Source of the DNA: a virus
Length of the DNA stretch: 64,000 nt
Reading direction: 5' to 3' (one strand)
Virus record (IMG/VR): IMGVR_UViG_3300040770_000057
Coordinates: 1-64,000 of that record
Position 1 is the first letter of the stretch, and each line of letters starts with the position of its first letter. Position numbers and translations under genes: made by a program. The notes beneath the pieces were generated by a model. It was given only the letters and a program-made list of their open reading frames with translations, was not told the DNA's origin and did no database searches. Positions 1 to 64,000 of the stretch are shown in pieces.

Positions 1-849
1 GTGCTTGTCGTGGTCGTTGTGTTTGATACCTTGGATCCAGTTTGATCCATGAAGTAAGTACGGTCCTCATAAGTTCGAGGAGCAACCAACTCAATCTCAC
101 CATAAATACGGCTGAAGTTCGTCTGTACCACAGAAGAATTTTCAGTTGTAGTCGTTGAGGTTGGTGGAGTCGCATCACTGTAGGTGACGTTCACCACAGT
201 AGTTTTGACCAACGGAACCGTTGAGTTTGTGGTGTTGTCCTCAATGGTGACTGCATTCGTCAGCGTAGGGAATGGACCAGTAACTGGGTCACCATAATTT
301 ACAGCACTGATTTGAGGATCTGCCAAGTAGTTGTATTCGATGTACAGGTAATTGCTGCTCACATCAAAGCCGTCAGCGTAGAAAGAAATCTGCCCACCAG
401 AAACACGAGTGATCACAATCAGGTTTGTGCCAGAGTCATAGTCAGCAACCCAGTTGCTGTTCAATTCTTCTGGGTAGTTGATACCCATGTACCGTTCTGC
501 CCAACGCAGAAAGTCAGCAGGACCAATTTCAGCAGTCTGAACCGTACTGGTAAATCCAGCACGAGAAGGAATCTGGCCGTTTACAGTAGTGGTGTTGAGA
601 CTGCCAGTACTGTAGAACGCACCAGTAACCAAACCAACTTGATTTGAGTACCCTTGTGTACGTGACCATTTGGCAAAGCTTCTCAGCTTGATGCCCGGTC
701 CACGAAGGTAGCTGTCAGTAATTGTCTGACCAATATCAGACTCATTGATGACAGCACCGACTACCGTTGACTTCAGAAAGTTTGCACGTTTGTTGACGTC
801 CCCTGCCAAGTTATAAACAGAGGACGAAACGTAGGTAGTCGATCCCATT
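1..849 (-). CDS. virion structural protein, N-terminal 283 codons only (3' end outside window; N4 gp53 position)
   Basis: Absent from the ORF track because the stop is off-window. Manual translation from ATG at 849 (MGSTTYVSSSVYNLAGDVNKRANF...) stays open to position 1. AAGGA SD upstream; next gene after the gp54-position gene in the late operon. Confidence 0.55.
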
Positions 850-859
850 TCAAATATCC

Positions 860-1990
860 TTACGCCAAATTGTTGTTGGCTTTGATGGTGGTCAACACAC
901 CATCAAGAGAAGCATTGGTAAATCCACTAGGAGCAACCAAACCTTCATCCAACGTCTTCTGCGTAATCCAGGCATCAGTGAACAGCTTCGCTGCTTTGTG
1001 CTCAGCATCACGTTTGTAACTGGTGATCTGCTGATCGTACAGAGCCTTCTGCTTGCCAATGGAACCAACGATTAAAGCACCATCAGTACGAGTATCCGTA
1101 GTCTGACCACGCTGAGCTTCCATCTGTTCATTGCTCAGTTTCTCTTGAGCAACCAAGTTGTCCAACTGCTGAGGCAAGATATTTGCCAGCGTGTAGGCCA
1201 ACGTATCGTTCTGAGTTTCCTGACCGATTTTCTCGGCAGTCATTTTTGCAACTTGCATAGGCAAGACAAAATCCAACTGGTACTGAACAGTAGCATTCTG
1301 GATAAGTTGACCATCCTTTTCGACAGTCATCTTTGTCAACTGCATTGGCAGGATCGAATCCAATTGATATTGGGCAGTCTCGTTTTGAATCAGTTGACCA
1401 TCTTTCTCAGAGGTCAACTTGGACAATTGCATAGGCAACATATTGTCCAACTGATACTGTGCAATACAGTAGTTCGTAGATTCTGTAGAAAGCTTCATCT
1501 TCGACAGTGCGTACTCTGCCTTCATCATCTTGGCTTTGTAATGCACCACTGCCAGTTCAGTTGTGGCAAGACGCATCTGAATCCTGCCAGTGATGGCAGC
1601 TACCTGTGCTTGCACAGCACCCCAGTAGGCTTGGTCTTTGCCAAGCAGGTATTGCACAGCACCACCGATGGCAGCCTGTGTCAGTGCCACATACGCTTTG
1701 GCATACTCAGCACCAGTGATTCGATTCTTGTCGAACTCTTCTTTCAGGTGCATCTTCACACCTTCCATGAGTGCATCAAAAGAACCAGCACCACCAACAG
1801 TCCGAGTCGTAAGCTCAGCTACTGACAGCTTTTGGATCTCACCGTACAGTGGGTTTGTCTCATTACCCGGTAAATCAAATTCAGGATTTTCTGGGTCATA
1901 GACTGGAATGGCAATGTCCTCTCCTACAAGAAGAGTGCCCATCAACTCACTGGCTTCGATTTCTGCACCGCATGTGGACATAGTGATCAC
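860..1990 (-). CDS. virion structural protein with internal 29-aa tandem repeats (N4 gp54 position)
   Basis: 376-aa ORF in the late operon between the capsid module and the gp53-position gene. Call rests on synteny only. Confidence 0.6.
   Translation of the reverse strand: MITMSTCGAEIEASELMGTLLVGEDIAIPVYDPENPEFDLPGNETNPLYGEIQKLSVAELTTRTVGGAGSFDALMEGVKMHLKEEFDKNRITGAEYAKAYVALTQAAIGGAVQYLLGKDQAYWGAVQAQVAAITGRIQMRLATTELAVVHYKAKMMKAEYALSKMKLSTESTNYCIAQYQLDNMLPMQLSKLTSEKDGQLIQNETAQYQLDSILPMQLTKMTVEKDGQLIQNATVQYQLDFVLPMQVAKMTAEKIGQETQNDTLAYTLANILPQQLDNLVAQEKLSNEQMEAQRGQTTDTRTDGALIVGSIGKQKALYDQQITSYKRDAEHKAAKLFTDAWITQKTLDEGLVAPSGFTNASLDGVLTTIKANNNLA
1115..1462 (-). repeat. four tandem 87-bp (29-aa) in-frame coding repeats
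   Basis: AQYQLDNMLPMQLSKLTSEKDGQLIQNET / AQYQLDSILPMQLTKMTVEKDGQLIQNAT / VQYQLDFVLPMQVAKMTAEKIGQETQNDT / degenerate LAYTLANILPQQLDNLVAQEKLSNEQMEA. Confidence 0.85.
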
Positions 1991-2001
1991 CTTAATTATT
2001 T

Positions 2002-2042
2002 ACAAAAACAAATGGCCCGAAGGCAAAAACCAACGGGCCATT
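2002..2042 (-). terminator. intrinsic terminator after the 234-aa gene
   Basis: 9-bp stem AATGGCCCG/CGGGCCATT (2011-2019 / 2034-2042), followed on the minus strand by TGTTTTTGT. Confidence 0.55.
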
Positions 2043-2060
2043 GTAAATCCAGATTGGATT

Positions 2061-2765
2061 TTAACTATTGCCAGCAGCAAGTTGTGCAGTGGCCAGTTCA
2101 CCCAACTCTTTTTGAGTCAGTGGTGGCAGAACTTCCAGTGCGAATTCCCGTGCCCATGAGGTGTCAACACGAGTCTGTTTGGTAACAGGATCCTTGGACA
2201 CACGGACACTCAGGAAACGGCGAGATTCTAGTTGTGCATAAATGCACATTGGAACGTGGTAGCCATTTTCAGACTGCTCACCAAATGGGATGTACTTCTT
2301 CACAGTGCCGATGTACTCATTGGCCACAGTGATGATTTCACCCGGCAGATCCTTTTTCTTTGGATCCATGTTAGTAATTCGCAAGCGAATCAGTTTCATC
2401 TGTTCACGTTGCAAGTGCTGACGCAAAGCCACTTTAGGAGACTTGGACAAAGGAGGTGCAGCCGCTGTAGTAGCAGCTTCGTCAATGGCCAGTGGGTTCA
2501 CTTTGGCAGCAGTAACAGCAGGGGCAGGTGGATCTTCATCAGTATCACCTTCCATAGCTGCATTCACCTTGATGCGAAGCTTTTCAAGGCTGATGTTGTT
2601 TGAGAAAGACAGGCCCATCAAACGGGCACGATCTTTGAGCAAGCTCAGTTCGCTCACACTTGGGAGATCAGTCTCTTGCTCATCCTGCTGTTCTTGACTA
2701 CGGGTGTTGTCTTGCTCAAGATCACCAGTGTTGTCAGGGTTTGGGGAAGCGTTTTGCTCAGTCAT
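2061..2765 (-). CDS. hypothetical late protein (N4 gp55 position), acidic N-terminus
   Basis: 234-aa ORF directly downstream of the capsid gene, flanked by terminators on both sides. Confidence 0.6.
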   Translation of the reverse strand: MTEQNASPNPDNTGDLEQDNTRSQEQQDEQETDLPSVSELSLLKDRARLMGLSFSNNISLEKLRIKVNAAMEGDTDEDPPAPAVTAAKVNPLAIDEAATTAAAPPLSKSPKVALRQHLQREQMKLIRLRITNMDPKKKDLPGEIITVANEYIGTVKKYIPFGEQSENGYHVPMCIYAQLESRRFLSVRVSKDPVTKQTRVDTSWAREFALEVLPPLTQKELGELATAQLAAGNS

Positions 2766-2802
2766 GATTTACTTTCGGGAATGGGAACATTAGAACCAAT
2801 GA

Positions 2803-2827
2803 AGAAAAAGAGGGGATTTCTCCCCTC
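2803..2827 (-). terminator. intrinsic terminator or attenuator after the capsid gene
   Basis: Stem GAGGGGA/TCCCCTC with a 4-nt loop, followed on the minus strand by CTTTTTCTTC. Confidence 0.6.
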
Positions 2828-2844
2828 CCTTTCTGGCCTACCGA

Positions 2845-4074
2845 TTAGATAGGAGCAACCGTCTTGATCAGAGCAATACGCTCTGGACGGAACACGATCA
2901 TGCCGTAGTACCACTTGATGGAACTGAAGCCAGTTTCACCGTATGGATCATTACGGTCAGCAGTCGTTGCACCCGGCATCTTGGTGATGACGTTGAACTT
3001 CACCGACTTGCCATCAGTCTGGAAACCGATGGTAGAGAACGACTGATCGCCCACGATGAGGATCGGGAAAATGTCGTAACGCTCATTGCCACCAACCATG
3101 CTGGTACGGTAACCGGGGTTGTCGCCAACCACAGCACCAGCGCCAGCCCAATGCAGCATGTCAGGCACTTGCACGAAACGGAAAGGACCAACAGAGCCGA
3201 TTTCACCATTGATGGGCGTACCCGCATCAGCGTAGTGCTGCACTTCAACAAAAGCCTTGTTGTCAAACAAGTCCTTCATGGCTTGCAGGATTGGTAGCAG
3301 TTCCGAACCAACGTAGGCAATACGGCCAGCACTGATCACTTTCGTGTCAATGTAGCGGCTACCGCTGATCATCGTGGTCTGCTTCGGAGTCCGGTTGTCA
3401 TCCAGCACAGCCGATGCACGCATCAGGTTGGCGTAGGACAGGATCGAAGCTGGAATCTCAGGCACTGGACCAGCAGCAGGAGTAACTTCACCAGTGATGG
3501 TTTCGTTGCTGATTGCAGCGCCGGGATACAGAACCACACCAGCACTGGCCAACAGATCGCGTTGCAGCACATCTTCAGTCAGCTTGGTAGCACCAGTCAT
3601 CAGTTCACGGGACAGGTGTTCCTTCAGCATGTCATCACTGTCGAAGTCCATGGACTCTTGGGTGAATTCATAGAAAAAGCCGAACTTGTGCAGAGTGCCT
3701 TCACGTTCGATACGGGTGAAACCGATACGGTTCACACGGCCACCGTTTTCTGTCAGCAGAGGCAGTTTGCCAGTGATCGTGCCAATGTCTTTGGACGAAC
3801 CGTACAGGTTGCCGTTGACAGTGGTGACACCATTGGCGTCGATACCTTGGTCGTTGACGTTGCGGTCATCGAGCAGAGGCACGTATTCATGCACTTTCAC
3901 GGTCTTGCCAAAATGCTTGGGCATATTGACTACCGATGCCATAGGCATGAAGTACTGTTCACGGCGAGCCTCAATCAGAGACTTGCGGAGCCAGAAAAAC
4001 GAGTTCATCTGATCGGAGCCAGTACCGTCGATACTGGATTTTTGACCCAATGCGGGTGCGTTGTAGTTCAACAT
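2845..4074 (-). CDS. major capsid protein (N4 gp56-like)
   Basis: 409 aa. AAGGA SD. Sits between the scaffold-position gene and a terminator, portal upstream. Size and order match N4 gp56; no motif-level proof. Confidence 0.7.
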
Positions 4075-4086
4075 TTTGAAAGTCCT

Positions 4087-5256
4087 TTACAGGCGATTCG
4101 CCCAATTTTTCATGAAGTCTTCATCACCCATGCCTTGGAGATTGGCGATAGGTGCTATGCGTTTTGGATTACCACGCGAAGCAGCAGCAGCATTTGCGGC
4201 AGCACTATTGGTCACTTGTGGCTTAGGAGCTACCACACGGGTAGCAACTGGCACGTTGACTTGTGCTGCTGGTCGTACTCCAGCATTTTGCGAGGGTTGG
4301 GCTACTTGTAGCGGTGCAAGATCTGCAAACGCTCCTTGAGCACCCAGTTCATTACCAACTTTCATGTACGCCTGAACAAAGGGCGTACCGGCTGGAATAG
4401 CACCAAGCATAGTTTGTCGTTGTACTTCAGTTGCTACACGGTCATAAATACCGTTTTCGCGTTGCTGATGAATGATCGACAAGACCTCTGGCGATTTCCA
4501 AAGCTCTTCTTTCGAGGTTTTATCCCAAGTTGTATTGATGATTTGGAGAGTTTCTTGTCCGGTTGGGGTAGATTTAACATCTTCCAACGCTGAACGAAAC
4601 GCTACCTCATCATCACCGACTTGGTGATTTCCTTGTTGGTAAGTAGATTCGGCTTTCAGATCAATATCCAGTGGGTCAATACCTGATTCCTTGATCAGCT
4701 TCTTGATTGCCTCTGGATTCTTTTTATCCAAATCAATGTAGTACGAGAGTTTACTCTCATCCAACATACCGTTGTTCTCCAACATCGCAAGAATCTTGCG
4801 GTGTGGAGCAATGTCTTGCATCTTGCGAGTGTAGTTTGCACCCATTCGCATCAATTGCAGAATGTCTTCCTTACTACGAATTTCAATGTCTTTGCCATTC
4901 GCTTTCAAGGGAGCCATCAAGTCTTTGTAGAAGCTTTGGTAATCCACTGCTTCAGCAGCAGGAACTACTTTCTTCACTTCTTCAACGACAACAGGTTCGT
5001 TGTTGCTTTCACCGGGCAGAGCAATCACAGGCTCAGTAACAACAGGAGGTTTAGTCTTGTCTTCCAAATCCACAACTGGATCTGTGACAGGGTTTTCAAC
5101 AACTACTTCATCGACAACAGCAGGAGTCTCAACCGTAGTCGTGACAACTGCTGGCTCAATGACGACAGGCTCTGTCACTACAGGAGTGACAGGATCTGAA
5201 CTTGCCTGAACCAAAGGAGGTTCGGCATTCAGAAATTCAGCATCATCAAGAATCAT
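4087..5256 (-). CDS. putative scaffolding/structural protein (N4 gp57 position)
   Basis: 389 aa. P/V/T/E-rich low-complexity N-terminal third. GGAG SD. Immediately upstream of the capsid gene. Confidence 0.5.
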   Translation of the reverse strand: MILDDAEFLNAEPPLVQASSDPVTPVVTEPVVIEPAVVTTTVETPAVVDEVVVENPVTDPVVDLEDKTKPPVVTEPVIALPGESNNEPVVVEEVKKVVPAAEAVDYQSFYKDLMAPLKANGKDIEIRSKEDILQLMRMGANYTRKMQDIAPHRKILAMLENNGMLDESKLSYYIDLDKKNPEAIKKLIKESGIDPLDIDLKAESTYQQGNHQVGDDEVAFRSALEDVKSTPTGQETLQIINTTWDKTSKEELWKSPEVLSIIHQQRENGIYDRVATEVQRQTMLGAIPAGTPFVQAYMKVGNELGAQGAFADLAPLQVAQPSQNAGVRPAAQVNVPVATRVVAPKPQVTNSAAANAAAASRGNPKRIAPIANLQGMGDEDFMKNWANRL

Positions 5257-5259
5257 GGT

Positions 5260-5643
5260 TTACTCCAGATCAGGTGTGGCAGCGCCAGTTGCACGAGAAG
5301 CTTCTTCAGCGTCAGCTTCATTACGAGCTTCCACCAACTCAGCTTGCAATGCAGGCATCTGACCTTCAGCATGGTTGCCCATCTGAACGATCACATTCAA
5401 GAACCGCTTCAGGTGACCAGCGGACTGAGCAATCGCCATGGCGTCATCACGTTGGGTTTGGTTCAAAGCAGGATCAGCAGAACGCTGAGCGTACAGAGAA
5501 CACTCTTCAACCATGAAGTGCTTCAGGATCAGTTTCTTGAAGTCGGGATTACGAGCCAGCTTCTCAGCCGAGTCACGCAATTCCATTGCTTGTTTGAAAC
5601 CGATTTCTTGCTTTTCCAGAGAGTAAACATTGACGTCAGACAT
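5260..5643 (-). CDS. hypothetical late protein (gp58 position)
   Basis: 127-aa ORF tightly packed between the portal gene and the gp57-position gene. Confidence 0.6.
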   Translation of the reverse strand: MSDVNVYSLEKQEIGFKQAMELRDSAEKLARNPDFKKLILKHFMVEECSLYAQRSADPALNQTQRDDAMAIAQSAGHLKRFLNVIVQMGNHAEGQMPALQAELVEARNEADAEEASRATGAATPDLE

Positions 5644-5679
5644 GCTGATTAGTCTTTCTATAAAGAGTTGATATTAAAT

Positions 5680-7914
5680 TTAAAGAGCCATTTCAGGTAA
5701 GCCTTGTGGCTCCCCCATATATGGATCTTTGTTGAGTGTATCACTCACTCGGTTAAAACCAATAGCTGCTTCCACATTTGGTGCAGTTTCCTCTTTCTTC
5801 TGTGGAGCTAACAGACTCTTAGTAATCTGAAGATTCTGATTACCTTCTGACTGAGCTTTCTGTGCTTCCATCGAACGAGCGTGTTTTGTACCAGTCTCTT
5901 GCTCAATAAAGTCCAGATCAGCTTGGTCTGCCAGAGCCAAGTCACGTTTAGCTTTAGCCCGGTTACCTTCAGCACGAGAACGAATCTCATCAACTTCAGC
6001 TTCAAGTTTGGCTACTTCAAGTTCACCCATCTTGATCTCTTGTTCACTTGGAGGTGACGGCTTGAAGTTGCGAAGTTTGTTTGCCAGTTCAGGCATACGC
6101 TTCAGTTCAGCAATCTCTGCAAGGATCATCATGGTCATTGCTGGATCGCCTTTAGGGCCAATCGTTTGCAGCATGAAAGCCAAATCTTTTGACTTGGCAT
6201 CATCTACTTCAGCAGTAGAAATATCCACTTCAAGATCGAACTCACCTTGAATGTCTTCACGCTTTACTTCGACAAACGTAGTATTGGTAACCCGAACCAC
6301 TTCAACGTCAGAAAGGAAGAGAGCATTCATCTTGGTCAGTTTGGTGCCAATGTCTGACATGCCTTTGGCCAAGCGACGAAGAATAGCCATCTCACGTTTA
6401 GAGGCAGCATCCAATGCACCACGAATACCAGCAGCCACATCCCCGTATGACTCACCAGACAGGCCACCACCAAAAGACTTCACACCAGTGAGTGCTTCAG
6501 CTTCTTGGTTCTGTAGGCCCAACATTGCCAAAGCAGACTGAGGCAGTTCAGGGTACTTGTGCTCAATCATGCCCATGCTTGGATGAGCAGTTGGATTGAA
6601 TTCGTAATCTTGCCCATTGTCAAAGCGACGACGATTCAAAGGATCTAACATGCCTTTGGCAAAACCTTGTTGGCCATTGGCAGAACGACCCAGTACGTCA
6701 ATCATGCCTCGTGTCACAGCACCAAGGATTGCTTGGTTGTCAGACAAGAGTTCAGCATCTGGCTCACCGTAAAGCTCACGCTTCACAGGCAAATACTTGA
6801 CCAGCACAAATGGAATCTTCTGATCGGGAAATGGATTCTTCTCCATTCGGATCATGACATTGCCTACCCAAGTGGCAACAATCGGAACCAAAATGTCATT
6901 GCCTTTAATGTCGTAGAAACCCCAGTACTCATAGGCAACAACTTTTTTACGAGCAGCATCTTTAAACTGCATACCAGTGAGTGCATTTGGGTTTGTACCA
7001 GAGAAAGCTGCATCAGAGACAGGGGCACCATTCTCCCAATTCACTTTGTCAAGATTGGAATAGCGATTACCTTCAGCTTCAAGATCAGCCTTGCAAGTCT
7101 CAAACGACACAACAGCAAACATTGCTTTTTCAATGTCACCGTTGCAGGAGGGATCAATGATGATGTTGTCTGGATTCATTACAAGCACAGTTGGCTTGTT
7201 CACCAAAACCTTTTCAACTTCAATCTCAGTTGTGCTTTCTTCCACTGCAATGACTGGTTCACCAGTCTCAATAAAATAGTCCACAGCAGCTTTGATGACT
7301 GGATCAGTCTCTTCGTTGTACGTGCGTGGATCACTCTCCATCAAACCAACTGCTGCTTGCAACAGATCAGCAGCATCTTGTGTTGAGACAGGATAGTAGG
7401 AATAGACAGGAGCTTGCTCCTTCACTTTCTTCGTCTTGCGATCCCAACCTACACGAACGATGCAAGTGCCTTCATCCACAGTCGAACGAACGTAGTCATC
7501 AATGAAGCTGACACGATTTATCTTGGTACGAAACTGCCAGTTGAGCAAAAGCTCATTCTGTGCTGCTGCCTTTGGATCTTCAAAGGTAGTAGGTGAAACC
7601 TTGAACAGCTTGGACGTTCCCAGAAAGGGTTCAGTCAAAGCGGAGTATCGCCATTCAGCTTGACGTCGAATCAGCTTAGGCTGAACAGACGAACGACCTT
7701 TAACCTTCACAGGCTTGGCCGAACCAGTCACTGCCATAAGATCATTCCATAATTTGATCTTCCCCATCTGGGTAGTGTGTGACTGAGTTGCCTGCTCCAT
7801 GTCATATTTCAGATCAGAGAGCGATGGCTCCTTGGTCCAATTAGTCAGCTTCGCTGGCTTGTTTGGATCCAAGGGAACTACCATGGCAGTATTACTGGAA
7901 GAGTCGTTGGTCAT
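5680..7914 (-). CDS. portal protein (N4 gp59-like)
   Basis: 744 aa. Size and position between the lysis cassette and the capsid module match the N4 portal. Confidence 0.7.
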
Positions 7915-8416
7915 TTTTGATTCTCTCGCTTAATGCAGTTATTTCTTTGTCACGCTGTCCAACAGTTTCCCTGAGTTCTCGTACCAAAGATCTGCCCTGT
8001 TCAAGAGATCGGTCGAGTTCGGCTGCATGGTTCGCAAGATATTCTCGCTCAGTGGTTCCACCTTCGGACAAACGCCGATAGCTTGATACTCTACCTTCGG
8101 AGAGGCGCAACCTACCAGCATAGTCAGACTGCAAAGCAGCAAGAGCAATGGCGTGGTTTTTGTTTGCTTGTTGAATAGCATTGTCAATCCTTGTGTTCTC
8201 AGTTCGGTTGAGTTCTTGCAGTTTTTTAATCTCACCCTGCAAAGTCGCAACTGCAACTGCATGGCCTTGTCGCTCAGCATCCCACTTCACCTGAACTTCA
8301 TTGGCTCCATTTTTGTGTCCTGCACTATAGAGTCCAAAACAAACAAGCAAAATAGCAGCCACAACAACAAGGTGTAGCCAGTATTTTTTGAGCAAGAAAA
8401 GTGTAGTGGTGTACAT
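7892..8416 (-). CDS. i-spanin (Rz-like)
   Basis: Start chosen at [33 protein letters not shown] (N-terminal TM), followed by a coiled-coil-like charged domain. Downstream of the endolysin; contains the embedded Rz1 frame. Confidence 0.7.
7939..8181 (-). CDS. o-spanin (Rz1-like lipoprotein), embedded in the Rz frame
   Basis: [29 protein letters not shown] carries lipobox LVGC. AAGGA SD 7 nt upstream. Wholly inside the Rz gene in a different frame. Confidence 0.7.
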   Translation of the reverse strand: MLFNKQTKTTPLLLLLCSLTMLVGCASPKVEYQAIGVCPKVEPLSENILRTMQPNSTDLLNRADLWYENSGKLLDSVTKK

Positions 8417-8444
8417 GATTGATCCAAGGAAAGAAGTATATGCT

Positions 8445-8993
8445 CTACGCAGGCAATGCACGCATAGCAATTTTGAACAGAACAAGTCGAGCTTCTAGTC
8501 CATTGACACCGCCATTTATTCTGCGAGTGACAGCTTCAAAGTCATCAGCATCAGCAAGCTCATTGATCTTTTTCCAATCCCAAAAGTCACAAGCTGACAG
8601 TGATGCCCACTGAGGATCACCCAGTAACTTTGGATTTGCTTCAAAGTCAGGCACATCATCAAACCGTTCACGAAGACGATCCCTTGTCCGTGCATGATTG
8701 AACCTGCCTGTAGTCTGGATCAGCCCATGGCCACGAAATAAAGAGCCATCTCCTACTTGGGTATTGCCCAAGTCAAGACGGCCCTCGTATTTTTTCTGAG
8801 CTGGTGTTGGTCCCCACAACTCAGTTGTATAGACAAGATGGCCAGACTCATGACCAATCTGAGCAAGGAAGTGAGCCTTTCTCAGTTTTGTGTCAATGGA
8901 GTAAAAGGCCATTCCGGCCTTTAGTGGTTCAACGAACTTCAGTGCGTTGGATAAAGTGGAGCCTGTGCAAGCAGCAAGCAGTTCTGGTGTCAT
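8445..8993 (-). CDS. endolysin, glycoside hydrolase family 19 (chitinase-like)
   Basis: FLAQIGHESGHL, YEGRLDLGN and RGHGLIQTTGRFNH match the GH19 lysozyme signature. ATGA coupling to the upstream gene. Confidence 0.85.
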   Translation of the reverse strand: MTPELLAACTGSTLSNALKFVEPLKAGMAFYSIDTKLRKAHFLAQIGHESGHLVYTTELWGPTPAQKKYEGRLDLGNTQVGDGSLFRGHGLIQTTGRFNHARTRDRLRERFDDVPDFEANPKLLGDPQWASLSACDFWDWKKINELADADDFEAVTRRINGGVNGLEARLVLFKIAMRALPA

Positions 8994-9478
8994 GGTGGAA
9001 GAATCTCCAGATCAGTATTCATCGACATAGAAATAGGAAAGAACTGGTGAATAGGATTGCAGATGTAATCCAACGATGTGGTTATATGTGCAGTACCGGG
9101 AGCAGCAGTCTTAGGAATGTCAACAGCAAAAGAGAGCTTGTCTGGGCTGACTGCATTCAAGTGCCTCAATGCAGCAGAGTTCATGATTTGAGGACCATCC
9201 CCCAAATCATAACGAACACCGTTAGCATCAACCAAACTTCTACTGAACACTACCCCACAGCCTCGCTCAATATCACGTTTTACCCTTCCAATGACAAAGG
9301 TAATTTGTCCCGGCTTAGCTGGAATTGATTGGTAACTTTCCAAGACAAAAGGCGGCACTCGACTTGTGCTCCAGTACAGCAGTGTCAAAGCAAAGATTAC
9401 ACAGAACACAGCACCAATGGCTACAAGCCAAGTCATCACATTGTTGATTGTCTTAGCGGCATTCATTTTGGTGGCCAT
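8990..9478 (-). CDS. membrane-anchored protein of the lysis cassette (unknown role)
   Basis: 162 aa with one N-terminal TM (VMTWLVAIGAVFCVIFALTLLYW) and a roughly 120-aa extracytoplasmic domain. Confidence 0.6.
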   Translation of the reverse strand: MATKMNAAKTINNVMTWLVAIGAVFCVIFALTLLYWSTSRVPPFVLESYQSIPAKPGQITFVIGRVKRDIERGCGVVFSRSLVDANGVRYDLGDGPQIMNSAALRHLNAVSPDKLSFAVDIPKTAAPGTAHITTSLDYICNPIHQFFPISMSMNTDLEILPP

Positions 9479-9771
9479 CCTTCTGTAAGTGGCAAAGTCA
9501 TTCCCGGTTGTGCATGGATTGCGTATTCAAGTTGGTAAACACGACGCAAGTAAATCTGGTTAGAAGAACGAACTTCATCCAGTTGATTACGCAAAGCAGA
9601 GATCTCGTCATTCATACGAGTGCTCAATGCGTTCCTTGCTTCTGATTCACGAAGGGCTGATGCTTGGTCTTTTGCTTCCAGATAGGAGAGCATCCACTTT
9701 GCTCCACCACCAATGATGACAAGAAAAGTACCCAATGCACCGATCAAAAGTGTGATGCTTTCGGCGGTCAT
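9463..9771 (-). CDS. putative holin (single TM plus coiled coil)
   Basis: 102 aa. TM ITLLIGALGTFLVIIGGGAKWML. AAGGAGAAGG SD. First gene of the lysis cassette. Confidence 0.5.
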   Translation of the reverse strand: MTAESITLLIGALGTFLVIIGGGAKWMLSYLEAKDQASALRESEARNALSTRMNDEISALRNQLDEVRSSNQIYLRRVYQLEYAIHAQPGMTLPLTEGWPPK

Positions 9772-9936
9772 TGAACCTTCTCCTTCGGTTTGTAATTAGG
9801 GTCAGAAATCATCAAGAAGTACCTTATAAAGAATTGAAGAGCTACAAATTTCAGTACTCATTGTGCCAAAGAAATACTACCCAAATGAGTAGTATTTCTT
9901 CGCAGATTACATCATTTGCACGCTGTAGGATCAACT

Positions 9937-12900
9937 TCAAGAGTAGTTAAACCGCCCTGAGAGGGTTAGGACAGAACCTACCAAACCTGGATATGAACCA
10001 TCATAATAGTTAATCCCTATGTAGGCACCCCCGGCATTCCTGCCGGTAATAGCCTTGGCTGTTGCTACGTCAACTCCAGAGGCTGAGACAATCCCGAGAG
10101 GTGTTTTGGGCAAGAGTATCTTTACAAAGCCACCGCTGGTCCCTTGGGCAGTGATGGAGATTGACGCCTGAAATTCGCAAGCGTCACGGGACAGCATGTA
10201 AGTCATATCAATGGTGGCCACTAGACCAGAACCACTAGAAGATTCCACCGTACTAGCAAAAGTCGGCCAAGACCCTTTGAGGAACGGCACTGCGTCTGCA
10301 CCAACCATGTTATCCACCAGTCCTCCCCAAATGAACGATTGCATAATGTCGAGTGGGTGAATGGCCTGACCGTTGCTATAGGGGTTGTCCATAGCTGTAC
10401 CCGCAGTCCACGACATATCGTTCAAATAGGCGTAGGTGTCAAACACCGCGCATTTGTAATCCCGCCCTGCTTGACGCAGGATGTTCATAGCCACCGTGTA
10501 CCACTCAGGAGGGCGACCAGAAGCTGGATCAAAAGTAGAACCACCCATCAAAACAATACTCAAGTTTGAGGGCGTACCGAACGGGTTACTGCGGAGGGAC
10601 GCAAGTTTCTCCCGAAGGGCTGTTGCGAAGGCGGCGGCACCCATACCTTGTTCGTTGATTGTCACCTTAAAGATCATCAGATCAGTAGCTCCAGTTACGG
10701 TATCAAGGTCTGCTATGGGGTTCATTGCAGTGATAACAGAGCCGCCAACAGCCCGATTGGTGAAGTTCATTGGACTCCGAATGCCCTTACCACGGAATAA
10801 CAACTCCGGTAGTAGGTTTTGGGGTTCAAAGGCCGTGCCTGCATAACCACCACCCATAGCAGCAGTAGCTGCTGTAGAGTCTCCATAGATAAATCCGGTG
10901 AGTGCGCCACCAGCTTTAATACGCAGGAAGAACCTCCACAAGTATTCTTTCCCAGTGAACACTTTGCCGTAGTCATCAGTGACTGTAGCCCGGTACTTAC
11001 CGCCTACTGCTGCTGGAAGGTTCACCCCACCCCCACCACCAAAGCGTTTACCCAGTGGGTTGTTTACTACAGTAGAGTCGTATTCACCTCCTGCAAGAGA
11101 GATGAGAGCATTGTTTGCTGTGTTGGCCAAAGCGTTAGCAATCTCTTGAGTGCTGTCAAAAACTAAGCTTGCGCCAAAGTCTTTAATACTCAAAGAGTCT
11201 CGCAGCTTTTCTTCTGCCGTGCGAATCACAGCTCCTGTTTCTGCTGCAATTGTCCCCATCAAACTGGAGCCACTGGACGCAGAAAGATCTAGTGGAGATA
11301 CCCCAAGTAAATCATTTTGCTTATCCAGATCCCTCAAGTTAACTGAATCTTTGATAACTAAGTAGTAAGCAGCATCCATGATGTACAGATCAGCTTGACC
11401 CGGAATCAATCGCTCAGTTTCAACTCGGTCAAGGATTTGGGTTTTCCCTAAATCGCTACCAGAAGCAACAACGTAAGCATAGTGAGCACCGAGAGCCAAC
11501 AGGTCATCAATGTCATTACGTGCCCACCAGTTCGGGTAGTTGGCATTCATGTAGTCCAATGCCTTGTACATACGGACTTTATCCAGTGGAACACCCCACA
11601 AGAAACCCCATGCTTGGGACATGCACAGTGGGTAGAACAACGCACCACCGGGAACAGCAGGAGCCATGGAAGCAAGACCCTGCACATATTTGTACGTGCC
11701 AGTCTCAGGTTCCCAGAGTGATTCCAATCCCTCAGCAATAATGTCTTTCCACACAACCATCGTTGCAGCGTAAGGTGCATCTGGAATAAAGGTAGTCCAG
11801 ATCGACTCTGCTGCTGCAAAGCCAGCCCACACTTCAGTGTTGTCCATAAAGAACGAAGCTGAGTACGTTCCACCAAACGGCACACCATCACCTTGGAAAG
11901 TTTTGGTCAGCTTGTTTGCCAGAATCTGCGTAGTCAGGTTGTGGTAAATCACTTCACGCATCAGTTCCTGATACGTCAATCCATTCTGCACAGTTACTTC
12001 ATTGAGCCAAGCTGTGTCAGTTGGGTTTGCTTTCAGGTACCGATACACAGCCCAGATCCAGCAAGCTGCATATGAGTCATGCGAGTCAGGACTCTTCGCA
12101 CGGCGAAGCGTTGGCTCAACGTCATACCAGAAGAACTTCTGATCTGGGTGTGCGTAGTTGCCAATGCAACGCCACACAACAGTACCTTCAGTAACTTCAG
12201 CACCCACAACTGCATTGGCAGTGAATGGAGGTGTTGCCGTAGTGTTGCCACCAACGACACATTCCCAAACACGACCTTGCGTGACAGGACCAGCAACCTT
12301 ACGGCCTTCAGTGTACGAAGCACCAGAGATCCATTCGTTCACCACATGGAAAGCGACAGACTTCAGGTAGTCCTTGATCAGAGCAGGAAGACGACCTGCC
12401 ATCAGTCCAGCAGCCAGAGTCGAGAAGTACCAAGTGATACCCGAACGTGCAGACACACGCAGAGCACCAGCGTAAGCACTACGACCACGGAAAGTAAACA
12501 CGGCTGTACCAGAAGGAACCAAGTCGTACCCTGAGTTCGCTTCTTCGTCAAAGGTTGGTCCTTCAGGAGCAATCTCAGCTACGCCTTCGGTGTAGCACTT
12601 CCACAGATCACCACGTTCTGTGCGGTAAACCACATTACGAACAGCAGCCATACCATCAACCCAAGTTTCCCAACTGGTTGGGATTGCATGGTATTCCTCA
12701 AAGTGGTAATCGGTGAACTGCCGTGGACTTGGGCGCAATGGAATTGGCTTCGTAGCCCGACGCATGTAAACACCTTGCACCTTCGTTGCAGAAGACTGGA
12801 TCCGTGCATAGTGCATCCAAGTGTCATACCGGGGGAACATCCAGTACTCAGACAATGCTTTGTCTTCAAAGTGGTATTGACCCTGATCAGTAATCCACAC

Positions 12901-13680
12901 ATCCCGAATTGTGTTCGGCGGCACAGTCACGTTTGTAGGTGGCAGAGTCCAGCGAGTAAACGGAAACTGCACAACCATTTCAGGAATGGCAACAGTCAAG
13001 GTTGACGTTGGGGGTGGTACTTCAACTGTGATTGCCCATGGATAAGCAGGGGGTCCACCAAGAGCCAAGGAAGACAATGCAGGTTGATCTTCCCAAACGA
13101 CGAGGCCATCTCGGACTTGAAGACTTGTGCCTTCCAATCCCATAGCTAAACGAGTTGGAGCACCTGCCACACCACCGACAATAATATCTTGTGGGGTAGT
13201 CATTGGATTACTATTGATGCTCAGCAAAAGCATGGCTTCATAGTGAGCTTGTGCTTGTGCTTCACTGGCAGCAGCATTCTCAGCACTCACCTCAGCAGCG
13301 GCAACATTAGCAGCCACTTGACCAGCCAGTGCTGGGAGCGTCTGCAAGAAAGCCAAGTTCGCATGGATGGTGCCAAACATTCCGATCTGTGGGTACAGAG
13401 CCACGAGCTTACCCAAATCAGCGTGCAGAGCTTGGATCTCAATCAGCCGACCAGCCACAGCATTCACGCTTGTGATGTTGTTGGCCAAGTTGTTGATGTT
13501 TTCAATGCTGGCTGCAAGAGCAGTCACATCAATGATGTTGTCTGCAACGGTACGAATCAGGCTCATTCGCTCCGCAACAAACTTCACAATCTTGTATGCA
13601 TTGCCAATCAGTTGATCGACGATCTGATCATCAGACATTGGGTAGCCATTTGGCTCACCGAATACAGGTTGTAGTGACAT
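9937..13680 (-). CDS. tail sheath/fibre-type protein (N4 gp65 position) with a central enzyme-like domain and a C-terminal SGNH hydrolase domain
   Basis: Start moved to ATG 13680 (GAGGA SD, 1 nt after the upstream stop); the track start is 13704. FIYGDSTA and GQAIHPLD match SGNH blocks I and V. The central region is paralogous to the 28336-29511 product. Confidence 0.75.
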   Translation of the reverse strand: MSLQPVFGEPNGYPMSDDQIVDQLIGNAYKIVKFVAERMSLIRTVADNIIDVTALAASIENINNLANNITSVNAVAGRLIEIQALHADLGKLVALYPQIGMFGTIHANLAFLQTLPALAGQVAANVAAAEVSAENAAASEAQAQAHYEAMLLLSINSNPMTTPQDIIVGGVAGAPTRLAMGLEGTSLQVRDGLVVWEDQPALSSLALGGPPAYPWAITVEVPPPTSTLTVAIPEMVVQFPFTRWTLPPTNVTVPPNTIRDVWITDQGQYHFEDKALSEYWMFPRYDTWMHYARIQSSATKVQGVYMRRATKPIPLRPSPRQFTDYHFEEYHAIPTSWETWVDGMAAVRNVVYRTERGDLWKCYTEGVAEIAPEGPTFDEEANSGYDLVPSGTAVFTFRGRSAYAGALRVSARSGITWYFSTLAAGLMAGRLPALIKDYLKSVAFHVVNEWISGASYTEGRKVAGPVTQGRVWECVVGGNTTATPPFTANAVVGAEVTEGTVVWRCIGNYAHPDQKFFWYDVEPTLRRAKSPDSHDSYAACWIWAVYRYLKANPTDTAWLNEVTVQNGLTYQELMREVIYHNLTTQILANKLTKTFQGDGVPFGGTYSASFFMDNTEVWAGFAAAESIWTTFIPDAPYAATMVVWKDIIAEGLESLWEPETGTYKYVQGLASMAPAVPGGALFYPLCMSQAWGFLWGVPLDKVRMYKALDYMNANYPNWWARNDIDDLLALGAHYAYVVASGSDLGKTQILDRVETERLIPGQADLYIMDAAYYLVIKDSVNLRDLDKQNDLLGVSPLDLSASSGSSLMGTIAAETGAVIRTAEEKLRDSLSIKDFGASLVFDSTQEIANALANTANNALISLAGGEYDSTVVNNPLGKRFGGGGGVNLPAAVGGKYRATVTDDYGKVFTGKEYLWRFFLRIKAGGALTGFIYGDSTAATAAMGGGYAGTAFEPQNLLPELLFRGKGIRSPMNFTNRAVGGSVITAMNPIADLDTVTGATDLMIFKVTINEQGMGAAAFATALREKLASLRSNPFGTPSNLSIVLMGGSTFDPASGRPPEWYTVAMNILRQAGRDYKCAVFDTYAYLNDMSWTAGTAMDNPYSNGQAIHPLDIMQSFIWGGLVDNMVGADAVPFLKGSWPTFASTVESSSGSGLVATIDMTYMLSRDACEFQASISITAQGTSGGFVKILLPKTPLGIVSASGVDVATAKAITGRNAGGAYIGINYYDGSYPGLVGSVLTLSGRFNYS

Positions 13681-13681
13681 A

Positions 13682-14389
13682 TCAAATCCATCCTCTTTGT
13701 TCAAAACGTGTGTTAATTTCGCTTACGCTCATGTTCAACACATCCATTTCAGTGGCGTCAGCACAAATGCTATCGAACATAGCAATGTGACTTTGTGCGA
13801 TCACCATAGATTCTTGGGTATTGATACTGTTGTAAACCTTGTGTGCAATGAAGGCTGTCAAGGCTCCATGTAATGTAGCAGATAAGGTAATGGTTCTATG
13901 CCCATTCTCCCCCAAGGAAAGCTTACGATGACTGGCTTGGTAGTTGACAGAGATAACCTCATCTGTCCTACAAACGGGAACCTGCAAAACCTGTGGTGCA
14001 ACAGTAAAACAACTGAAGTATTGCTTCGCGTCATTGAGTGGACGTACACCACCCCAAGTATTCTGAACCGACATTACCTTGATCACATCACCCGTGAACT
14101 TGTCTTCAGGAAGATCACGAATGTATGGGTATTGAGCAATGGAGTTGTCATACGACTGCACTGCATAGGCAGGCTGAAGGTTGTAGTTCGTCAACCCTTC
14201 TTGCAGTTCAATCATCAGAGACTTCTGAGAAAGAATGTACTTGGTATGCAAGCGAAGCAAAGCTTCGTTTGCGTAGAGAACAATCCGGGGCTGAGCTTCT
14301 TCAGTGATGGTGCCATCACCACTGTTTGCCATAGCCAGATTGCTAAGCTCCCCGTAGGAGAGCATGGAAAAGAGATCATCGAGTTGCAT
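13682..14389 (-). CDS. virion protein (N4 gp67 position)
   Basis: 235 aa. GAGGA SD. Lies between terminase and the tail gene. Confidence 0.6.
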   Translation of the reverse strand: MQLDDLFSMLSYGELSNLAMANSGDGTITEEAQPRIVLYANEALLRLHTKYILSQKSLMIELQEGLTNYNLQPAYAVQSYDNSIAQYPYIRDLPEDKFTGDVIKVMSVQNTWGGVRPLNDAKQYFSCFTVAPQVLQVPVCRTDEVISVNYQASHRKLSLGENGHRTITLSATLHGALTAFIAHKVYNSINTQESMVIAQSHIAMFDSICADATEMDVLNMSVSEINTRFEQRGWI

Positions 14390-14395
14390 AAATCC

Positions 14396-15991
14396 TCACA
14401 CAATGTACAAAGCCAAACCGCTGGTAGGTTCTTGATTTCCCTGCTCATCCCAGAGCATGTCATCCTCTTTGGTGACAGGGGCCGATTCGGAAGGTTTCCA
14501 CGGAGTCAGGTAACCAAGCTGTGAGATTGTGTCGATGGCGTCATCTTTTCCTTTGATGCCGCTCTTTGTGACCAGTCGAAGCTGTCCCATAAAGATGCCC
14601 ATAATAACACTCTGCTTCATCTCTTCTGGGAAAAACATCTTGCCCATCTTGAACCAAGGAACTACAACATTGAATCGTGCAAGCTTGTCGGTCAACGGAC
14701 GGATGCCCGGTTCACCTGTCTTGGATGACGAAGCAAAGCTGAACCACACATTGCGATTCATCATCTCACCTTGGATCCATTTGATGAAAGCATTCTGCTG
14801 GCCAGAGATCTCAATCCCCACAGCCTGTGGCTTGTACTCTTGAACCAAACGGAAGAGATCATTGATTGACTTGTCCATAGTCTGTCGTTCGCACACACCA
14901 TCCACCCAGAACCAATCTCCGTTTGCGTTGTACGCCCACACGCTGATCACTGAATAGTCAGCCGTTTGCTTTGACGAGGTAGCGAAGTCAGTCGTAATAT
15001 AAAAGTTGAAAGTACTCTTGTTGGCAAGGATCTTGCTACGGTTGTACCACTGAACTTCCTCATCCTGAACCAAACGCTCATCATTGCTCGTGATCCGAAG
15101 CATCAACTCTTGGTAGAACGCTGACAACTTGCCAGTCTTCACAGCCATGTCGTACTGAGCTTTCACGTAGGCGTAAGTAAACCGATCCTCCCATGCACCC
15201 ACAAAGTCTTTCTCTTCACAAGGGAATCGTTCGCACACAGGCCACACGTTCACATCCCATGCACCTGACTCAACTGCCTCAATCAGAATGTCTTCTGTGT
15301 TGAATGGCGTACCGTTGAAGATCACCTTCCTGCGTGTTGGATCCAAAGCATGATTGACACCCTTGTAAACCGTATCCTTGATACTGATCATGGCTGCTTT
15401 GGATTTGGAATCATCATCACTGACCAGATCATCAAGCACTGCCAGCACAGGTCGCTTGCCAAAGATCTTGGTTCCCCGAAGTCCAGTCTTTGCACCGAAC
15501 ATCTTCACGCCAAGCCGTAGGCCGTCCCGATTTTTAAACTCAAGGTAGTTGTCAGTAAAGGCAGCGTGAGGAATCCAGTACATCAAGAAGGGGCTGTTGT
15601 AGTAGCGAAACTCAATGTTCTTTCTTGCACTCTTCACCCCGTTGTCCATAGAGTCGGACACGTAGATCATTCCTTCCACTCGCCCAAAGTTTGGCAAGTA
15701 TCCGAACTGGGCAATGAACAGAGTGAAGTACTCCATGAACAGAGTAGTCTTTGCTGCACCACGAAAGCAAAGGTTGGCAATGTAGTCGCTGACACCAGCA
15801 GCTACCTTGTCCAACATGCACAGGTGAACAGGTGGAGTCTTGTGACTCTCACCCTCAGTACCATTCACCAGCTTGATCCAGTTCATAAAGATCAAACTGA
15901 ATTCAGTAGGGATGTAGTCAGGTGAGTTCAGTACCGTGTAGTCAACTTGATCAAGCCAAGCATCAAGTCCTTGTTTAACTATTTGGTACAT
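14396..15991 (-). CDS. terL: terminase large subunit (N4 gp68-like)
   Basis: 531 aa from MYQIVKQ with a GGAGG SD. VLAVLDDLVSDDD is Walker-B-like. ITTDFATSSK...YSVISVW is a nuclease-type Asp motif. Confidence 0.8.
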   Translation of the reverse strand: MYQIVKQGLDAWLDQVDYTVLNSPDYIPTEFSLIFMNWIKLVNGTEGESHKTPPVHLCMLDKVAAGVSDYIANLCFRGAAKTTLFMEYFTLFIAQFGYLPNFGRVEGMIYVSDSMDNGVKSARKNIEFRYYNSPFLMYWIPHAAFTDNYLEFKNRDGLRLGVKMFGAKTGLRGTKIFGKRPVLAVLDDLVSDDDSKSKAAMISIKDTVYKGVNHALDPTRRKVIFNGTPFNTEDILIEAVESGAWDVNVWPVCERFPCEEKDFVGAWEDRFTYAYVKAQYDMAVKTGKLSAFYQELMLRITSNDERLVQDEEVQWYNRSKILANKSTFNFYITTDFATSSKQTADYSVISVWAYNANGDWFWVDGVCERQTMDKSINDLFRLVQEYKPQAVGIEISGQQNAFIKWIQGEMMNRNVWFSFASSSKTGEPGIRPLTDKLARFNVVVPWFKMGKMFFPEEMKQSVIMGIFMGQLRLVTKSGIKGKDDAIDTISQLGYLTPWKPSESAPVTKEDDMLWDEQGNQEPTSGLALYIV

Positions 15992-16661
15992 GCTTCGCCT
16001 CCACATCCATAATGTTCTGGCCAGCAATCGTCTTTGCTGTCACGCCCGAAGAGATCATCTCCTGCTGACGCTTCGCCATCGAAGCCAGCATGTCGCGCAT
16101 CTCATCAATACCACTGGCATTCGTCACTTCAAAGTTGATCAACGGGCCTGCCTCTTTCGGCTTGGTCAGGTGGGTCAGCAATGCATTGGCCGAATCAGAC
16201 TGTACCTTTTGACTATCGGCATGGATCATCAGATAGGCTAACTGATTGATCGCTTTCTGATGCACATCCTGATTCAGAACCCAAGTAGGAACAAGAGCTT
16301 GCTCCATGATCTTGTTCACTAACTTACCTTTATGGTAAGCCGACACGTAGGCTGATATGTCTTTGTCTGTGGTTCCCTTCGCAAGCAGGGTGGCATACCG
16401 AGTGGGAAACGTGCGTGCATAAGCATCCTTGTTGCTCATGTCCATCAGCTTAAAGCTCACGTACATCACAGCATTCAAGTAATCATCAGTCTTGTACCTG
16501 CCCTCCTTCAGCACAGTCGAGTACGACAGGAAGTTCTCCCGAATACATTCGGCCATTTCAGGATCGTTCACTGCCATGTTGATCCGATCAACGAGGCTTG
16601 GTGTGACAGCACTTCGCAGGGTAGCGGGTAGTGCTTTCTCGATTTGTTCTGTGGTCAGCAT
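15975..16661 (-). CDS. gp69-position protein, possible small terminase subunit
   Basis: 228 aa, immediately upstream of and overlapping terL. Function inferred from position only. Confidence 0.45.
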   Translation of the reverse strand: MLTTEQIEKALPATLRSAVTPSLVDRINMAVNDPEMAECIRENFLSYSTVLKEGRYKTDDYLNAVMYVSFKLMDMSNKDAYARTFPTRYATLLAKGTTDKDISAYVSAYHKGKLVNKIMEQALVPTWVLNQDVHQKAINQLAYLMIHADSQKVQSDSANALLTHLTKPKEAGPLINFEVTNASGIDEMRDMLASMAKRQQEMISSGVTAKTIAGQNIMDVEAKHVPNS

Positions 16662-17092
16662 TACAGTTTCATCCTATTTAGTTTTCGTACAAGCACAGTC
16701 CTGAAGCTCACCAACTGCTGAATCTGTTCAGCAACCGACAACTTCTCAGCATCCAAATAAATCCCAGTGGTAATCCCGTTCCTAAGATTCTCCAGCCGTG
16801 CATCAGTAGTCAGCAAGTCTGCTTCGTACTGGGCTATCTGGTTGCTCCTATTTATATCTAAAGATTGAACCAAGGTTGTGGAATCTAGCCCCAGAAAGTT
16901 CTGTAGCATCGCCTCTGCTTCCACTCGGCACAAAGCTTTCAGTTCTTCTTCCCCTTGGGTTGGGTCAAAACGAATCTCGCCAGTGAGCACATTGCCATTG
17001 GCTAGAAAGATTTTCCACCTATAGAACTCACCATCTCGCTCGTAAGTCTCTCGTACAGCAACATGGTCAGCTTGAAGTTTGGCTTCGTCCAT
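16661..17092 (-). CDS. hypothetical protein, first gene of the minus-strand block
   Basis: 143-aa ORF, 1-nt start/stop overlap (TAATG) with the next gene, weak SD. Confidence 0.55.
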   Translation of the reverse strand: MDEAKLQADHVAVRETYERDGEFYRWKIFLANGNVLTGEIRFDPTQGEEELKALCRVEAEAMLQNFLGLDSTTLVQSLDINRSNQIAQYEADLLTTDARLENLRNGITTGIYLDAEKLSVAEQIQQLVSFRTVLVRKLNRMKL

Positions 17093-17122
17093 AGTCTTTT
17101 ATTTGGTTCGTTAAAGGTAGCA

Positions 17123-17151
17123 ACTATACTTTAGTCTATCTTTAGTCACAA
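17123..17151 (-). promoter_or_regulatory. candidate sigma70-type late promoter
   Basis: On the minus strand: TTGTGA, 17 nt spacer, TATAGT, about 30 nt upstream of ATG 17092. Confidence 0.25.
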
Positions 17152-17311
17152 AAATGTTTCGTGCCATGGTAACATTCCACCTGCCTTGACATGGTGGATC
17201 CGCTCAGCAAGGGGATAGCGGTAGTAACACTTGCAGTTAGAGATGCCCCGCCTCCTGATAAATAAAGGGGCGTTGATCTAATAGGATGGCAACCTTAATA
17301 GCTTTATGAGA

Positions 17312-17347
17312 ATGGGGAGAGTTGTAGTGACTCTCTCCATTTTTTTA
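17312..17347 (+). terminator. intrinsic-terminator-like hairpin with no upstream plus-strand gene
   Basis: GGAGAG/CTCTCC stem (17316-17321 / 17333-17338) extended by AT pairs, then TTTTTTT. Confidence 0.45.
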
Positions 17348-17404
17348 ATCCTTCCATATATTTATATCTAGTTAAAGATATATCTAGAAACTTTTAGAAG
17401 GATG

Positions 17405-17435
17405 TTCTGCAATTTTTTGCAGTGCAGAATTTTTA
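17405..17435 (+). terminator. second terminator-like element with two alternative hairpins
   Basis: TTCTGCA/TGCAGAA (7 bp), or inner CTGCAA-TTTT-TTGCAG, followed by TTTTTA. Confidence 0.35.
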
Positions 17436-17524
17436 TTATGTAGGTAGGGTTGTAGTACTTTGGTGCTACACCGTACACCAAATAATTACCACCCCCCCGT
17501 AGTGCTTACACACTACACATACAC

Positions 17525-17557
17525 AGGGCGTACCGCCCTTCTGGACAATCTTGTCCA
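17525..17557 (+). promoter_or_regulatory. twin-hairpin motif copy 1 (candidate vRNAP early promoter)
   Basis: AGGGCG-TAC-CGCCCT, TC, TGGACA-ATCT-TGTCCA. Lies 47 nt (loop centre) before the SD-led ATG at 17579. Shares CTTCTGGACA...GTCCAT with copy 2. Confidence 0.5.
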
Positions 17558-17578
17558 TCTACTATCAGGAGTTAACTC

Positions 17579-17902
17579 ATGGCAACATCACGTATCACGT
17601 TCGGCGCAGTCCTCGGCACCATCGGTGACGCAGCAGGTACTGTCAGTACCGTCCTCAACACTGTCACAACCAGTGTCTCAATGCTCGGCAAGTTCGTTGA
17701 CGATGCTAAAGAACAGCAACGCATCCGCTCCATTGTCAACATGGACTCCTTCGGAGAAGTCCTCGCAGAGGAATCAGCTATGGCTGAAGCTACCCGCAAA
17801 TCAGACATTCTTGCATTCTGCAAGAAGTCTCCTGAACATCAGGAACTCTTCAACGTCGGCTACAACCGCGTTAAAGCACTCTTGGCTGTCCCAACCAAGT
17901 AA
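17579..17902 (+). CDS. early protein, unknown function
   Basis: 107 aa. CAGGAG SD. Followed by a terminator. Confidence 0.7.
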   Translation: MATSRITFGAVLGTIGDAAGTVSTVLNTVTTSVSMLGKFVDDAKEQQRIRSIVNMDSFGEVLAEESAMAEATRKSDILAFCKKSPEHQELFNVGYNRVKALLAVPTK

Positions 17903-17904
17903 CC

Positions 17905-17923
17905 AAAGGGCTTCGGCCCTTTT
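17905..17923 (+). terminator. intrinsic terminator (TTCG tetraloop)
   Basis: AAAGGGC-TTCG-GCCCTTT plus T, directly after the stop at 17902. Confidence 0.6.
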
Positions 17924-17928
17924 CAATT

Positions 17929-18028
17929 AGATAGATAGTCTCTCACTATCTATCTTCTCATCTCGATAGTCCTATCCTCTATAGGAAATAACTATCGGAT
18001 CAGGTTAGCTGATAGTACTACGCTATCA
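17929..18028. repeat. cluster of three hairpins built on GATAG/CTATC
   Basis: AGATAGATAGT-CTCTC-ACTATCTATCT (11-bp perfect). CGATAGT...ACTATCG with nested CCTAT-CCTCT-ATAGG. TGATAG-TACTACG-CTATCA. Confidence 0.8.
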
Positions 18029-18093
18029 ATTCCTAACCCCAATTTCCATCTCTCCCAAACCTAAACACAACCTAAATACTATGGACTAAACTT

Positions 18094-18297
18094 ATGTCTA
18101 TCCCAATGCTTTTCCGTGTTGCTATCGTTAGCAACTACGACGAAATGCTCTTCACTGAAAGTTGGGCTTCTGAACCAATGTCTGAAGAACAAGCTGAACT
18201 TGTTGCCAAAGACCTCAATTCCAAAGCTCCACCTAACGGTCCCAACTACCACTTGGTAGTTCCCTCAACCTACACACTCTACTCATTCACACCATGA
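18094..18297 (+). CDS. hypothetical early protein
   Basis: 67-aa ORF, ATGA overlap with the next ORF, no clear SD. Confidence 0.5.
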   Translation: MSIPMLFRVAIVSNYDEMLFTESWASEPMSEEQAELVAKDLNSKAPPNGPNYHLVVPSTYTLYSFTP

Positions 18298-18482
18298 AAT
18301 ACCTTTGCTGTTTCACCATGTTCCTGTGTCTCATAACCTTTGGCATCTCTTTAGTTGCCCTTGGTTTGTTCACAACCAACCAAATACCTTGGTTTGTTGC
18401 TTTGGTGTCCTCAATCGTTGTTGGCTTCTACAGCTCTGTATGGGCCGAATACTACGAGCATCACCCTACGTGTAATCAATAA
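18294..18482 (+). CDS. small two-TM membrane protein
   Basis: 62 aa with two hydrophobic helices (FTMFLCLITFGISLVALGLF / WFVALVSSIVVGFYSSVW). Confidence 0.55.
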   Translation: MKYLCCFTMFLCLITFGISLVALGLFTTNQIPWFVALVSSIVVGFYSSVWAEYYEHHPTCNQ

Positions 18483-18483
18483 G

Positions 18484-18516
18484 AGGCGGCTACGCCGCTT
18501 CTGGACATTTCGTCCA
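18484..18516 (+). promoter_or_regulatory. twin-hairpin motif copy 2 (candidate vRNAP early promoter; may also terminate the upstream unit)
   Basis: (AG)GCGGC-TAC-GCCGC(TT), C, TGGAC-ATTTC-GTCCA. Lies 57 nt before the SD-led ATG at 18549. Confidence 0.5.
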
Positions 18517-18548
18517 TTCCTCAATCAATCTTCTCAGGAGTATTTACC

Positions 18549-18977
18549 ATGATCAATTCCAATTCTTCCGCTGTTTCCACCGACTTCGCTGCTGCTTTCG
18601 GCAAGAAGTCCACTGCTGCAACGCCTGCTGCTGATCGTCCGAAGAGCCAGTTCTGGATGAACATCGGCTACACCGTTCAGGTGGACGTTCAAGAAAACGG
18701 TGTCACCACTGGCACCGAATCCAAGTTCGTGTCCTTGCCAGTTGGCATCCCACTGGACGGTATGCAGCCTCTGCCTGTGAACAGCAAGAACGAAGAGTTC
18801 GCTGCATTCCAGACTGCACGCAACGACCTGTTGAACCAGTTGAGCCAAGTTGCTACTTCGCTCAAGCCCGGTGAAGAACGCATCGTTAACTTGGAAATCC
18901 AAGTTCGCCGTGTCTCTGCTGAAGCTGCACCGATCCCTTCGGCAACCAACCCGTTCAGCCGCAAGCTGGACCTGTAA
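18549..18977 (+). CDS. early protein, unknown function
   Basis: 142 aa. CAGGAG SD. Has its own upstream motif and downstream terminator. Confidence 0.7.
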   Translation: MINSNSSAVSTDFAAAFGKKSTAATPAADRPKSQFWMNIGYTVQVDVQENGVTTGTESKFVSLPVGIPLDGMQPLPVNSKNEEFAAFQTARNDLLNQLSQVATSLKPGEERIVNLEIQVRRVSAEAAPIPSATNPFSRKLDL

Positions 18978-18986
18978 TTAAACTGT

Positions 18987-19012
18987 CCCATACCGCAAGG
19001 TATGGGCTTTTT
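18987..19012 (+). terminator. intrinsic terminator
   Basis: CCCATACC-GCAA-GGTATGGG followed by CTTTTT. Confidence 0.7.
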
Positions 19013-19152
19013 AATTGTCTTCAGATAGCTCAAACTTAGTTCTACTAAGCAGGAGCTTTCTAAAGCACAGATCCAACTTAAATCAACTTTTTGTCTGATT
19101 CAACCTAAAGGATAAATCATGAGGCGCTGACCTGAACCTTCCCAAAAAACTA

Positions 19153-19314
19153 ATGCTTTATCAGTACATCTTTAGATGTACGGTGACTGTCGCCACTACG
19201 TTCTACGAAGCAGAGAGCAGATCACCAAAACCAAATAGCCTTCGGGTAGTCAGTTTGAACGACTTAAACATCACGTACCTCGATGAACGTCATCATCGGG
19301 GCTTGGCAACGTAG
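19153..19314 (+). CDS. possible 53-aa ORF in an otherwise non-coding interval
   Basis: Manual translation MLYQYIFRCTVTVATTFYEAESRSPKPNSLRVVSLNDLNITYLDERHHRGLAT. No SD. Ends 8 nt before a terminator. Confidence 0.25.
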   Translation: MLYQYIFRCTVTVATTFYEAESRSPKPNSLRVVSLNDLNITYLDERHHRGLAT

Positions 19315-19322
19315 CCTCTAAA

Positions 19323-19351
19323 GCCACATCCCACAAAGGGTGTGGCTTTTT
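19323..19351 (+). terminator. intrinsic terminator
   Basis: GCCACA...TGTGGC stem (inner CCC/GGG) followed by TTTTT. Confidence 0.6.
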
Positions 19352-19371
19352 ATATTCAACAAGGATAGACC

Positions 19372-19683
19372 ATGCTGCAAGTAGTCAATCGACATACGCA
19401 TAAGCCTACGCTTAACGACATATATATAGGGAGAGGTAGTGCTCTAGGTAATCCTTACCCAATCACTGCTACCAGCGACAGAACACAAGTCATTGAGCTA
19501 TACCGTGTATGGCTTGATGAAAAGATTCAAGCTGATGATGAGGCTGTCTGCGATGCACTGAACCATATTGCTTATCTGTATGCCACTGGGCATTCAGTCA
19601 ATCTGGTGTGCTTTTGCTGTCCTAGAGCCTGTCATGGAGATGTGATCATTGCCGTCATCCTAGCGAAGCTAAAGATGTTTTGA
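19372..19683 (+). CDS. DUF4326-like protein
   Basis: IYIGRGSALGNPYPI and CFCCPRACHGDVI match my memory of the DUF4326 pattern. AAGGA SD. Confidence 0.65.
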   Translation: MLQVVNRHTHKPTLNDIYIGRGSALGNPYPITATSDRTQVIELYRVWLDEKIQADDEAVCDALNHIAYLYATGHSVNLVCFCCPRACHGDVIIAVILAKLKMF

Positions 19684-19745
19684 ATACGGCTAACGCTAGA
19701 CCTTTAAGTCTATAACTGACTGAATCCTAACACAAGGAACCAAAA

Positions 19746-19865
19746 ATGAAAGTACTACGCAAATTATTTAGCACGCTTTGCTGCGAGTGTAGAGAAGTAC
19801 GTGTGCTGTTTTGGAAACGCCGATGCAGCTTTTGCGACAAAGGCGAAGGCTTGGTGAAAGACTGA
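19746..19865 (+). CDS. 39-aa Cys-rich (zinc-ribbon-like) microprotein
   Basis: Manual: MKVLRKLFSTLCCECREVRVLFWKRRCSFCDKGEGLVKD. AAGGAA SD. Stop is 1 nt before the next ATG. Confidence 0.4.
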   Translation: MKVLRKLFSTLCCECREVRVLFWKRRCSFCDKGEGLVKD

Positions 19866-19866
19866 T

Positions 19867-20226
19867 ATGCAAACCCTCTATGCCATCAGGCAGAAATCTA
19901 CGGGTTACTACCTACCTGAACCAACAGGAAGAGCAGGAAGGGGAGGCTCACACACTGAGCCTGTCCCTGAATCCTGCAACAACGTCCGACTCTTCTCAAG
20001 CAGCTTGTCTGCAAAAAGAGCATTGACTTCTTGGCTACAAGGCAAGTTTGTCAATGTTATCGGATACGAACCAGAAGAGTGGGGTGGCAATGTCCGTCCT
20101 TACGTAGAAGGCATTGAAATCCAGCCCCAACCGCACCGTGTCAAAGAAGACATGGAAATCGTATCAATTCAACTTACCTTGGTGAAACAACATGATCCGA
20201 AAAGATTTGCTCCAATTACTCGCTAA
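19867..20226 (+). CDS. hypothetical protein
   Basis: 119-aa ORF; overlaps the next gene by 35 nt. Confidence 0.55.
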   Translation: MQTLYAIRQKSTGYYLPEPTGRAGRGGSHTEPVPESCNNVRLFSSSLSAKRALTSWLQGKFVNVIGYEPEEWGGNVRPYVEGIEIQPQPHRVKEDMEIVSIQLTLVKQHDPKRFAPITR

Positions 20227-20560
20227 CCACCTCCGCACAGTCAAAGCTGAAAGCTTCAATCTGGGCTTATGGAAATGTGGAACCACAGCATGTGCCATAG
20301 GTCACGCTGTCGATGTTCCTGAAATCTATGCTGAAGGACTTCGCCTAATCCCCACAGGAATTCCAGAATTTGGGTTTTTCAGGCCCGATCTGGCAAACAA
20401 GGATGTTGTTGGTGGATGGGATGCAATTGAGACTTTGTTTGAAATTGACTCCACACAATCTGCCTACCTGTTTCTCAAAGACAGGCACTGTGAGCGTGCC
20501 ACACCAACTGACGTAGCCAACCGAATTGACCAATTCATCAAGGAGAATCCCGATGCGTAA
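20192..20560 (+). CDS. tandem paralog 1 (CGTTACAIGHA family, unknown function)
   Basis: MIRKDLLQLLANHLRTV...WKCGTTACAIGHAVDVPEI. Roughly 120 aa. Confidence 0.7.
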   Translation: MIRKDLLQLLANHLRTVKAESFNLGLWKCGTTACAIGHAVDVPEIYAEGLRLIPTGIPEFGFFRPDLANKDVVGGWDAIETLFEIDSTQSAYLFLKDRHCERATPTDVANRIDQFIKENPDA

Positions 20561-20915
20561 AGATCTACTGCAACTGCTGGCGAACCACCTTCGTACAGTG
20601 CCACCTGAAAACTTTGATCTCAAAATTTGGCACTGTGGGACAACTGCTTGTGCTGTAGGCCATGCAGTCAATGTCCCTGAGATTGCTGCTGCTGGTCTAT
20701 ACATTGACTTTCCCAGAGGTGAGCCTTATGGGCAACCAAAGATGAAAGACGCACCGAACATGACCACATGGGAAACAGTCAGCAAAGTCTTTGACTTGTC
20801 TTACTGGGATGCCCTGTATCTGTTCGACAGCAATCAGTACTACTCAAAGGAAAGAACACCCACTCATGTGGCTGACCGTATCCACAAACACATCAAGGAG
20901 ACTGAAAATGCGTAA
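20553..20915 (+). CDS. tandem paralog 2
   Basis: Start at MRKDLLQLLANHLRTV (GGAG SD). WHCGTTACAVGHAVNVPEI. ATGCGTAA overlap with paralog 1. Confidence 0.7.
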   Translation: MRKDLLQLLANHLRTVPPENFDLKIWHCGTTACAVGHAVNVPEIAAAGLYIDFPRGEPYGQPKMKDAPNMTTWETVSKVFDLSYWDALYLFDSNQYYSKERTPTHVADRIHKHIKETENA

Positions 20916-21261
20916 ACGTCTATTGCTACTATTGGCTGATCACTTGAGAACAGTTGAAGAAGCTAAGTTCAATATGTCTGTATGGACCTGTAGCACTACC
21001 GCATGTGCCATTGGACATGCAGAAAACGTACCTGAAATTGTCAATGCAGGACTCGCTTTTACTACTGGCTACGATGGTGTAACCATGTACCCGCAATGTA
21101 GTAAGACAGGTAAGACTGGTATGGAGGCTGTTGCTCAAATATTCACTATTGAAGAGCACGATGTAAATTACCTGTTCTTGCCTTGGTCTTACACAAAAAA
21201 CAAAGCAACTCCATTTGAAGTGAGTGAGCGAATCGAAAGTTTCGTTGAGCAACACTCATGA
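20908..21261 (+). CDS. tandem paralog 3
   Basis: Start at MRKRLLLLLADHLRTV (GGAG SD). WTCSTTACAIGHAENVPEI. Identical ATGCGTAA overlap. Confidence 0.7.
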   Translation: MRKRLLLLLADHLRTVEEAKFNMSVWTCSTTACAIGHAENVPEIVNAGLAFTTGYDGVTMYPQCSKTGKTGMEAVAQIFTIEEHDVNYLFLPWSYTKNKATPFEVSERIESFVEQHS

Positions 21262-21440
21262 GCCTGCTCACAAAACCCTTCACTCCACTGCCACAGCCCC
21301 AAACCCGCTTGCTCATCAAGAAGCGGATCTTGGCAGTGCATCTGATGCTTCGCAGGAGCCATCCAAATGGCTATTCAGCCAAGCATTACCTAAACAGGCT
21401 ACGCCTGTTGTGTAGGTTGTACGCTGAAGCGACCACATGA
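21258..21440 (+). CDS. possible small basic protein (frame uncertain)
   Basis: ATGA overlaps at both ends favour this frame. The alternative frame 21224-21415 is also open. Confidence 0.35.
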   Translation: MSLLTKPFTPLPQPQTRLLIKKRILAVHLMLRRSHPNGYSAKHYLNRLRLLCRLYAEATT

Positions 21441-21733
21441 ACTGCAATTCTTGCGGAGCATGTTGCGTCGAGATTTCCATCACATCACCCATCCCAGGAA
21501 TGCCGCTCGGCAAGCCTGCTGGTGTGATGTGTGTGAATCTCAAGGACAACCTCTGTGCCATCTTCGGTCAACCTGACAGACCAAAGGTGTGTTCCTCATT
21601 CCAAGCTGACCCAGAAATCTGTGGCAGCAACCATCAACAAGCTGTCCAGCTAATACGCTGGTACGAAAAGGAAACCTCATGGACTGGATGCAATACCTCC
21701 ATGCACGCATGGAGTACATCAAAACTGAGTTGA
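21437..21733 (+). CDS. YkgJ-type cysteine-cluster (CxxCxxCC) protein
   Basis: MNCNSCGACC at the N-terminus plus further Cys (CVNLKDNLC, CSSF, C). Confidence 0.65.
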   Translation: MNCNSCGACCVEISITSPIPGMPLGKPAGVMCVNLKDNLCAIFGQPDRPKVCSSFQADPEICGSNHQQAVQLIRWYEKETSWTGCNTSMHAWSTSKLS

Positions 21734-21858
21734 AAGAGGGCAAAACTCCCGAAGAGATTTACCACTCACTGTCTGTCACACCAACACAAGTTGTGCTTCT
21801 ATGTATGACTGCTAAAAAGGAAAACGAAAAATGCCTACCTGCAAACACTGCGAAGTAA
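21679..21858 (+). CDS. possible 59-aa ORF (HTH-like)
   Basis: Manual: MDWMQYLHARMEYIKTELKEGKTPEEIYHSLSVTPTQVVLLCMTAKK... AAGGAAA SD. Overlaps both neighbouring genes. Confidence 0.35.
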   Translation: MDWMQYLHARMEYIKTELKEGKTPEEIYHSLSVTPTQVVLLCMTAKKENEKCLPANTAK

Positions 21859-22076
21859 GTTTTGACTGGTCAAAAATGAATGACCGTTGGGTTCCTCTCA
21901 TGCCTATCGGCACTGAGGGTGACCACCCAAGGACTCACGTTGACGACAACGGACAACTTCGCACACTGCATAACGTAGTGTGTGAAGAGCCTACTCGTAC
22001 TGTTCACATCACACCTCTGGCTCAAGCAGTGCGTGTCTGTGATCTGCCTATCAAGAAGCGAAGACTCAAGAAATGA
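21831..22076 (+). CDS. hypothetical Cys-containing protein
   Basis: 81 aa, CKHC near the N-terminus, AAGGAAAA SD. Confidence 0.6.
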   Translation: MPTCKHCEVSFDWSKMNDRWVPLMPIGTEGDHPRTHVDDNGQLRTLHNVVCEEPTRTVHITPLAQAVRVCDLPIKKRRLKK

Positions 22077-22243
22077 TCTTCAACATCTACGTGCAAAACA
22101 AGAACCATCAAGGCAAGACCCCAAAGCCTATGGTCTTTCAGGTGGATGACACCGATCACGATGCTGCTCGTCAGTATCTGGTCAGTGAACTCCAATCAGT
22201 CCCTCAACGTGTCCTCATGGAAATTCCAAAGGAAAAGCAATGA
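22073..22243 (+). CDS. hypothetical 56-aa protein
   Basis: Manual: MIFNIYVQNKNHQGKTPKPMVFQVDDTDHDAARQYLVSELQSVPQRVLMEIPKEKQ. ATGA overlaps at both ends. Confidence 0.5.
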   Translation: MIFNIYVQNKNHQGKTPKPMVFQVDDTDHDAARQYLVSELQSVPQRVLMEIPKEKQ

Positions 22244-22422
22244 TCTCTACAACTGATGTTCGGTACGAATGGCGCACTTCTCGTGGCAATGCTTCTATGG
22301 CATTCAGCGAAGAGAGCAAAGCTCGTGACTGGAAAGTCAAACAACTTGAGCAGTGGAAGGACAAGATTGTTCCGACCACACTGTACAAAATCACAGTAGA
22401 AACCAAAGTGGAGCAACTGTAA
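22240..22422 (+). CDS. hypothetical protein
   Basis: 60-aa ORF, translationally coupled on both sides. Confidence 0.55.
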   Translation: MISTTDVRYEWRTSRGNASMAFSEESKARDWKVKQLEQWKDKIVPTTLYKITVETKVEQL

Positions 22423-22613
22423 TGTTGCAACCTAAATTGGATTTACGGATTGCAACTGTTGAAATCACTCTTGAATTTACCGACAAGCCCAATCTTGTAT
22501 TTACCAAGCAATTGCTTGTAGCAGATGTGGAATGGGCTGTTGATCAATTCAAAGATGTAAACAAGGCTACCAACGCAACTTACAAAACACTCTCTGTTAA
22601 GGAAATGTCATGA
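22422..22613 (+). CDS. hypothetical protein
   Basis: Start at MLQPKLDL (TAATG overlap, GTGGAG SD) rather than the track start 22353. Confidence 0.55.
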   Translation: MLQPKLDLRIATVEITLEFTDKPNLVFTKQLLVADVEWAVDQFKDVNKATNATYKTLSVKEMS

Positions 22614-22993
22614 CCAAAATATTTGTATTCGGCAGCAATCTTGCTGGTGTTCATGGTGCTGGTGCTGCTGCATTAGCACACAGAACACTTAATGCTCAAT
22701 GGGGTGTTGGCATTGGCCGTACTGGTCAATGCTATGCCATACCAACCAAAAACCAACGCATCCGTACTCTTCCCTTGGATCGAATCAAGGAACACATCAA
22801 TGACTTCATTGAATACGCTGAACACAACCCTCTGTTGACCTTTCAGGTCACACGAATTGGTTGTGGCTTAGCTGGCTTTGATGACAAAGACATTGCACCC
22901 TTGTTCAAAGGTGCTCCAACCAACTGCGAGTTTGATCTTCAATGGCAACAATACTTGGGTCTGGAAAACAGATCCTATTGGGGCACTTACTAA
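22610..22993 (+). CDS. A1S_2505-like phage non-structural protein
   Basis: IFVFGSNLAGVHGAGAA, CYAIPTK and RIGCGLAGF match a recurrent phage family as I remember it. Confidence 0.6.
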   Translation: MTKIFVFGSNLAGVHGAGAAALAHRTLNAQWGVGIGRTGQCYAIPTKNQRIRTLPLDRIKEHINDFIEYAEHNPLLTFQVTRIGCGLAGFDDKDIAPLFKGAPTNCEFDLQWQQYLGLENRSYWGTY

Positions 22994-23013
22994 CAACACA
23001 CCAAGGAACTTTG

Positions 23014-23829
23014 ATGGAACTCATTAACCGACAAATCGAGCTTGAAGAGCTTTACGCCAAAAATCAATTGATCCCTCGGATCAAACAAGAGTTCGTCAAC
23101 GCTGTAGATCAAGGTGTGGACTTCTCCGCAAAGTTTGCTGAGATTAACATTGATCAAGCCTTTGGCTACGCAGTGTTAGTCCAGATGGCTCTTCACAAAC
23201 GTACAGATCTACCAATCTTAGTTGGTACTGTCCGTCACTTCTATCAGACTGCACAGGAAGTTGCCAACAATCTGTTGGTACTTGCTATGCATGATCTGAT
23301 TGATTGGGAACCAGAAACACAGAAGTTCGTAGTCAAGTTCACCATCTCTGATGATGTGCAACAAGAGATTGATCGCTTCCAATTTCCATTGCCTATGTTA
23401 GTAGTTCCAAAGGAACTCAAGGGCAACAAAGACTCGGGTTACCTAACCTTTAAGTCATCTGTGATCCTGAAAGACAATCACACAGAAGATGACATATGCC
23501 TTGACCACATCAACCGCATGAACAAAGTCAAACTCTGTTTGGACTTAGACACTGCAATGATGGTCAAGAACCAATGGCGATACTTGGACAGAGTTAAACC
23601 GGGTGAAACCAAGGTTGACTATGACAAACGCTGCAAAGCATTTGCTAAGTATGACAAAGACTCAAAGAGAGTTATGGAACTCATTGACACAGAAGGTGAA
23701 GGATTCTACTTAACCCACAAATATGATAAACGTGGCCGTACCTACTGTGTCGGCCATCATGTATCATACCAAGGCACACCTTGGAATAAAGCCTGTGTTC
23801 ACTTCCAAACAAAAGAAATCATCCCATGA
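23014..23829 (+). CDS. RNA polymerase II small subunit (N4 gp15-like, RNAP1)
   Basis: 271 aa from MELINRQ (AAGGAA SD). Size and position upstream of the catalytic RNAP2 match N4 gp15. No catalytic motifs are expected in this subunit. Confidence 0.7.
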   Translation: MELINRQIELEELYAKNQLIPRIKQEFVNAVDQGVDFSAKFAEINIDQAFGYAVLVQMALHKRTDLPILVGTVRHFYQTAQEVANNLLVLAMHDLIDWEPETQKFVVKFTISDDVQQEIDRFQFPLPMLVVPKELKGNKDSGYLTFKSSVILKDNHTEDDICLDHINRMNKVKLCLDLDTAMMVKNQWRYLDRVKPGETKVDYDKRCKAFAKYDKDSKRVMELIDTEGEGFYLTHKYDKRGRTYCVGHHVSYQGTPWNKACVHFQTKEIIP

Positions 23830-24326
23830 AAGATCGAATGCCTATGGGCTACTGGGGCCAATCAGCCACAGACTTAGCCATCACTCATCCACCTGAAGCT
23901 GCTAACTCAGCATCAGGCTACATACGTGTCTCACGCAACAACGTAGTGGTTTACCTACATCGTTGGTTGTGGGAGCAACTGGTTGGCCCAATACCATTGG
24001 GTCACCAGATAGATCATGAGAACGGCATTCGTACAGACTGCTTGATCAGCAATCTTCGATGTGCGCCTCAAGTCTTCAACTTGAGAAACTCAAAGAAGAG
24101 ATCTGACAATACCTCTGGTGTGGCAGGTGTTTCATTCTGGAATACCTATCAAGCTTGGCGTGCTGTAGTCATAGATCCTGTGACCAAGAAGCAAAAATCC
24201 AAAACATTTTCCGTGTCCATACATGGCAATGAAATGGCATTTGATCTAGCTTGCGATGCAAGAGAACAAATGATCGAAGCGTTGAACCAGCAAGGTGCTG
24301 GCTATACAACACGACATGGCAAATAA
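23826..24326 (+). CDS. HNH homing endonuclease with AP2-type DNA-binding domain
   Basis: HRWLWE..GHQIDHENG..DCLISNLR (HNH), plus SGVAGVSF..YQAWRAVV (AP2-like). ATGA overlap with RNAP1. Confidence 0.8.
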   Translation: MKDRMPMGYWGQSATDLAITHPPEAANSASGYIRVSRNNVVVYLHRWLWEQLVGPIPLGHQIDHENGIRTDCLISNLRCAPQVFNLRNSKKRSDNTSGVAGVSFWNTYQAWRAVVIDPVTKKQKSKTFSVSIHGNEMAFDLACDAREQMIEALNQQGAGYTTRHGK

Positions 24327-24347
24327 CCCTCAACACAAGGAAATCAT

Positions 24348-24548
24348 ATGAACCACACCGCGTTAATTCCCATTTTCCTACTCCTTTATGGAATCTGGTC
24401 CTTCATCGAAGTTATCACCTTCTCAATTTATTGGGAAATTCGCACTAAAGGCTATCAACCTGCCTACTACAAAGGAGAGACTTTAATGTCTCTTTGCCTT
24501 TGGGTGGTAGCCACAGTAGGGCTTATTTGCTATCTGCTTCTTGTATGA
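24348..24548 (+). CDS. two-TM miniprotein (family member a)
   Basis: 66 aa. IPIFLLLYGIWSFIEVITFSIYW and LCLWVVATVGLICYLLLV. AAGGAA SD. Confidence 0.6.
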   Translation: MNHTALIPIFLLLYGIWSFIEVITFSIYWEIRTKGYQPAYYKGETLMSLCLWVVATVGLICYLLLV

Positions 24549-24787
24549 CTGAATGCGAAGAGCTTGCCCAAGCTCTACTACCAAAGTACTACCAGTGGAA
24601 CTCCACACTGGAGTACGTCCGTCAGGGCCATTCAAGCGTGAAGATCAAAAACTGGGTCATGCAAAGACTCAGGGCTACTGAATCCTACGTTGTCATCGAC
24701 AACGTGACTCAAGCAATTGACAAATTGGTCTTTGACCAAGTGAAGAAAGAAAGAAATGCCCATCTCCAAACCCCAAATCACAACTGA
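24545..24787 (+). CDS. hypothetical protein
   Basis: 80 aa from MTECEEL (ATGA overlap). Confidence 0.55.
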   Translation: MTECEELAQALLPKYYQWNSTLEYVRQGHSSVKIKNWVMQRLRATESYVVIDNVTQAIDKLVFDQVKKERNAHLQTPNHN

Positions 24788-24968
24788 AAGGGTCCACTTC
24801 AGGCTGATTGACATGCCCTGCTGTCATCACCTGTTCTGTAGTGTCAACGCTCGTTGGCCATCGTTCTGTCCCCAGTGTGGAACCTCTGTGTTCCCACAAA
24901 TCCGTGGTGGAGCACTCATCAGTGATGATGATGCTCGCCTTACCTATGACCGTTCTAAACGCCCTTGA
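24756..24968 (+). CDS. zinc-ribbon-like protein
   Basis: 70 aa with CCHHLFC...CPQC. Confidence 0.5.
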   Translation: MPISKPQITTERVHFRLIDMPCCHHLFCSVNARWPSFCPQCGTSVFPQIRGGALISDDDARLTYDRSKRP

Positions 24969-24977
24969 AAGCACATC

Positions 24978-25160
24978 ATGACCTCAAACATTCTCCCCTT
25001 GGTTCTCCTTGTCCTGTACATCGCACTGACCTATTGGTCTTGCACCATCATCTACGAAGTCGGCAACGACATTCGTGCTGAACTGACCCACCTCGGTATG
25101 CTCGTCATCGCCATCTGGGTCATTGCCACAGCCGTAGGCGCTGCTTGGGCACTGTTCTAA
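24978..25160 (+). CDS. two-TM miniprotein (family member b)
   Basis: 60 aa. ILPLVLLVLYIALTYWSCTIIY and MLVIAIWVIATAVGAAWALF. Confidence 0.55.
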   Translation: MTSNILPLVLLVLYIALTYWSCTIIYEVGNDIRAELTHLGMLVIAIWVIATAVGAAWALF

Positions 25161-25178
25161 CTCACTTGGAGCACCCAC

Positions 25179-25367
25179 ATGAACATCCCACTCTGGATCC
25201 AAAACGCTCTGCTGATCGTCTATGTCCTTTTCTCAATAGAGCAGATAGTAGTCTTTTTAGTTGTGCTTACCCATAGAACAGCTAAATACAACACGCTTGG
25301 GGTTTACAAGCTATTTGCTTGGATCCTCGTGTCAGTCTTTCTAATTTCATACTACATCTGGAACTAA
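25179..25367 (+). CDS. two-TM miniprotein (family member c)
   Basis: 62 aa. LLIVYVLFSIEQIVVFLVVL and LFAWILVSVFLISYYIW. GGAG SD. Confidence 0.55.
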   Translation: MNIPLWIQNALLIVYVLFSIEQIVVFLVVLTHRTAKYNTLGVYKLFAWILVSVFLISYYIWN

Positions 25368-25369
25368 CC

Positions 25370-26587
25370 ATGCAAACTTTCACTCCCCGCGAATACTTGA
25401 TGATCGACATTGCCAACTCATACGGGTTGGACAAACTCGATTGGAATCTACGCATCGACTGGTTCAAACAAAATGAGGACAAACTCATGAGCCTGCTCGA
25501 CACAGCAAAGACTCCAGCCCTGTATTACGCAGGGGTGAAGGCTTGGCAAAACGTGCTGGATGGCAAAGCAACTGGATACCCTATCTCTCTGGATGGGACT
25601 TCCAGTGGCTTGCAAATCCTCGCTGCTCTCACCTGTGACCGTTCGGCTGCATTGCTCTGCAATGTGCTGGACTCTGGCTCTCGTGAGAACGCCTACACAG
25701 GCATCTACCAAGCCATGCTGGACAAGCTTGGTGAAACTGGCCACATCAATCCTGATGAGGTCAAGCAGGCCATCATGACTGCACTGTACGGCTCAGAAGC
25801 TGAACCAGTGAAGATCTTCGGCACTGGTGCTCTGTTGAATACTTTTTACACAACGATGGAAGAGCTTGCTCCTGCCGTCTGGAACCTCAACAAAGCATTC
25901 CTTGATATGTGGAATCCAACTGCCCTGTCCTACGACTGGGTGATGCCTGACAACTTCAATGTCCACATCAAAGTGATCCGCACAACAGAAGAGACAGTGA
26001 ACTTCCTGAACACACCTTACAAGGTGATCCAGAAAGTCAATGCTCCAAAAAAGATTGGCCGATCCATCGGCGCAAATCTGACCCACTCAGTTGACGGAAT
26101 GGTAGTACGTGAAATGGCACGCCGTTGCATGTATGACCCACAAGTGGTATCTGATGCCAAAAGCATATTGATGAACCATGGAAAGACTGTAGGACAAGAT
26201 CCTGCTGGTCACCTCCCAAGTCGCCAAACTGATGAAGTCTTGGCCCTCTGGCAGCACTACAAAGAGTCAGGCTATCTGTCTGCTCGGATCCTTGACAGTA
26301 TCAACATCATGAATGTTCGGTACTTGGACAAAGACGTAGTGCTTGCCTTGATTGACAGCTTGCCTGTCAAGCCATTCACTCTCGTCAGCGTCCATGACTG
26401 CTGGAGATGCCTGCCTGCCTATGGCAATGATCTCCGTTACCAATACAACCTGCAACTCCAACTGATTGCCAAAAGCAACCTCTTGGGCTGCTTAGTAGGA
26501 CAGATTGTAGGCCATCCCGTGCAATCTCCAAAGTCTGATCCAAGCATGGCAGACGAAATCCTGCAAGCTAATTACGCACTTAGCTGA
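25370..26587 (+). CDS. RNA polymerase II large (catalytic) subunit (N4 gp16-like, RNAP2)
   Basis: 405 aa from MQTFTPRE. T7-like motifs DGTSSGLQILAAL (A), KQAIMTALYGS (B) and VSVHDCW (C). Confidence 0.85.
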   Translation: MQTFTPREYLMIDIANSYGLDKLDWNLRIDWFKQNEDKLMSLLDTAKTPALYYAGVKAWQNVLDGKATGYPISLDGTSSGLQILAALTCDRSAALLCNVLDSGSRENAYTGIYQAMLDKLGETGHINPDEVKQAIMTALYGSEAEPVKIFGTGALLNTFYTTMEELAPAVWNLNKAFLDMWNPTALSYDWVMPDNFNVHIKVIRTTEETVNFLNTPYKVIQKVNAPKKIGRSIGANLTHSVDGMVVREMARRCMYDPQVVSDAKSILMNHGKTVGQDPAGHLPSRQTDEVLALWQHYKESGYLSARILDSINIMNVRYLDKDVVLALIDSLPVKPFTLVSVHDCWRCLPAYGNDLRYQYNLQLQLIAKSNLLGCLVGQIVGHPVQSPKSDPSMADEILQANYALS

Positions 26588-26594
26588 TAATAGA

Positions 26595-26632
26595 CCCATC
26601 TGCCCTTCCGGGTGGATGGGGCTTATTTTTTT
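26595..26632 (+). terminator. intrinsic terminator
   Basis: 11-bp stem CCCATCTGCCC/GGGTGGATGGG (two G-T pairs) followed by GCTTATTTTTTT. Confidence 0.65.
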
Positions 26633-26649
26633 ATGTTAGGAACTCTGCT

Positions 26650-26883
26650 ATGGCTAAACTCAAAGTCACGTACAACCCAGTCACCCAAGTGGCCAATGTA
26701 CTCAATCCTGCTGCTGGTGCTCCAGTCGGCTCCACTGACCTTGGTGTGATTGATCACGATCCAAGCCACATCACTGATGCGGAAGATCCACTCAAGCACG
26801 TACTGTTCCAGACAGTGCAAAACAAGCTTCTGCTTTCTGGCGTGCTCAAGTATGACAATCTCACCATTGTCGTTGGCCTGTAA
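26650..26883 (+). CDS. short paralog of the decoration-protein N-domain
   Basis: 77 aa. NPVTQVANVL..P.GSTDLG..DH aligns with the N-terminus of the next gene. Confidence 0.65.
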   Translation: MAKLKVTYNPVTQVANVLNPAAGAPVGSTDLGVIDHDPSHITDAEDPLKHVLFQTVQNKLLLSGVLKYDNLTIVVGL

Positions 26884-26908
26884 TTCAACTCTCTGAAAGA
26901 CTCTCAAA

Positions 26909-27433
26909 ATGCTTTACAAAATCGTTTTCAATCCGACTAACAAAGTGGTCAACGTGTTGCTTCCTGAAGAGGCGATTCCTGCTGGATCAACTGATCTTGG
27001 TAATTTTGATCATGCTGTAGCAATCGACCCTCTGGGCAAAGGCGACAGCCATGTAGTCTTCCATCATGTCCAAGCTGCCCTGTACAAACTAGGCGTGCAA
27101 GACATGCAAAGCGTGACGATCCTGATGAGTGAAACGGTGATTGTCATTGCGACAGCCATTGCTCCTACAGCAAACGCAATGTTCGTAACCGTAGGCCAAA
27201 CTGGTCTGATGGACATTGGATTTACTCCAGTTGATCCATCTGATCTGCGAATCACCTTTGTGAGCAGCGATCCAACCAAAGCCACTGTCTCTGGCGGTGC
27301 TACTGTAGTTGTCGCTGGCCGTGAATACAAACGTATTCTGGTGACTGGTGTGGCTGCTGGCAATACGACTGTGACGGTTACCCATACCGCTACTGGTCTG
27401 ACCACCAGCTTCTTGGTCACTGCTGTTGTCTAA
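26909..27433 (+). CDS. Ig-like (Big_2) protein, candidate capsid decoration protein (N4 gp17 position)
   Basis: C-terminal ITFVSSDPTKATVS...TGVAAGNTTVTVTHTATG is Big_2-like. Lies directly after RNAP2, as N4 gp17 does. Confidence 0.65.
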   Translation: MLYKIVFNPTNKVVNVLLPEEAIPAGSTDLGNFDHAVAIDPLGKGDSHVVFHHVQAALYKLGVQDMQSVTILMSETVIVIATAIAPTANAMFVTVGQTGLMDIGFTPVDPSDLRITFVSSDPTKATVSGGATVVVAGREYKRILVTGVAAGNTTVTVTHTATGLTTSFLVTAVV

Positions 27434-27455
27434 ATAAGCAGACCCCAAACAACAA

Positions 27456-27492
27456 GCCCACACTCTTAATTGAGTGTGGGCTTTGTTTTTTT
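27456..27492 (+). terminator. intrinsic terminator
   Basis: GCCCACACTC-TTAATT-GAGTGTGGGC followed by TTTGTTTTTTT. Confidence 0.8.
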
Positions 27493-27525
27493 CGAGTCTA
27501 TCTTATCAACCCACAAGGAGTTTCC

Positions 27526-28275
27526 ATGATCTTCCCAAGCCAAAGAACTATCAACGCTCAATTGACCAAGATCTTTCAAATCTTCAATGATAGTGAGGGC
27601 GGTATTCGCCCACACTTTCATTTGACTGGACCATCTGGAAGTGGCAAAAGCTGTTTGGTGAACCAAATTGCAAAGCAGTTCAAGATGCCCATGATCGAAC
27701 TGAATGCTGCTGGTCTGACGAGTGAAGGTTTGTCAGGCAACTCTTTGTCCAAAGCTTTACGCAAACTGCGTGAACATTGGAATGAACCAAACGTGGTTTT
27801 TGTCGATGAGTTCGACAAGCTGTTTGTTCGCAACGGCGAAACCACAGAAGGATTTCGGTCTGCTGTGCAAGACGAATTCCTCACTGCATTGGAAGCAAAG
27901 CACACAAGCATTTTTACTGACTACGGCAAGTATGAGCCTGTTGTCATCGAGAACAGTCTTTTCATCTTTGCTGGTGCTTACAGTAACCAGAAAATCAGTC
28001 AAATGTCTGAGTTGAAAGATTGCGGTATGCGTACCGAGTTCATTGGCCGTGTGCCATTGATTTTTTGCACACAGGAAATTCCTGTGAGCGAGCTTCGTGG
28101 CTACATTCAAGAAGTAAAACTGTTTCAGCAGTACATGGAAATGTTTCCTGAACACAACCGCAAAGTTGCAGTGAAAAACATTGCTGAAGCACTGGCCGAG
28201 AAGCAAAAAGAATTGCCTATTGGCATTCGTTTGCTGAACACATGCATTCACCTTGAGTTCATGAAAGCAGCCTAA
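27526..28275 (+). CDS. ClpX/HslU-like AAA+ ATPase (no zinc-finger domain)
   Basis: GPSGSGKS (Walker A), LTSEGLSG, VVFVDEFDKL (Walker B), AVQDEFLTALE and LFIFAGAYS run in the same order as the ClpX core motifs. Confidence 0.65.
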   Translation: MIFPSQRTINAQLTKIFQIFNDSEGGIRPHFHLTGPSGSGKSCLVNQIAKQFKMPMIELNAAGLTSEGLSGNSLSKALRKLREHWNEPNVVFVDEFDKLFVRNGETTEGFRSAVQDEFLTALEAKHTSIFTDYGKYEPVVIENSLFIFAGAYSNQKISQMSELKDCGMRTEFIGRVPLIFCTQEIPVSELRGYIQEVKLFQQYMEMFPEHNRKVAVKNIAEALAEKQKELPIGIRLLNTCIHLEFMKAA

Positions 28276-28335
28276 ACTGGGGGAATTCTAGCCCCTAAGC
28301 TAGAATTAAGTTCCCCAACCCAACTAAGGCCCATC

Positions 28336-29511
28336 ATGCTTATTACCGTGAATCTGTTTCCTACAGATGCAGAGTACGTTGATTTCATCAACGATGTATC
28401 TGCGAGAGTAGCACAAACATTGTCTATTCAACCTCCATTGCCAGCCCCTGCTCCTGCCCCGGCTCCAATTCCTGCACCATCACCAGCCCCGGCTCCCACA
28501 ACAACTCCTGTTGGTGTGGAACCTCCGTCTGGTATCCGTGTGCTTGAAGCACTGGAAACCATTCGGGTTAAATCTGGTCCGTACAACGGCATGTACCTTG
28601 TGGCTCCTGCTGGCTATGGCAACTGGTACTTTGCCACTCTGGGCTTGCTTGGCGTCATGCCTTATATGTCGTCCATTGATCTGGCTGGAAAAATCAAGCC
28701 ATATCTGAACCTCTACATCAGCAAGCTCCGTGGTGACTACACCATTGATGATGTGGAATTCCCCGGTGGCATTGACTTCCCACAAACCTTCACGGTTCGT
28801 GTGTCTGACAGCGATGATTCCTATGCAGCGACTATCCTGTCTCTCGCTCTTGCTTACGTAAGAGAAAGTGGCGATGCTGCATGGTTTGCTGCAAACAGTG
28901 CAGCCTTGGATCAGATCATCACTCGCAACTGCGTGAACCAAATCAAGCCTAACAACTTGACCTCAACCTTCACTGTACAGAACGTGCAGAAGCGTTGGGA
29001 CATTGGTTACTTCATGGACAACTCGGAAGTTTATCGTGGCCTTCGTGATGCAGCTACGCTGTTCCGTCCTACCAATCCAGTAAGAGCCAGCTTCTTTGAT
29101 GCAGCAGCCAACCGCATTGCGTTTGGTCTGCGTGATCTGTGGGCTACCACTGGGTTCCGCTACGCTGATGCTTTGCTGACCTTGCGCCAGCCCGGTACTG
29201 CTGATCCAGCAGTGCTGTACCCAGACGGTGCTTGCCAAGTGTTTGCACAGGCATTTGACATTCCTGAACTGCAAGACCTCTACCTGCCAGCATACAACTA
29301 TCTGAATACCAAATTCCCTGACTGGGAAGCTGGTACTTACGATGTGTTCCCATTTGCTGTGCTCAGCTATGTCGCTGCTCTGCGTGGCAACACTGCCAAA
29401 GCAAGAGCACACATGACACTGATGGAACAAAAATTCTTGCTTGACCGTGGCAAGATGACCATCAACGAGCTTGGCTGGTACGCACGTACAAGGGCCATTG
29501 TTGCACCGTAA
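28336..29511 (+). CDS. free-standing paralog of the tail-protein central domain (putative glycan-acting enzyme)
   Basis: 391 aa with a PAPAPAPAPIPAPSPAPAP linker. Several blocks align with aa ~395-765 of the 9937-13680 product. Confidence 0.7.
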   Translation: MLITVNLFPTDAEYVDFINDVSARVAQTLSIQPPLPAPAPAPAPIPAPSPAPAPTTTPVGVEPPSGIRVLEALETIRVKSGPYNGMYLVAPAGYGNWYFATLGLLGVMPYMSSIDLAGKIKPYLNLYISKLRGDYTIDDVEFPGGIDFPQTFTVRVSDSDDSYAATILSLALAYVRESGDAAWFAANSAALDQIITRNCVNQIKPNNLTSTFTVQNVQKRWDIGYFMDNSEVYRGLRDAATLFRPTNPVRASFFDAAANRIAFGLRDLWATTGFRYADALLTLRQPGTADPAVLYPDGACQVFAQAFDIPELQDLYLPAYNYLNTKFPDWEAGTYDVFPFAVLSYVAALRGNTAKARAHMTLMEQKFLLDRGKMTINELGWYARTRAIVAP

Positions 29512-29530
29512 GTCTTACGGAGCTTACTAA

Positions 29531-29554
29531 AAAAGCCACCTTCAGGTGGCTTTT
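29531..29554 (+). terminator. intrinsic terminator
   Basis: AAAAGCCACC-TTCA-GGTGGCTTTT. Confidence 0.75.
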
Positions 29555-29576
29555 CCATTTGTCAAAAGGAAAACCA

Positions 29577-29786
29577 ATGTCCATCAAAGCAATAGATTGT
29601 GTTATTGCACTCAAAAAACACAAACTCAGTACATCAGCAAAAAGCTTGGCTCTGCTGTTGAGTACTGATTCACGAGCTGTAGCTACAGCACTTCGTCAAC
29701 CTGTAAATGATGAACGAATCAGCAGAACTTTCAAAAAAGGAATTGCCTTTTATCGCTTCGTTCGTCTGACCCCAAGGAACAAATAA
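29577..29786 (+). CDS. small putative DNA-binding protein
   Basis: 69 aa from MSIKAID (AAAGGAAAA SD); the track start at 29559 is TTG. Confidence 0.55.
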   Translation: MSIKAIDCVIALKKHKLSTSAKSLALLLSTDSRAVATALRQPVNDERISRTFKKGIAFYRFVRLTPRNK

Positions 29787-30046
29787 TGGGCCAAGATCAA
29801 ACATCAGTAATGGATTACAAGAAGATTCTTCTTGTCTATCTGAACCATGTTGGTGAGATGGAAGGCACAGACTTCTTAGGCCGATCAGCAGATAACGGCA
29901 TCAAAGGACTCAACTCTGCTGAATTAGCTCATCTCCGTGAGCTAAGCGAAGGCAAAACAGAACCTTGTTCGCTCTGCAAATACGATCATGGCCACATGAT
30001 TGGTTGCAAGAACAACCCTGTTGATATTGCACTGAGGAAATCATGA
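29786..30046 (+). CDS. hypothetical protein
   Basis: 86 aa, TAATG overlap, AAGGAA SD. Confidence 0.6.
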   Translation: MGQDQTSVMDYKKILLVYLNHVGEMEGTDFLGRSADNGIKGLNSAELAHLRELSEGKTEPCSLCKYDHGHMIGCKNNPVDIALRKS

Positions 30047-30396
30047 ACCAAGTGATTGATAGACGCACGGAGATCATTCTCCGTATCGAAGAACGCTGTG
30101 TCATCGTTGACAACGGATTTGTCCTTGATGACAAGCCATCACCATGCCACATATGGGCAGGGCCAGATTCTGGCACTGGCCGTGGTGGTGGGTATGGACG
30201 TATGAGCCTTGGCAGTCAAACTGTCGCAGTTCATTTAGTGGTGTACACACACTACTACGGCTACATTCCCGGCAAGAAACAAGTTGACCATCTCTGCCGT
30301 CATCGCTTGTGCTGCAACCCTGCACATCTCGACCTCACAACCCATCTCACGAACCAACGAAGAAAACCCAAAGGACTCAATCATGAAAACAAGTGA
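30043..30396 (+). CDS. HNH endonuclease
   Basis: CHIWAG...GYGRM...VDHLCRHRLCCNPAHL. Confidence 0.8.
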   Translation: MNQVIDRRTEIILRIEERCVIVDNGFVLDDKPSPCHIWAGPDSGTGRGGGYGRMSLGSQTVAVHLVVYTHYYGYIPGKKQVDHLCRHRLCCNPAHLDLTTHLTNQRRKPKGLNHENK

Positions 30397-30685
30397 GGCA
30401 TTCAAACTGGCCAAAGCCAAACTCAATGAAGGCAAGACTAAATCTGATCTACGTACTGATTTTATCTGTATCGCAGCGAGTAACGCTGGAGGCACCGTAC
30501 GAGATATAGTCCAACCCATCATTAAAAAGCTGTTGGGCAGACACTATGTTTTTGATGATTGGCTTATCAGCCAAAACATCAATATCCACATTCGTGGAGA
30601 TGAAGTAAACAAAAAGAAAATTCAAAAAACTCGCCATGCTTGGCTTGACCATTTAATCGCTTACTACAGCGTCAAAGGAAACTGA
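30383..30685 (+). CDS. hypothetical protein
   Basis: 100 aa from MKTSEAF (AAAGGA SD) within the longer track ORF 30284-30685. Confidence 0.55.
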   Translation: MKTSEAFKLAKAKLNEGKTKSDLRTDFICIAASNAGGTVRDIVQPIIKKLLGRHYVFDDWLISQNINIHIRGDEVNKKKIQKTRHAWLDHLIAYYSVKGN

Positions 30686-30687
30686 TC

Positions 30688-31053
30688 ATGGATCACTTTG
30701 GCATTGGTGCAGCAGTAAAGGCTATTGTGGAAATTTATCTTCAGGGTGCTCGACGCACAGGAAGAACTACATCATTGCTTGACAGCTTAAAAAATGGTGA
30801 CAGAGTTGTTTTCAGCAATCACAAAGAAGCTAATCGCGTAAGCCGTCTGCTTCGTGAACGTAACCTCCTGGTCAAGTGTATTGTCATAGACACCAAGCAG
30901 CCGTACAACTTGTTTAATCTTGAGAAGCCCATAGGCAAAACATTGTTTGACCATTCCTGGGTTGAACAGTTTTACCTTGAAGCTGTAACCCGCACTCAGA
31001 ACGAGATTGATGAACTGCAACGGCAATCATTGAGAGAGAGAATTAAACACTGA
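30688..31053 (+). CDS. hypothetical protein
   Basis: 121 aa, AAAGGAAA SD. Confidence 0.6.
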   Translation: MDHFGIGAAVKAIVEIYLQGARRTGRTTSLLDSLKNGDRVVFSNHKEANRVSRLLRERNLLVKCIVIDTKQPYNLFNLEKPIGKTLFDHSWVEQFYLEAVTRTQNEIDELQRQSLRERIKH

Positions 31054-31056
31054 AAG

Positions 31057-31134
31057 TGGTTGCAGGGGCAGGATTTGAACCTGCGATCTACGGCTTATGA
31101 GGCTGTCGAGTTAACCAGACTTCTCTACCCTGCT
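31057..31134 (-). tRNA. tRNA-Met (anticodon CAT; could be Ile2 if lysidine-modified), CCA encoded
   Basis: Manual cloverleaf: acceptor 6 bp plus an A1-A72 mismatch, U8, GG in the D-loop, anticodon loop CTCATAA, T-arm GCAGG-TTCAAAT-CCTGC, ACCA 3' end. One A-C mismatch in the anticodon stem. Confidence 0.7.
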
Positions 31135-31139
31135 AAAAC

Positions 31140-31223
31140 TGGTGGATGCTCTTGGGATCGAACCAAGCTGCCGTGAAGCCAGAGGGTTACAGCCTCCTGC
31201 CCCGCCATTGGAGCATAGCATCC
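31140..31223 (-). tRNA. tRNA-Tyr (anticodon GTA), type II with long variable arm, CCA encoded
   Basis: Acceptor GGATGCT/AGCATCC, D-stem GCTC/GGGC, anticodon stem GGAGG/CCTCT with loop CTGTAAC, 13-nt variable arm, T-arm CTTGG-TTCGATC-CCAAG. Confidence 0.8.
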
Positions 31224-31300
31224 GAAGCAGAAATTCTACTACATAAATAGTAGAAAGAATTTTCGGTTTTAATCCTTTTTTCCCCAAAGGACTTGAGCCA

Positions 31301-31438
31301 ATGAAGTCAATGAAATCTTACCCAATGGATCGTGAAGGTTGGTACAACTTTTATGTCACCCGTTGGTGTAAAAACCAATCTCCCACTACGTTGCAACTTG
31401 CAATGTGGTATCTCATTCTTATCGAAGGACCACAATGA
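31301..31438 (+). CDS. possible 45-aa ORF
   Basis: Manual: MKSMKSYPMDREGWYNFYVTRWCKNQSPTTLQLAMWYLILIEGPQ. AAAGGA SD. ATGA overlap with the next gene. Confidence 0.4.
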   Translation: MKSMKSYPMDREGWYNFYVTRWCKNQSPTTLQLAMWYLILIEGPQ

Positions 31439-31698
31439 AATTCTATGTGATCAAGTACGTCGAAGGAGGTCTTCAACGCTTGCGTTGGGAAGGCACTCAA
31501 GCTGACGTCAATGCAAAGCACAAAGACATTCAAAAAACTGCTTCAGGCTCTGAAGTAATCGAGTTTGAAGTTCCCACAGACAAGCCAGGACTTCTGGCAT
31601 TCCTCAATGAGTTTGTCACGGGGGAGCTGACGGTGGAGCAGAGGACAGCAATGTTCCACCAGATCAAAATGAAAGTGCTGTTCAAGAGCCAGCCGTAA
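31435..31698 (+). CDS. hypothetical protein (possibly the 5' part of a frameshifted gene)
   Basis: 87 aa from MKFYVIKYVEGG (AAGGA SD). A second open frame with no start codon until ATG 31794 overlaps its 3' end (see findings). Confidence 0.55.
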   Translation: MKFYVIKYVEGGLQRLRWEGTQADVNAKHKDIQKTASGSEVIEFEVPTDKPGLLAFLNEFVTGELTVEQRTAMFHQIKMKVLFKSQP

Positions 31699-31908
31699 CA
31701 GAGCCTGACGAGGAAATCCATCTTGAGCCTGATGACAGTGTTCAAGCCGAGCTTCCAGAAGACATTATTGCTGCCCGTGAAAACGGCACTCTGATGGCTT
31801 GTTGGGCACATGAAACCAGAGCACGATTGGTCATGGAATTCATCCGCGAACATCGGCTATTCATACCACTCAATGCGTTTCTTAAAAAACGACGCAGATA
31901 GGATAAAT

Positions 31909-32340
31909 ATGGTCACTGCTGAAGCATGGGCATTGGCTGTTAAGTTCCATGAACTGTACGAGCGCATAGCCCCATCATTTGGATACAAAACCCGTGAGGA
32001 CACACGACAGTTCAACTGTGATTCCTCAAATGGAAAGCTCATGCTGGCCGTTTGCATGGAAATACTTGTTGACCAAAGTGAAGCAACAAAGTCGTTTGTC
32101 TCTCAAGAACCAGCCAATCTGGTTCACAAACTTCAGTGGTTACCAATCGCTGAAGCCCCCACGGACAACGCAGAACCAATCATCCTTGGTTCTTTCGATA
32201 GCTATGGCCAGTTGTATGAAATTGACTTCAATGGGATCTGGACTGCTGAAGGCTGGATCAGCCCCTATGAAATTGATGAGCCTACCCACTGGATCTACCA
32301 GAGTCATATTGCACCACCAACAATAGGAACGCCTCACTGA
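31909..32340 (+). CDS. DUF551-like protein
   Basis: Start at MVTAEAW (AGGATAAAT SD); the track start is 31810. C-terminal WLPIAEAP...PTHWIYQ resembles DUF551. Confidence 0.55.
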   Translation: MVTAEAWALAVKFHELYERIAPSFGYKTREDTRQFNCDSSNGKLMLAVCMEILVDQSEATKSFVSQEPANLVHKLQWLPIAEAPTDNAEPIILGSFDSYGQLYEIDFNGIWTAEGWISPYEIDEPTHWIYQSHIAPPTIGTPH

Positions 32341-32642
32341 TGACCCCCAACATCAACAGAATACTTGAACAAGACCCTGCTACCAGTCGTTTTGATTCCC
32401 ACATGGGAAGGCCAAACTTGGACCTGAAAGGATCCAGAGAAAAGCTATATCTTCAGCGAGTAAAGCTCGATGAGAACAAGAAAGATGTTGGTGGTTACTC
32501 ATGGTCAACTGTGGTTGACAACCAAAGAATCTATTCTGCTTTCAATGAAGCAGGAACGATCCAACTGTTCGTCAAATCGCCAGATAGAAAGCGAGCCAAA
32601 CTGAGACTCTACACAGTCTTCGGTGTGAAATTCTTCAACTAA
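32340..32642 (+). CDS. hypothetical protein
   Basis: 100-aa ORF, TGATG junction, terminator downstream. Confidence 0.6.
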   Translation: MTPNINRILEQDPATSRFDSHMGRPNLDLKGSREKLYLQRVKLDENKKDVGGYSWSTVVDNQRIYSAFNEAGTIQLFVKSPDRKRAKLRLYTVFGVKFFN

Positions 32643-32646
32643 AACT

Positions 32647-32679
32647 GCCCACTCTGTTAATTCAGAGTGGGCTTTTTTT
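32647..32679 (+). terminator. intrinsic terminator
   Basis: GCCCACTCTG-TTAATT-CAGAGTGGGC followed by TTTTTTT. Same loop and design as the 27456 terminator. Confidence 0.8.
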
Positions 32680-32714
32680 ATTGAATATTTTTTTCTCACC
32701 AACCAAGGACTCCA

Positions 32715-33785
32715 ATGATCGACCTGTACCGTGTCAACACTCGTGAAGCTCAAGCAATGATGCTTGACGTTCTGCAAGTGGGACTTGTTCCCTATCTGCA
32801 ATCCTCTCCCGGTTGTGGCAAGTCTGCCATCACCCATGCTGTGAGTAGTACTCTGAACACCAAGCTGATTGACCATCGCTTGAGCACTTCTGAGCCAACG
32901 GACATGACTGGCTTGCCTCATTTCCGTGCTGACGGTACGGCTGCATTTGCACCGTTCCCAGACCTGTTCCCGCTGGATGACACTCCACTTCCTGCTGGCA
33001 AAAATGGATGGATGCTCTTCCTTGATGAGTTCAATTCAGCCTCTCGTGAAGTGCAGGCTTCTGCCTACAAGATCATCCTTGATCGCATGGTAGGTCAGCG
33101 AAGTCTGAACCCCAATGTGGCAATGGTTGCTGCTGGCAATCTCGACACTGATCGTGCCATTACCAACAAAATGTCAACGGCAATGCAGTCACGTTTGATT
33201 CACATCGAACTACAACTGGACTTTGACATTTGGATGGAAGATGTTGCACTGAAGATGAACTATGACCCACGGATCATTGCCTATCTCAGCTTCAACAAAG
33301 CTGCTTTGATGGACTTCGATGCGAACCATAAAGAGAAGACTTTCTGCTGCCCACGCACATGGGAATTTATGAACCGTTTGCTGGCCAACAAGCCTACTGT
33401 CGTTGACAGCCATGCTGCATTGTTCGCTGGAACAATTAGCTCCAGCGTCGCTGCTGAGTTCGTCAGCTACAACCAGATCTACAAAGATCTTGTGAGCATT
33501 CCAACAATCTTGGCTGCACCTCTTCATGCTCCGCTTCCTGTAGCAGCCAACGCACAGTGGGCCTGCATCACCAACATGATGAGCAACGTCACCAACGACA
33601 ATTTTGAGCACTTGGCTTCATACGCCAATCGGTTCACGATCACGTTCCGTGTGCTCTTCTTCAGGTCTATCCTGATCCGTCATCCACAGCTTCGCCGTCA
33701 CACAGCTTTCGCTGGTGCAATGGCAGATGTGGCCCGTTACATGAACCAAGACATGCAAGCCATTGCTGTCCCCACAAAGCCATGA
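32715..33785 (+). CDS. MoxR/CobS-like AAA ATPase (N4 gp24-like)
   Basis: SSPGCGKS (Walker A) and MLFLDEFN (Walker B). Paired with a downstream vWA protein. Confidence 0.75.
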   Translation: MIDLYRVNTREAQAMMLDVLQVGLVPYLQSSPGCGKSAITHAVSSTLNTKLIDHRLSTSEPTDMTGLPHFRADGTAAFAPFPDLFPLDDTPLPAGKNGWMLFLDEFNSASREVQASAYKIILDRMVGQRSLNPNVAMVAAGNLDTDRAITNKMSTAMQSRLIHIELQLDFDIWMEDVALKMNYDPRIIAYLSFNKAALMDFDANHKEKTFCCPRTWEFMNRLLANKPTVVDSHAALFAGTISSSVAAEFVSYNQIYKDLVSIPTILAAPLHAPLPVAANAQWACITNMMSNVTNDNFEHLASYANRFTITFRVLFFRSILIRHPQLRRHTAFAGAMADVARYMNQDMQAIAVPTKP

Positions 33786-34078
33786 TCAAACAAATCTTAC
33801 AAGCCATTCTTCAAGACAAAGTGATTGAAGACAAATGCAACGATGGTTGGGTTGCCATCACCCACACCCATGCTTTAAAAGTTATGGGCAATGGAGGTGG
33901 CCAGTATCTGCGTGTCAAACCAGATCCTAAACCTGACTTCAAAATCAACGCAAAGCTGACATTTGAAAGCCCTTCTCTTGTAATAAAAGAAATGCCAAAT
34001 TTTGGCAATCTTGCTTTAGTTTTTGATGGCGAAAGTGGACTACTCAAAGCAGCAACTTTCATTGCCCATTTAAAATGA
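33782..34078 (+). CDS. hypothetical protein
   Basis: 98 aa, ATGA overlaps on both sides. Confidence 0.55.
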   Translation: MIKQILQAILQDKVIEDKCNDGWVAITHTHALKVMGNGGGQYLRVKPDPKPDFKINAKLTFESPSLVIKEMPNFGNLALVFDGESGLLKAATFIAHLK

Positions 34079-35214
34079 ACACCTCTGGCCTGTCGGATGA
34101 GCAACTGAACAAGATTCTCGACAAATCTAAAACAGACATTCTGCTCGGCAAAAAGGCAAGCTTCTTCGGATCACTTTTGTGTTCCTTAGAAGTTGTCTGG
34201 TCAGACTCAGTTCGCTACGCTGCCACTGACGGTACATGCCTGTACTTCAATGCAGACTGGTGGCTGACACTGCCCATGCCGACTCGACGCTTCGTGCTCA
34301 TGCATGAGCTTGAACACGTTGCACGGCTACACATGCTTCGCTGTGGTGGTCGTGATATGCATATCTGGGTTCGTGCCTGTGATGCTGTCATCAATCAATT
34401 CTTGATTCGTGATGGTGAATCCATCGACCAAATCGAATGGATCATTCTCATGCCTGAGTATGCAGACATGGCTGAGGAACACGTTTACGACCTCATGATG
34501 AAAGAGCATGGGCAAAACCCACAAGATGACAAAGAAGACGAGCATGACTTAGATGCATTGATTGCTGCCAACTCAGGCAAAGCAAACAAGGTCATCAGTG
34601 CTGTCATTCGTGCAACGCAACAGTCAAAGCTGTATGGCAAAGGTGAGGACATTCCTGCCTACGTATCTGAACTTGTTCAGAAATTCATGACACCTAGTAT
34701 CCCTTGGGAGACTGTGCTTTATGAATGGTGCAGTGAGTTCATCAGAGGTAGTCTTAGCTGGAAGCGACCAAACCGTCGATTCCCATCAATGTACATGCCA
34801 TCAAAGGACAAGAAAACTGCAACCTTGCAGCACTTGATTTACTTCTTTGATACGTCAGCATCCATCACTGATGAGATGGTCATGCGCTTCAATGCTGAAG
34901 TGCAGTACATCAAGGAAACTTTGAACCCAAAGCTTCTTACCTTGGTTCAATTTGACACTGACATTCGTGACGTTCGCTCGTTCGATGAATCAGAGCCATT
35001 TGAAATAACTTCTGTCTCTGGCAGAGGTAACACTTCTCTGGAATGTGTGAAGGCTTACATTGAAAAAGCAAAGCCAACTGCTGCCATCATCTTCTCAGAT
35101 ATGGAATGTGATCCGATGCCCAAACCAGAAGGTGACACGCCGATCATTTGGGCTGTGCTCAACGATCCCCACATTCAAATCCCTTACGGAAAGATAGTTC
35201 ACATATCTGCTTAA
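34075..35214 (+). CDS. vWA-domain protein with N-terminal metallopeptidase-like motif (N4 gp25-like)
   Basis: VLMHELEHV (HExxH) and FFDTSAS (MIDAS DxSxS). Confidence 0.7.
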   Translation: MNTSGLSDEQLNKILDKSKTDILLGKKASFFGSLLCSLEVVWSDSVRYAATDGTCLYFNADWWLTLPMPTRRFVLMHELEHVARLHMLRCGGRDMHIWVRACDAVINQFLIRDGESIDQIEWIILMPEYADMAEEHVYDLMMKEHGQNPQDDKEDEHDLDALIAANSGKANKVISAVIRATQQSKLYGKGEDIPAYVSELVQKFMTPSIPWETVLYEWCSEFIRGSLSWKRPNRRFPSMYMPSKDKKTATLQHLIYFFDTSASITDEMVMRFNAEVQYIKETLNPKLLTLVQFDTDIRDVRSFDESEPFEITSVSGRGNTSLECVKAYIEKAKPTAAIIFSDMECDPMPKPEGDTPIIWAVLNDPHIQIPYGKIVHISA

Positions 35215-35216
35215 AC

Positions 35217-35354
35217 ATGAACATGCACATTTTTGTTGGGCCAAAAAACCCACACGCAACTCCAGTAGTGATTGAAACCAATCTTGCTTGGGCAATCCCC
35301 TACTGGACTGAGCGTAAAAGACTCAACCCCCTCATCAACTGGAAATTCAAATGA
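35217..35354 (+). CDS. possible 45-aa ORF
   Basis: MNMHIFVGPKNPHATPVVIETNLAWAIPYWTERKRLNPLINWKFK. ATGA overlap with thyX. No SD. Confidence 0.3.
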   Translation: MNMHIFVGPKNPHATPVVIETNLAWAIPYWTERKRLNPLINWKFK

Positions 35355-36118
35355 ACCAAGAAAACTACGAATCCTGCTCAGTCGAACTCGTTCAAGGCTG
35401 CGTCAACGGTGACTTACTCGTAGTCAACGCTGCACGGGCTTCTTTTGCAAAAGAGAAAATCAAACTTACTCCTGACGATACAGGCTTGCTGCGTTATCTC
35501 GCAACTGGCTTTCGTACAAAAGAGTGGACAGAGTACCTGAACCAAGTGAAGCAAGCTGTACGCACTGGTGATGATGAACTGCTTGAACGTCTGCTCAAAG
35601 CCTATCGTGCCAAGGCTGTGCATTGGGCACCGTTCGGCCATCCACACGTTACCCTGCGACTTGTCATGCCAGTCTTTCTGGCTCGCCAATTCGTCAAGCA
35701 TCAAGTGGGCGGTGTTTGGTCAGAAGCCTCACGCCGTTATCTTGATGACAAGTGGACGTTCTACAAAGAACCAGAATGGCACAGCCGACCTGATGACATA
35801 AAGCAAGGCTCTGGTGCTGCTTTGTCAGAAGCAAAACAGACAAGCATCAACAACCTTGTGGACACCCACATTGAAGCTTCGCTCAAGCTGTACAACTACA
35901 TGCGTACCACTGGTGTTGCACCAGAAGAAGCTCGTGAAATCATGCCATTGAATCACATGACCACTGTAGTGTGGACGGGTAGTTTGTTGTTCTGGGTGCG
36001 TGTGGTTCAGCTTCGCGTTGAAGCACACGCTCAACTCGCTGCCCAAGAACTTGGCAAGCAAATTGCCAAGGAAATCCAGTCTCAATGTCCGCTCAGTTGG
36101 AATGCACTGATGCGGTAA
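35351..36118 (+). CDS. thyX: FAD-dependent thymidylate synthase
   Basis: KHQVGGVWSEASRRY is a variant of the ThyX RHRxxSxxxxSxRY motif. NAARASF near the N-terminus. Confidence 0.75.
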   Translation: MNQENYESCSVELVQGCVNGDLLVVNAARASFAKEKIKLTPDDTGLLRYLATGFRTKEWTEYLNQVKQAVRTGDDELLERLLKAYRAKAVHWAPFGHPHVTLRLVMPVFLARQFVKHQVGGVWSEASRRYLDDKWTFYKEPEWHSRPDDIKQGSGAALSEAKQTSINNLVDTHIEASLKLYNYMRTTGVAPEEAREIMPLNHMTTVVWTGSLLFWVRVVQLRVEAHAQLAAQELGKQIAKEIQSQCPLSWNALMR

Positions 36119-36140
36119 TCAACCACCAAGGAATCGAACC

Positions 36141-36530
36141 ATGAACACCAATCCCCGCATCGGCTTAAACACCACTTTGCTGCAAGCATCAATGCTTGTC
36201 TCTGAGGGCAATCCCGGTGCAATGACTGCTTTGATGGCTCTAATCAAAGAGTCCCCAAAGATTGATCCTCAATCAATCTGGAAAGAGTGGGGACCGTTCA
36301 TGTCGTTCGATTCTTACGCCATTTACGGCTCTGAAATCCATGTGCTTTACAAGTACATCTGTGAGTTCAATTGCCTGAAAGTTCTCACGCTCTTGCGTGC
36401 AGTTCAGCTTGGCCTCCTGCCATGTGCAGCACTCAAAACTGCAATTGAAACAGAGCAACACAACTTCAACTTTGAAGAGTTGCTGTACAAAGTCCAAGAA
36501 CAAGTTTCCCAATTTGGTCGTGAGGAATAA
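36141..36530 (+). CDS. hypothetical protein
   Basis: 129 aa, AAGGAA SD. Confidence 0.6.
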   Translation: MNTNPRIGLNTTLLQASMLVSEGNPGAMTALMALIKESPKIDPQSIWKEWGPFMSFDSYAIYGSEIHVLYKYICEFNCLKVLTLLRAVQLGLLPCAALKTAIETEQHNFNFEELLYKVQEQVSQFGREE

Positions 36531-36533
36531 ATC

Positions 36534-36749
36534 ATGCCTCAGAAATACCAACTAGCAACCGACAGTGCCATCAATGAAGCTGCCAAAGCAGGCACTGTCG
36601 TGTACGACTGTGTGAAGTGTGATTACGGCTGTGCGAGTGATGACAGCTACTACAAAAAAGAACATCACACTTCCATCACTTTGGATTCCACAGGTGATTA
36701 CCCATTCTTCACCCACCCCACAAAAGACCTCATCAAAATCAAGGAATAA
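36534..36749 (+). CDS. hypothetical protein
   Basis: 71 aa, GAGGAA SD, CVKCDYGC. Confidence 0.55.
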   Translation: MPQKYQLATDSAINEAAKAGTVVYDCVKCDYGCASDDSYYKKEHHTSITLDSTGDYPFFTHPTKDLIKIKE

Positions 36750-36751
36750 TC

Positions 36752-39163
36752 ATGCAAGTCACACATACAGAAGATCACGTAACCCACGCTGTCATTGGTG
36801 GAGCCAAGCAGATCGACATGGGTATCAGCGACAGTGCTGAATTCTTTCACATCTTGTCCAGTACCTTGTATTCAGATCAAAAGCTGGCTGTGGTTCGTGA
36901 GACTGTCTGTAATGCATGGGATGCACACATCGACTCCAATCGCAAAGACAAAGCTATCACCATCACTGTGTCTGAAGAGGCAATCACCATTCGTGATTAC
37001 GGCTACGGCATTCCCAAGGATCTGATTGGCCCTATCTACGGCGTCTATGGTGCTTCCACCAAAAAGAACGATGGCAATGCTACTGGTGGCTTCGGTCTGG
37101 GCTGCAAGTCCCCATTTGCCTACACTGACAACTTCCAAGTGACTTCGTTTTGTGATGGTGTTCGCACCATTTACAACATGAGCAAGTCCTCTGCTGTTGT
37201 CGGCGGCAAGCCAAGCATTGTCCCAATCGCCAGCTTCCCCACAACCGAAACTGGTTTGGAAGTTGTCATTCGCCTGACTGAGAAAAGCCATCGCAGAATG
37301 TTCCGTGATCTGTTTGATCGCATCGTCTGGAATGGTGGTATCCGTGCCACGATGAATGGTGCTGTAATGCCCACGCTGAAAACGTATGCAGTCAAAGAAA
37401 AGTTTTTTCTGACTGACCGCGAAGTACTGAGTAAGTCATCGCAAATGGCCATCAGCTATGGCAATGTCATCTATCCTTTGGATGAGCATTCTCACTATGC
37501 ACCTGAATACCGTAAAGCAATGGAGGTGATCAATTCAGCTACAGAAAACAAAGCAAGTAGCTGCACGTTGGTTCTCATTGCACCACCTAACAGCATTTCT
37601 GTAACGCCAAGCCGTGAGTCTTTGTCCATGCAAACTCACACCTTGAACACAGCAAAAATCTTGCTGCATGATTTTGTGTTGAATGCTTCCAAAGTACGAA
37701 GCAATTCCACACTGGAAATCGTTCGTGACTCTGTTGAACAAGCTGTGAAGAAAAAGCTTTTTGACAAGGTGCTTAACCAACACGCTTCGCTACCCAATAA
37801 ACCAGCCAAAGGAAGAACCAGTGCTCACTATGGCAAAGATTTCACTGTCTTTGACTTTGATCATTTGAGCAAACTTCATCTTGGCTATGAGTACCCATCC
37901 GAGCATTCAAAGTTTGACTTCAAACTTCGCATCAGCGAGTTGATGAAAGCAGGACACACCCCTGCTGGTTTGGGTCAGTCGTTTTTACGTGCATTTTCCA
38001 AAGCTCGTAACAATAACGAACGGCGTTCACTGTGGGCAAACAAGCATGTTGTGTGGCCAGTTCTTCGGAGAATGAAAGCTGTAGAGGGAATGTCGGCAGA
38101 ACGCTTGTTGGTCTATGGAGTGACAAGTCGTTGGAGTCGTGATCCGCAAACACATAAAGCAACAGAACTTGGTGGATTTCCACTGTACAGATCTGCATCA
38201 CTTTTGCGAAACACAATTGTGGTCACCTATACACGAAAAGATGTGGAAGATCGTCTTCGTCACTCTGAAGAGATGAAGGAATTTGGTCGTGATGGGGTAG
38301 GCTTGATGTATGTAGTGCCTCGGAGTCAACCTCGTGTTGATGAAGCACTTCAGTTCTTCAAGTCTCACGGCTACCGTGTAGTCAATTTGACCCAACCACA
38401 AAAGGGTGAACACTCCAGTGTTGTCGCCCCAATTGCTGTCCGTGCTCCAGCAAAAACACGTTCAGTGGGTTTGCCTTTGGTAACCAACGGTACCCCTGTC
38501 GGAAGAGACAGTTTTCATGCTTCTGTATATTGGGATGACTCTCTGCCTCGCACTACAGATCCTGAATATGTAGTGCTGTGTACCAACGCAATTGATGGCA
38601 AGCTGTCATCAAAGTTCAACGAGTTCAATCGTGAAATATCTGGGCTAATTGCCAAACATTTTGGAGCAACAGGTGGTGTTGTCCGAACCCGTGTGCAAGA
38701 AGCAACTTACATCAAGAAAGGTGCGAAAGAAATCCATGATTTTTTAATTCCAAAGATCTGTACGTACATCCAAAACTGCCCACTCATCTATGCAAATAGA
38801 GCAGCAGTTTTGACAATGCCAAAGGACATTTACGATGGCAGGACAACTCTGATTGAAAGACTCAACGCCAGTAAACAGGCATTGGCTGTCTTGAATCTGG
38901 CACACCCATTGTCTGATGTGTCACAGGACTACATGACAATGTGGAGAGTAATCTCGCAAAGAAGCCATCCAGATATACAGGCAACAGACAAGTATCTGGA
39001 CGAGATCCCTCAATCTGCTGATGCAACAACACTGAGCCAAGGGATTGAGAAATCAGAAATAGCTCATTGCATTGACGCTAGAGAACTTGTTTTTGGGCTT
39101 CAATCAAAAGATCCCAACAAGCAAAACGCAGCACTGAAATTGCTGCAATTCGTTATCACTTAA
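36752..39163 (+). CDS. rIIA-like protein with GHKL-type ATPase N-domain
   Basis: ETVCNAWDA (N box), IRDYGYGI (G1) and GGFGLG (G2). 803 aa. Followed by an rIIB-sized gene, as in other N4-likes. Confidence 0.6.
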   Translation: MQVTHTEDHVTHAVIGGAKQIDMGISDSAEFFHILSSTLYSDQKLAVVRETVCNAWDAHIDSNRKDKAITITVSEEAITIRDYGYGIPKDLIGPIYGVYGASTKKNDGNATGGFGLGCKSPFAYTDNFQVTSFCDGVRTIYNMSKSSAVVGGKPSIVPIASFPTTETGLEVVIRLTEKSHRRMFRDLFDRIVWNGGIRATMNGAVMPTLKTYAVKEKFFLTDREVLSKSSQMAISYGNVIYPLDEHSHYAPEYRKAMEVINSATENKASSCTLVLIAPPNSISVTPSRESLSMQTHTLNTAKILLHDFVLNASKVRSNSTLEIVRDSVEQAVKKKLFDKVLNQHASLPNKPAKGRTSAHYGKDFTVFDFDHLSKLHLGYEYPSEHSKFDFKLRISELMKAGHTPAGLGQSFLRAFSKARNNNERRSLWANKHVVWPVLRRMKAVEGMSAERLLVYGVTSRWSRDPQTHKATELGGFPLYRSASLLRNTIVVTYTRKDVEDRLRHSEEMKEFGRDGVGLMYVVPRSQPRVDEALQFFKSHGYRVVNLTQPQKGEHSSVVAPIAVRAPAKTRSVGLPLVTNGTPVGRDSFHASVYWDDSLPRTTDPEYVVLCTNAIDGKLSSKFNEFNREISGLIAKHFGATGGVVRTRVQEATYIKKGAKEIHDFLIPKICTYIQNCPLIYANRAAVLTMPKDIYDGRTTLIERLNASKQALAVLNLAHPLSDVSQDYMTMWRVISQRSHPDIQATDKYLDEIPQSADATTLSQGIEKSEIAHCIDARELVFGLQSKDPNKQNAALKLLQFVIT

Positions 39164-39176
39164 CCCAAGGAAAAAT

Positions 39177-40625
39177 ATGCTAAATCCCAACATTGTTCGG
39201 GTAGTCGCTGCTGTTGTGGACATTCACAATCTCACGCTCTACACAGAAGAAGGCAACACTATTGTCATCCCGCAAGGTGACATTCGTGTTGCTCCCATCG
39301 TCCGAATTGTGACTCCGATCTGTGCTGCTGGAAAAGTTGCTGAAGTTGACTTGTCAACTGAAAACTTCTACACCGCAATGGAACAGAAATCAAACGGCTT
39401 GGTCAAGCTGTTCCGTGTTGCTCGCAGCAAACTGGCAGCTTTCTTCAGCAAAAGCGAAGAAGCTGATTTGGTGGCTCCAATGGAAGTTGGCAAGCCAATT
39501 CAAGTCAGCAATCTCCAAGCAGCAACTGAAGAAATCATGAAACATGCTGTGTCTGTTTCTGATCCAAAGTTCACAGAGCAGGATCTGCACACTGAAGATG
39601 CTCATCAAGATGACTCTGAAGAAGGAGATACTGTGATTGCAGTAGTGAACAGCCGTGTTCTGCCGGATGCTCACAAGATGAAAGCTCAGATCCAACATGC
39701 AGTGGCAACAGACAATCCTGCTGCACTGGCCAAATTCATTGAGCGATGCACCTCTTCAAAGAGGCGTCACACAATGGAAGAACTCATGCGCTTTATGCAG
39801 CGTGGAGATCTGCCAGTTGCAGACGATGGTTCCATTGTGATCTACAAAATTCTGCGTAAGCGGAAAATTGATGGCCACGAAGAGTTCGATTACGTTGATT
39901 GCCACACCGGAAAAGTGCCACAGTCTGTGGGTAGCTACGTGTACATGGATGAATCACTTGTTGATCCAAACCGTGGGCAGGAATGCTCCAACGGTCTGCA
40001 TGTCGCTCGTCGTGGCTACCTCAGTGGCTTTAGTGGTGATGTGGTTGTCATTGCCAAGGTCGCTCCAGAAGATGTGGTTGCAGTGCCCCAGTACGACTCC
40101 AACAAGATGCGTGTCTGTGGTTATCACATTCTGTACGAACTGAATGATGAAGACTTTCAAGCTTTGCGGTCAAACCAACCAATCAAGACTCCTGACGGCA
40201 AAAAGAAATTGGCTAACGCCATTTCAGGCCAACACGTTGGTGTCTTGACGAAAGTGAAAATTGGTGCCCAGAGTGGATCCAACATCAGCAAAACGGCCAT
40301 GCCTACCAACCAACAGACGGTAGCTCTCAAAGCTGCTGAAGTGACGGAAGACACGCCAGAAGCTTCTGCCATCCAAAGCGAAGCAGAGTATCAAGCTCCA
40401 CCTGTAGATCCAAAGACAGTAGCTCAAGATGTGCTGGCTACCCAGTCTGGTGCTCCAACTCGTGCTGAACAGGCACGGGCACTCTACGTTGTGTTCAAGC
40501 AAGCTAAGGACAAAAAGTCCAAAGAAGAAGCAGCCGCTGCTCTTATGGCTTTCAAGAAAGCAAAGAAAGTCAGTTGGGATTCCCTTGGCATCACAAGTGC
40601 TGAAGTGGACAAGCTGACGAAGTAA
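39177..40625 (+). CDS. rIIB-like protein
   Basis: 482 aa directly after the rIIA-like gene. Call rests on adjacency and size. Confidence 0.45.
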   Translation: MLNPNIVRVVAAVVDIHNLTLYTEEGNTIVIPQGDIRVAPIVRIVTPICAAGKVAEVDLSTENFYTAMEQKSNGLVKLFRVARSKLAAFFSKSEEADLVAPMEVGKPIQVSNLQAATEEIMKHAVSVSDPKFTEQDLHTEDAHQDDSEEGDTVIAVVNSRVLPDAHKMKAQIQHAVATDNPAALAKFIERCTSSKRRHTMEELMRFMQRGDLPVADDGSIVIYKILRKRKIDGHEEFDYVDCHTGKVPQSVGSYVYMDESLVDPNRGQECSNGLHVARRGYLSGFSGDVVVIAKVAPEDVVAVPQYDSNKMRVCGYHILYELNDEDFQALRSNQPIKTPDGKKKLANAISGQHVGVLTKVKIGAQSGSNISKTAMPTNQQTVALKAAEVTEDTPEASAIQSEAEYQAPPVDPKTVAQDVLATQSGAPTRAEQARALYVVFKQAKDKKSKEEAAAALMAFKKAKKVSWDSLGITSAEVDKLTK

Positions 40626-40631
40626 GCCCAC

Positions 40632-40669
40632 AGATACCTCTAGTTGTAATAAACTAGAGGTATCTTTTT
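40632..40669 (+). terminator. intrinsic terminator
   Basis: 12-bp stem AGATACCTCTAG/CTAGAGGTATCT followed by TTTTT. Confidence 0.8.
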
Positions 40670-40686
40670 AATTGGAGTTTACTACC

Positions 40687-40992
40687 ATGTCCGTAATCCT
40701 TCGCGTTAATCGCAAAACCCATGATGCAGACATTATTCGCTTGAATAGTGTTGGCATGTCCCTTGCGACTATCGCAAAGACTTTGGGGTGCCACCCCACA
40801 ACAATCACTGCGAGATTACATTCACTCAAAGTTCCACCAGCCGACACCAGACGCTCTTTCATGGAAGACGTACTGACTTCCATGACCACCGCTCAACAAG
40901 AGTGGTTAGCCGATCAACTAGGCCCACATTCCAATATCAAAGATTTTGTGAAAAGTGCCATTGTGGATCGTTATCTGAAAGCAACTGAATAG
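40687..40992 (+). CDS. HTH DNA-binding protein
   Basis: 101 aa from MSVILRV (GGAG SD). GMSLATIAKTLGCHPTTITARL is HTH-like. Confidence 0.6.
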   Translation: MSVILRVNRKTHDADIIRLNSVGMSLATIAKTLGCHPTTITARLHSLKVPPADTRRSFMEDVLTSMTTAQQEWLADQLGPHSNIKDFVKSAIVDRYLKATE

Positions 40993-41000
40993 AAAACATC

Positions 41001-41471
41001 ATGAACACTCACCCTCAACCCCAACCTGATTCACTAGGCCATTCAACTCAATGGATCCAAGCTTGCTTGCCTGATCCAAAAGTGAAAGACTTCCATACTC
41101 AGTTCGGCGTCTTCTGTGAAGAAGTAACCGAAGTGATCAAAGAGGTCAGCCCACGGGATGACGTTACCCATGACCTTCTCAGGGCTGCACAAGAAGCCAT
41201 GAGCAAACTAGGCGATCATCTCAAAGCCAGCAACTGCGTCATCTACATTGACACCCCAAACCGCAAAAACTTCCTCAAGGAAATGTGCGATGTGGCTGTC
41301 ACATTGACTACAACAGCACACACCCAGAAGATGAACATCGAAGGTGGTATGCACGCTGTCAACAATGCAAACTTCTCCAAGTTTGATCACGGCAAACCTT
41401 TGTTTGACGCCAATGGTAAAGTGGTCAAAGGACCGAATTACAAAAAAGCCGATCTCAGCCTGTTTGTCTGA
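41001..41471 (+). CDS. MazG-like nucleotide pyrophosphohydrolase (tentative)
   Basis: FCEEVTEV (EExxE) and KEMCDV (ExxD), spaced as in the MazG fold. Confidence 0.4.
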   Translation: MNTHPQPQPDSLGHSTQWIQACLPDPKVKDFHTQFGVFCEEVTEVIKEVSPRDDVTHDLLRAAQEAMSKLGDHLKASNCVIYIDTPNRKNFLKEMCDVAVTLTTTAHTQKMNIEGGMHAVNNANFSKFDHGKPLFDANGKVVKGPNYKKADLSLFV

Positions 41472-41493
41472 ACATTCCCCCTCAACAAACTGA

Positions 41494-41515
41494 AGCCCCT
41501 ACTCAGGGGCTTTTT
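41494..41515 (+). terminator. intrinsic terminator
   Basis: AGCCCCT-ACTC-AGGGGCT followed by TTTT. Confidence 0.7.
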
Positions 41516-41527
41516 CATTGGACAATC

Positions 41528-42817
41528 ATGAACCAACTCAACCAAGGTCAGCAACTTGCTGCTGACGGATTTTTCAAATTCCTCTTCGACACCGATCAAA
41601 AAGAAATGATCATTGCTGGCCCCGGTGGAGTAGGCAAGACTTTTCTGATGGGTTACCTCATCGACACCATCATGCCCCAGTATCACGACACCTGTACGTT
41701 GATGGGCATTGATTCGTTGTATGACGATGTGGTGATGACAGCCACAACAAACAAAGCTGCTGAGGTGCTCAGCAAGTCCACTGGCCGTCCTTCAGGCACG
41801 ATTCATTCGTTCCTAAACCTACGTGTCAAGGACGACTTCAGCACAGGCCAGTCTTCATTGGTTCGTACCCAAAACTGGGTTGTTCGTTCACGGACAATCC
41901 TGTTCATTGACGAATGTTCAATGATCGACAAGGCACTCTATCGTGCCATTCGGGAAGGAACCATGAACTGCAAGATCATCTACGTGGGTGATCGCTGCCA
42001 ACTGTCTCCAGTTAAGGAGGTGTTGTCTCCAGTTTATCTGAACAACCTCCCCTACTACGAACTCACTGAGCCAATGAGAAATGCAGATCAGCCTGCCTTG
42101 ATGGCTCTGTGTCAGCAATTGCGTGACACCGTAAACACGGGTGTGTTCACAGACATTCAAACCGTTCCCGGTGTGATTGATCATTTGAATGACGCTCAAA
42201 TGGAACATGAAGTGTCTCAGTTCTTTCCCGAAAACAAAGGAGAGCTTCGCTTGCTGGCATACACCAATGTAATGGTGAACCAGTACAACGGGTATATCCG
42301 GGAAAAGCGTACTTTACCAAGCGAAGTCACTGAAGGTGAAGTGCTTATCAACAACTCGTCGTTTCGCCAAGGCGATCAGAGTTTGTCTGTTGAAGAAGAG
42401 ATCACCATCGTCCGTATCAACGATACGTATGAAAAGCAGATCACCAGCAACGTCAGCTTGATGGTGCAAGACTGCTGCATCAAGACTTCGTTTGATCAGA
42501 TCATTGTCAGTGCAATGGTTCCAGTGGACAAGCATCACTACGGCGAACTGGTGAAGTACTTCGCTCGTCAAAAAAACTGGGAACGATATTTCTTCTTGAA
42601 GAATTCGTTTGTCGATTTGCGTCCTCGTGATGCATCGACAGTTCACAAAGCACAGGGCAGCACTTGCGACACTGTGTACATCGACCTGAGTGACCTCAGT
42701 GTCTGCACTCAATCAGATCAAGTAGCACGGCTGCTTTACGTAGCTGTGACTCGTCCACGTAACCGTGTTGTGTTTTACAACCAATTAGCTGACCGCTTCA
42801 ATGTGAAGGTTCAGTAA
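41528..42817 (+). CDS. Dda/RecD-like SF1 DNA helicase
   Basis: GPGGVGKT, LFIDECSMI, VGDRCQLSPV, TVHKAQGST and YVAVTRPR. Confidence 0.8.
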   Translation: MNQLNQGQQLAADGFFKFLFDTDQKEMIIAGPGGVGKTFLMGYLIDTIMPQYHDTCTLMGIDSLYDDVVMTATTNKAAEVLSKSTGRPSGTIHSFLNLRVKDDFSTGQSSLVRTQNWVVRSRTILFIDECSMIDKALYRAIREGTMNCKIIYVGDRCQLSPVKEVLSPVYLNNLPYYELTEPMRNADQPALMALCQQLRDTVNTGVFTDIQTVPGVIDHLNDAQMEHEVSQFFPENKGELRLLAYTNVMVNQYNGYIREKRTLPSEVTEGEVLINNSSFRQGDQSLSVEEEITIVRINDTYEKQITSNVSLMVQDCCIKTSFDQIIVSAMVPVDKHHYGELVKYFARQKNWERYFFLKNSFVDLRPRDASTVHKAQGSTCDTVYIDLSDLSVCTQSDQVARLLYVAVTRPRNRVVFYNQLADRFNVKVQ

Positions 42818-42827
42818 GGAGCTTTCA

Positions 42828-43328
42828 ATGGATAAGGATAAACAAGAAGTTCTCCTAGACATATTCAAAGTTCTCTTTGAAGGTGAAAACCGTAGATGCA
42901 GAAAGGAACTTGATGCTTTAATTGAAGATAACAATTTGATCAAAGGAGTTGCTGCTTTCGGTTTTACTTTTGGTGGAATTCCTTATCTAAAAACCTCTGC
43001 TGTCAGGGTTACACCAGAAAGTCGTCCCTCACTTTCGTATCAGCTATGTCCACGTATGGATCAGTACGTTGCTGATGCTGCTCAGCTAAGTCTTGACTAC
43101 AAGCAAATACGCCAAGCAATAACTTTGCTTTGCGAAAAAGTGTTCACTTGGGAAGACCTCAGAAATGCACTGCCAGAATGTCTTGTATCTTGCTCAAGCG
43201 TTCTGCGTGCTTACCCACGTACAAAAGAAGCAGGGTTTACCTTGCTAGAAAACCCAAGGCAACATAAGCAATTCTTGGCTTTGGTGACAAAAATGGAAAT
43301 GTACTTTGCCACAAGGCTAATGTTTTAA
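42828..43328 (+). CDS. hypothetical protein
   Basis: 166 aa, TAAGGAG SD. Confidence 0.6.
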   Translation: MDKDKQEVLLDIFKVLFEGENRRCRKELDALIEDNNLIKGVAAFGFTFGGIPYLKTSAVRVTPESRPSLSYQLCPRMDQYVADAAQLSLDYKQIRQAITLLCEKVFTWEDLRNALPECLVSCSSVLRAYPRTKEAGFTLLENPRQHKQFLALVTKMEMYFATRLMF

Positions 43329-43336
43329 GGAATCAC

Positions 43337-45952
43337 ATGAGCTACCAGATATTCACCGACACACTGCAATCAGATTATCCAATCTGTATTCTGTCCCTTC
43401 GGCTGATCAAAGCAGATCTGGAAAAATACTACATCACGCCCTTCGGTTTGGATCCAAGTGCATTCATTGCAATGGATATGTTTGCCCATCCCGGCAAAAA
43501 GAAAACCCCTGTTGCTGACATGAAGCAATACATCCTTGAGGAACTGGTTCCTGAATGGAAAGCTCTCGGTGTGAAATACATCGTCTGCACCAACTCAGAC
43601 TACTTCAAGGTACTGACCAAAGCAGCCAAGGTAGATGCCTCTGTAGGCTTCGTGCTTGACTGCGTGTTCGGCCCTTGGAAAGTAATCTACGTTCCACCAA
43701 GCCAGCAGATCTTTTTTGATCCAGCAAAAGTCAAGGAGAAGATCGACATTGGTATGCAGTCGATTATTGCTTTTGAAGAACAGCGATACATCCCTCCCGG
43801 TGCAAATATTATGGAGTTTGCTGAGTATCCAAAAACCACTGCTGAAATCAAAGTGTGGCTCGACAAGCTCATGCAAATGGATGTTCCACTGGCAGTGGAT
43901 ATTGAAGCCTTCAGCCTCAAGCACCACGATGCAGGCATTGGAACTATCTGCTTTGCATGGAGCAAGACAGAAGGCATTGCCTTTCCCGTTGACTACGTAC
44001 CAATCGAAGGCGCTGAGTCTGCCCCCTATGGGGTGCAAGTCAGGAACCAAGAACTAAGGGACTTGCTACGGGCATTCTTTGAAAACTACAAACAAAAAAT
44101 CCGGTATCACGGTATCTCCTACGATGCCTATGTCCTGATTTACCAACTGTTCATGACAGATATTCTGGACACAGAAGGAACTCTTGTCGGCATGGAAACC
44201 ATGCTCAAGAATTGGGATGACACACTGCTCATCACGTATCTAGCAACGAACAGTTGTGCTGGGAACAAACTCAGCTTGAAGGAGCAAGCTCAAGAATATG
44301 CTGGCAACTGGGCACAGTCTGACATTGAGGACATAACCAAAATCCCACTGGACAAACTGCTCAAGTACAACTTGATCGACGGCCTCTCAACACAGTATGT
44401 GTATGAGAAAAACCATCCAATCATGGTGGCTGACGAACAAGAAGAACTGTACGAAGGACTGTTCAAACAAGCTACAGCAGACATTATCCAGATGCAGTTG
44501 ACGGGTATGCCCATCAACATCAAACGGGTAGCTGAAGTCAAAGTCATTCTGCAAGCAGATGAAGCACAAGCACTGAATGAGATTGCATCAACTTCTCTTG
44601 TGGCTCGTATCGAAGCAAAGATGAATGCTGAATGGGTTGATAAACGTAACAGTGAACTGGTCAAGAAGCGAGTAACCCTTGCTGATGCCAACTGCAAGTT
44701 CAATCCCAACTCGGGACCACAACTGCAATCACTGCTGTTTGATGAACTGAAGCTGCCAGTGCTGGACTTCACCAAGACCAAGCAACCAGCGACAGGCATG
44801 GAGACACTGACTAATCTGATCAATCACACGACTGATCCTGAAGTCATTACCTTCCTGAAAGCGATGGTCAACTACAGTGCTGTGAACAAAATTCTCACGA
44901 GTTTTATTCCTGCATTTGAAAAAGCAGTGCTTGGAAAAGATGGCTGGCACTACCTATTTGGTTCATTCAAATTGGGTGGCACTGTCTCAGGTAGGTTGTC
45001 TTCCAGAGAACCTAACTTGCAGAACCTGCCAGCTACCAAATCCAAGTATGCCAAGCTGATCAAAAGCTGCTTTGAAGCTCCACCGGGCTGGCTCTTTGCA
45101 GGACTGGACTACAACTCATTGGAGGACAGAATCTCAGCATTGACTACCAAAGATCCCAACAAGCTGAAGGTTTACACCGATGGTTATGACGGACACTCAA
45201 TGAGGGCATTTGCTTACTTCGGTGATCAGATGCCTGACATTGTGGACACCGTTGAATCCATCAACACGATTGCTGAAAAAACCAGCAAGTACGGCCCACT
45301 AAGGCAAGACTCTAAAGCGCCTACCTTTGCTTTAACTTATCAGGGTACTTACAAAACCTTGATGAAGAATTGTGGTTTCCCTATCGAGAAAGCGTTGTCA
45401 GTAGAGAAACGCTATCACGACTTGTACGTAGTCAGTGATCAATGGGTAAAAACCAAGATCGACATGGCGTGCAGAGAGGGCTACATCACAGCAGCTTTCG
45501 GGCTGCGTGTTCGTACCCCTATGCTGCATCAGGTGATCCTTGGGAACCGCAAGACACCGTTTGAAGCCGAAGCTGAGGGACGCACTGCTGGAAACGCTCT
45601 GGGGCAGTCCTGGTGCCTTTTGAACAACCGTTCAAGCGCAGAGTTCATGGCCAAGGTGAGACAGTCTGAGTTCAGGACTTCAATCCGTCCATGTGCTCAG
45701 GTCCATGATGCGTTTTACATGCTGATGAAAGACGACATAGAAAGTTTGTCTTTCACCAACAAATATCTAGTGGAAGCCGTACAATGGCAAGATCATCCAG
45801 ATATTTGGCATGACCAAGTAAAGCTGAACGGTGAAGTGTCCGTGTTTTACCCGACATGGGCAGATGAGATCGTTATCCCAAACAACATTTCTGATGATGA
45901 AATTGTTGAAGTTGTGACCAAGGCAATGGCTCCAAAAAAGCCAAAGCCTTGA
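43337..45952 (+). CDS. family A DNA polymerase with 3'-5' exonuclease domain (N4 gp39-like)
   Basis: DIEAFSL and YNLIDG (exonuclease). GRLSSREPNLQNLP, LDYNSLEDRI (motif A), KAPTFALTYQG (motif B), QVHDAF (motif C). Confidence 0.9.
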   Translation: MSYQIFTDTLQSDYPICILSLRLIKADLEKYYITPFGLDPSAFIAMDMFAHPGKKKTPVADMKQYILEELVPEWKALGVKYIVCTNSDYFKVLTKAAKVDASVGFVLDCVFGPWKVIYVPPSQQIFFDPAKVKEKIDIGMQSIIAFEEQRYIPPGANIMEFAEYPKTTAEIKVWLDKLMQMDVPLAVDIEAFSLKHHDAGIGTICFAWSKTEGIAFPVDYVPIEGAESAPYGVQVRNQELRDLLRAFFENYKQKIRYHGISYDAYVLIYQLFMTDILDTEGTLVGMETMLKNWDDTLLITYLATNSCAGNKLSLKEQAQEYAGNWAQSDIEDITKIPLDKLLKYNLIDGLSTQYVYEKNHPIMVADEQEELYEGLFKQATADIIQMQLTGMPINIKRVAEVKVILQADEAQALNEIASTSLVARIEAKMNAEWVDKRNSELVKKRVTLADANCKFNPNSGPQLQSLLFDELKLPVLDFTKTKQPATGMETLTNLINHTTDPEVITFLKAMVNYSAVNKILTSFIPAFEKAVLGKDGWHYLFGSFKLGGTVSGRLSSREPNLQNLPATKSKYAKLIKSCFEAPPGWLFAGLDYNSLEDRISALTTKDPNKLKVYTDGYDGHSMRAFAYFGDQMPDIVDTVESINTIAEKTSKYGPLRQDSKAPTFALTYQGTYKTLMKNCGFPIEKALSVEKRYHDLYVVSDQWVKTKIDMACREGYITAAFGLRVRTPMLHQVILGNRKTPFEAEAEGRTAGNALGQSWCLLNNRSSAEFMAKVRQSEFRTSIRPCAQVHDAFYMLMKDDIESLSFTNKYLVEAVQWQDHPDIWHDQVKLNGEVSVFYPTWADEIVIPNNISDDEIVEVVTKAMAPKKPKP

Positions 45953-46002
45953 GTCATTTTCTTTGGGGAATTCCCCCCACAAATTGAACCAGAGAGAACC
46001 AA

Positions 46003-46329
46003 ATGAAGAAGCATTATTTCCTGATCGCCGCTGAGATCGTCTTCACCGGAAAAGGTGAGAACGATGGCTTGCAAAGCCTGCGTCTGAACGGTGTGACCAC
46101 CAACAAAGACAAGTCTTTCCCTGCTGCAATGATTGGCCGTGGTCAACAAGTTGCACAGATGCAGTTTTTCAAACGCATGGGTGAGCATGTAAATGAAGTT
46201 GAAGTACGTGATGTGGTACTAATCAACGTCAGCTACCTCGGTGAGTTCACGGAAGAAGAGTTCAACACTCTGCCTCCTGAAATGCAACCTCCTGCTCCCG
46301 GTGCAGCAAATGACTCAGCCAAGCAGTGA
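46003..46329 (+). CDS. hypothetical protein
   Basis: 108-aa ORF. Confidence 0.6.
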   Translation: MKKHYFLIAAEIVFTGKGENDGLQSLRLNGVTTNKDKSFPAAMIGRGQQVAQMQFFKRMGEHVNEVEVRDVVLINVSYLGEFTEEEFNTLPPEMQPPAPGAANDSAKQ

Positions 46330-46612
46330 TCTTCATAGTCCTGCTTTGTCTGGAGGTCGTGTTAATTACTATTTGGTTCGGGTGGATGATCCTCAACGTG
46401 AAGAACAGCAACCCTACCAAGCAGAATGCGAAGACATTATTCGAGCACTCAAAATGACCTTCGATGAAGGTTGTGAGTTCAAAGCCATTTGGCGTACTGC
46501 TGCTGGTCGATTGGGCAATGGCAAGCCAAATCAATCAGAAGTGTATGACGCTGAAAAGCGAATTCACTACGCCAAAGCATCCCTACGGCAAGCAGTCTTT
46601 GCTGCCAAATAA
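46310..46612 (+). CDS. DUF3310-like protein
   Basis: 100 aa from MTQPSSD. NYYLV..DIIRALKMTFDEGCEFKAIWR..GK...Y. pattern. Confidence 0.55.
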   Translation: MTQPSSDLHSPALSGGRVNYYLVRVDDPQREEQQPYQAECEDIIRALKMTFDEGCEFKAIWRTAAGRLGNGKPNQSEVYDAEKRIHYAKASLRQAVFAAK

Positions 46613-46613
46613 C

Positions 46614-46645
46614 AAAAACCACTGTCCCAATGACAGTGGTTTTTT
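46614..46645. terminator. intrinsic terminator (A-run/T-run flanked, potentially bidirectional)
   Basis: AAAAACCACTGTC-CCAAT-GACAGTGGTTTTT. Confidence 0.75.
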
Positions 46646-46663
46646 AACCTTCTGGAGATTTTC

Positions 46664-47632
46664 GTGAACTATTCAAACAACACCGACATTCCGTTGGCAT
46701 TGGCAGTCTGGGTACTGGCTGACAACTACGACTACAACAAAGACCAAGATTACATCTCGGCAACTGCACTGATGAAACCACTACGTCAGATCATTCTGAC
46801 TGGCCGTGTTGAAGGTGTATCAGTTCAGCCCGATGTGTCTGATCGTGTGGCATCCAGCATTGGTAATGCATTCCATGACTCCATTGAAAAAGCATGGAAG
46901 ACCAACCACCAAAAAGCACTGGCACAACTCGGCTATCCACAAAGCGTCATTGACCGTGTGCTGATCAATCCAACTGAGGCAGAACTTGCCAAAGTTGAAA
47001 GCCCAATCCCCGTGTACATCGAACAACGTGCTGTAAAGCAAGTGGGCAAATGGAAAGTCGGTGGCAAGTTCGACATTATCATTGATGGGGTATTGCACGA
47101 CAACAAAAGCACCTCTGCCTACGTTTGGTTGTTTGGCTCTCGTGATGATGAGCATTCACGACAAGGCAGCATCTATCGCTGGTTGAACCCAGAGAAGGTG
47201 AGCGAAGACATTATTCGCATCAACTACATCTTCACTGACTGGAAGCGTGTTGATGCAATGTCCAACCCTGACTATCCACAACAGCGTTTGCTGCACAAAG
47301 ATATTCCACTGACCTCTATCCAAGAGACTCAGGGATGGGTTGAAAACAAACTGGCTTTGATAGAGCGTTTTATGAATGCTCCTGAAAAGGATATTCCTGA
47401 ATGCACTGATGAAGAACTGTGGCTACCAGCCCCTGTCTTCAAGTTCTATTCAGATCCAACGAAGATCACAGGCCGTAGCACCAAGAACTTCAAAACTCTT
47501 GGCGAAGCAAACAGCTTTCACCAGTCCAAAGGTAAGGGTGTAGTCATCCCTATCGTTGGCTCTCCAAAACGATGTGGCTATTGCAGTGCATTTGATGCCT
47601 GCACACAAAAAGACAGGTACAACCATGATTGA
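46664..47632 (+). CDS. PD-(D/E)XK nuclease with C-terminal Cys cluster (Cas4/RecB-like)
   Basis: GTG start with GGAG SD. FDIIIDGVLHDNKST (D..D.K). CGYCSAFDAC near the C-terminus. Confidence 0.55.
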   Translation: MNYSNNTDIPLALAVWVLADNYDYNKDQDYISATALMKPLRQIILTGRVEGVSVQPDVSDRVASSIGNAFHDSIEKAWKTNHQKALAQLGYPQSVIDRVLINPTEAELAKVESPIPVYIEQRAVKQVGKWKVGGKFDIIIDGVLHDNKSTSAYVWLFGSRDDEHSRQGSIYRWLNPEKVSEDIIRINYIFTDWKRVDAMSNPDYPQQRLLHKDIPLTSIQETQGWVENKLALIERFMNAPEKDIPECTDEELWLPAPVFKFYSDPTKITGRSTKNFKTLGEANSFHQSKGKGVVIPIVGSPKRCGYCSAFDACTQKDRYNHD

Positions 47633-49775
47633 TTTACAAGGCGTCCAACATCATCCAGCAATCGAAGACATTGTTGATGTGCTGTGTTCCAAAACCCAGA
47701 ACACCGACAAGGGATTCTTCCGTGTCGAAGTGGCCTACTTCCTTGGGAAGATGGCAGGCAACATGCGTGCAACCATCGTCACCAAAGACCGTGGTGAAAT
47801 CCCTGTAAACATCTACGCTCTTGCCCTTGGTTCATCTGGTTACGGCAAAGGCCATTCCGTGAACATCATGGAAGAGCAGTTCATCAAAGGCTTCAAGAAG
47901 CGTTTCATGGAAGACACTTTGCCCGTCATTGCCGAAGTCCACTTGTGGGAAATGGCCAATGAACGTGCTGTCAAAAACTCCAGTGAACCACAGGAAGAAT
48001 TTGACAAGGTAGCTGCTGAGTTCAAGCGTGCTGGTGCCTACCCATTCACGTTTGACTCAGGCACAGCCCCTGCTGTGAAGCAGCTACGCAACAAGCTTCA
48101 GCTTGCCAACTGTGGCTCTATCAATCTTCAGATTGACGAGATCGGTTCCAACCTTGTCAGCAACGTCGAAGTGTTGAATCTGTTCCTTGAGTTGTATGAC
48201 CAAGGTTTGGTTAAGCAAAAGCTGACCAAGAACACAGCCGAGAACACTCGTGCTGAAGAGATGGACGGTAAGACCCCAACCAACATGCTGCTGTTCGGTA
48301 CACCCGGCAAGCTGCTTGACGGTGGGCAAACAGAAGATCAGTTCTATTCCTTTCTGGAAACTGGCTACGCTCGTCGTTGCCTGTTCGGTATTGGGAACCA
48401 TGATCGGAAAGCCTTTAACACTCAGACCCCTGAAGAAATTTATGAGCGTCTGATTCAGCCGAGCAATTCAACCAACGTCAACAAGTGGGCAGCACAGTTT
48501 CACAAGCTGGCTGCTGCTGATATGTACGGCTGGAAGATGGTAGTGCCTGACGCAGTAGCAATCCGACTGCTCACGTACAAGATCGCTTGCGAACGCATTG
48601 CTGACGAAATGGCAGACCATGCTGAGATCCGTAAAGCAGAACTGAGCCATCGCTACTTCAAGGCACTGAAACTTGCTGGTGCATACGCCTTCATTGATGA
48701 AAGTCTTGAAGTCGAGATGGAACATCTGATGCAGGCAATCCTGCTGGTCGAAGAATCAGGCAACGCTTTTCAAAGCATCCTGAACCGTGAGAAAACCTAT
48801 GTGAAACTCGCTCGCTACATTGCAAGCGTGGACACTGATGTGACTCATGCTGACCTGTTGGAAGCACTGCCGTTCTACAAGAGTGGTAACGCTGCACGTA
48901 ATGAACAGATCACTCTGGCAATTGCGTGGGGCTACAAGCAACACATCCTGATCAAGAAAACGTATGTCGATGGCATCGAATTCTTCCGTGGTGAGAAGCT
49001 GAAAGAAACCAATTTGGACGAGATCATGCTGTCTTACAGCCAAAGTTGGGCCTACGACTTTGAATCAGAAAGTGTGCCGTTTACCGAGCTACACAACATG
49101 ACCCAAGTGAATGGAATTCATTGGGCCAATCACCACTTCAAGGGCGGTCATCGCTCTGAAGAAAATGCAATCAGTGGATTCAACATTGTTGTCATCGACG
49201 TTGATGGTGGAGTGTCTTTAGACACTTGCCATGAACTGTTGAAGGACTACAAATTCATGACGTACACGACGAAGCGAAGCACACCTGAAGAAAACAGGTT
49301 TCGGCTGATCTTGCCAATCAATTACGTTTTGGAATTGGACTCCGATGACTACAAGGAATTCATGAATTCTTTGATGGAATGGCTTCCGTTTAAGACGGAC
49401 GAGTCAGCGAACCAACGTGCAAAGAAATGGGAATGCTTTGACGGTGAGTTCTACTACAACTTGGAAGGCGAAATGCTGGATGCATTGGCATTCATCCCAA
49501 AGACCACCAAGAATGAACAGCACAAGCAGGCCATGCAAACGGTAGCTTCACTGGACAACTTGGATCGTTGGTTTGCTCAGCGTATTGCTACAGGCAATCG
49601 GAACAGTCACATGATCCGTTATGCACTGGCGCTCGTTGACAGTGGTATGGATTTGATTACTGTGCAAAAGCAAGTTCATGCATTCAACCAGAAGATGAAC
49701 AACCCACTGCCAGTTGATGAAATCGACGCTACTGTGATGCAGACAGTGGCCAAGAGATTCAGTATGCATCCTTGA
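47625..49775 (+). CDS. DNA primase (N4 gp43 position)
   Basis: 716 aa from MIDLQGV (overlaps the upstream stop). GSSGYGKG is P-loop-like. VVIDVDGG...RFRLILP is a primase-type acidic motif. Confidence 0.6.
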   Translation: MIDLQGVQHHPAIEDIVDVLCSKTQNTDKGFFRVEVAYFLGKMAGNMRATIVTKDRGEIPVNIYALALGSSGYGKGHSVNIMEEQFIKGFKKRFMEDTLPVIAEVHLWEMANERAVKNSSEPQEEFDKVAAEFKRAGAYPFTFDSGTAPAVKQLRNKLQLANCGSINLQIDEIGSNLVSNVEVLNLFLELYDQGLVKQKLTKNTAENTRAEEMDGKTPTNMLLFGTPGKLLDGGQTEDQFYSFLETGYARRCLFGIGNHDRKAFNTQTPEEIYERLIQPSNSTNVNKWAAQFHKLAAADMYGWKMVVPDAVAIRLLTYKIACERIADEMADHAEIRKAELSHRYFKALKLAGAYAFIDESLEVEMEHLMQAILLVEESGNAFQSILNREKTYVKLARYIASVDTDVTHADLLEALPFYKSGNAARNEQITLAIAWGYKQHILIKKTYVDGIEFFRGEKLKETNLDEIMLSYSQSWAYDFESESVPFTELHNMTQVNGIHWANHHFKGGHRSEENAISGFNIVVIDVDGGVSLDTCHELLKDYKFMTYTTKRSTPEENRFRLILPINYVLELDSDDYKEFMNSLMEWLPFKTDESANQRAKKWECFDGEFYYNLEGEMLDALAFIPKTTKNEQHKQAMQTVASLDNLDRWFAQRIATGNRNSHMIRYALALVDSGMDLITVQKQVHAFNQKMNNPLPVDEIDATVMQTVAKRFSMHP

Positions 49776-49785
49776 AAGGTGTGCC

Positions 49786-50133
49786 ATGGAACCATACGTG
49801 TTAACCCCGCAAGATCTGGTCAGCATAACTATGTTAGATCTTGCTAAAGGTACGTCTAAATTCTTGCCCAAGCAACAGCAGATTCCAGAAGAATTTTACA
49901 GAGGCAACGTGTACACACAAGTTGTCGAAGCAATCTACTTTGAGGATCCGCTTCCAGCAGGGCTGGTAAAAATTCGCCCTGAATTTCAACTTCCAAACGC
50001 CATCAGACAAATGCAAATATTTGTCTTGGGTCATTTGCGTTCTACGGAACCAACGCATGAACACAAAATTGCAGGAGTGAGCTACATGCTGCATAAGATG
50101 GCCGAATTTTGTTTAACAGAAAGCTACACATGA
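49786..50133 (+). CDS. hypothetical protein
   Basis: 115-aa ORF. Confidence 0.55.
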   Translation: MEPYVLTPQDLVSITMLDLAKGTSKFLPKQQQIPEEFYRGNVYTQVVEAIYFEDPLPAGLVKIRPEFQLPNAIRQMQIFVLGHLRSTEPTHEHKIAGVSYMLHKMAEFCLTESYT

Positions 50134-50873
50134 CAGAAGAAGTTATTACTGCGACAGCCGATCAACTGATTGCCATTGTGGGTTACTCCACTGCTGGTAA
50201 ATCAGCATCGCTTCGCAACATCAGGAACCAAGGGAAGTGGTTGTATGTCAATTGTGAGTCAGGCAAACGTCTGCCTTTCAAGAACCAGTTCAACACAGTC
50301 ACCATCACGGATCCTATGCACGTACACGAGTACTTGCAGGAATGCATTGATAACCCCGATGAAATCGAAGGTGTCATCATCGACTCAATTACTTTCCTCA
50401 TGGAAATGTATGAGAGCGTGTATGTAGTCAACTCGGCCAACACAATGGCTGCGTGGGGTGCATACCAACAGTTCTTCAAGAAGATCATGCAAGAGCTGAT
50501 CCCAAAGCTGAACAAACCTGTCATCATCATTGCCCACGTTAAAGACGAGCTTGATGAGAAGAACATGGAAATGAAGACTTCAATCCCTGTGAAGGGATCG
50601 CTGAAGAACAATGGCATCGAAGCCTACTTCACAACCGTGGTCGCTGCCAAGAAAATCTCCCTCAAGGAGTTAGAAAAGTATTCGTCAGGGATGTTGACCA
50701 TCACTGATGAAGAAAAGGAATTGGGATTCAAACACGTATTCCAAACCCGCCACACAAAGGCAACGACAGGAGAGCGAATCCGTTCTCCGATGGGCATGTT
50801 TGAGCGTACTGAAACGTATGTGGATAACGATGCTCAGATCCTGTTGGATCACCTCAAGTCTTTTTACGGCTGA
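50130..50873 (+). CDS. Sak4/AAA_24-like ATPase (N4 gp44 position)
   Basis: 247 aa from MTEEVIT (ATGA overlap). IVGYSTAGKS (Walker A) and VIIDSITFL (Walker B). Confidence 0.7.
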   Translation: MTEEVITATADQLIAIVGYSTAGKSASLRNIRNQGKWLYVNCESGKRLPFKNQFNTVTITDPMHVHEYLQECIDNPDEIEGVIIDSITFLMEMYESVYVVNSANTMAAWGAYQQFFKKIMQELIPKLNKPVIIIAHVKDELDEKNMEMKTSIPVKGSLKNNGIEAYFTTVVAAKKISLKELEKYSSGMLTITDEEKELGFKHVFQTRHTKATTGERIRSPMGMFERTETYVDNDAQILLDHLKSFYG

Positions 50874-50937
50874 AATCGTTCAGCAAAAAGACAAACTTCA
50901 ACCTTGAAAAATCAACCTGAAAACGAAAGCAAAAATC

Positions 50938-51687
50938 ATGAACTTATTTGGCAACCTCAGCACTGAAGGACTTGAGCAAGCAGAAGACCGCCTTGGTGGT
51001 TTCACTGTTCACGGCACTGACATTTACGACTCCACTGTCAAAGCCATGTACGCTGGCGAATCTGATGGTGGTGCTCTGAGTGTCACCGTTGTCCTGCAAT
51101 TGCCCGGTGGGAAGGAGTACAGCGAAACGGTGTACATCACCAACAAGCAGAAGCAAAACTTCTTCTTGAACAAGCAGGACAAGACGAAGAAAGTCCCACT
51201 CCCAGGCTTCACGCTGATCGAAGACATTTGCCTGATCGCATCTGGCAAGCCACTGTCTGAGCAGACTACCGAAGAAAAAACGGTCAACACTTACAACAAG
51301 GATCTGAAGAAGCAAGTCCCAACCGTGGTTCCCATGTTGGTGGATTGCATCGGCGGCACTCTGTCTGTGGCCATCCTGAAGGTCTTGGAAAACAAGAACG
51401 TCAAGGACAGTTCTGGCACGTATCAGCCAACTGCTGAAGAGCGTGAAAGCAACCGCATTGACAAGGTGTTCGACACTGGCTCCAAGATGACAGTGTTGGA
51501 AGCCAAGTCCGGTGCGACTGAAGCCAAGTTCTGGGATGGCTGGTCCGACAAGAACAAGGACAAAACCCGTGATGAACGTAAGATCAAAAACGGTCAAGGC
51601 GCTGTCGCTGGTAAAGCATCTGCTGGTGTCCCACAAGCTGGCGGTGCTGCTCCTGCTCGTGTTGGCCTGTTCGGCAAAAAGGCGTAA
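50938..51687 (+). CDS. single-stranded DNA-binding protein (N4 gp45 position)
   Basis: 249 aa, Gly/Ala-rich C-tail ending RVGLFGKKA. Call is based mainly on gene order. Confidence 0.5.
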   Translation: MNLFGNLSTEGLEQAEDRLGGFTVHGTDIYDSTVKAMYAGESDGGALSVTVVLQLPGGKEYSETVYITNKQKQNFFLNKQDKTKKVPLPGFTLIEDICLIASGKPLSEQTTEEKTVNTYNKDLKKQVPTVVPMLVDCIGGTLSVAILKVLENKNVKDSSGTYQPTAEERESNRIDKVFDTGSKMTVLEAKSGATEAKFWDGWSDKNKDKTRDERKIKNGQGAVAGKASAGVPQAGGAAPARVGLFGKKA

Positions 51688-51690
51688 ATC

Positions 51691-52248
51691 ATGCCTGATC
51701 AACTTCTTGAACCCAGAGAGGTTGATCCTCCCCAAAGTTGGACAGTATCACTACCTTTGCGTGTGATGGTGTCCAAGAAGAAAGACTTCTTGCTCAACTT
51801 GAATGTCTATAGAAATGCAAACTTCCGAATCTTAGCTACTGCGAAGATTAACTATGCCAAGGCTATTCTTCCCTTGGTTCGGCATTTGCCAAAGATGGAG
51901 ATGATCGGTTTAACTTACCGACTGTTTCCAGCAAGTAAGCGTCTAGCTGATGTTGCCAACATCTGCTGTATTGTTGATAAGTTCTTCAGTGATACGTTAG
52001 TTGAAGTTGGTTGCATCAGTGATGACAATTACACAATTGTTCCCTATGTGGAATTCAAGATGGGTGAGGTTGATCCAACTAATCCCAGAGTTGAAGCCAC
52101 AATTTGTCTGTTCCACCAACCCGTAAATCCAAGTGATAAAAGGAAAAATGATGCGTATTACCCTGAACCAGATCGAGATCGAACTCGCACTGAAGAACTA
52201 TGTGAACAAGCTGCTGAGTGTGCAGGATGGGATCGACATGACGATTGA
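51691..52248 (+). CDS. RusA-like Holliday junction resolvase
   Basis: NVYRNANF and RLADVANICCIVDKFFSDTLVEVGCISDDNYTIV resemble RusA DxDN..K..D.L...G...DD..V. The 3' 100 nt overlap the next gene. Confidence 0.5.
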   Translation: MPDQLLEPREVDPPQSWTVSLPLRVMVSKKKDFLLNLNVYRNANFRILATAKINYAKAILPLVRHLPKMEMIGLTYRLFPASKRLADVANICCIVDKFFSDTLVEVGCISDDNYTIVPYVEFKMGEVDPTNPRVEATICLFHQPVNPSDKRKNDAYYPEPDRDRTRTEELCEQAAECAGWDRHDD

Positions 52249-52759
52249 CATCAAAGCCACTCGTGGCGAAGGTGGCATGACTGCTGAAATCGAACTCAGC
52301 GAAAACGTCAAAGCCTTGTCGGACAAGATCCCGGCTACTCCGGTGAATCGTTCTGCCCAAACTCTTCAAGCTGCTGTGGCAACTCCTGCCGCTGTTGCTG
52401 CTCCGGTGCAGGTCACACAACCGACTGCAAGCGTCACACGGATCGTTCAACGCCCTGCTGCTACCCAAGCACCAGCCGAGTCTGCAACGGCTGCTGTAGG
52501 CTCTGGTATGCCCACTGCAACTGTGCAGGCAACCTCTGTGGATCTGACCAAGGAAGTCATGGCTGCTGAAGCTGGCAATGTGGCGGCTACTGTCAACACT
52601 GACGGCCCTGCTGCCCAAGATCCTCCTGCTGGCCCATCGTCAGGTGGAACAGTCGAGCAGCCTGCTGCTGTCACTGCACCAGTTGAAGTGGTGAAAAAGC
52701 CTGCTGTGGGTCTGTTCGCCAACCTGAAAAAGCCGGTCAACACACCGACTCCTGAGTAA
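52148..52759 (+). CDS. hypothetical protein with Ala/Pro/Thr-rich C-terminal two-thirds
   Basis: 203 aa from MMRITLNQ (AAAGGAAAA SD). Ends ...KKPAVGLFANLKKPVNTPTPE. Confidence 0.55.
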   Translation: MMRITLNQIEIELALKNYVNKLLSVQDGIDMTIDIKATRGEGGMTAEIELSENVKALSDKIPATPVNRSAQTLQAAVATPAAVAAPVQVTQPTASVTRIVQRPAATQAPAESATAAVGSGMPTATVQATSVDLTKEVMAAEAGNVAATVNTDGPAAQDPPAGPSSGGTVEQPAAVTAPVEVVKKPAVGLFANLKKPVNTPTPE

Positions 52760-52923
52760 TGAACTGGAAAGGATTCCTTTTAGTAGGGATCCTAGTTCTG
52801 GTAGCTGTGGTCTTACTAACCCTTGCTATCATTGCATCGGCTCCTTACTTAGCAATTTTGGTGTTGCTGGTCTTGCTCATCAAATGGTTCTACAAAAAAC
52901 CACCAGATGACAAGCTTCCATGA
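52759..52923 (+). CDS. 54-aa two-TM membrane protein
   Basis: Manual: MNWKGFLLVGILVLVAVVLLTLAIIASAPYLAILVLLVLLIKWFYKKPPDDKLP. TAATG overlap. Terminator downstream. Confidence 0.5.
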   Translation: MNWKGFLLVGILVLVAVVLLTLAIIASAPYLAILVLLVLLIKWFYKKPPDDKLP

Positions 52924-52924
52924 G

Positions 52925-52951
52925 AAAGGCCCACTTCGGTGGGCCTTTTTT
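52925..52951 (+). terminator. intrinsic terminator
   Basis: AAAGGCCCAC-TTCG-GTGGGCCTTT plus TTT. Confidence 0.8.
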
Positions 52952-52998
52952 ATCTCGGAGCTAACCTAAAAAACCCTTCTTCTGAAAGCTTCAATTAA

Positions 52999-54939
52999 AT
53001 GTCACAGACACAAGCATACTTGCCGACACAACTTCAAGAGTACGTTCACAAATCACGCTACGCAAAGTGGCTGGATAAAGAACAACGCCGTGAGCATTGG
53101 CCTGAAACTGTCGAGCGATACGTCAATTACTTTGACAACAAGTTCCCACATTACCCCAAGCAAGAGATCCAAAGTGCAATCCAAAGTCTAGAAGTCATGC
53201 CTTCAATGCGTGCCTTGATGACTGCTGGACCAGCACTGGAACGTGACCCAATGGCAGGATTCAACTGTGCATTTGTGGCCATTGACCATGTACGTGCTTT
53301 CGATGAAATCCTGTACGTGCTCATGTGTGGCACTGGCATGGGCTTCACTGTCGAACGTCAGTTCATTGCCAAGCTTCCTATCGTTGGAGCCAGTGTTGTC
53401 ACTACCGAAGGTGAGCACGAAGTTCACACGGTTGATCAACTCACACCGATTGATGTGACCATCATGGTCAAGGACTCCAAATCGGGATGGGCAAATGCTT
53501 TTCGTGAATTGCTCAGCTTTTTGTACGCTGGCCGTATTCCAAAATGGGATGTGTCCAAGGTACGTCCTGCTGGAGCCAAACTGAAAACCTTTGGTGGCCG
53601 TGCATCTGGCCCACAACCTTTGGTTGACCTGTTCAAATTTGCAGTCGAAACCTTCAAAGCTGCTGTTGGCCGTAAGCTGACCTCGATTGAGTGTCACGAT
53701 TTGGTTTGCAAGATTGCAGACATTGTTGTTGTAGGCGGTGTCCGACGCTCTGCTCTGATCTCCCTGAGCAACTTGAGCGATGACCGTATGCGTGGAGCCA
53801 AGTCAGGTCAGTGGTGGGTTGCCGATCCACAACGAGCTTTGGCCAACAACTCCACTGCCTACACAGAGCGTCCTTCAGCAGAGATCTTCATGAAGGAATG
53901 GCTCTCACTGATTGAATCCAAATCTGGTGAGCGTGGTCTGTTCAATCGTCAAGCTGCATTCAAGAAAGCCAAGAGCCTTGGTCGTCGTATCTGGGAACTG
54001 ATCGTAGGCACAAATCCATGTGCTGAGATTTCACTTCGCAGCATGGGACTGTGCAACCTGACTGAAGCTGTGATTCGTGCAGGCGACACATTGGCAGTGA
54101 TCAAGGAAAAGATCCGTATCGCTGTGATTATGGGAACCTACCAATCCATGTTGGTCGATTTCCGGTATGTCCGTTCTACTTGGAAAAAGAACCAAGAAGA
54201 AGAGCGTTTGCTCGGTGTCTCGATGACAGGCATCATGGATCACGAAGTACTGTCCAAAGTGACTGACGAAGCACGGGCATGGCTGGATGAACTCCGTGAG
54301 CACGCCATTGCAGTGAACTTAGAATGGTCAACACTGTTGGGCATCAATCAATCAGTGGCCATCACTACAGTAAAGCCATCAGGCACTGTGAGCCAACTGG
54401 TTGATGCAGCCAGTGGTAAGCATGAGCGTTACGCAGAGTACTACATCCGTACTGTTCGTGGCGACATGAAAGATCCACTGACCCAACTGATGATCAAGCA
54501 AGGTTTCCCTTACGAGCCAGCAATTGGCAAAGAAGAAAGCACTGCTGTGTTCTCATTCCCTGTGAAAGCACCAGAGAATGCAGTGTTCCGTAATGACCGT
54601 ACTGCCATCCAGCAGCTTGAGCATTACATGATGTTCCAAGATCACTGGTCAGAGCACAACGTATCAAACACGATCTTCGTGAAAGATGCTGAGTGGCTTG
54701 AAGTCGGTGCATGGATCTACAAGCACTTTGACAAAGTTGCTGGTGTGAGCTTCCTGCCCCACAGCGATCACAGCTACCAGCAAGCTCCGTATCAGGAATG
54801 TGATGAAGCAGCCTACCTTGAACTGGCAGCAAAAATGCCAGCTTTCAATTGGGATGAACTCGCTGACTTTGAGAAGGATGACTCCACTGTGAACACCAAG
54901 GAATTGGCTTGCAGTGCTGGAGTCTGTGAAATTCTCTAA
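52999..54939 (+). CDS. nrdJ: class II (adenosylcobalamin-dependent) ribonucleotide reductase
   Basis: GTNPCAEISL catalytic loop, KPSGTVSQL, and C-terminal CSAGVCEIL redox pair. 646 aa. Confidence 0.8.
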   Translation: MSQTQAYLPTQLQEYVHKSRYAKWLDKEQRREHWPETVERYVNYFDNKFPHYPKQEIQSAIQSLEVMPSMRALMTAGPALERDPMAGFNCAFVAIDHVRAFDEILYVLMCGTGMGFTVERQFIAKLPIVGASVVTTEGEHEVHTVDQLTPIDVTIMVKDSKSGWANAFRELLSFLYAGRIPKWDVSKVRPAGAKLKTFGGRASGPQPLVDLFKFAVETFKAAVGRKLTSIECHDLVCKIADIVVVGGVRRSALISLSNLSDDRMRGAKSGQWWVADPQRALANNSTAYTERPSAEIFMKEWLSLIESKSGERGLFNRQAAFKKAKSLGRRIWELIVGTNPCAEISLRSMGLCNLTEAVIRAGDTLAVIKEKIRIAVIMGTYQSMLVDFRYVRSTWKKNQEEERLLGVSMTGIMDHEVLSKVTDEARAWLDELREHAIAVNLEWSTLLGINQSVAITTVKPSGTVSQLVDAASGKHERYAEYYIRTVRGDMKDPLTQLMIKQGFPYEPAIGKEESTAVFSFPVKAPENAVFRNDRTAIQQLEHYMMFQDHWSEHNVSNTIFVKDAEWLEVGAWIYKHFDKVAGVSFLPHSDHSYQQAPYQECDEAAYLELAAKMPAFNWDELADFEKDDSTVNTKELACSAGVCEIL

Positions 54940-55041
54940 AAAGTTATGTCACAAACCGGGGTTTTGCCGGGGAAAGACATAAGGGCAGTTTGCTGGTTCT
55001 GCGACTTGTAAAAACCAGCACATACAACCAAGGAGTTAACT

Positions 55042-55311
55042 ATGTCTAGACCAACATTTAGTCTTGAAACCCATCTTCGTGTTTACGATGATCAGAATGG
55101 ACAGTACCTTTTAGTAACTCCTGATGGCGATAGCACAGGCTGTGTTCAGCTATCTGCTGATGCATCACAAGAAGAGTACTGGGGAAAAATATGTCTGGTA
55201 GTTCAGCCCGGAATGGCTCGTTTATTGGCCAAAGCTTTGATTCAAGTAGCTGATTCACTTGACGAAGCTGAGACAGAAAGATTTCATCTTCTTGGACTAG
55301 CTCCAAAATAA
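55042..55311 (+). CDS. hypothetical protein
   Basis: 89 aa, AAGGAG SD. Last plus-strand gene. Confidence 0.6.
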   Translation: MSRPTFSLETHLRVYDDQNGQYLLVTPDGDSTGCVQLSADASQEEYWGKICLVVQPGMARLLAKALIQVADSLDEAETERFHLLGLAPK

Positions 55312-55340
55312 AAAAGCCCCTCGTTTGAGGGGCTTTTTTT
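55309..55340. terminator. bidirectional intrinsic terminator at the convergence point
   Basis: AAAAAAGCCCCTC-GTTT-GAGGGGCTTTTTTT. Overlaps the stop codons of both convergent genes. Confidence 0.85.
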
Positions 55341-55647
55341 ATCCTGACATTAACCCTTGTTTGAGGGCATAGCCCATTAAAGGCCATAGCTCCTTCCGAG
55401 CATTTTCAATTGCCAGAGTCTCGCCGTACTCAGGAATGTCATTCGCTGAACTGGCACATGCTGACGGTGAACCAGTAACGGCAAAACCAGATTTGGTAGT
55501 CAACACACCCCAACGAAGAATCTGCCCAGACTTGGTAATGTGCATGACAACCTCAGTGTCAATAATGTTTTCATCAAACATTTTTTGAGTGACACGAGGT
55601 GCGTCTTTACCTTCAACAGCCATCAGTTCTTCAATACCCAGTTTCAT
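55339..55647 (-). CDS. N4 gp49 / Sf6 gp66 family protein
   Basis: 102 aa. WGVLTTKSGFAVTGSPSACASSANDIPEYGETLAIENARKELWPLMGY fits my memory of that family. AGGAGA SD. Directly downstream of the vRNAP gene. Confidence 0.55.
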   Translation of the reverse strand: MKLGIEELMAVEGKDAPRVTQKMFDENIIDTEVVMHITKSGQILRWGVLTTKSGFAVTGSPSACASSANDIPEYGETLAIENARKELWPLMGYALKQGLMSG

Positions 55648-55677
55648 GACTTTCTCCTATAAAGCCTCAGTCTATCA

Positions 55678-58600
55678 TCAGTTGATCAGATTCCACCATG
55701 GGTTTAACGCTGGTGCAGTCAGACCCTGACCAATACCCATTGAGTTGCCAATGCGACCTTCAGCCAAGATGGTCAAGAAGTTGTCTTCCACTGGTGTACC
55801 GATGTTGCCAAACACTGGCACCGTTGGAATCATGCCAGCCAGCAGCACTTGCAATGGGTTGTTCCGAATCATCGAAGCAGCCACCTTTACAGAACGAATC
55901 TTGAAATTGTAGAACCACAGCAAGCCATTGCTTTCCAGTGAGCCACGGAACCTACCGGGCAGACGGTCATAGTTCACATACTCTTCAGAGATTTGAGCCA
56001 AAGCTTCAGCTTCAGTCTTGCCCTTGGTCTTCATCAAGTGGTCAAACAGAATCGCTTTACCCAAGAAGTCACCGTACTCAGTTGCTTTCTGAACAGCCTG
56101 GAATAGTGCTGTGTCCTTGGTCACCAAAGCATACTTGCCAGCAGTCTGAAGACTCTCGGGCAACTTGGAAACAGCGTTCTCCATGTAGGCGTGAAGCTTG
56201 CCCTCAGACAACAGGATCTCTTCACGAGAGATACCAGCATCAGAAATGGCACTGAACTCACCAGCATTGATCAAAGGCCAGATGCTCAGACGGCGGTAGC
56301 TGTCCTCAATCGACTTGATCTCAACACGCAGCTTGCCAGCTTTCAATGGATCATTGGCAGCAGCAAGAAGCTCAGCTTCAGCCTCAACGTGACGAATACG
56401 ATTCTTCACATACGAGTCAATCTCAGCAGTCTTACGTGGCATGTCACGATACAGAGTCACTGGCGACACACCACGACTCAGCAACTGAACCATGTTGGAA
56501 ACCAAGTTGCCAGCAGGCACGATCACAGACTTCATCACGATCAAAACTTTGGCATCCTTGATGTAGTTCTGGAGAACCTTTTCAGCGTTCACAAGGTACT
56601 TGTACGCATCAACACCCATGGTGCTGATAGCCAGCCGCTGGACGACCTTTGCAGTCTTTGGATCCCAGTGGGTTACCCCACTCCACAAATCACGCACAGA
56701 GGCTGCACGGTAGCCCACAGCATCGTTGATTATGTCTTTGCGAACCATGAACTCATTGCCGAAAACTTGTTCCACGTAGTCACGAACTTCTTTGCTCATG
56801 AGCTTCAGAGCATCAGCAGTTACCGGATCCAGTTTGTTGCCAAACAGATTTACGTACTCACTGCGATTGTTCCCACCTGTCTTCATGTCTTCGTCGTACA
56901 TAGCTTTCAGGTTGTCGATCAGCAGGTAATTCATTTCCTGACCTTTGACCTCTTCAACCTGACGACCACGCCACACACCAATCATCTTGGCCAGATGGGT
57001 ATCTTTCTCCAGCTTGTCAGCTTGAGCAGGATCAATGGAGCGTTCAAACGCAACCACAGAACCAGTGTCATCAAACACAGGCAGCAGTGGCGCAACAGAG
57101 TCTTGCTCACGAGCACGACGACGAAGCAGCTTGGCCAAGTACATTGGATCAACCGTATTGCCAGCAGTCATGCCATTGACCGTCAAGCCAGTCGTCAGAT
57201 CAACACCACCAGCAGTCTGGTTCACGTTCTGAAGCAGACCCTGAGTGAAGGCACCTTTACCACCGACAGGTGAGAAGTAGTAGCCCTTGCTTGCAAAGCC
57301 ACTTTCCAGATTGGAACCAACGTAATCACCAGTGCGAATGTAGCCACGCAAACGAAGCTCAGATGCTTGGCTGTCATCAGCCACGATCAAAGACACACCA
57401 GCTTTTTGTTCGCTTGGGATGTGGCCTTTGTAGGCATTTGCTTGAGCCATGGGATTGAGAGATGCTTTGCGATTCTCTTCCTCACGCTGACCAGTCAGGT
57501 AGGCCAGAGCAAAGTCAACACCCTCTGCTTCAGTCAAAACCAAAGCAGACAGTTCAACCATGTCAGCAGGAGAAATTTTCTCCAGAGCGTACAGAGACAC
57601 CAGTTGGTCAATCTCGTTGGACAGATCAACCGAAGTAGCCATACCACCTTCACCCCACAACTTGCCAATTGCGAATGAGTTGCGAAGCAGGTTCATACCA
57701 GCTTTGCCAGTCATCATGTACTCAGCCAGTTGCTTGGACTTTGCGATTTGCTTCTGACCATTCAGGGTAGATGCATCAGTCAGCACCTTCTCAAGACGCT
57801 TGATCTCAGCAGTACGAGCAGCAGTGTCAGTGATCAAACCAACAGTGGCAGCACGAGTACGGCCAGTGATCAACGAAGCAAGATCAGTCTTGCCCATTCC
57901 ACGGAACATAGCTGACCACTCACTATCCAGCAGTGGACGAGTGAACTTGCCTGCAATCACCGTGGGCACGTTCTCACGATATGCCTGACGGTCTTGCTGA
58001 ACCACAGAACGAACCTTCTTGATCATGTCCACGATCACAGCATTGGTCGAAGTACGGCCAATCAGATCAGAAAATAGTTCACGAATCGGACGAACCAAGT
58101 TGGTACGGTTCACGCCACTCATAACACCACGAGAAACAGCATCAGCTTTCTCTTCACTGACCAGCAGACTTGTCAGCTTCACAGCAGCATTCACAGCCTG
58201 AGCAGATTTACTGTTCGGGTTGTTCTTTGCAAGACGCTCTGTTTTGCTCAGTGCATAGTCAGACAGTGCATTCATGCCTTCAACAATCTTCGCATTCAGT
58301 TGGTTCACCCGACCAGTTGCGTTGTTGATTGTTGTTGCAACCAAGTTCTCATTACGCTCAGCCAGATCAATGATGTTCTCTGTCAGAGCATTGATCGCAG
58401 CTTGCACAGAAGGAGCACCTTTTGTGTTTGACAACGTAGCTGACAGATTCTCCATTGCATTCATGCCAAGGTTCTCAAGCACATTGTCAGCACTGTCGTT
58501 TTTGTTCAGACCAATTTTGGTTGGAGCCATCTTCGACAGCACAGCTCGAAGTTCATCATTGACGATGGCCATGCCAAGGAAAGCAGACAGTAAAGATGAA

Positions 58601-61600
58601 CGGCCCAGTGCATCAGTCTTGACCATGCTCTGACCCATCAGCCATTCATACTTCTTGCGAGCAGCGTCATACTCATTTGGATCCTGTGAAGTTGGATCAG
58701 CCATGAAGTCTTGAATGGTCAACTCTTTGGTCACTTGCGTGTACAAAGTTTGTGCCCTAGCCATTGATGCAGGATCAATCTTTGCTTGTGTAGCCAAAGC
58801 AGCAACGACACTTTGCAGAGTCGTTGACTCTTGCAGCGTCATACCAAACCCATTGGCCTGTGCATCCAAAGCCAAATCAGTTGCCCGTGCAATGGATGCA
58901 GCAATCACTTGATCAGCAGCCACAGTGGACGGTGCAGTGTTTAAGTAGGTCACAACCATGTTGTCAAACGCATCTTGAATACGCACCAAACGAGCATTGT
59001 CATTGGGGCTGGATTGCTTCAAGATGATCTGTTCATTTGGCACGGCAGTACCAGCAGTGCTCAGGTTTTTACCTTGCACTGCCATGATCACAGAGCTGTT
59101 GAACAGCAAATTGCTGAACACATCCTGACCAGCAGCAGGCACAGCTTTACGCCCAAACAGCAGCTTCTTGATCAGTGCAATTGTTTGCTCTGCAAGACGA
59201 GCCAAAGGATTGGCTTTCTCAGTTTTCAACACAGTAGCCAGATTCTGGTTTGCCAGTGCCCATGCCATGAATTCATTCAGTGCAGCAGCCTTGGCCACAG
59301 TAGGTGCCATCGTGTCATTGCCACTGAAACCGAGGATTGCCTGACGAGCATTGCGATAGGCAGCAATCAATTCAGGGCTACCAACAGCAGTCAGACGTTC
59401 CTCAGAATTCAGGAACTGAGCCATCAGCTTTTCCATGTTGGACACAGCCAAGCTCACCACAGCAGCTTCATTCCCTTGGATCTTGCCGTTGTAATGATCC
59501 ACCAAAGTTTCAATGGTAGAAGCATGTACCAATTCATGAACCAAAGTCTCAGCAGAGGGCTTGGCCAGATAGACAGTCTTGTCAATCGTAGAGGTCCAGC
59601 CACTGGTAACACCAGAGCGAACGTCAGCAGCATCTTCAGGGCTAGTAGCAAAAGCAGCCAGTTGATCAGGTGTACCGTAGATCACCTTGTAGCCTTTTGG
59701 AGCCAAGGAAGAAAGCACCTGTTCCAGCACCACAGCCATGTTGTCAGGAATACTGAATTCCTTCTGCAAGGTCTTCAAAGTGGACAGCACCAAAGTGCGA
59801 GTTCCATTTTTGGCTTTCTTGCCAGCAGTGCTCAGTTCAGTCGAAATGTCATCTGAACCAAAAGACTTCATGGCAGCAAGCTTTGCGTCGTAAGCCTCAT
59901 TCAACTCAGCAACAATCTCATCCAGATTAGTGGAAGTCAATTGCTTCTTGCCAGAAGTTTTGAACGGTGCAGCAGCAGAAGCCATCTGATCAACACTGAT
60001 TGAATAATCAGCAAGTACTTGCTTACGCACATCAGCATTGACAGCAGCGTTTTTAAGCGATGCACCCATAGACTTGACCTTGGCCAATGCGTCAGCAGCA
60101 GTCAATTCCTTGTCTGCAAAGATACGTTTGAAGTCAGTCAACATTGCATCAGTGATTGTCAGATCACCATTCAGCAACATGCCATCAAACGATTGAGACA
60201 CAGCCTTGAAAGGATTCCCTTTCCAGCTTTCAGTCACAGCTTCGTTTGATTTCTCACTGTCTTCAGTGATGGTGGACAGCTTCATGTTCATACCGTCGAA
60301 CACCTTCAGGGTTCCTTCAGGAGCACCCATCATGGTGGCAAGACGTTGCATCATCACACCGTCACCCATACCAATCACAAGGAATGGAATACCTTTGACA
60401 CCAGCATCACGAGGACCATACACGGAAGCAGGCATCTTGAAGCGATCTCCCAATGAGGCAGCAAGATTTGATTTGTTATCGTCAGCAGCATCACGGCCAG
60501 CAATGAAGTAACTTTGCTCTTCGGTCTGAACCAAAGGATGCAGGGCTTTCAATTGGCCCATTGCAGTCTTCAGATCTGCTTTCGACAAGAACTCACCCTT
60601 TGGCTTGGTAGCTTTGATCTTCTCCAAAATGCCCATGTAGGCATTGGCCATGAAGATCGACTGCACCTGAGTAGCTTGCTGAATAGTGTCTACACCAGCA
60701 GTCAGATCAGATCCCAAAGTATCGGTGATACCTTGACGAAGAGGGGTCACAAACAGCTTCAGCAAATTCTCAGAGAGATTGGAAATTTCATCAGCTTGCA
60801 GCGTGAAGTCTTTCGGGTTGCTGGCACTACGGTTATCAGCCGTAGGAGTCTTCTTGACATACATCTCGCCTTTGAATTCTTTAACCACTTCTTGAGTCAG
60901 GCTGTTCATGTCGTTGACGAAGTTGTCAAACTTCTTCTCACCACCAGCACCAAACATTGCTTCACCCCATGACATTTTTGTACCTGCCATTTTCTTGGCA
61001 GCGTCAGTCATGCGAGCATAGACAGCATCAAGCAAAGCTTGTGTGATTTTGGAAGAGACACCCTTTGCACCAGCACCATAGATCGTTACCGTCAGCGGAT
61101 TCTTCACCAGCTTACGATCAATATCCAAACCACCTTCACCATCATCTTTGATGAGATCAGGCAAGAACGTATTCATCAAAGACACAATGCTATTCATTTT
61201 GGATTCAATGACTGGCTGTTGCTTCAGAGATTGACGCATCGTTGCCAATGCTTTCTTGAAGCCATTGGCAGCAGTTTCGTACAAGTCAACATTACCACCT
61301 TGCTCTTTCATGCCACGGAATTCATTCATGGTCATATTGCCCAGACCAAGAAACAAACCACCCTTGCGAATGTTGTTGACCCACTCAGTAGTGAACTTGC
61401 CAGTAGTCATCAGCATCATTGCGTTGATCGGGCCATTGGTCACACCGTCAGCCTCAACGTAGAGCGAAGTAGTGAAAGCTTTTTTGGCTTCTACATCCAT
61501 TGCTTTGTAACGTGCATATTCCATCAGAGCATGGACAGCAACAGGAGTGAAGTCTTTACCCAGACGTTCCTTGATTGAAGCCATTTCATCTTGCGTCAGG

Positions 61601-64000
61601 GCACGAGATTCAGTAGTTGGATCGTAGTCATTGAGCCAAGCAGCCAAAGACTCGACAGCACCAGAGTACTCATTTTCCAGCTTCTTGAAAATCAACTCGT
61701 TGGATGCTTCAACAGAAATGGTATGCACCTTCACACCCAGAGCTTGAGCCAAGGCAAGACCAAATGCTTTGTGTTCCTTGGATCCAACCTTCGACACATC
61801 AATTGTTGAACGGGTAGGCAGCAGCAGTTCACGGACAAACTTGGATGCTTGTGGGCCAAAGCGACCAAGCTGTTGCAGACGGTTCACCTTGCTCATGTTG
61901 TACGCATAACGTACAGCAAAATCTTGAGCAGGCACACCAGCTTTCTCAGCTTGGTTCTCCAGATCACCAACCAGACCTTCAATCGACTTGAACGACGAAG
62001 CCAGATTCAAGTTACGACCTTCAAGGGTCTTCAGATGATTCACATTGGTGACAGCCACATCAGCTTGTTCACCAAACATTTCCATCACAGCATCCAGACC
62101 CATTGCTTTGTACATCTCAAACAAAGGCAGATTCAAGTAGAACGGAGTGTTGCCTTCAGCTTCAACTGCTTTCAGTGCAGCAGGGCTGTTCTCAACAAAG
62201 CTATTCCGCATCTGTGCAGTAGCTACAGGAGGACGAGCACTGCCCATAAAGCGAACTTCAGTAGGCTCGATAGAGACAGCTTGCTCAATAGCAGTTGGGT
62301 AAGTCTGGATCAGCTTGTCAGAAGCGTATTCAACCAGTTCATAGCGATCTACTGTCTTTGGTTTACCAGTCAGATTGACAGGAATATCAATGACAGTTTC
62401 TTTAAGCATACCGCCTGCAACCATTGCAGCAAACACTTCAGCAGCAACCCCTAATGGGATGCCTTCAGCGTAAGAATCAGACTCAGTTGACTTGGATTGC
62501 ACACCCCAATACTTTGGCAACATGGCAGCAATCGCACGAATTGCTTCCACATGACCCATGGTGTTCTTCAGCAAAGGAAGGTACGGACCAACTTGCTCTT
62601 CAGTCAAACTGAGAATTGCAGCAGCATCACGTTCATCAACAATGCTGGAACGATCCATTGCAGTGATACGCCATTGCAGACCAGCCAACACAGCACCATC
62701 CAAAAGAGTCTCATCGTACTGGTACGTGCCATCAACCTCACGGGTGATGTTCATTGGCTTGCCATTGATCCAAGTTGTTGGCTTTGACTTGTCTGGGTCA
62801 GCATAAACTTGAACTACTTTTTTGTCTTGAATGAACTCAGCCAAACTGTCTTTCATAGACAGTTTGATTTTGTTGCCCAAACGAAGGTAGTTCTGGTAAG
62901 CACCAGCCACATCAGAAGCCAACGTAGAGCTTTGATCCACACCAGTGAATGCCTTCAATGCTTCTGTGCTGGCCAATGCGTCATACACATCACGAAGAGG
63001 TTTTTCCAAACCGACCAGACGAGAGACAGCGTTCTTTGTGTACTGAAATGCAGTACCAAAACGGGACGAAGACACCAGACCCTCAAACACATTGCCAGTG
63101 TCAGACACGATTGGTTCTGCAACTGGCTCAGCTTTCGCAACCTTTGGTTGTGCAGCTTCACGCTTTGCACGGTCAGTCTCAAGACGTTCAGCCAAGATCT
63201 CTTTGATCTCAGCAATCGTTTCTTCATTCTTGGCTGATTTGTCTGGGTTGTTTTCCAGATTTTCCAGCACACTCGACAACTCAGAAAACTTCATGGTAGC
63301 CAGACCAGCAGCAGCACCGTTGTCAGGAACAGGTGCAATCTCTGGTTCTGGTTCAGCGACAGCTTTAACGACAGGCTCAGGCTTGACAGGAACAGCCACA
63401 ACAGGCTCTGCAACCACAGGAGTAGCTTTGGGTGTGACAACTGGAGCAACAGCAGGAGCGACGTTCTGAGCAGCCTGACCGGGCATTGACCGAACACCTG
63501 AAGCAAATTCATTTGCCACAGTGTCAGCTACGCCATCTAATTCTGGAGCCAAGGAAGCCAAGCCCATCTTTTGAACGCCCAGTTCTGGGAATGCATCAGC
63601 CAAGCCATTGACAATCCCACCCAGACGATCAGCCTCAAGAGCAACGCTCTGAGCAAAGCGGATAGAACCAGCAGACGCAGGAGTTACACCCAGAGCTTTG
63701 CTCGACAAAGTGAAATTACGTTTCTGGCCAAGAGACTGGTACTTTTGAGCACCATCAGTGCCAGCAATACCACTTGCAAAAGCAGCATTGATGGCACCAA
63801 GTTTATTCTGCATGTGCTGAGCAAACAGCATGAAGTCTTCCAACTGTGCTTTGCCAGTAGCGTAGTCACCAGCGTCATAGGCAGCACGGATACGGGAACC
63901 ATGATCCAAGGCTGAAAGACCTTTGGCACCAGTCTCAGTCTGAATCTCAGCACTGACACGAGACAGTTCAGTCAAACCATTGGCAGCAGCTTTTGCATCA
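55678..64000 (-). CDS. virion-encapsidated RNA polymerase (N4 gp50-like), C-terminal ~2774 codons; 5' end outside window
   Basis: The frame is open from the window edge to the stop at 55678. T7-like motifs EADGVTNG (~61440), KNPLTVTIYGAG (~61070) and KVFDGMNM (~60290). Giant size is the N4-like hallmark. Confidence 0.85.
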   Translation of the reverse strand, partial: DAKAAANGLTELSRVSAEIQTETGAKGLSALDHGSRIRAAYDAGDYATGKAQLEDFMLFAQHMQNKLGAINAAFASGIAGTDGAQKYQSLGQKRNFTLSSKALGVTPASAGSIRFAQSVALEADRLGGIVNGLADAFPELGVQKMGLASLAPELDGVADTVANEFASGVRSMPGQAAQNVAPAVAPVVTPKATPVVAEPVVAVPVKPEPVVKAVAEPEPEIAPVPDNGAAAGLATMKFSELSSVLENLENNPDKSAKNEETIAEIKEILAERLETDRAKREAAQPKVAKAEPVAEPIVSDTGNVFEGLVSSSRFGTAFQYTKNAVSRLVGLEKPLRDVYDALASTEALKAFTGVDQSSTLASDVAGAYQNYLRLGNKIKLSMKDSLAEFIQDKKVVQVYADPDKSKPTTWINGKPMNITREVDGTYQYDETLLDGAVLAGLQWRITAMDRSSIVDERDAAAILSLTEEQVGPYLPLLKNTMGHVEAIRAIAAMLPKYWGVQSKSTESDSYAEGIPLGVAAEVFAAMVAGGMLKETVIDIPVNLTGKPKTVDRYELVEYASDKLIQTYPTAIEQAVSIEPTEVRFMGSARPPVATAQMRNSFVENSPAALKAVEAEGNTPFYLNLPLFEMYKAMGLDAVMEMFGEQADVAVTNVNHLKTLEGRNLNLASSFKSIEGLVGDLENQAEKAGVPAQDFAVRYAYNMSKVNRLQQLGRFGPQASKFVRELLLPTRSTIDVSKVGSKEHKAFGLALAQALGVKVHTISVEASNELIFKKLENEYSGAVESLAAWLNDYDPTTESRALTQDEMASIKERLGKDFTPVAVHALMEYARYKAMDVEAKKAFTTSLYVEADGVTNGPINAMMLMTTGKFTTEWVNNIRKGGLFLGLGNMTMNEFRGMKEQGGNVDLYETAANGFKKALATMRQSLKQQPVIESKMNSIVSLMNTFLPDLIKDDGEGGLDIDRKLVKNPLTVTIYGAGAKGVSSKITQALLDAVYARMTDAAKKMAGTKMSWGEAMFGAGGEKKFDNFVNDMNSLTQEVVKEFKGEMYVKKTPTADNRSASNPKDFTLQADEISNLSENLLKLFVTPLRQGITDTLGSDLTAGVDTIQQATQVQSIFMANAYMGILEKIKATKPKGEFLSKADLKTAMGQLKALHPLVQTEEQSYFIAGRDAADDNKSNLAASLGDRFKMPASVYGPRDAGVKGIPFLVIGMGDGVMMQRLATMMGAPEGTLKVFDGMNMKLSTITEDSEKSNEAVTESWKGNPFKAVSQSFDGMLLNGDLTITDAMLTDFKRIFADKELTAADALAKVKSMGASLKNAAVNADVRKQVLADYSISVDQMASAAAPFKTSGKKQLTSTNLDEIVAELNEAYDAKLAAMKSFGSDDISTELSTAGKKAKNGTRTLVLSTLKTLQKEFSIPDNMAVVLEQVLSSLAPKGYKVIYGTPDQLAAFATSPEDAADVRSGVTSGWTSTIDKTVYLAKPSAETLVHELVHASTIETLVDHYNGKIQGNEAAVVSLAVSNMEKLMAQFLNSEERLTAVGSPELIAAYRNARQAILGFSGNDTMAPTVAKAAALNEFMAWALANQNLATVLKTEKANPLARLAEQTIALIKKLLFGRKAVPAAGQDVFSNLLFNSSVIMAVQGKNLSTAGTAVPNEQIILKQSSPNDNARLVRIQDAFDNMVVTYLNTAPSTVAADQVIAASIARATDLALDAQANGFGMTLQESTTLQSVVAALATQAKIDPASMARAQTLYTQVTKELTIQDFMADPTSQDPNEYDAARKKYEWLMGQSMVKTDALGRSSLLSAFLGMAIVNDELRAVLSKMAPTKIGLNKNDSADNVLENLGMNAMENLSATLSNTKGAPSVQAAINALTENIIDLAERNENLVATTINNATGRVNQLNAKIVEGMNALSDYALSKTERLAKNNPNSKSAQAVNAAVKLTSLLVSEEKADAVSRGVMSGVNRTNLVRPIRELFSDLIGRTSTNAVIVDMIKKVRSVVQQDRQAYRENVPTVIAGKFTRPLLDSEWSAMFRGMGKTDLASLITGRTRAATVGLITDTAARTAEIKRLEKVLTDASTLNGQKQIAKSKQLAEYMMTGKAGMNLLRNSFAIGKLWGEGGMATSVDLSNEIDQLVSLYALEKISPADMVELSALVLTEAEGVDFALAYLTGQREEENRKASLNPMAQANAYKGHIPSEQKAGVSLIVADDSQASELRLRGYIRTGDYVGSNLESGFASKGYYFSPVGGKGAFTQGLLQNVNQTAGGVDLTTGLTVNGMTAGNTVDPMYLAKLLRRRAREQDSVAPLLPVFDDTGSVVAFERSIDPAQADKLEKDTHLAKMIGVWRGRQVEEVKGQEMNYLLIDNLKAMYDEDMKTGGNNRSEYVNLFGNKLDPVTADALKLMSKEVRDYVEQVFGNEFMVRKDIINDAVGYRAASVRDLWSGVTHWDPKTAKVVQRLAISTMGVDAYKYLVNAEKVLQNYIKDAKVLIVMKSVIVPAGNLVSNMVQLLSRGVSPVTLYRDMPRKTAEIDSYVKNRIRHVEAEAELLAAANDPLKAGKLRVEIKSIEDSYRRLSIWPLINAGEFSAISDAGISREEILLSEGKLHAYMENAVSKLPESLQTAGKYALVTKDTALFQAVQKATEYGDFLGKAILFDHLMKTKGKTEAEALAQISEEYVNYDRLPGRFRGSLESNGLLWFYNFKIRSVKVAASMIRNNPLQVLLAGMIPTVPVFGNIGTPVEDNFLTILAEGRIGNSMGIGQGLTAPALNPWWNLIN

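Follow-up and report, generated by a model that had tools for sequence, protein, structure and literature searches.

Two copies of a twin-hairpin motif lie in front of early open reading frames in the window analysed here, a 64 kb (64,000-nucleotide) stretch of a viral genome, and raise the question of whether they are early promoters of the type used by the virion RNA polymerase (vRNAP) of phage N4. This was the original prediction, and its sequences and coordinates for both twin hairpins, including the distances to the downstream ATG codons, proved to be exact. The full motifs are AGGGCG-TAC-CGCCCT tc TGGACA-ATCT-TGTCCA (17525-17557) and AG GCGGC-TAC-GCCGC tt c TGGAC-ATTTC-GTCCA (18484-18516). 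The two copies are referred to as P1 and P2, and within each copy the GC-rich repeat as hairpin I and the repeat downstream of it as hairpin II:

17525..17539, + strand: P1 hairpin I, AGGGCG-TAC-CGCCCT (from the sequence, DNA folding, alignment with N4 P1 and the R1 model described below)
17542..17557, + strand: P1 hairpin II, (T)GGACA-ATCT-TGTCC(A), which starts at +1 and is predicted to form a stem-loop at the 5' end of the early RNA
17543, + strand: predicted start of the gp1 transcript, G then G, placed by N4 geometry 11 nt 3' of the loop centre
18486..18498, + strand: P2 hairpin I, GCGGC-TAC-GCCGC (from the sequence, DNA folding, the R1 model and its position in relatives)
18502..18516, + strand: P2 hairpin II, (T)GGAC-ATTTC-GTCC(A), starting at +1 (from the sequence and folds)
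18503, + strand: predicted start of the gp2 transcript, G then G, by the same geometry as P1

The loop centre of P1 (position -11) is 17532, with the ATG of the gp1 homologue (17579) 47 nt downstream, and that of P2 is 18492, with the ATG of the gp2 homologue (18549) 57 nt downstream. The stems are 6 bp in P1 and 5 bp in P2, each with a 3-nt loop, which is within the N4-type range of 5-7 bp. The P2 stem had also been drawn with an AG...TT extension; the 5-bp stem was upheld, but the extension includes a G:T pair, which the template strand would carry as a mismatched A:C, and the functional P2 stem was therefore taken as 5 bp. On the template (-) strand, the form that the polymerase would read, the P1 hairpin is 5'-AGGGCG GTA CGCCCT-3' and the P2 hairpin is GCGGC GTA GCCGC, which contains the mini-hairpin heptamer GCGNAGC.

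Judged by its gene content, the window is the genome of an N4-like (Schitoviridae) phage. Its major capsid protein shares 76% identity with those of Schitoviridae, and tblastn with N4 proteins revealed that the N4 gene order is kept, with homologues of gp1, gp2, gp12, gp14, gp15 and gp16. When the window was aligned with the left termini of N4, St11Ph5, Axy13, Axy11, phiAxp-3, Zuri and RiverRider, its P1 region aligned with the left end and P1 of N4, which places P1 approximately 73 nt from the putative genome end; P1 also aligned with the P1 sites of nine other phages. The left end and the first early genes are as follows:

17455..17465 (approximately 17459), no strand: putative physical left genome end, placed as the homologue of N4 base 1 by homology alone
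17579..17902, + strand: gp1 homologue, the first early gene (tblastn with N4 gp1, 41% identity, E 9e-22; phrog_5020)
17906..17921, + strand: terminator-like hairpin after gp1, AAGGGC-TTCG-GCCCTT then TTCAATT (read from the sequence)
18549..18977, + strand: gp2 homologue (42% identity to N4 gp2, E 2e-35; phrog_4099)
18987..19012, + strand: intrinsic terminator after gp2, CCCATACC-GCAA-GGTATGGG then CTTTTT (from the terminator scan)

N4 gp1 has been reported to be necessary for middle promoter use (PMC4496689), and N4 gp2 is an ssDNA-binding cofactor of the phage RNA polymerase II; the annotation of phage Pokken cites N4 gene 2. Homologues of gp2 are frequently mis-annotated as 'RNAP1 subunit A'. 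The hairpin at 17906-17921 was not called by the rule-based terminator scan; an equivalent is also found 3' of gp1 in N4 and L120. A blastn search with positions 16800-19200 gave no match in 50,697 phage records, so that there was no close relative for nucleotide-level covariation, and the gp2 of the nearest relative has just 49-57% identity.

Several results argue against a chance origin of the motifs. The string common to both copies, CTTCTGGACA, occurs exactly twice in the 64 kb, both times at these motifs, and TGGAC-N3-6-GTCCA was found in the window at these two sites alone. Among all perfect hairpins of the window that combine a 3-nt loop with 5 or more stem pairs, the P1 and P2 stems are the most GC-rich (5 G:C pairs each). 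A composite rule was derived from N4 and its relatives without the window: a T-N(N)-C loop in a perfect stem of at least 5 bp, a GG at a distance of 11 nt from the centre of the loop, and, beginning with this GG, a second stem that is perfect over at least 4 bp. Applied to the window, the rule gave two matches, P1 and P2, compared with a mean of 0.01 matches in 200 dinucleotide shuffles, none of which reached two. Folding as single-stranded DNA gave twin hairpins on both strands of both copies; the template-strand z-scores were -5.3 and -3.5, P1 having the best, and 0-1 of 200 shuffles folded equally well. R1, a covariance model trained on other phages only, without any window sequence, was scanned over both strands and ranked P2 first (18482-18507; 24.1 bits, E 2e-4) and P1 second (17522-17547; 14.8 bits, E 0.08). 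Sigma-70-like promoters were depleted in the early region (2 seen versus 8.1 expected), and the scan of this region revealed none directly upstream of gp1 or gp2, and none on the + strand upstream of gp1. There was no Rfam match in the region. The exact pattern CTTCTGGACAN{3,6}GTCCAT was found in at least 119 stretches of IMG/VR; since no upstream hairpin was present among the matches listed, these were dismissed as chance occurrences.

The motifs were then compared with 99 related loci, and 104 non-identical hairpin sites of the family were tallied. In N4 itself the corresponding sequences are GTTGC-TTC-GCAAC ttat GGACAtgtTGTCC upstream of gp1 (as a twin, GTTGC-TTC-GCAAC ttat GGACA-tgt-TGTCC), AAGAAGC-TCC-GCTTCTT tt GGATG..CATCC upstream of gp2 and AAGCTGC-TCC-GCAGCTT tt GGT..ACC upstream of gp15, and these match the published P1-P3 promoters, in which inverted repeats flank a GC-rich heptamer centred at -11 (PMC4496689). 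The related loci follow one rule: a GC-rich hairpin of 5-7 bp, with a T-N-C or T-NN-C loop on the coding strand and a C:G closing pair, is followed by a GG exactly 11 nt past the loop centre, and a second stem-loop often starts at that GG. This architecture was found upstream of gp1 or gp2 in most isolated phages examined and in approximately 55 metagenomic loci, where the hairpin has the same position 5' of gp2. Loops were TTC (40), TCC (39), TGC (7), TAC (6) or T-NN-C (12) in the 104 sites; besides the two window copies, TAC loops occur at four sites among the 99 related loci. Of the 135 related-locus hairpins in which GG and loop centre are 11 nt apart, 102 have T..C loops. A C:G pair closes the stem in 100 of the 104 sites, and the coding -1 base is T in 90. 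Nearly all hairpins upstream of gp2 have an 11 nt distance between GG and loop centre (11.5 nt for 4-nt loops). Covariation of the stems across relatives, proposed as a check with the original prediction, was evident as compensatory changes in all five stem pairs (129 cells), with a score of 0.915 versus 0.144 for shuffled data, in sites that had been preselected for perfect stems.

Apart from the closing pair of P1, described below, both window copies fit this rule. Their coding-strand loops are TAC, and hence GTA on the template, which fits the family pattern of T-N-C, or template G(-10) N A(-12), and both have the coding -1 T, in line with the template purine at -1 of N4-type promoters, and a GG at +11/+12 from the loop centre. 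A start within CTTCTGG had been predicted, and its register is right: G17543 and G18503, directly after CTTCT, lie 11 nt from the loop centres, consistent with the N4 geometry of a heptamer centred at -11 and a template +1C (PMC4496689). We conclude that the two motifs are very probably early promoters, P1 of the gp1 homologue and P2 of the gp2 homologue, which would be read by a virion-packaged T7-like RNA polymerase. The N4-type reading is preferred because the motifs are positioned like the mapped promoters P1 and P2 of N4, share the architecture found throughout the family, and are picked out by a model trained on other phages only; these three lines of evidence strongly support the central claim of the original prediction.

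The predicted reader of both promoters is encoded at the end of the window:

55678..63975, - strand: vRNAP gene, with the C-terminal 2765 codons in the window and the N-terminus running off its end

The product aligned with residues 761-3499 of N4 vRNAP (gp50) over 2750 residues (2127 bits). At the N4 contact positions K114, W129 and D901 are retained, while R119 is replaced by V and R904 by K; K849 and K267 are both changed to P. In N4, R119 makes a base-specific contact to -11G, on which W129 stacks (PMC13492108), and the polymerase recognises A or G at -11 (PMC4496689). Both window copies have T at template -11, rather than the purine of N4, within a 5'-GTA-3' loop whose flanking G(-10) and A(-12) are canonical. 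Three differences from N4 had been put forward, in the loop centre, the second hairpin and the number of copies, and that in the loop centre was correct; the other two did not hold up, as described below. The combination of -11T with R119V suggests that promoter specificity has shifted. All examined genomes that have tcc or ttc loops carry R at residue 119 (K in Axy10/11). The residue is V in the window, where the loop is tac, M in Zuri, where it is tgc, and A in Ea9-2, which has 4-nt loops; this correlation comprises just three independent lineages with non-purine or 4-nt loops, and many R-bearing genomes are closely related. For Klebsiella phage Pylas (ttc loops) the assignment of R is tentative, the alignment of its -11 element being too divergent for confidence.

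In N4, extrusion needs a 3'G:C5' closing pair, and recognition needs -8G (PMC4496689). Both are present in P2 (template -9C:-13G and -8G) and neither in P1, which has a flipped closing pair (-9G:-13C) and C at -8. The flipped closing pair and -8 base of P1 and the R119V substitution in the polymerase were both absent from the original prediction.

Hairpin II had been regarded as a departure from N4; in fact N4 P1 has GGACA-tgt-TGTCC at this position, and N4 P2 and P3 are likewise equipped. A perfect stem of at least 4 bp that starts exactly at +1 was found in 46 of the 104 sites (44%), compared with 5.5% at control GG positions, with the peak at offset 0. The stems co-vary (GGACA/TGTCC, GGGCA/TGCCC, GGATG/CATCC, GGGGA/TCCCC and GGAG/CTCC), and RNA folds retain the 5' stem-loop. 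Single non-Watson-Crick pairs, which might tell an RNA hairpin from one in template DNA, were divided almost evenly, with A:C in 12 cases versus G:T in 9, the A:C cases coming mostly, it appears, from near-identical G7C-like GGACATGTCGTCC sites. Hairpin II lies outside the hairpin that would bind the polymerase and, being encoded from +1, is most likely the 5'-terminal stem-loop of the early mRNA. It may shield the transcript from 5'-end-dependent decay, aid the peeling of the RNA off the single-stranded template, or both; alternatively, it could act as a non-template-strand DNA hairpin that holds the bubble open. No description of a +1 stem-loop was found in a literature search that covered mainly papers outside the subscription journals.

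The hairpin II repeat (TGGACA-N4-TGTCCA) might instead be a double-stranded operator for a dimeric regulator of early transcription, and not an RNA or ssDNA hairpin, as copy 1 forms a palindrome of 6 bp without a mismatch, as the repeat is present at both promoters, and as GGACA/TGTCC recurs in N4, G7C-like phages and Klebsiella phage Kpn16-P2. The relatives speak against this: the half-sites vary freely, as listed above, yet stay complementary, loop lengths of 3-9 nt occur, the start of the stem is tied to +1, and several lineages have G:T-containing stems (for example, GGGTA..TGCCC). Selection on a structure leaves such a pattern, whereas a conserved protein-binding site would keep its spacing, and an operator is highly improbable. 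Another alternative is that hairpin I terminates transcripts from upstream genes or from the opposite strand. The P2 hairpin starts 4 nt after the stop codon of the open reading frame at 18294-18482, and the terminator scan listed a minus-strand terminator-like site at 18498-18486. On the + strand, however, neither hairpin is followed by a T-run (TCTGG and TTCTGG; tails TCTGGACA and TTCTGGAC) and neither site was called in the terminator scan; so close to the putative genome end P1 has no upstream gene to terminate, and separate classical T-run terminators lie 3' of gp1 and gp2. Nor does conservation of a T-N-C loop, of a C:G pair closing the stem and of a GG at exactly 11 nt belong to the features of a terminator, and this explanation is barely credible.

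It is also unlikely, although deserving of more weight, that P2 alone is a working vRNAP promoter and that the hairpin at the P1 position is decayed or very weak, gp1 being poorly expressed or transcribed by another route. The G:C closing pair of P1 occurs in just two of the 104 sites, coding -8 is C in 71 of them, N4 requires the closing pair and the -8G that P1 lacks, and R1 scored P1 well below P2. Against these points, P1 stands at the position homologous to N4 P1, has the strongest stem (6 bp, 5 G:C) together with the best fold z-score, and keeps the TAC loop, the 11-nt spacing, the -1 T and the GG start, with a hairpin II whose 6 bp are all paired. No alternative promoter was seen, the + strand upstream of gp1 carrying no sigma-70-like site, and as R904, which reads -8G in N4, is K here, the preference at -8 may differ. 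The reading of both motifs as promoters was retained, with the proviso that P1 may be weak, given its closing pair, its template -8C and its R1 score (E 0.08).

The number of copies had been cited as a further departure from N4, which has three. This did not hold up as a distinction, since the left ends of the sampled relatives have between 0 and 5 hairpin promoters by the rule-based count, and since a weaker third hairpin with a TAC loop, ranked third by R1, is present in the window:

21392..21410, + strand: candidate weak third promoter hairpin, AACAGGC-TAC-GCCTGTT (R1 rank 3)

This hairpin has a 7-bp stem and a C:G closing pair (R1 14.1 bits, E 0.13, at 21391-21416) and is located at the 3' end of a 60-aa open reading frame, 36 nt before an ATG at 21437; it has G then T, not GG, at +11 and no clear hairpin II, and falls outside the composite rule. 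There is no room for a promoter at the N4 P3 position, the gp14/gp15 junction, because the gp14 homologue ends at approximately 22993 and the gp15 homologue starts at approximately 23014. A candidate P3 at 22843 (TGACCT-TTC-AGGTCA) was rejected, as it is inside the coding sequence of the gp14 homologue and has no GG at +11. No hairpin promoter was found for the open reading frames at 18094-18482 or for the genes beyond 19012, including the RNA polymerase II genes, and the early transcription map is therefore incomplete.

By homology with N4, the following sequence of events may be proposed; on that homology depend the start sites and the extrusion, and equally what hairpin II does and what R119V means. 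After injection of the left end, negative supercoiling, for which N4-type promoters depend on gyrase, would extrude the GC-rich inverted repeat as hairpin I, which host SSB would stabilise. The G-N-A triloop of the template hairpin (5'-GTA-3') would then serve as both recognition element and allosteric key for the polymerase, which would initiate with GG at G17543 and G18503, 11 nt past the respective loop centres, and produce single-gene transcripts ending at the terminators at 17906-17921 and 18987-19012.

These results annotate the signals for early transcription in an uncultured phage of the N4 type, locate the putative start of its genome, and predict two transcript starts and two early units of one gene each, which encode the two cofactors of middle transcription. 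The N4 hairpin promoter has so far been studied almost solely in N4, and the comparison shows which features recur across the family (G..A as loop flanks, a C:G pair closing the stem, a ruler of 11 nt, a start with GG and a +1 stem-loop) and which drifts, namely the -11 base, apparently together with polymerase residue 119. A broader proposal is made tentatively, as a possibility that we consider less likely to be right than wrong: that the Schitoviridae comprise promoter-specificity classes, in which the loop base or bases co-evolve with the -11 element of the vRNAP, and share, as a third and so far undescribed promoter element, a family-wide +1 stem-loop that would be necessary to release or protect the nascent RNA on its single-stranded template. 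The classes may be R or K at 119 with a -11 purine, V with -11T here, M and loss of W129 with -11C in Zuri, and A and Y129 with the 4-nt loops of Ea9-2. If this is true, the polymerase and promoters of the window would be a natural pair orthogonal to those of N4. The variation allows the reading of a DNA hairpin by a single-subunit polymerase to be tested directly by mutation and may yield orthogonal pairs of ssDNA promoter and polymerase.

Among known systems, N4 P1-P3 are the closest. The window shares with them the left-end location, P1 before gp1 and P2 before gp2, the GC-rich stem of 5-7 bp with a 3-nt loop, the template loop 5'-G..A-3', the predicted template +1C (RNA GG) 11 nt from the loop centre, the coding -1 T, the stem-loop from +1 (GGACA..TGTCC in N4 P1), predicted one-gene transcripts ending at terminators, and a homologous polymerase that keeps K114, W129 and D901. 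It differs from N4 in the -11 T in place of G or A, in the G:C closing pair and template -8 C of P1, in having no promoter at the gp14/gp15 junction, and in four residues of the polymerase, 119 (R to V), 904 (R to K), 849 (K to P) and 267 (K to P).

The early promoters of Pseudomonas phage LUZ7 have been mapped by ONT-cappable-seq, with nine early starts (PMC9163698). They are likewise Schitoviridae vRNAP hairpins, with a stem of at least 4 bp, a 3-nt loop, a preference for G at the start and variable promoter number (PMC9163698). In contrast to the window, which has the conserved GG at the N4 distance of 11 nt, LUZ7 transcription starts 13-14 nt from the hairpin centre, and LUZ7 uses Drc instead of a gp2 homologue (PMC9163698).

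The loops also resemble the mini-hairpin DNAs GCGNAGC / GCGNNAGC, of which the N4 promoter (GCGGAGC) is cited in a review as one that occurs in nature (PMC13037366). The P2 template GC-GTA-GC is GCGNAGC with N = T, and the relatives with 4-nt loops fit GNNA. Unlike P2, the P1 template, CG-GTA-CG, is outside the consensus.

Late transcripts of phage T7 (phi10 leader, GGGAGACCACAACGGUUUCCC) begin with a 5'-terminal stem-loop, the stabilising role of which has been tested, whereas the role of the +1 stem-loop in Schitoviridae is a prediction; the T7 promoter is double-stranded, in contrast to the hairpin promoters described here. Like the phi10 leader, the early transcripts predicted for the window would combine a T7-family RNA polymerase, a G-run start and a stable stem-loop that begins at +1.

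The two motifs almost certainly represent the predicted P1 and P2 promoters of an N4-like phage, of the expected kind and in the expected place. They would be used by its giant virion RNA polymerase (vRNAP, the N4 gp50 homologue). Each motif comprises a GC-rich hairpin with a TAC loop (hairpin I) and an adjoining downstream hairpin (hairpin II). The original coordinates and strings proved exact on re-reading:

17525-17539, plus strand: P1 hairpin I, AGGGCG-TAC-CGCCCT, then TC
17542-17557, plus strand: P1 hairpin II, TGGACA-ATCT-TGTCCA
18486-18498, plus strand: P2 hairpin I, GCGGC-TAC-GCCGC, then TTC
18502-18516, plus strand: P2 hairpin II, TGGAC-ATTTC-GTCCA

Based on N4 geometry, with the loop centre at -11 and hairpin I presumably extruded, transcription would start at G17543 (P1) and G18503 (P2). 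The 10-mer CTTCTGGACA, common to both copies, had two exact occurrences in 64 kb, both here, and TGGAC-N3-6-GTCCA was present at these two sites only and absent from the rest of the window. Of all perfect hairpins that combine a 3-nt loop with 5 bp or more of stem, the two motifs had the most GC-rich stems (five G:C pairs each). Both strands of both copies folded as single-stranded DNA into two adjacent hairpins (template-strand z = -5.3 for copy 1 and -3.5 for copy 2). A composite rule that included the second stem at +1 matched only the two reported sites in the window; 200 dinucleotide shuffles gave a mean of 0.01 matches.

The window represents an N4-like phage genome (Schitoviridae) in permuted form, with a major capsid protein that had 76% identity to its Inbricusvirus and Achromobacter schitovirus counterparts. 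Homologues of the N4 early proteins were placed in N4 order by tblastn against the window:

17582-17887: N4 gp1 homologue
17906-17921: terminator-like hairpin after gp1
18507-18968: N4 gp2 homologue
18987-19012: terminator-like hairpin after gp2
19381-19647: N4 gp12 homologue
22610-22993: N4 gp14 homologue
23014-23823: N4 gp15 homologue
25370-26587: N4 gp16 homologue
55678-63975, minus strand: giant vRNAP ORF, continuing past the window end, aligned to N4 vRNAP residues 761-3499

Tandem tRNA-Met (CAT) and tRNA-Tyr (GTA) genes were located at 31057-31223 on the minus strand, within the plus-strand middle-gene block. Leftward late genes extended up to 17092. Because the non-coding stretch 5' of gp1 aligned to the left genome termini of N4 and of seven further phages with records that begin at the terminus, the genome end probably lies near 17459, which would put the P1 hairpin approximately 73 nt inside. 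Sigma-70-like promoter matches were depleted in 17000-23100 (2 observed vs 8.1 expected), and a scan of this region detected none upstream of gp1 or gp2. That the two hairpins are instead terminators was excluded, since neither is followed by a T-run, P1 sits at the inferred genome end and gp1 and gp2 have terminators of their own.

Several other signals were observed in this region. A C run of 7-9 residues, some 35-45 nt inside the left terminus (window 17493-17499), was kept with its flanking TACAC-type repeats in 11 of 11 aligned schitovirus left ends, and may mark the terminus or serve as a signal in packaging or injection. Directly before the inferred terminus, in the right-end non-coding region, a terminator-like GGAGAG-ttgtagtgac-CTCTCC followed by T7 (17309-17346, plus strand) was oriented toward the genome end. 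Between the gp1 terminator and the ORF at 18094, GATAG/CTATC occurred nine times in 110 nt at 17930-18027 (0.13 expected), the densest cluster of the window, and included the perfect inverted repeat GATAGATAGT-ctctc-ACTATCTATC (17930-17954). The motif was found at the equivalent place in N4 (523-549, GATAGTTcaatAACTATC; sequence L121), St11Ph5, Axy13, Axy11, Ea9-2 and comparison sequence L120; the cluster might bind a protein as an array or act as a middle-transcription, replication or injection signal. The interval 18094-18482, between the gp1 terminator and P2, held two small ORFs of 67 and 62 aa, of which the first matched phrog_19873. They had no detectable hairpin-type or sigma-70-type promoter; their transcription must come from P1 by read-through or from a promoter of another class. 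The approximately 360 nt at 19012-19372, flanked by intrinsic terminators (18987-19012 and 19320-19355), had no convincing ORF (the sole candidate was a 53-aa ATG ORF at 19153-19314) and no Rfam match, and may give rise to a non-coding early RNA.

A simple hairpin rule was applied to left ends from 18 schitovirus isolates and one IMG/VR contig, and to 80 metagenomic loci encoding a gp2 homologue. The coding-strand loops of the 104 non-identical sites were TTC (40), TCC (39), TGC (7), TAC (6, including the window's own two) and T-NN-C (12); stems were 5-7 bp, the closing pair was C:G in 100 sites and T was present at -1 in 90. With any loop allowed, the distance from loop centre to GG was 11 nt in nearly all hairpins upstream of gp2, or 11.5 nt where the loop had 4 nt. 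Viewed on the template strand, these were C:G-closed G-N-A or G-NN-A loops, matching the GCGNAGC/GCGNNAGC 'mini-hairpin' (PMC13037366). In several lineages a 4-nt loop (TTAC, TTCC, TGTC, TGAC or TAAC) replaced the typical 3-nt loop; the loop centre was again 11.5 nt away from the GG start, and the template strand had GNNA. Examples were Ea9-2 (L122; 78 and 518), L120 (5249 and 5915), L207, L187 and L231. Compensatory changes were found at all five hairpin I stem pairs, in sites chosen for perfect stems, where only pair-type diversity is informative. A covariance model of 73 family sites, containing no window sequence, was used with filters off to search the entire window on both strands, and its top three hits were all on the plus strand in the early region:

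18482-18507, plus strand: rank 1, 24.1 bits, E 2e-4
17522-17547, plus strand: rank 2, 14.8 bits, E 0.08
21391-21416, plus strand: rank 3, 14.1 bits, E 0.13
41321-41343, minus strand: next best, 11.2 bits, E 0.87

In 46 of the 104 sites the predicted +1 was also the first base of a perfect stem (4 bp or longer, loop of 3-9 nt); the rate was 5.5% at other GG positions in those loci, and the signal was maximal at offset 0. By these comparisons the twin hairpin is a conserved family feature, not novel to the window phage. Hairpin II stems varied among lineages (GGACA/TGTCC, GGGCA/TGCCC, GGATG/CATCC, GGGGA/TCCCC, GGAG/CTCC and GGCA/TGCC) yet remained complementary throughout, which indicates selection on pairing and not on a protein-binding sequence. 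A duplex operator is accordingly unlikely, since the stems covary and loop length varies. As hairpin II starts at +1 it would be transcribed, and the predicted RNAs of the window and N4 retain it as a 5'-terminal stem-loop. There it might protect early mRNA from 5'-end-dependent decay and, instead or in addition, help to displace RNA from the single-stranded template; vRNAP makes RNA:DNA hybrids on such templates and transcript displacement needs SSB (PMC4496689). Alternatively, hairpin II may act as a DNA hairpin on the non-template strand; wobble-pair counts did not discriminate between the strands. No paper describing a +1 stem-loop was found in the literature searched, in which older N4 work was incompletely covered.

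P1 differs from N4 in its G:C closing pair, seen at one further site among the 104, and in C at template -8. Because both positions matter for extrusion and binding in N4 (PMC4496689), P1 may be weaker or the window polymerase more tolerant; that P1 is decayed is a live but rather improbable variant. A gp14/gp15 gap of approximately 20 nt accounts for the lack of a promoter where N4 has P3. The original count of two copies, against three in N4, is not a meaningful difference: relatives had 0 to 5 promoters per sampled left end by the hairpin rule. A third TAC hairpin (21392-21410, plus strand; 7-bp stem, C:G closing pair, ranked third by the model) is a possible promoter candidate. At +11/+12 it reads GT instead of GG; no clear hairpin II follows it, and it coincides in part with the 3' end of a small ORF.

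The departure of the loop centre from N4 given in the original observation was confirmed. Both window template loops are 5'-GTA-3' (-11T), whereas N4 vRNAP reads -11A/G, -10G, -8G and +1C (PMC4496689). In N4, R119 makes a base-specific contact to -11G, on which W129 stacks (PMC13492108), and R904 reads -8G. The window polymerase kept K114, W129 and D901 (N4 numbering), with R119 changed to V and R904 to K; K849-K850 (backbone contacts at -12/-13 in N4) and K267-K268 (beta-intercalating hairpin) were each P-K. All genomes that could be paired with a tcc or ttc promoter had R at residue 119 (K in Axy10/11); they included N4, G7C-like and KP8-like phages, inbricus, Pokken, RiverRider and several uncultured contigs. 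Residue 119 was non-basic in the three lineages with other loops:

Window: coding-strand loop tac, residue 119 V, residue 129 W
Zuri: coding-strand loop tgc, residue 119 M, residue 129 T (W lost)
Ea9-2: coding-strand loop ttac/ttcc, residue 119 A, residue 129 Y

This pattern fits co-evolution of loop and polymerase, but is based on three independent cases. TAC loops were not exclusive to the window phage, being present in L157, L190 (twice) and L168, the last a G7C-like contig with TCC-loop relatives. What truly sets the window phage apart is its -11T loop and the flipped closing pair of P1, combined with R119V in the polymerase and a putative role of V119.

Comparison with the first 8 kb of the N4 genome identified three hairpin sites, which correspond to its three mapped vRNAP promoters:

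5' of gp1: GTTGC-TTC-GCAAC ttat GGACA-tgt-TGTCC
5' of gp2: AAGAAGC-TCC-GCTTCTT tt GGATG-aagtaatg-CATCC
5' of gp15: AAGCTGC-TCC-GCAGCTT tt GGT(T)..ACC

From this left-end comparison, the window motifs lie at the N4 P1 and P2 positions. Together with the family architecture, this bears out the original idea of N4-type vRNAP hairpin promoters. The second hairpin, which had been listed as a difference from N4, is not one: N4 also has it, and that of N4 P1 is near-identical in sequence to the window's. In both window motifs, as in all three N4 promoters, the predicted +1 is the first G of GG.
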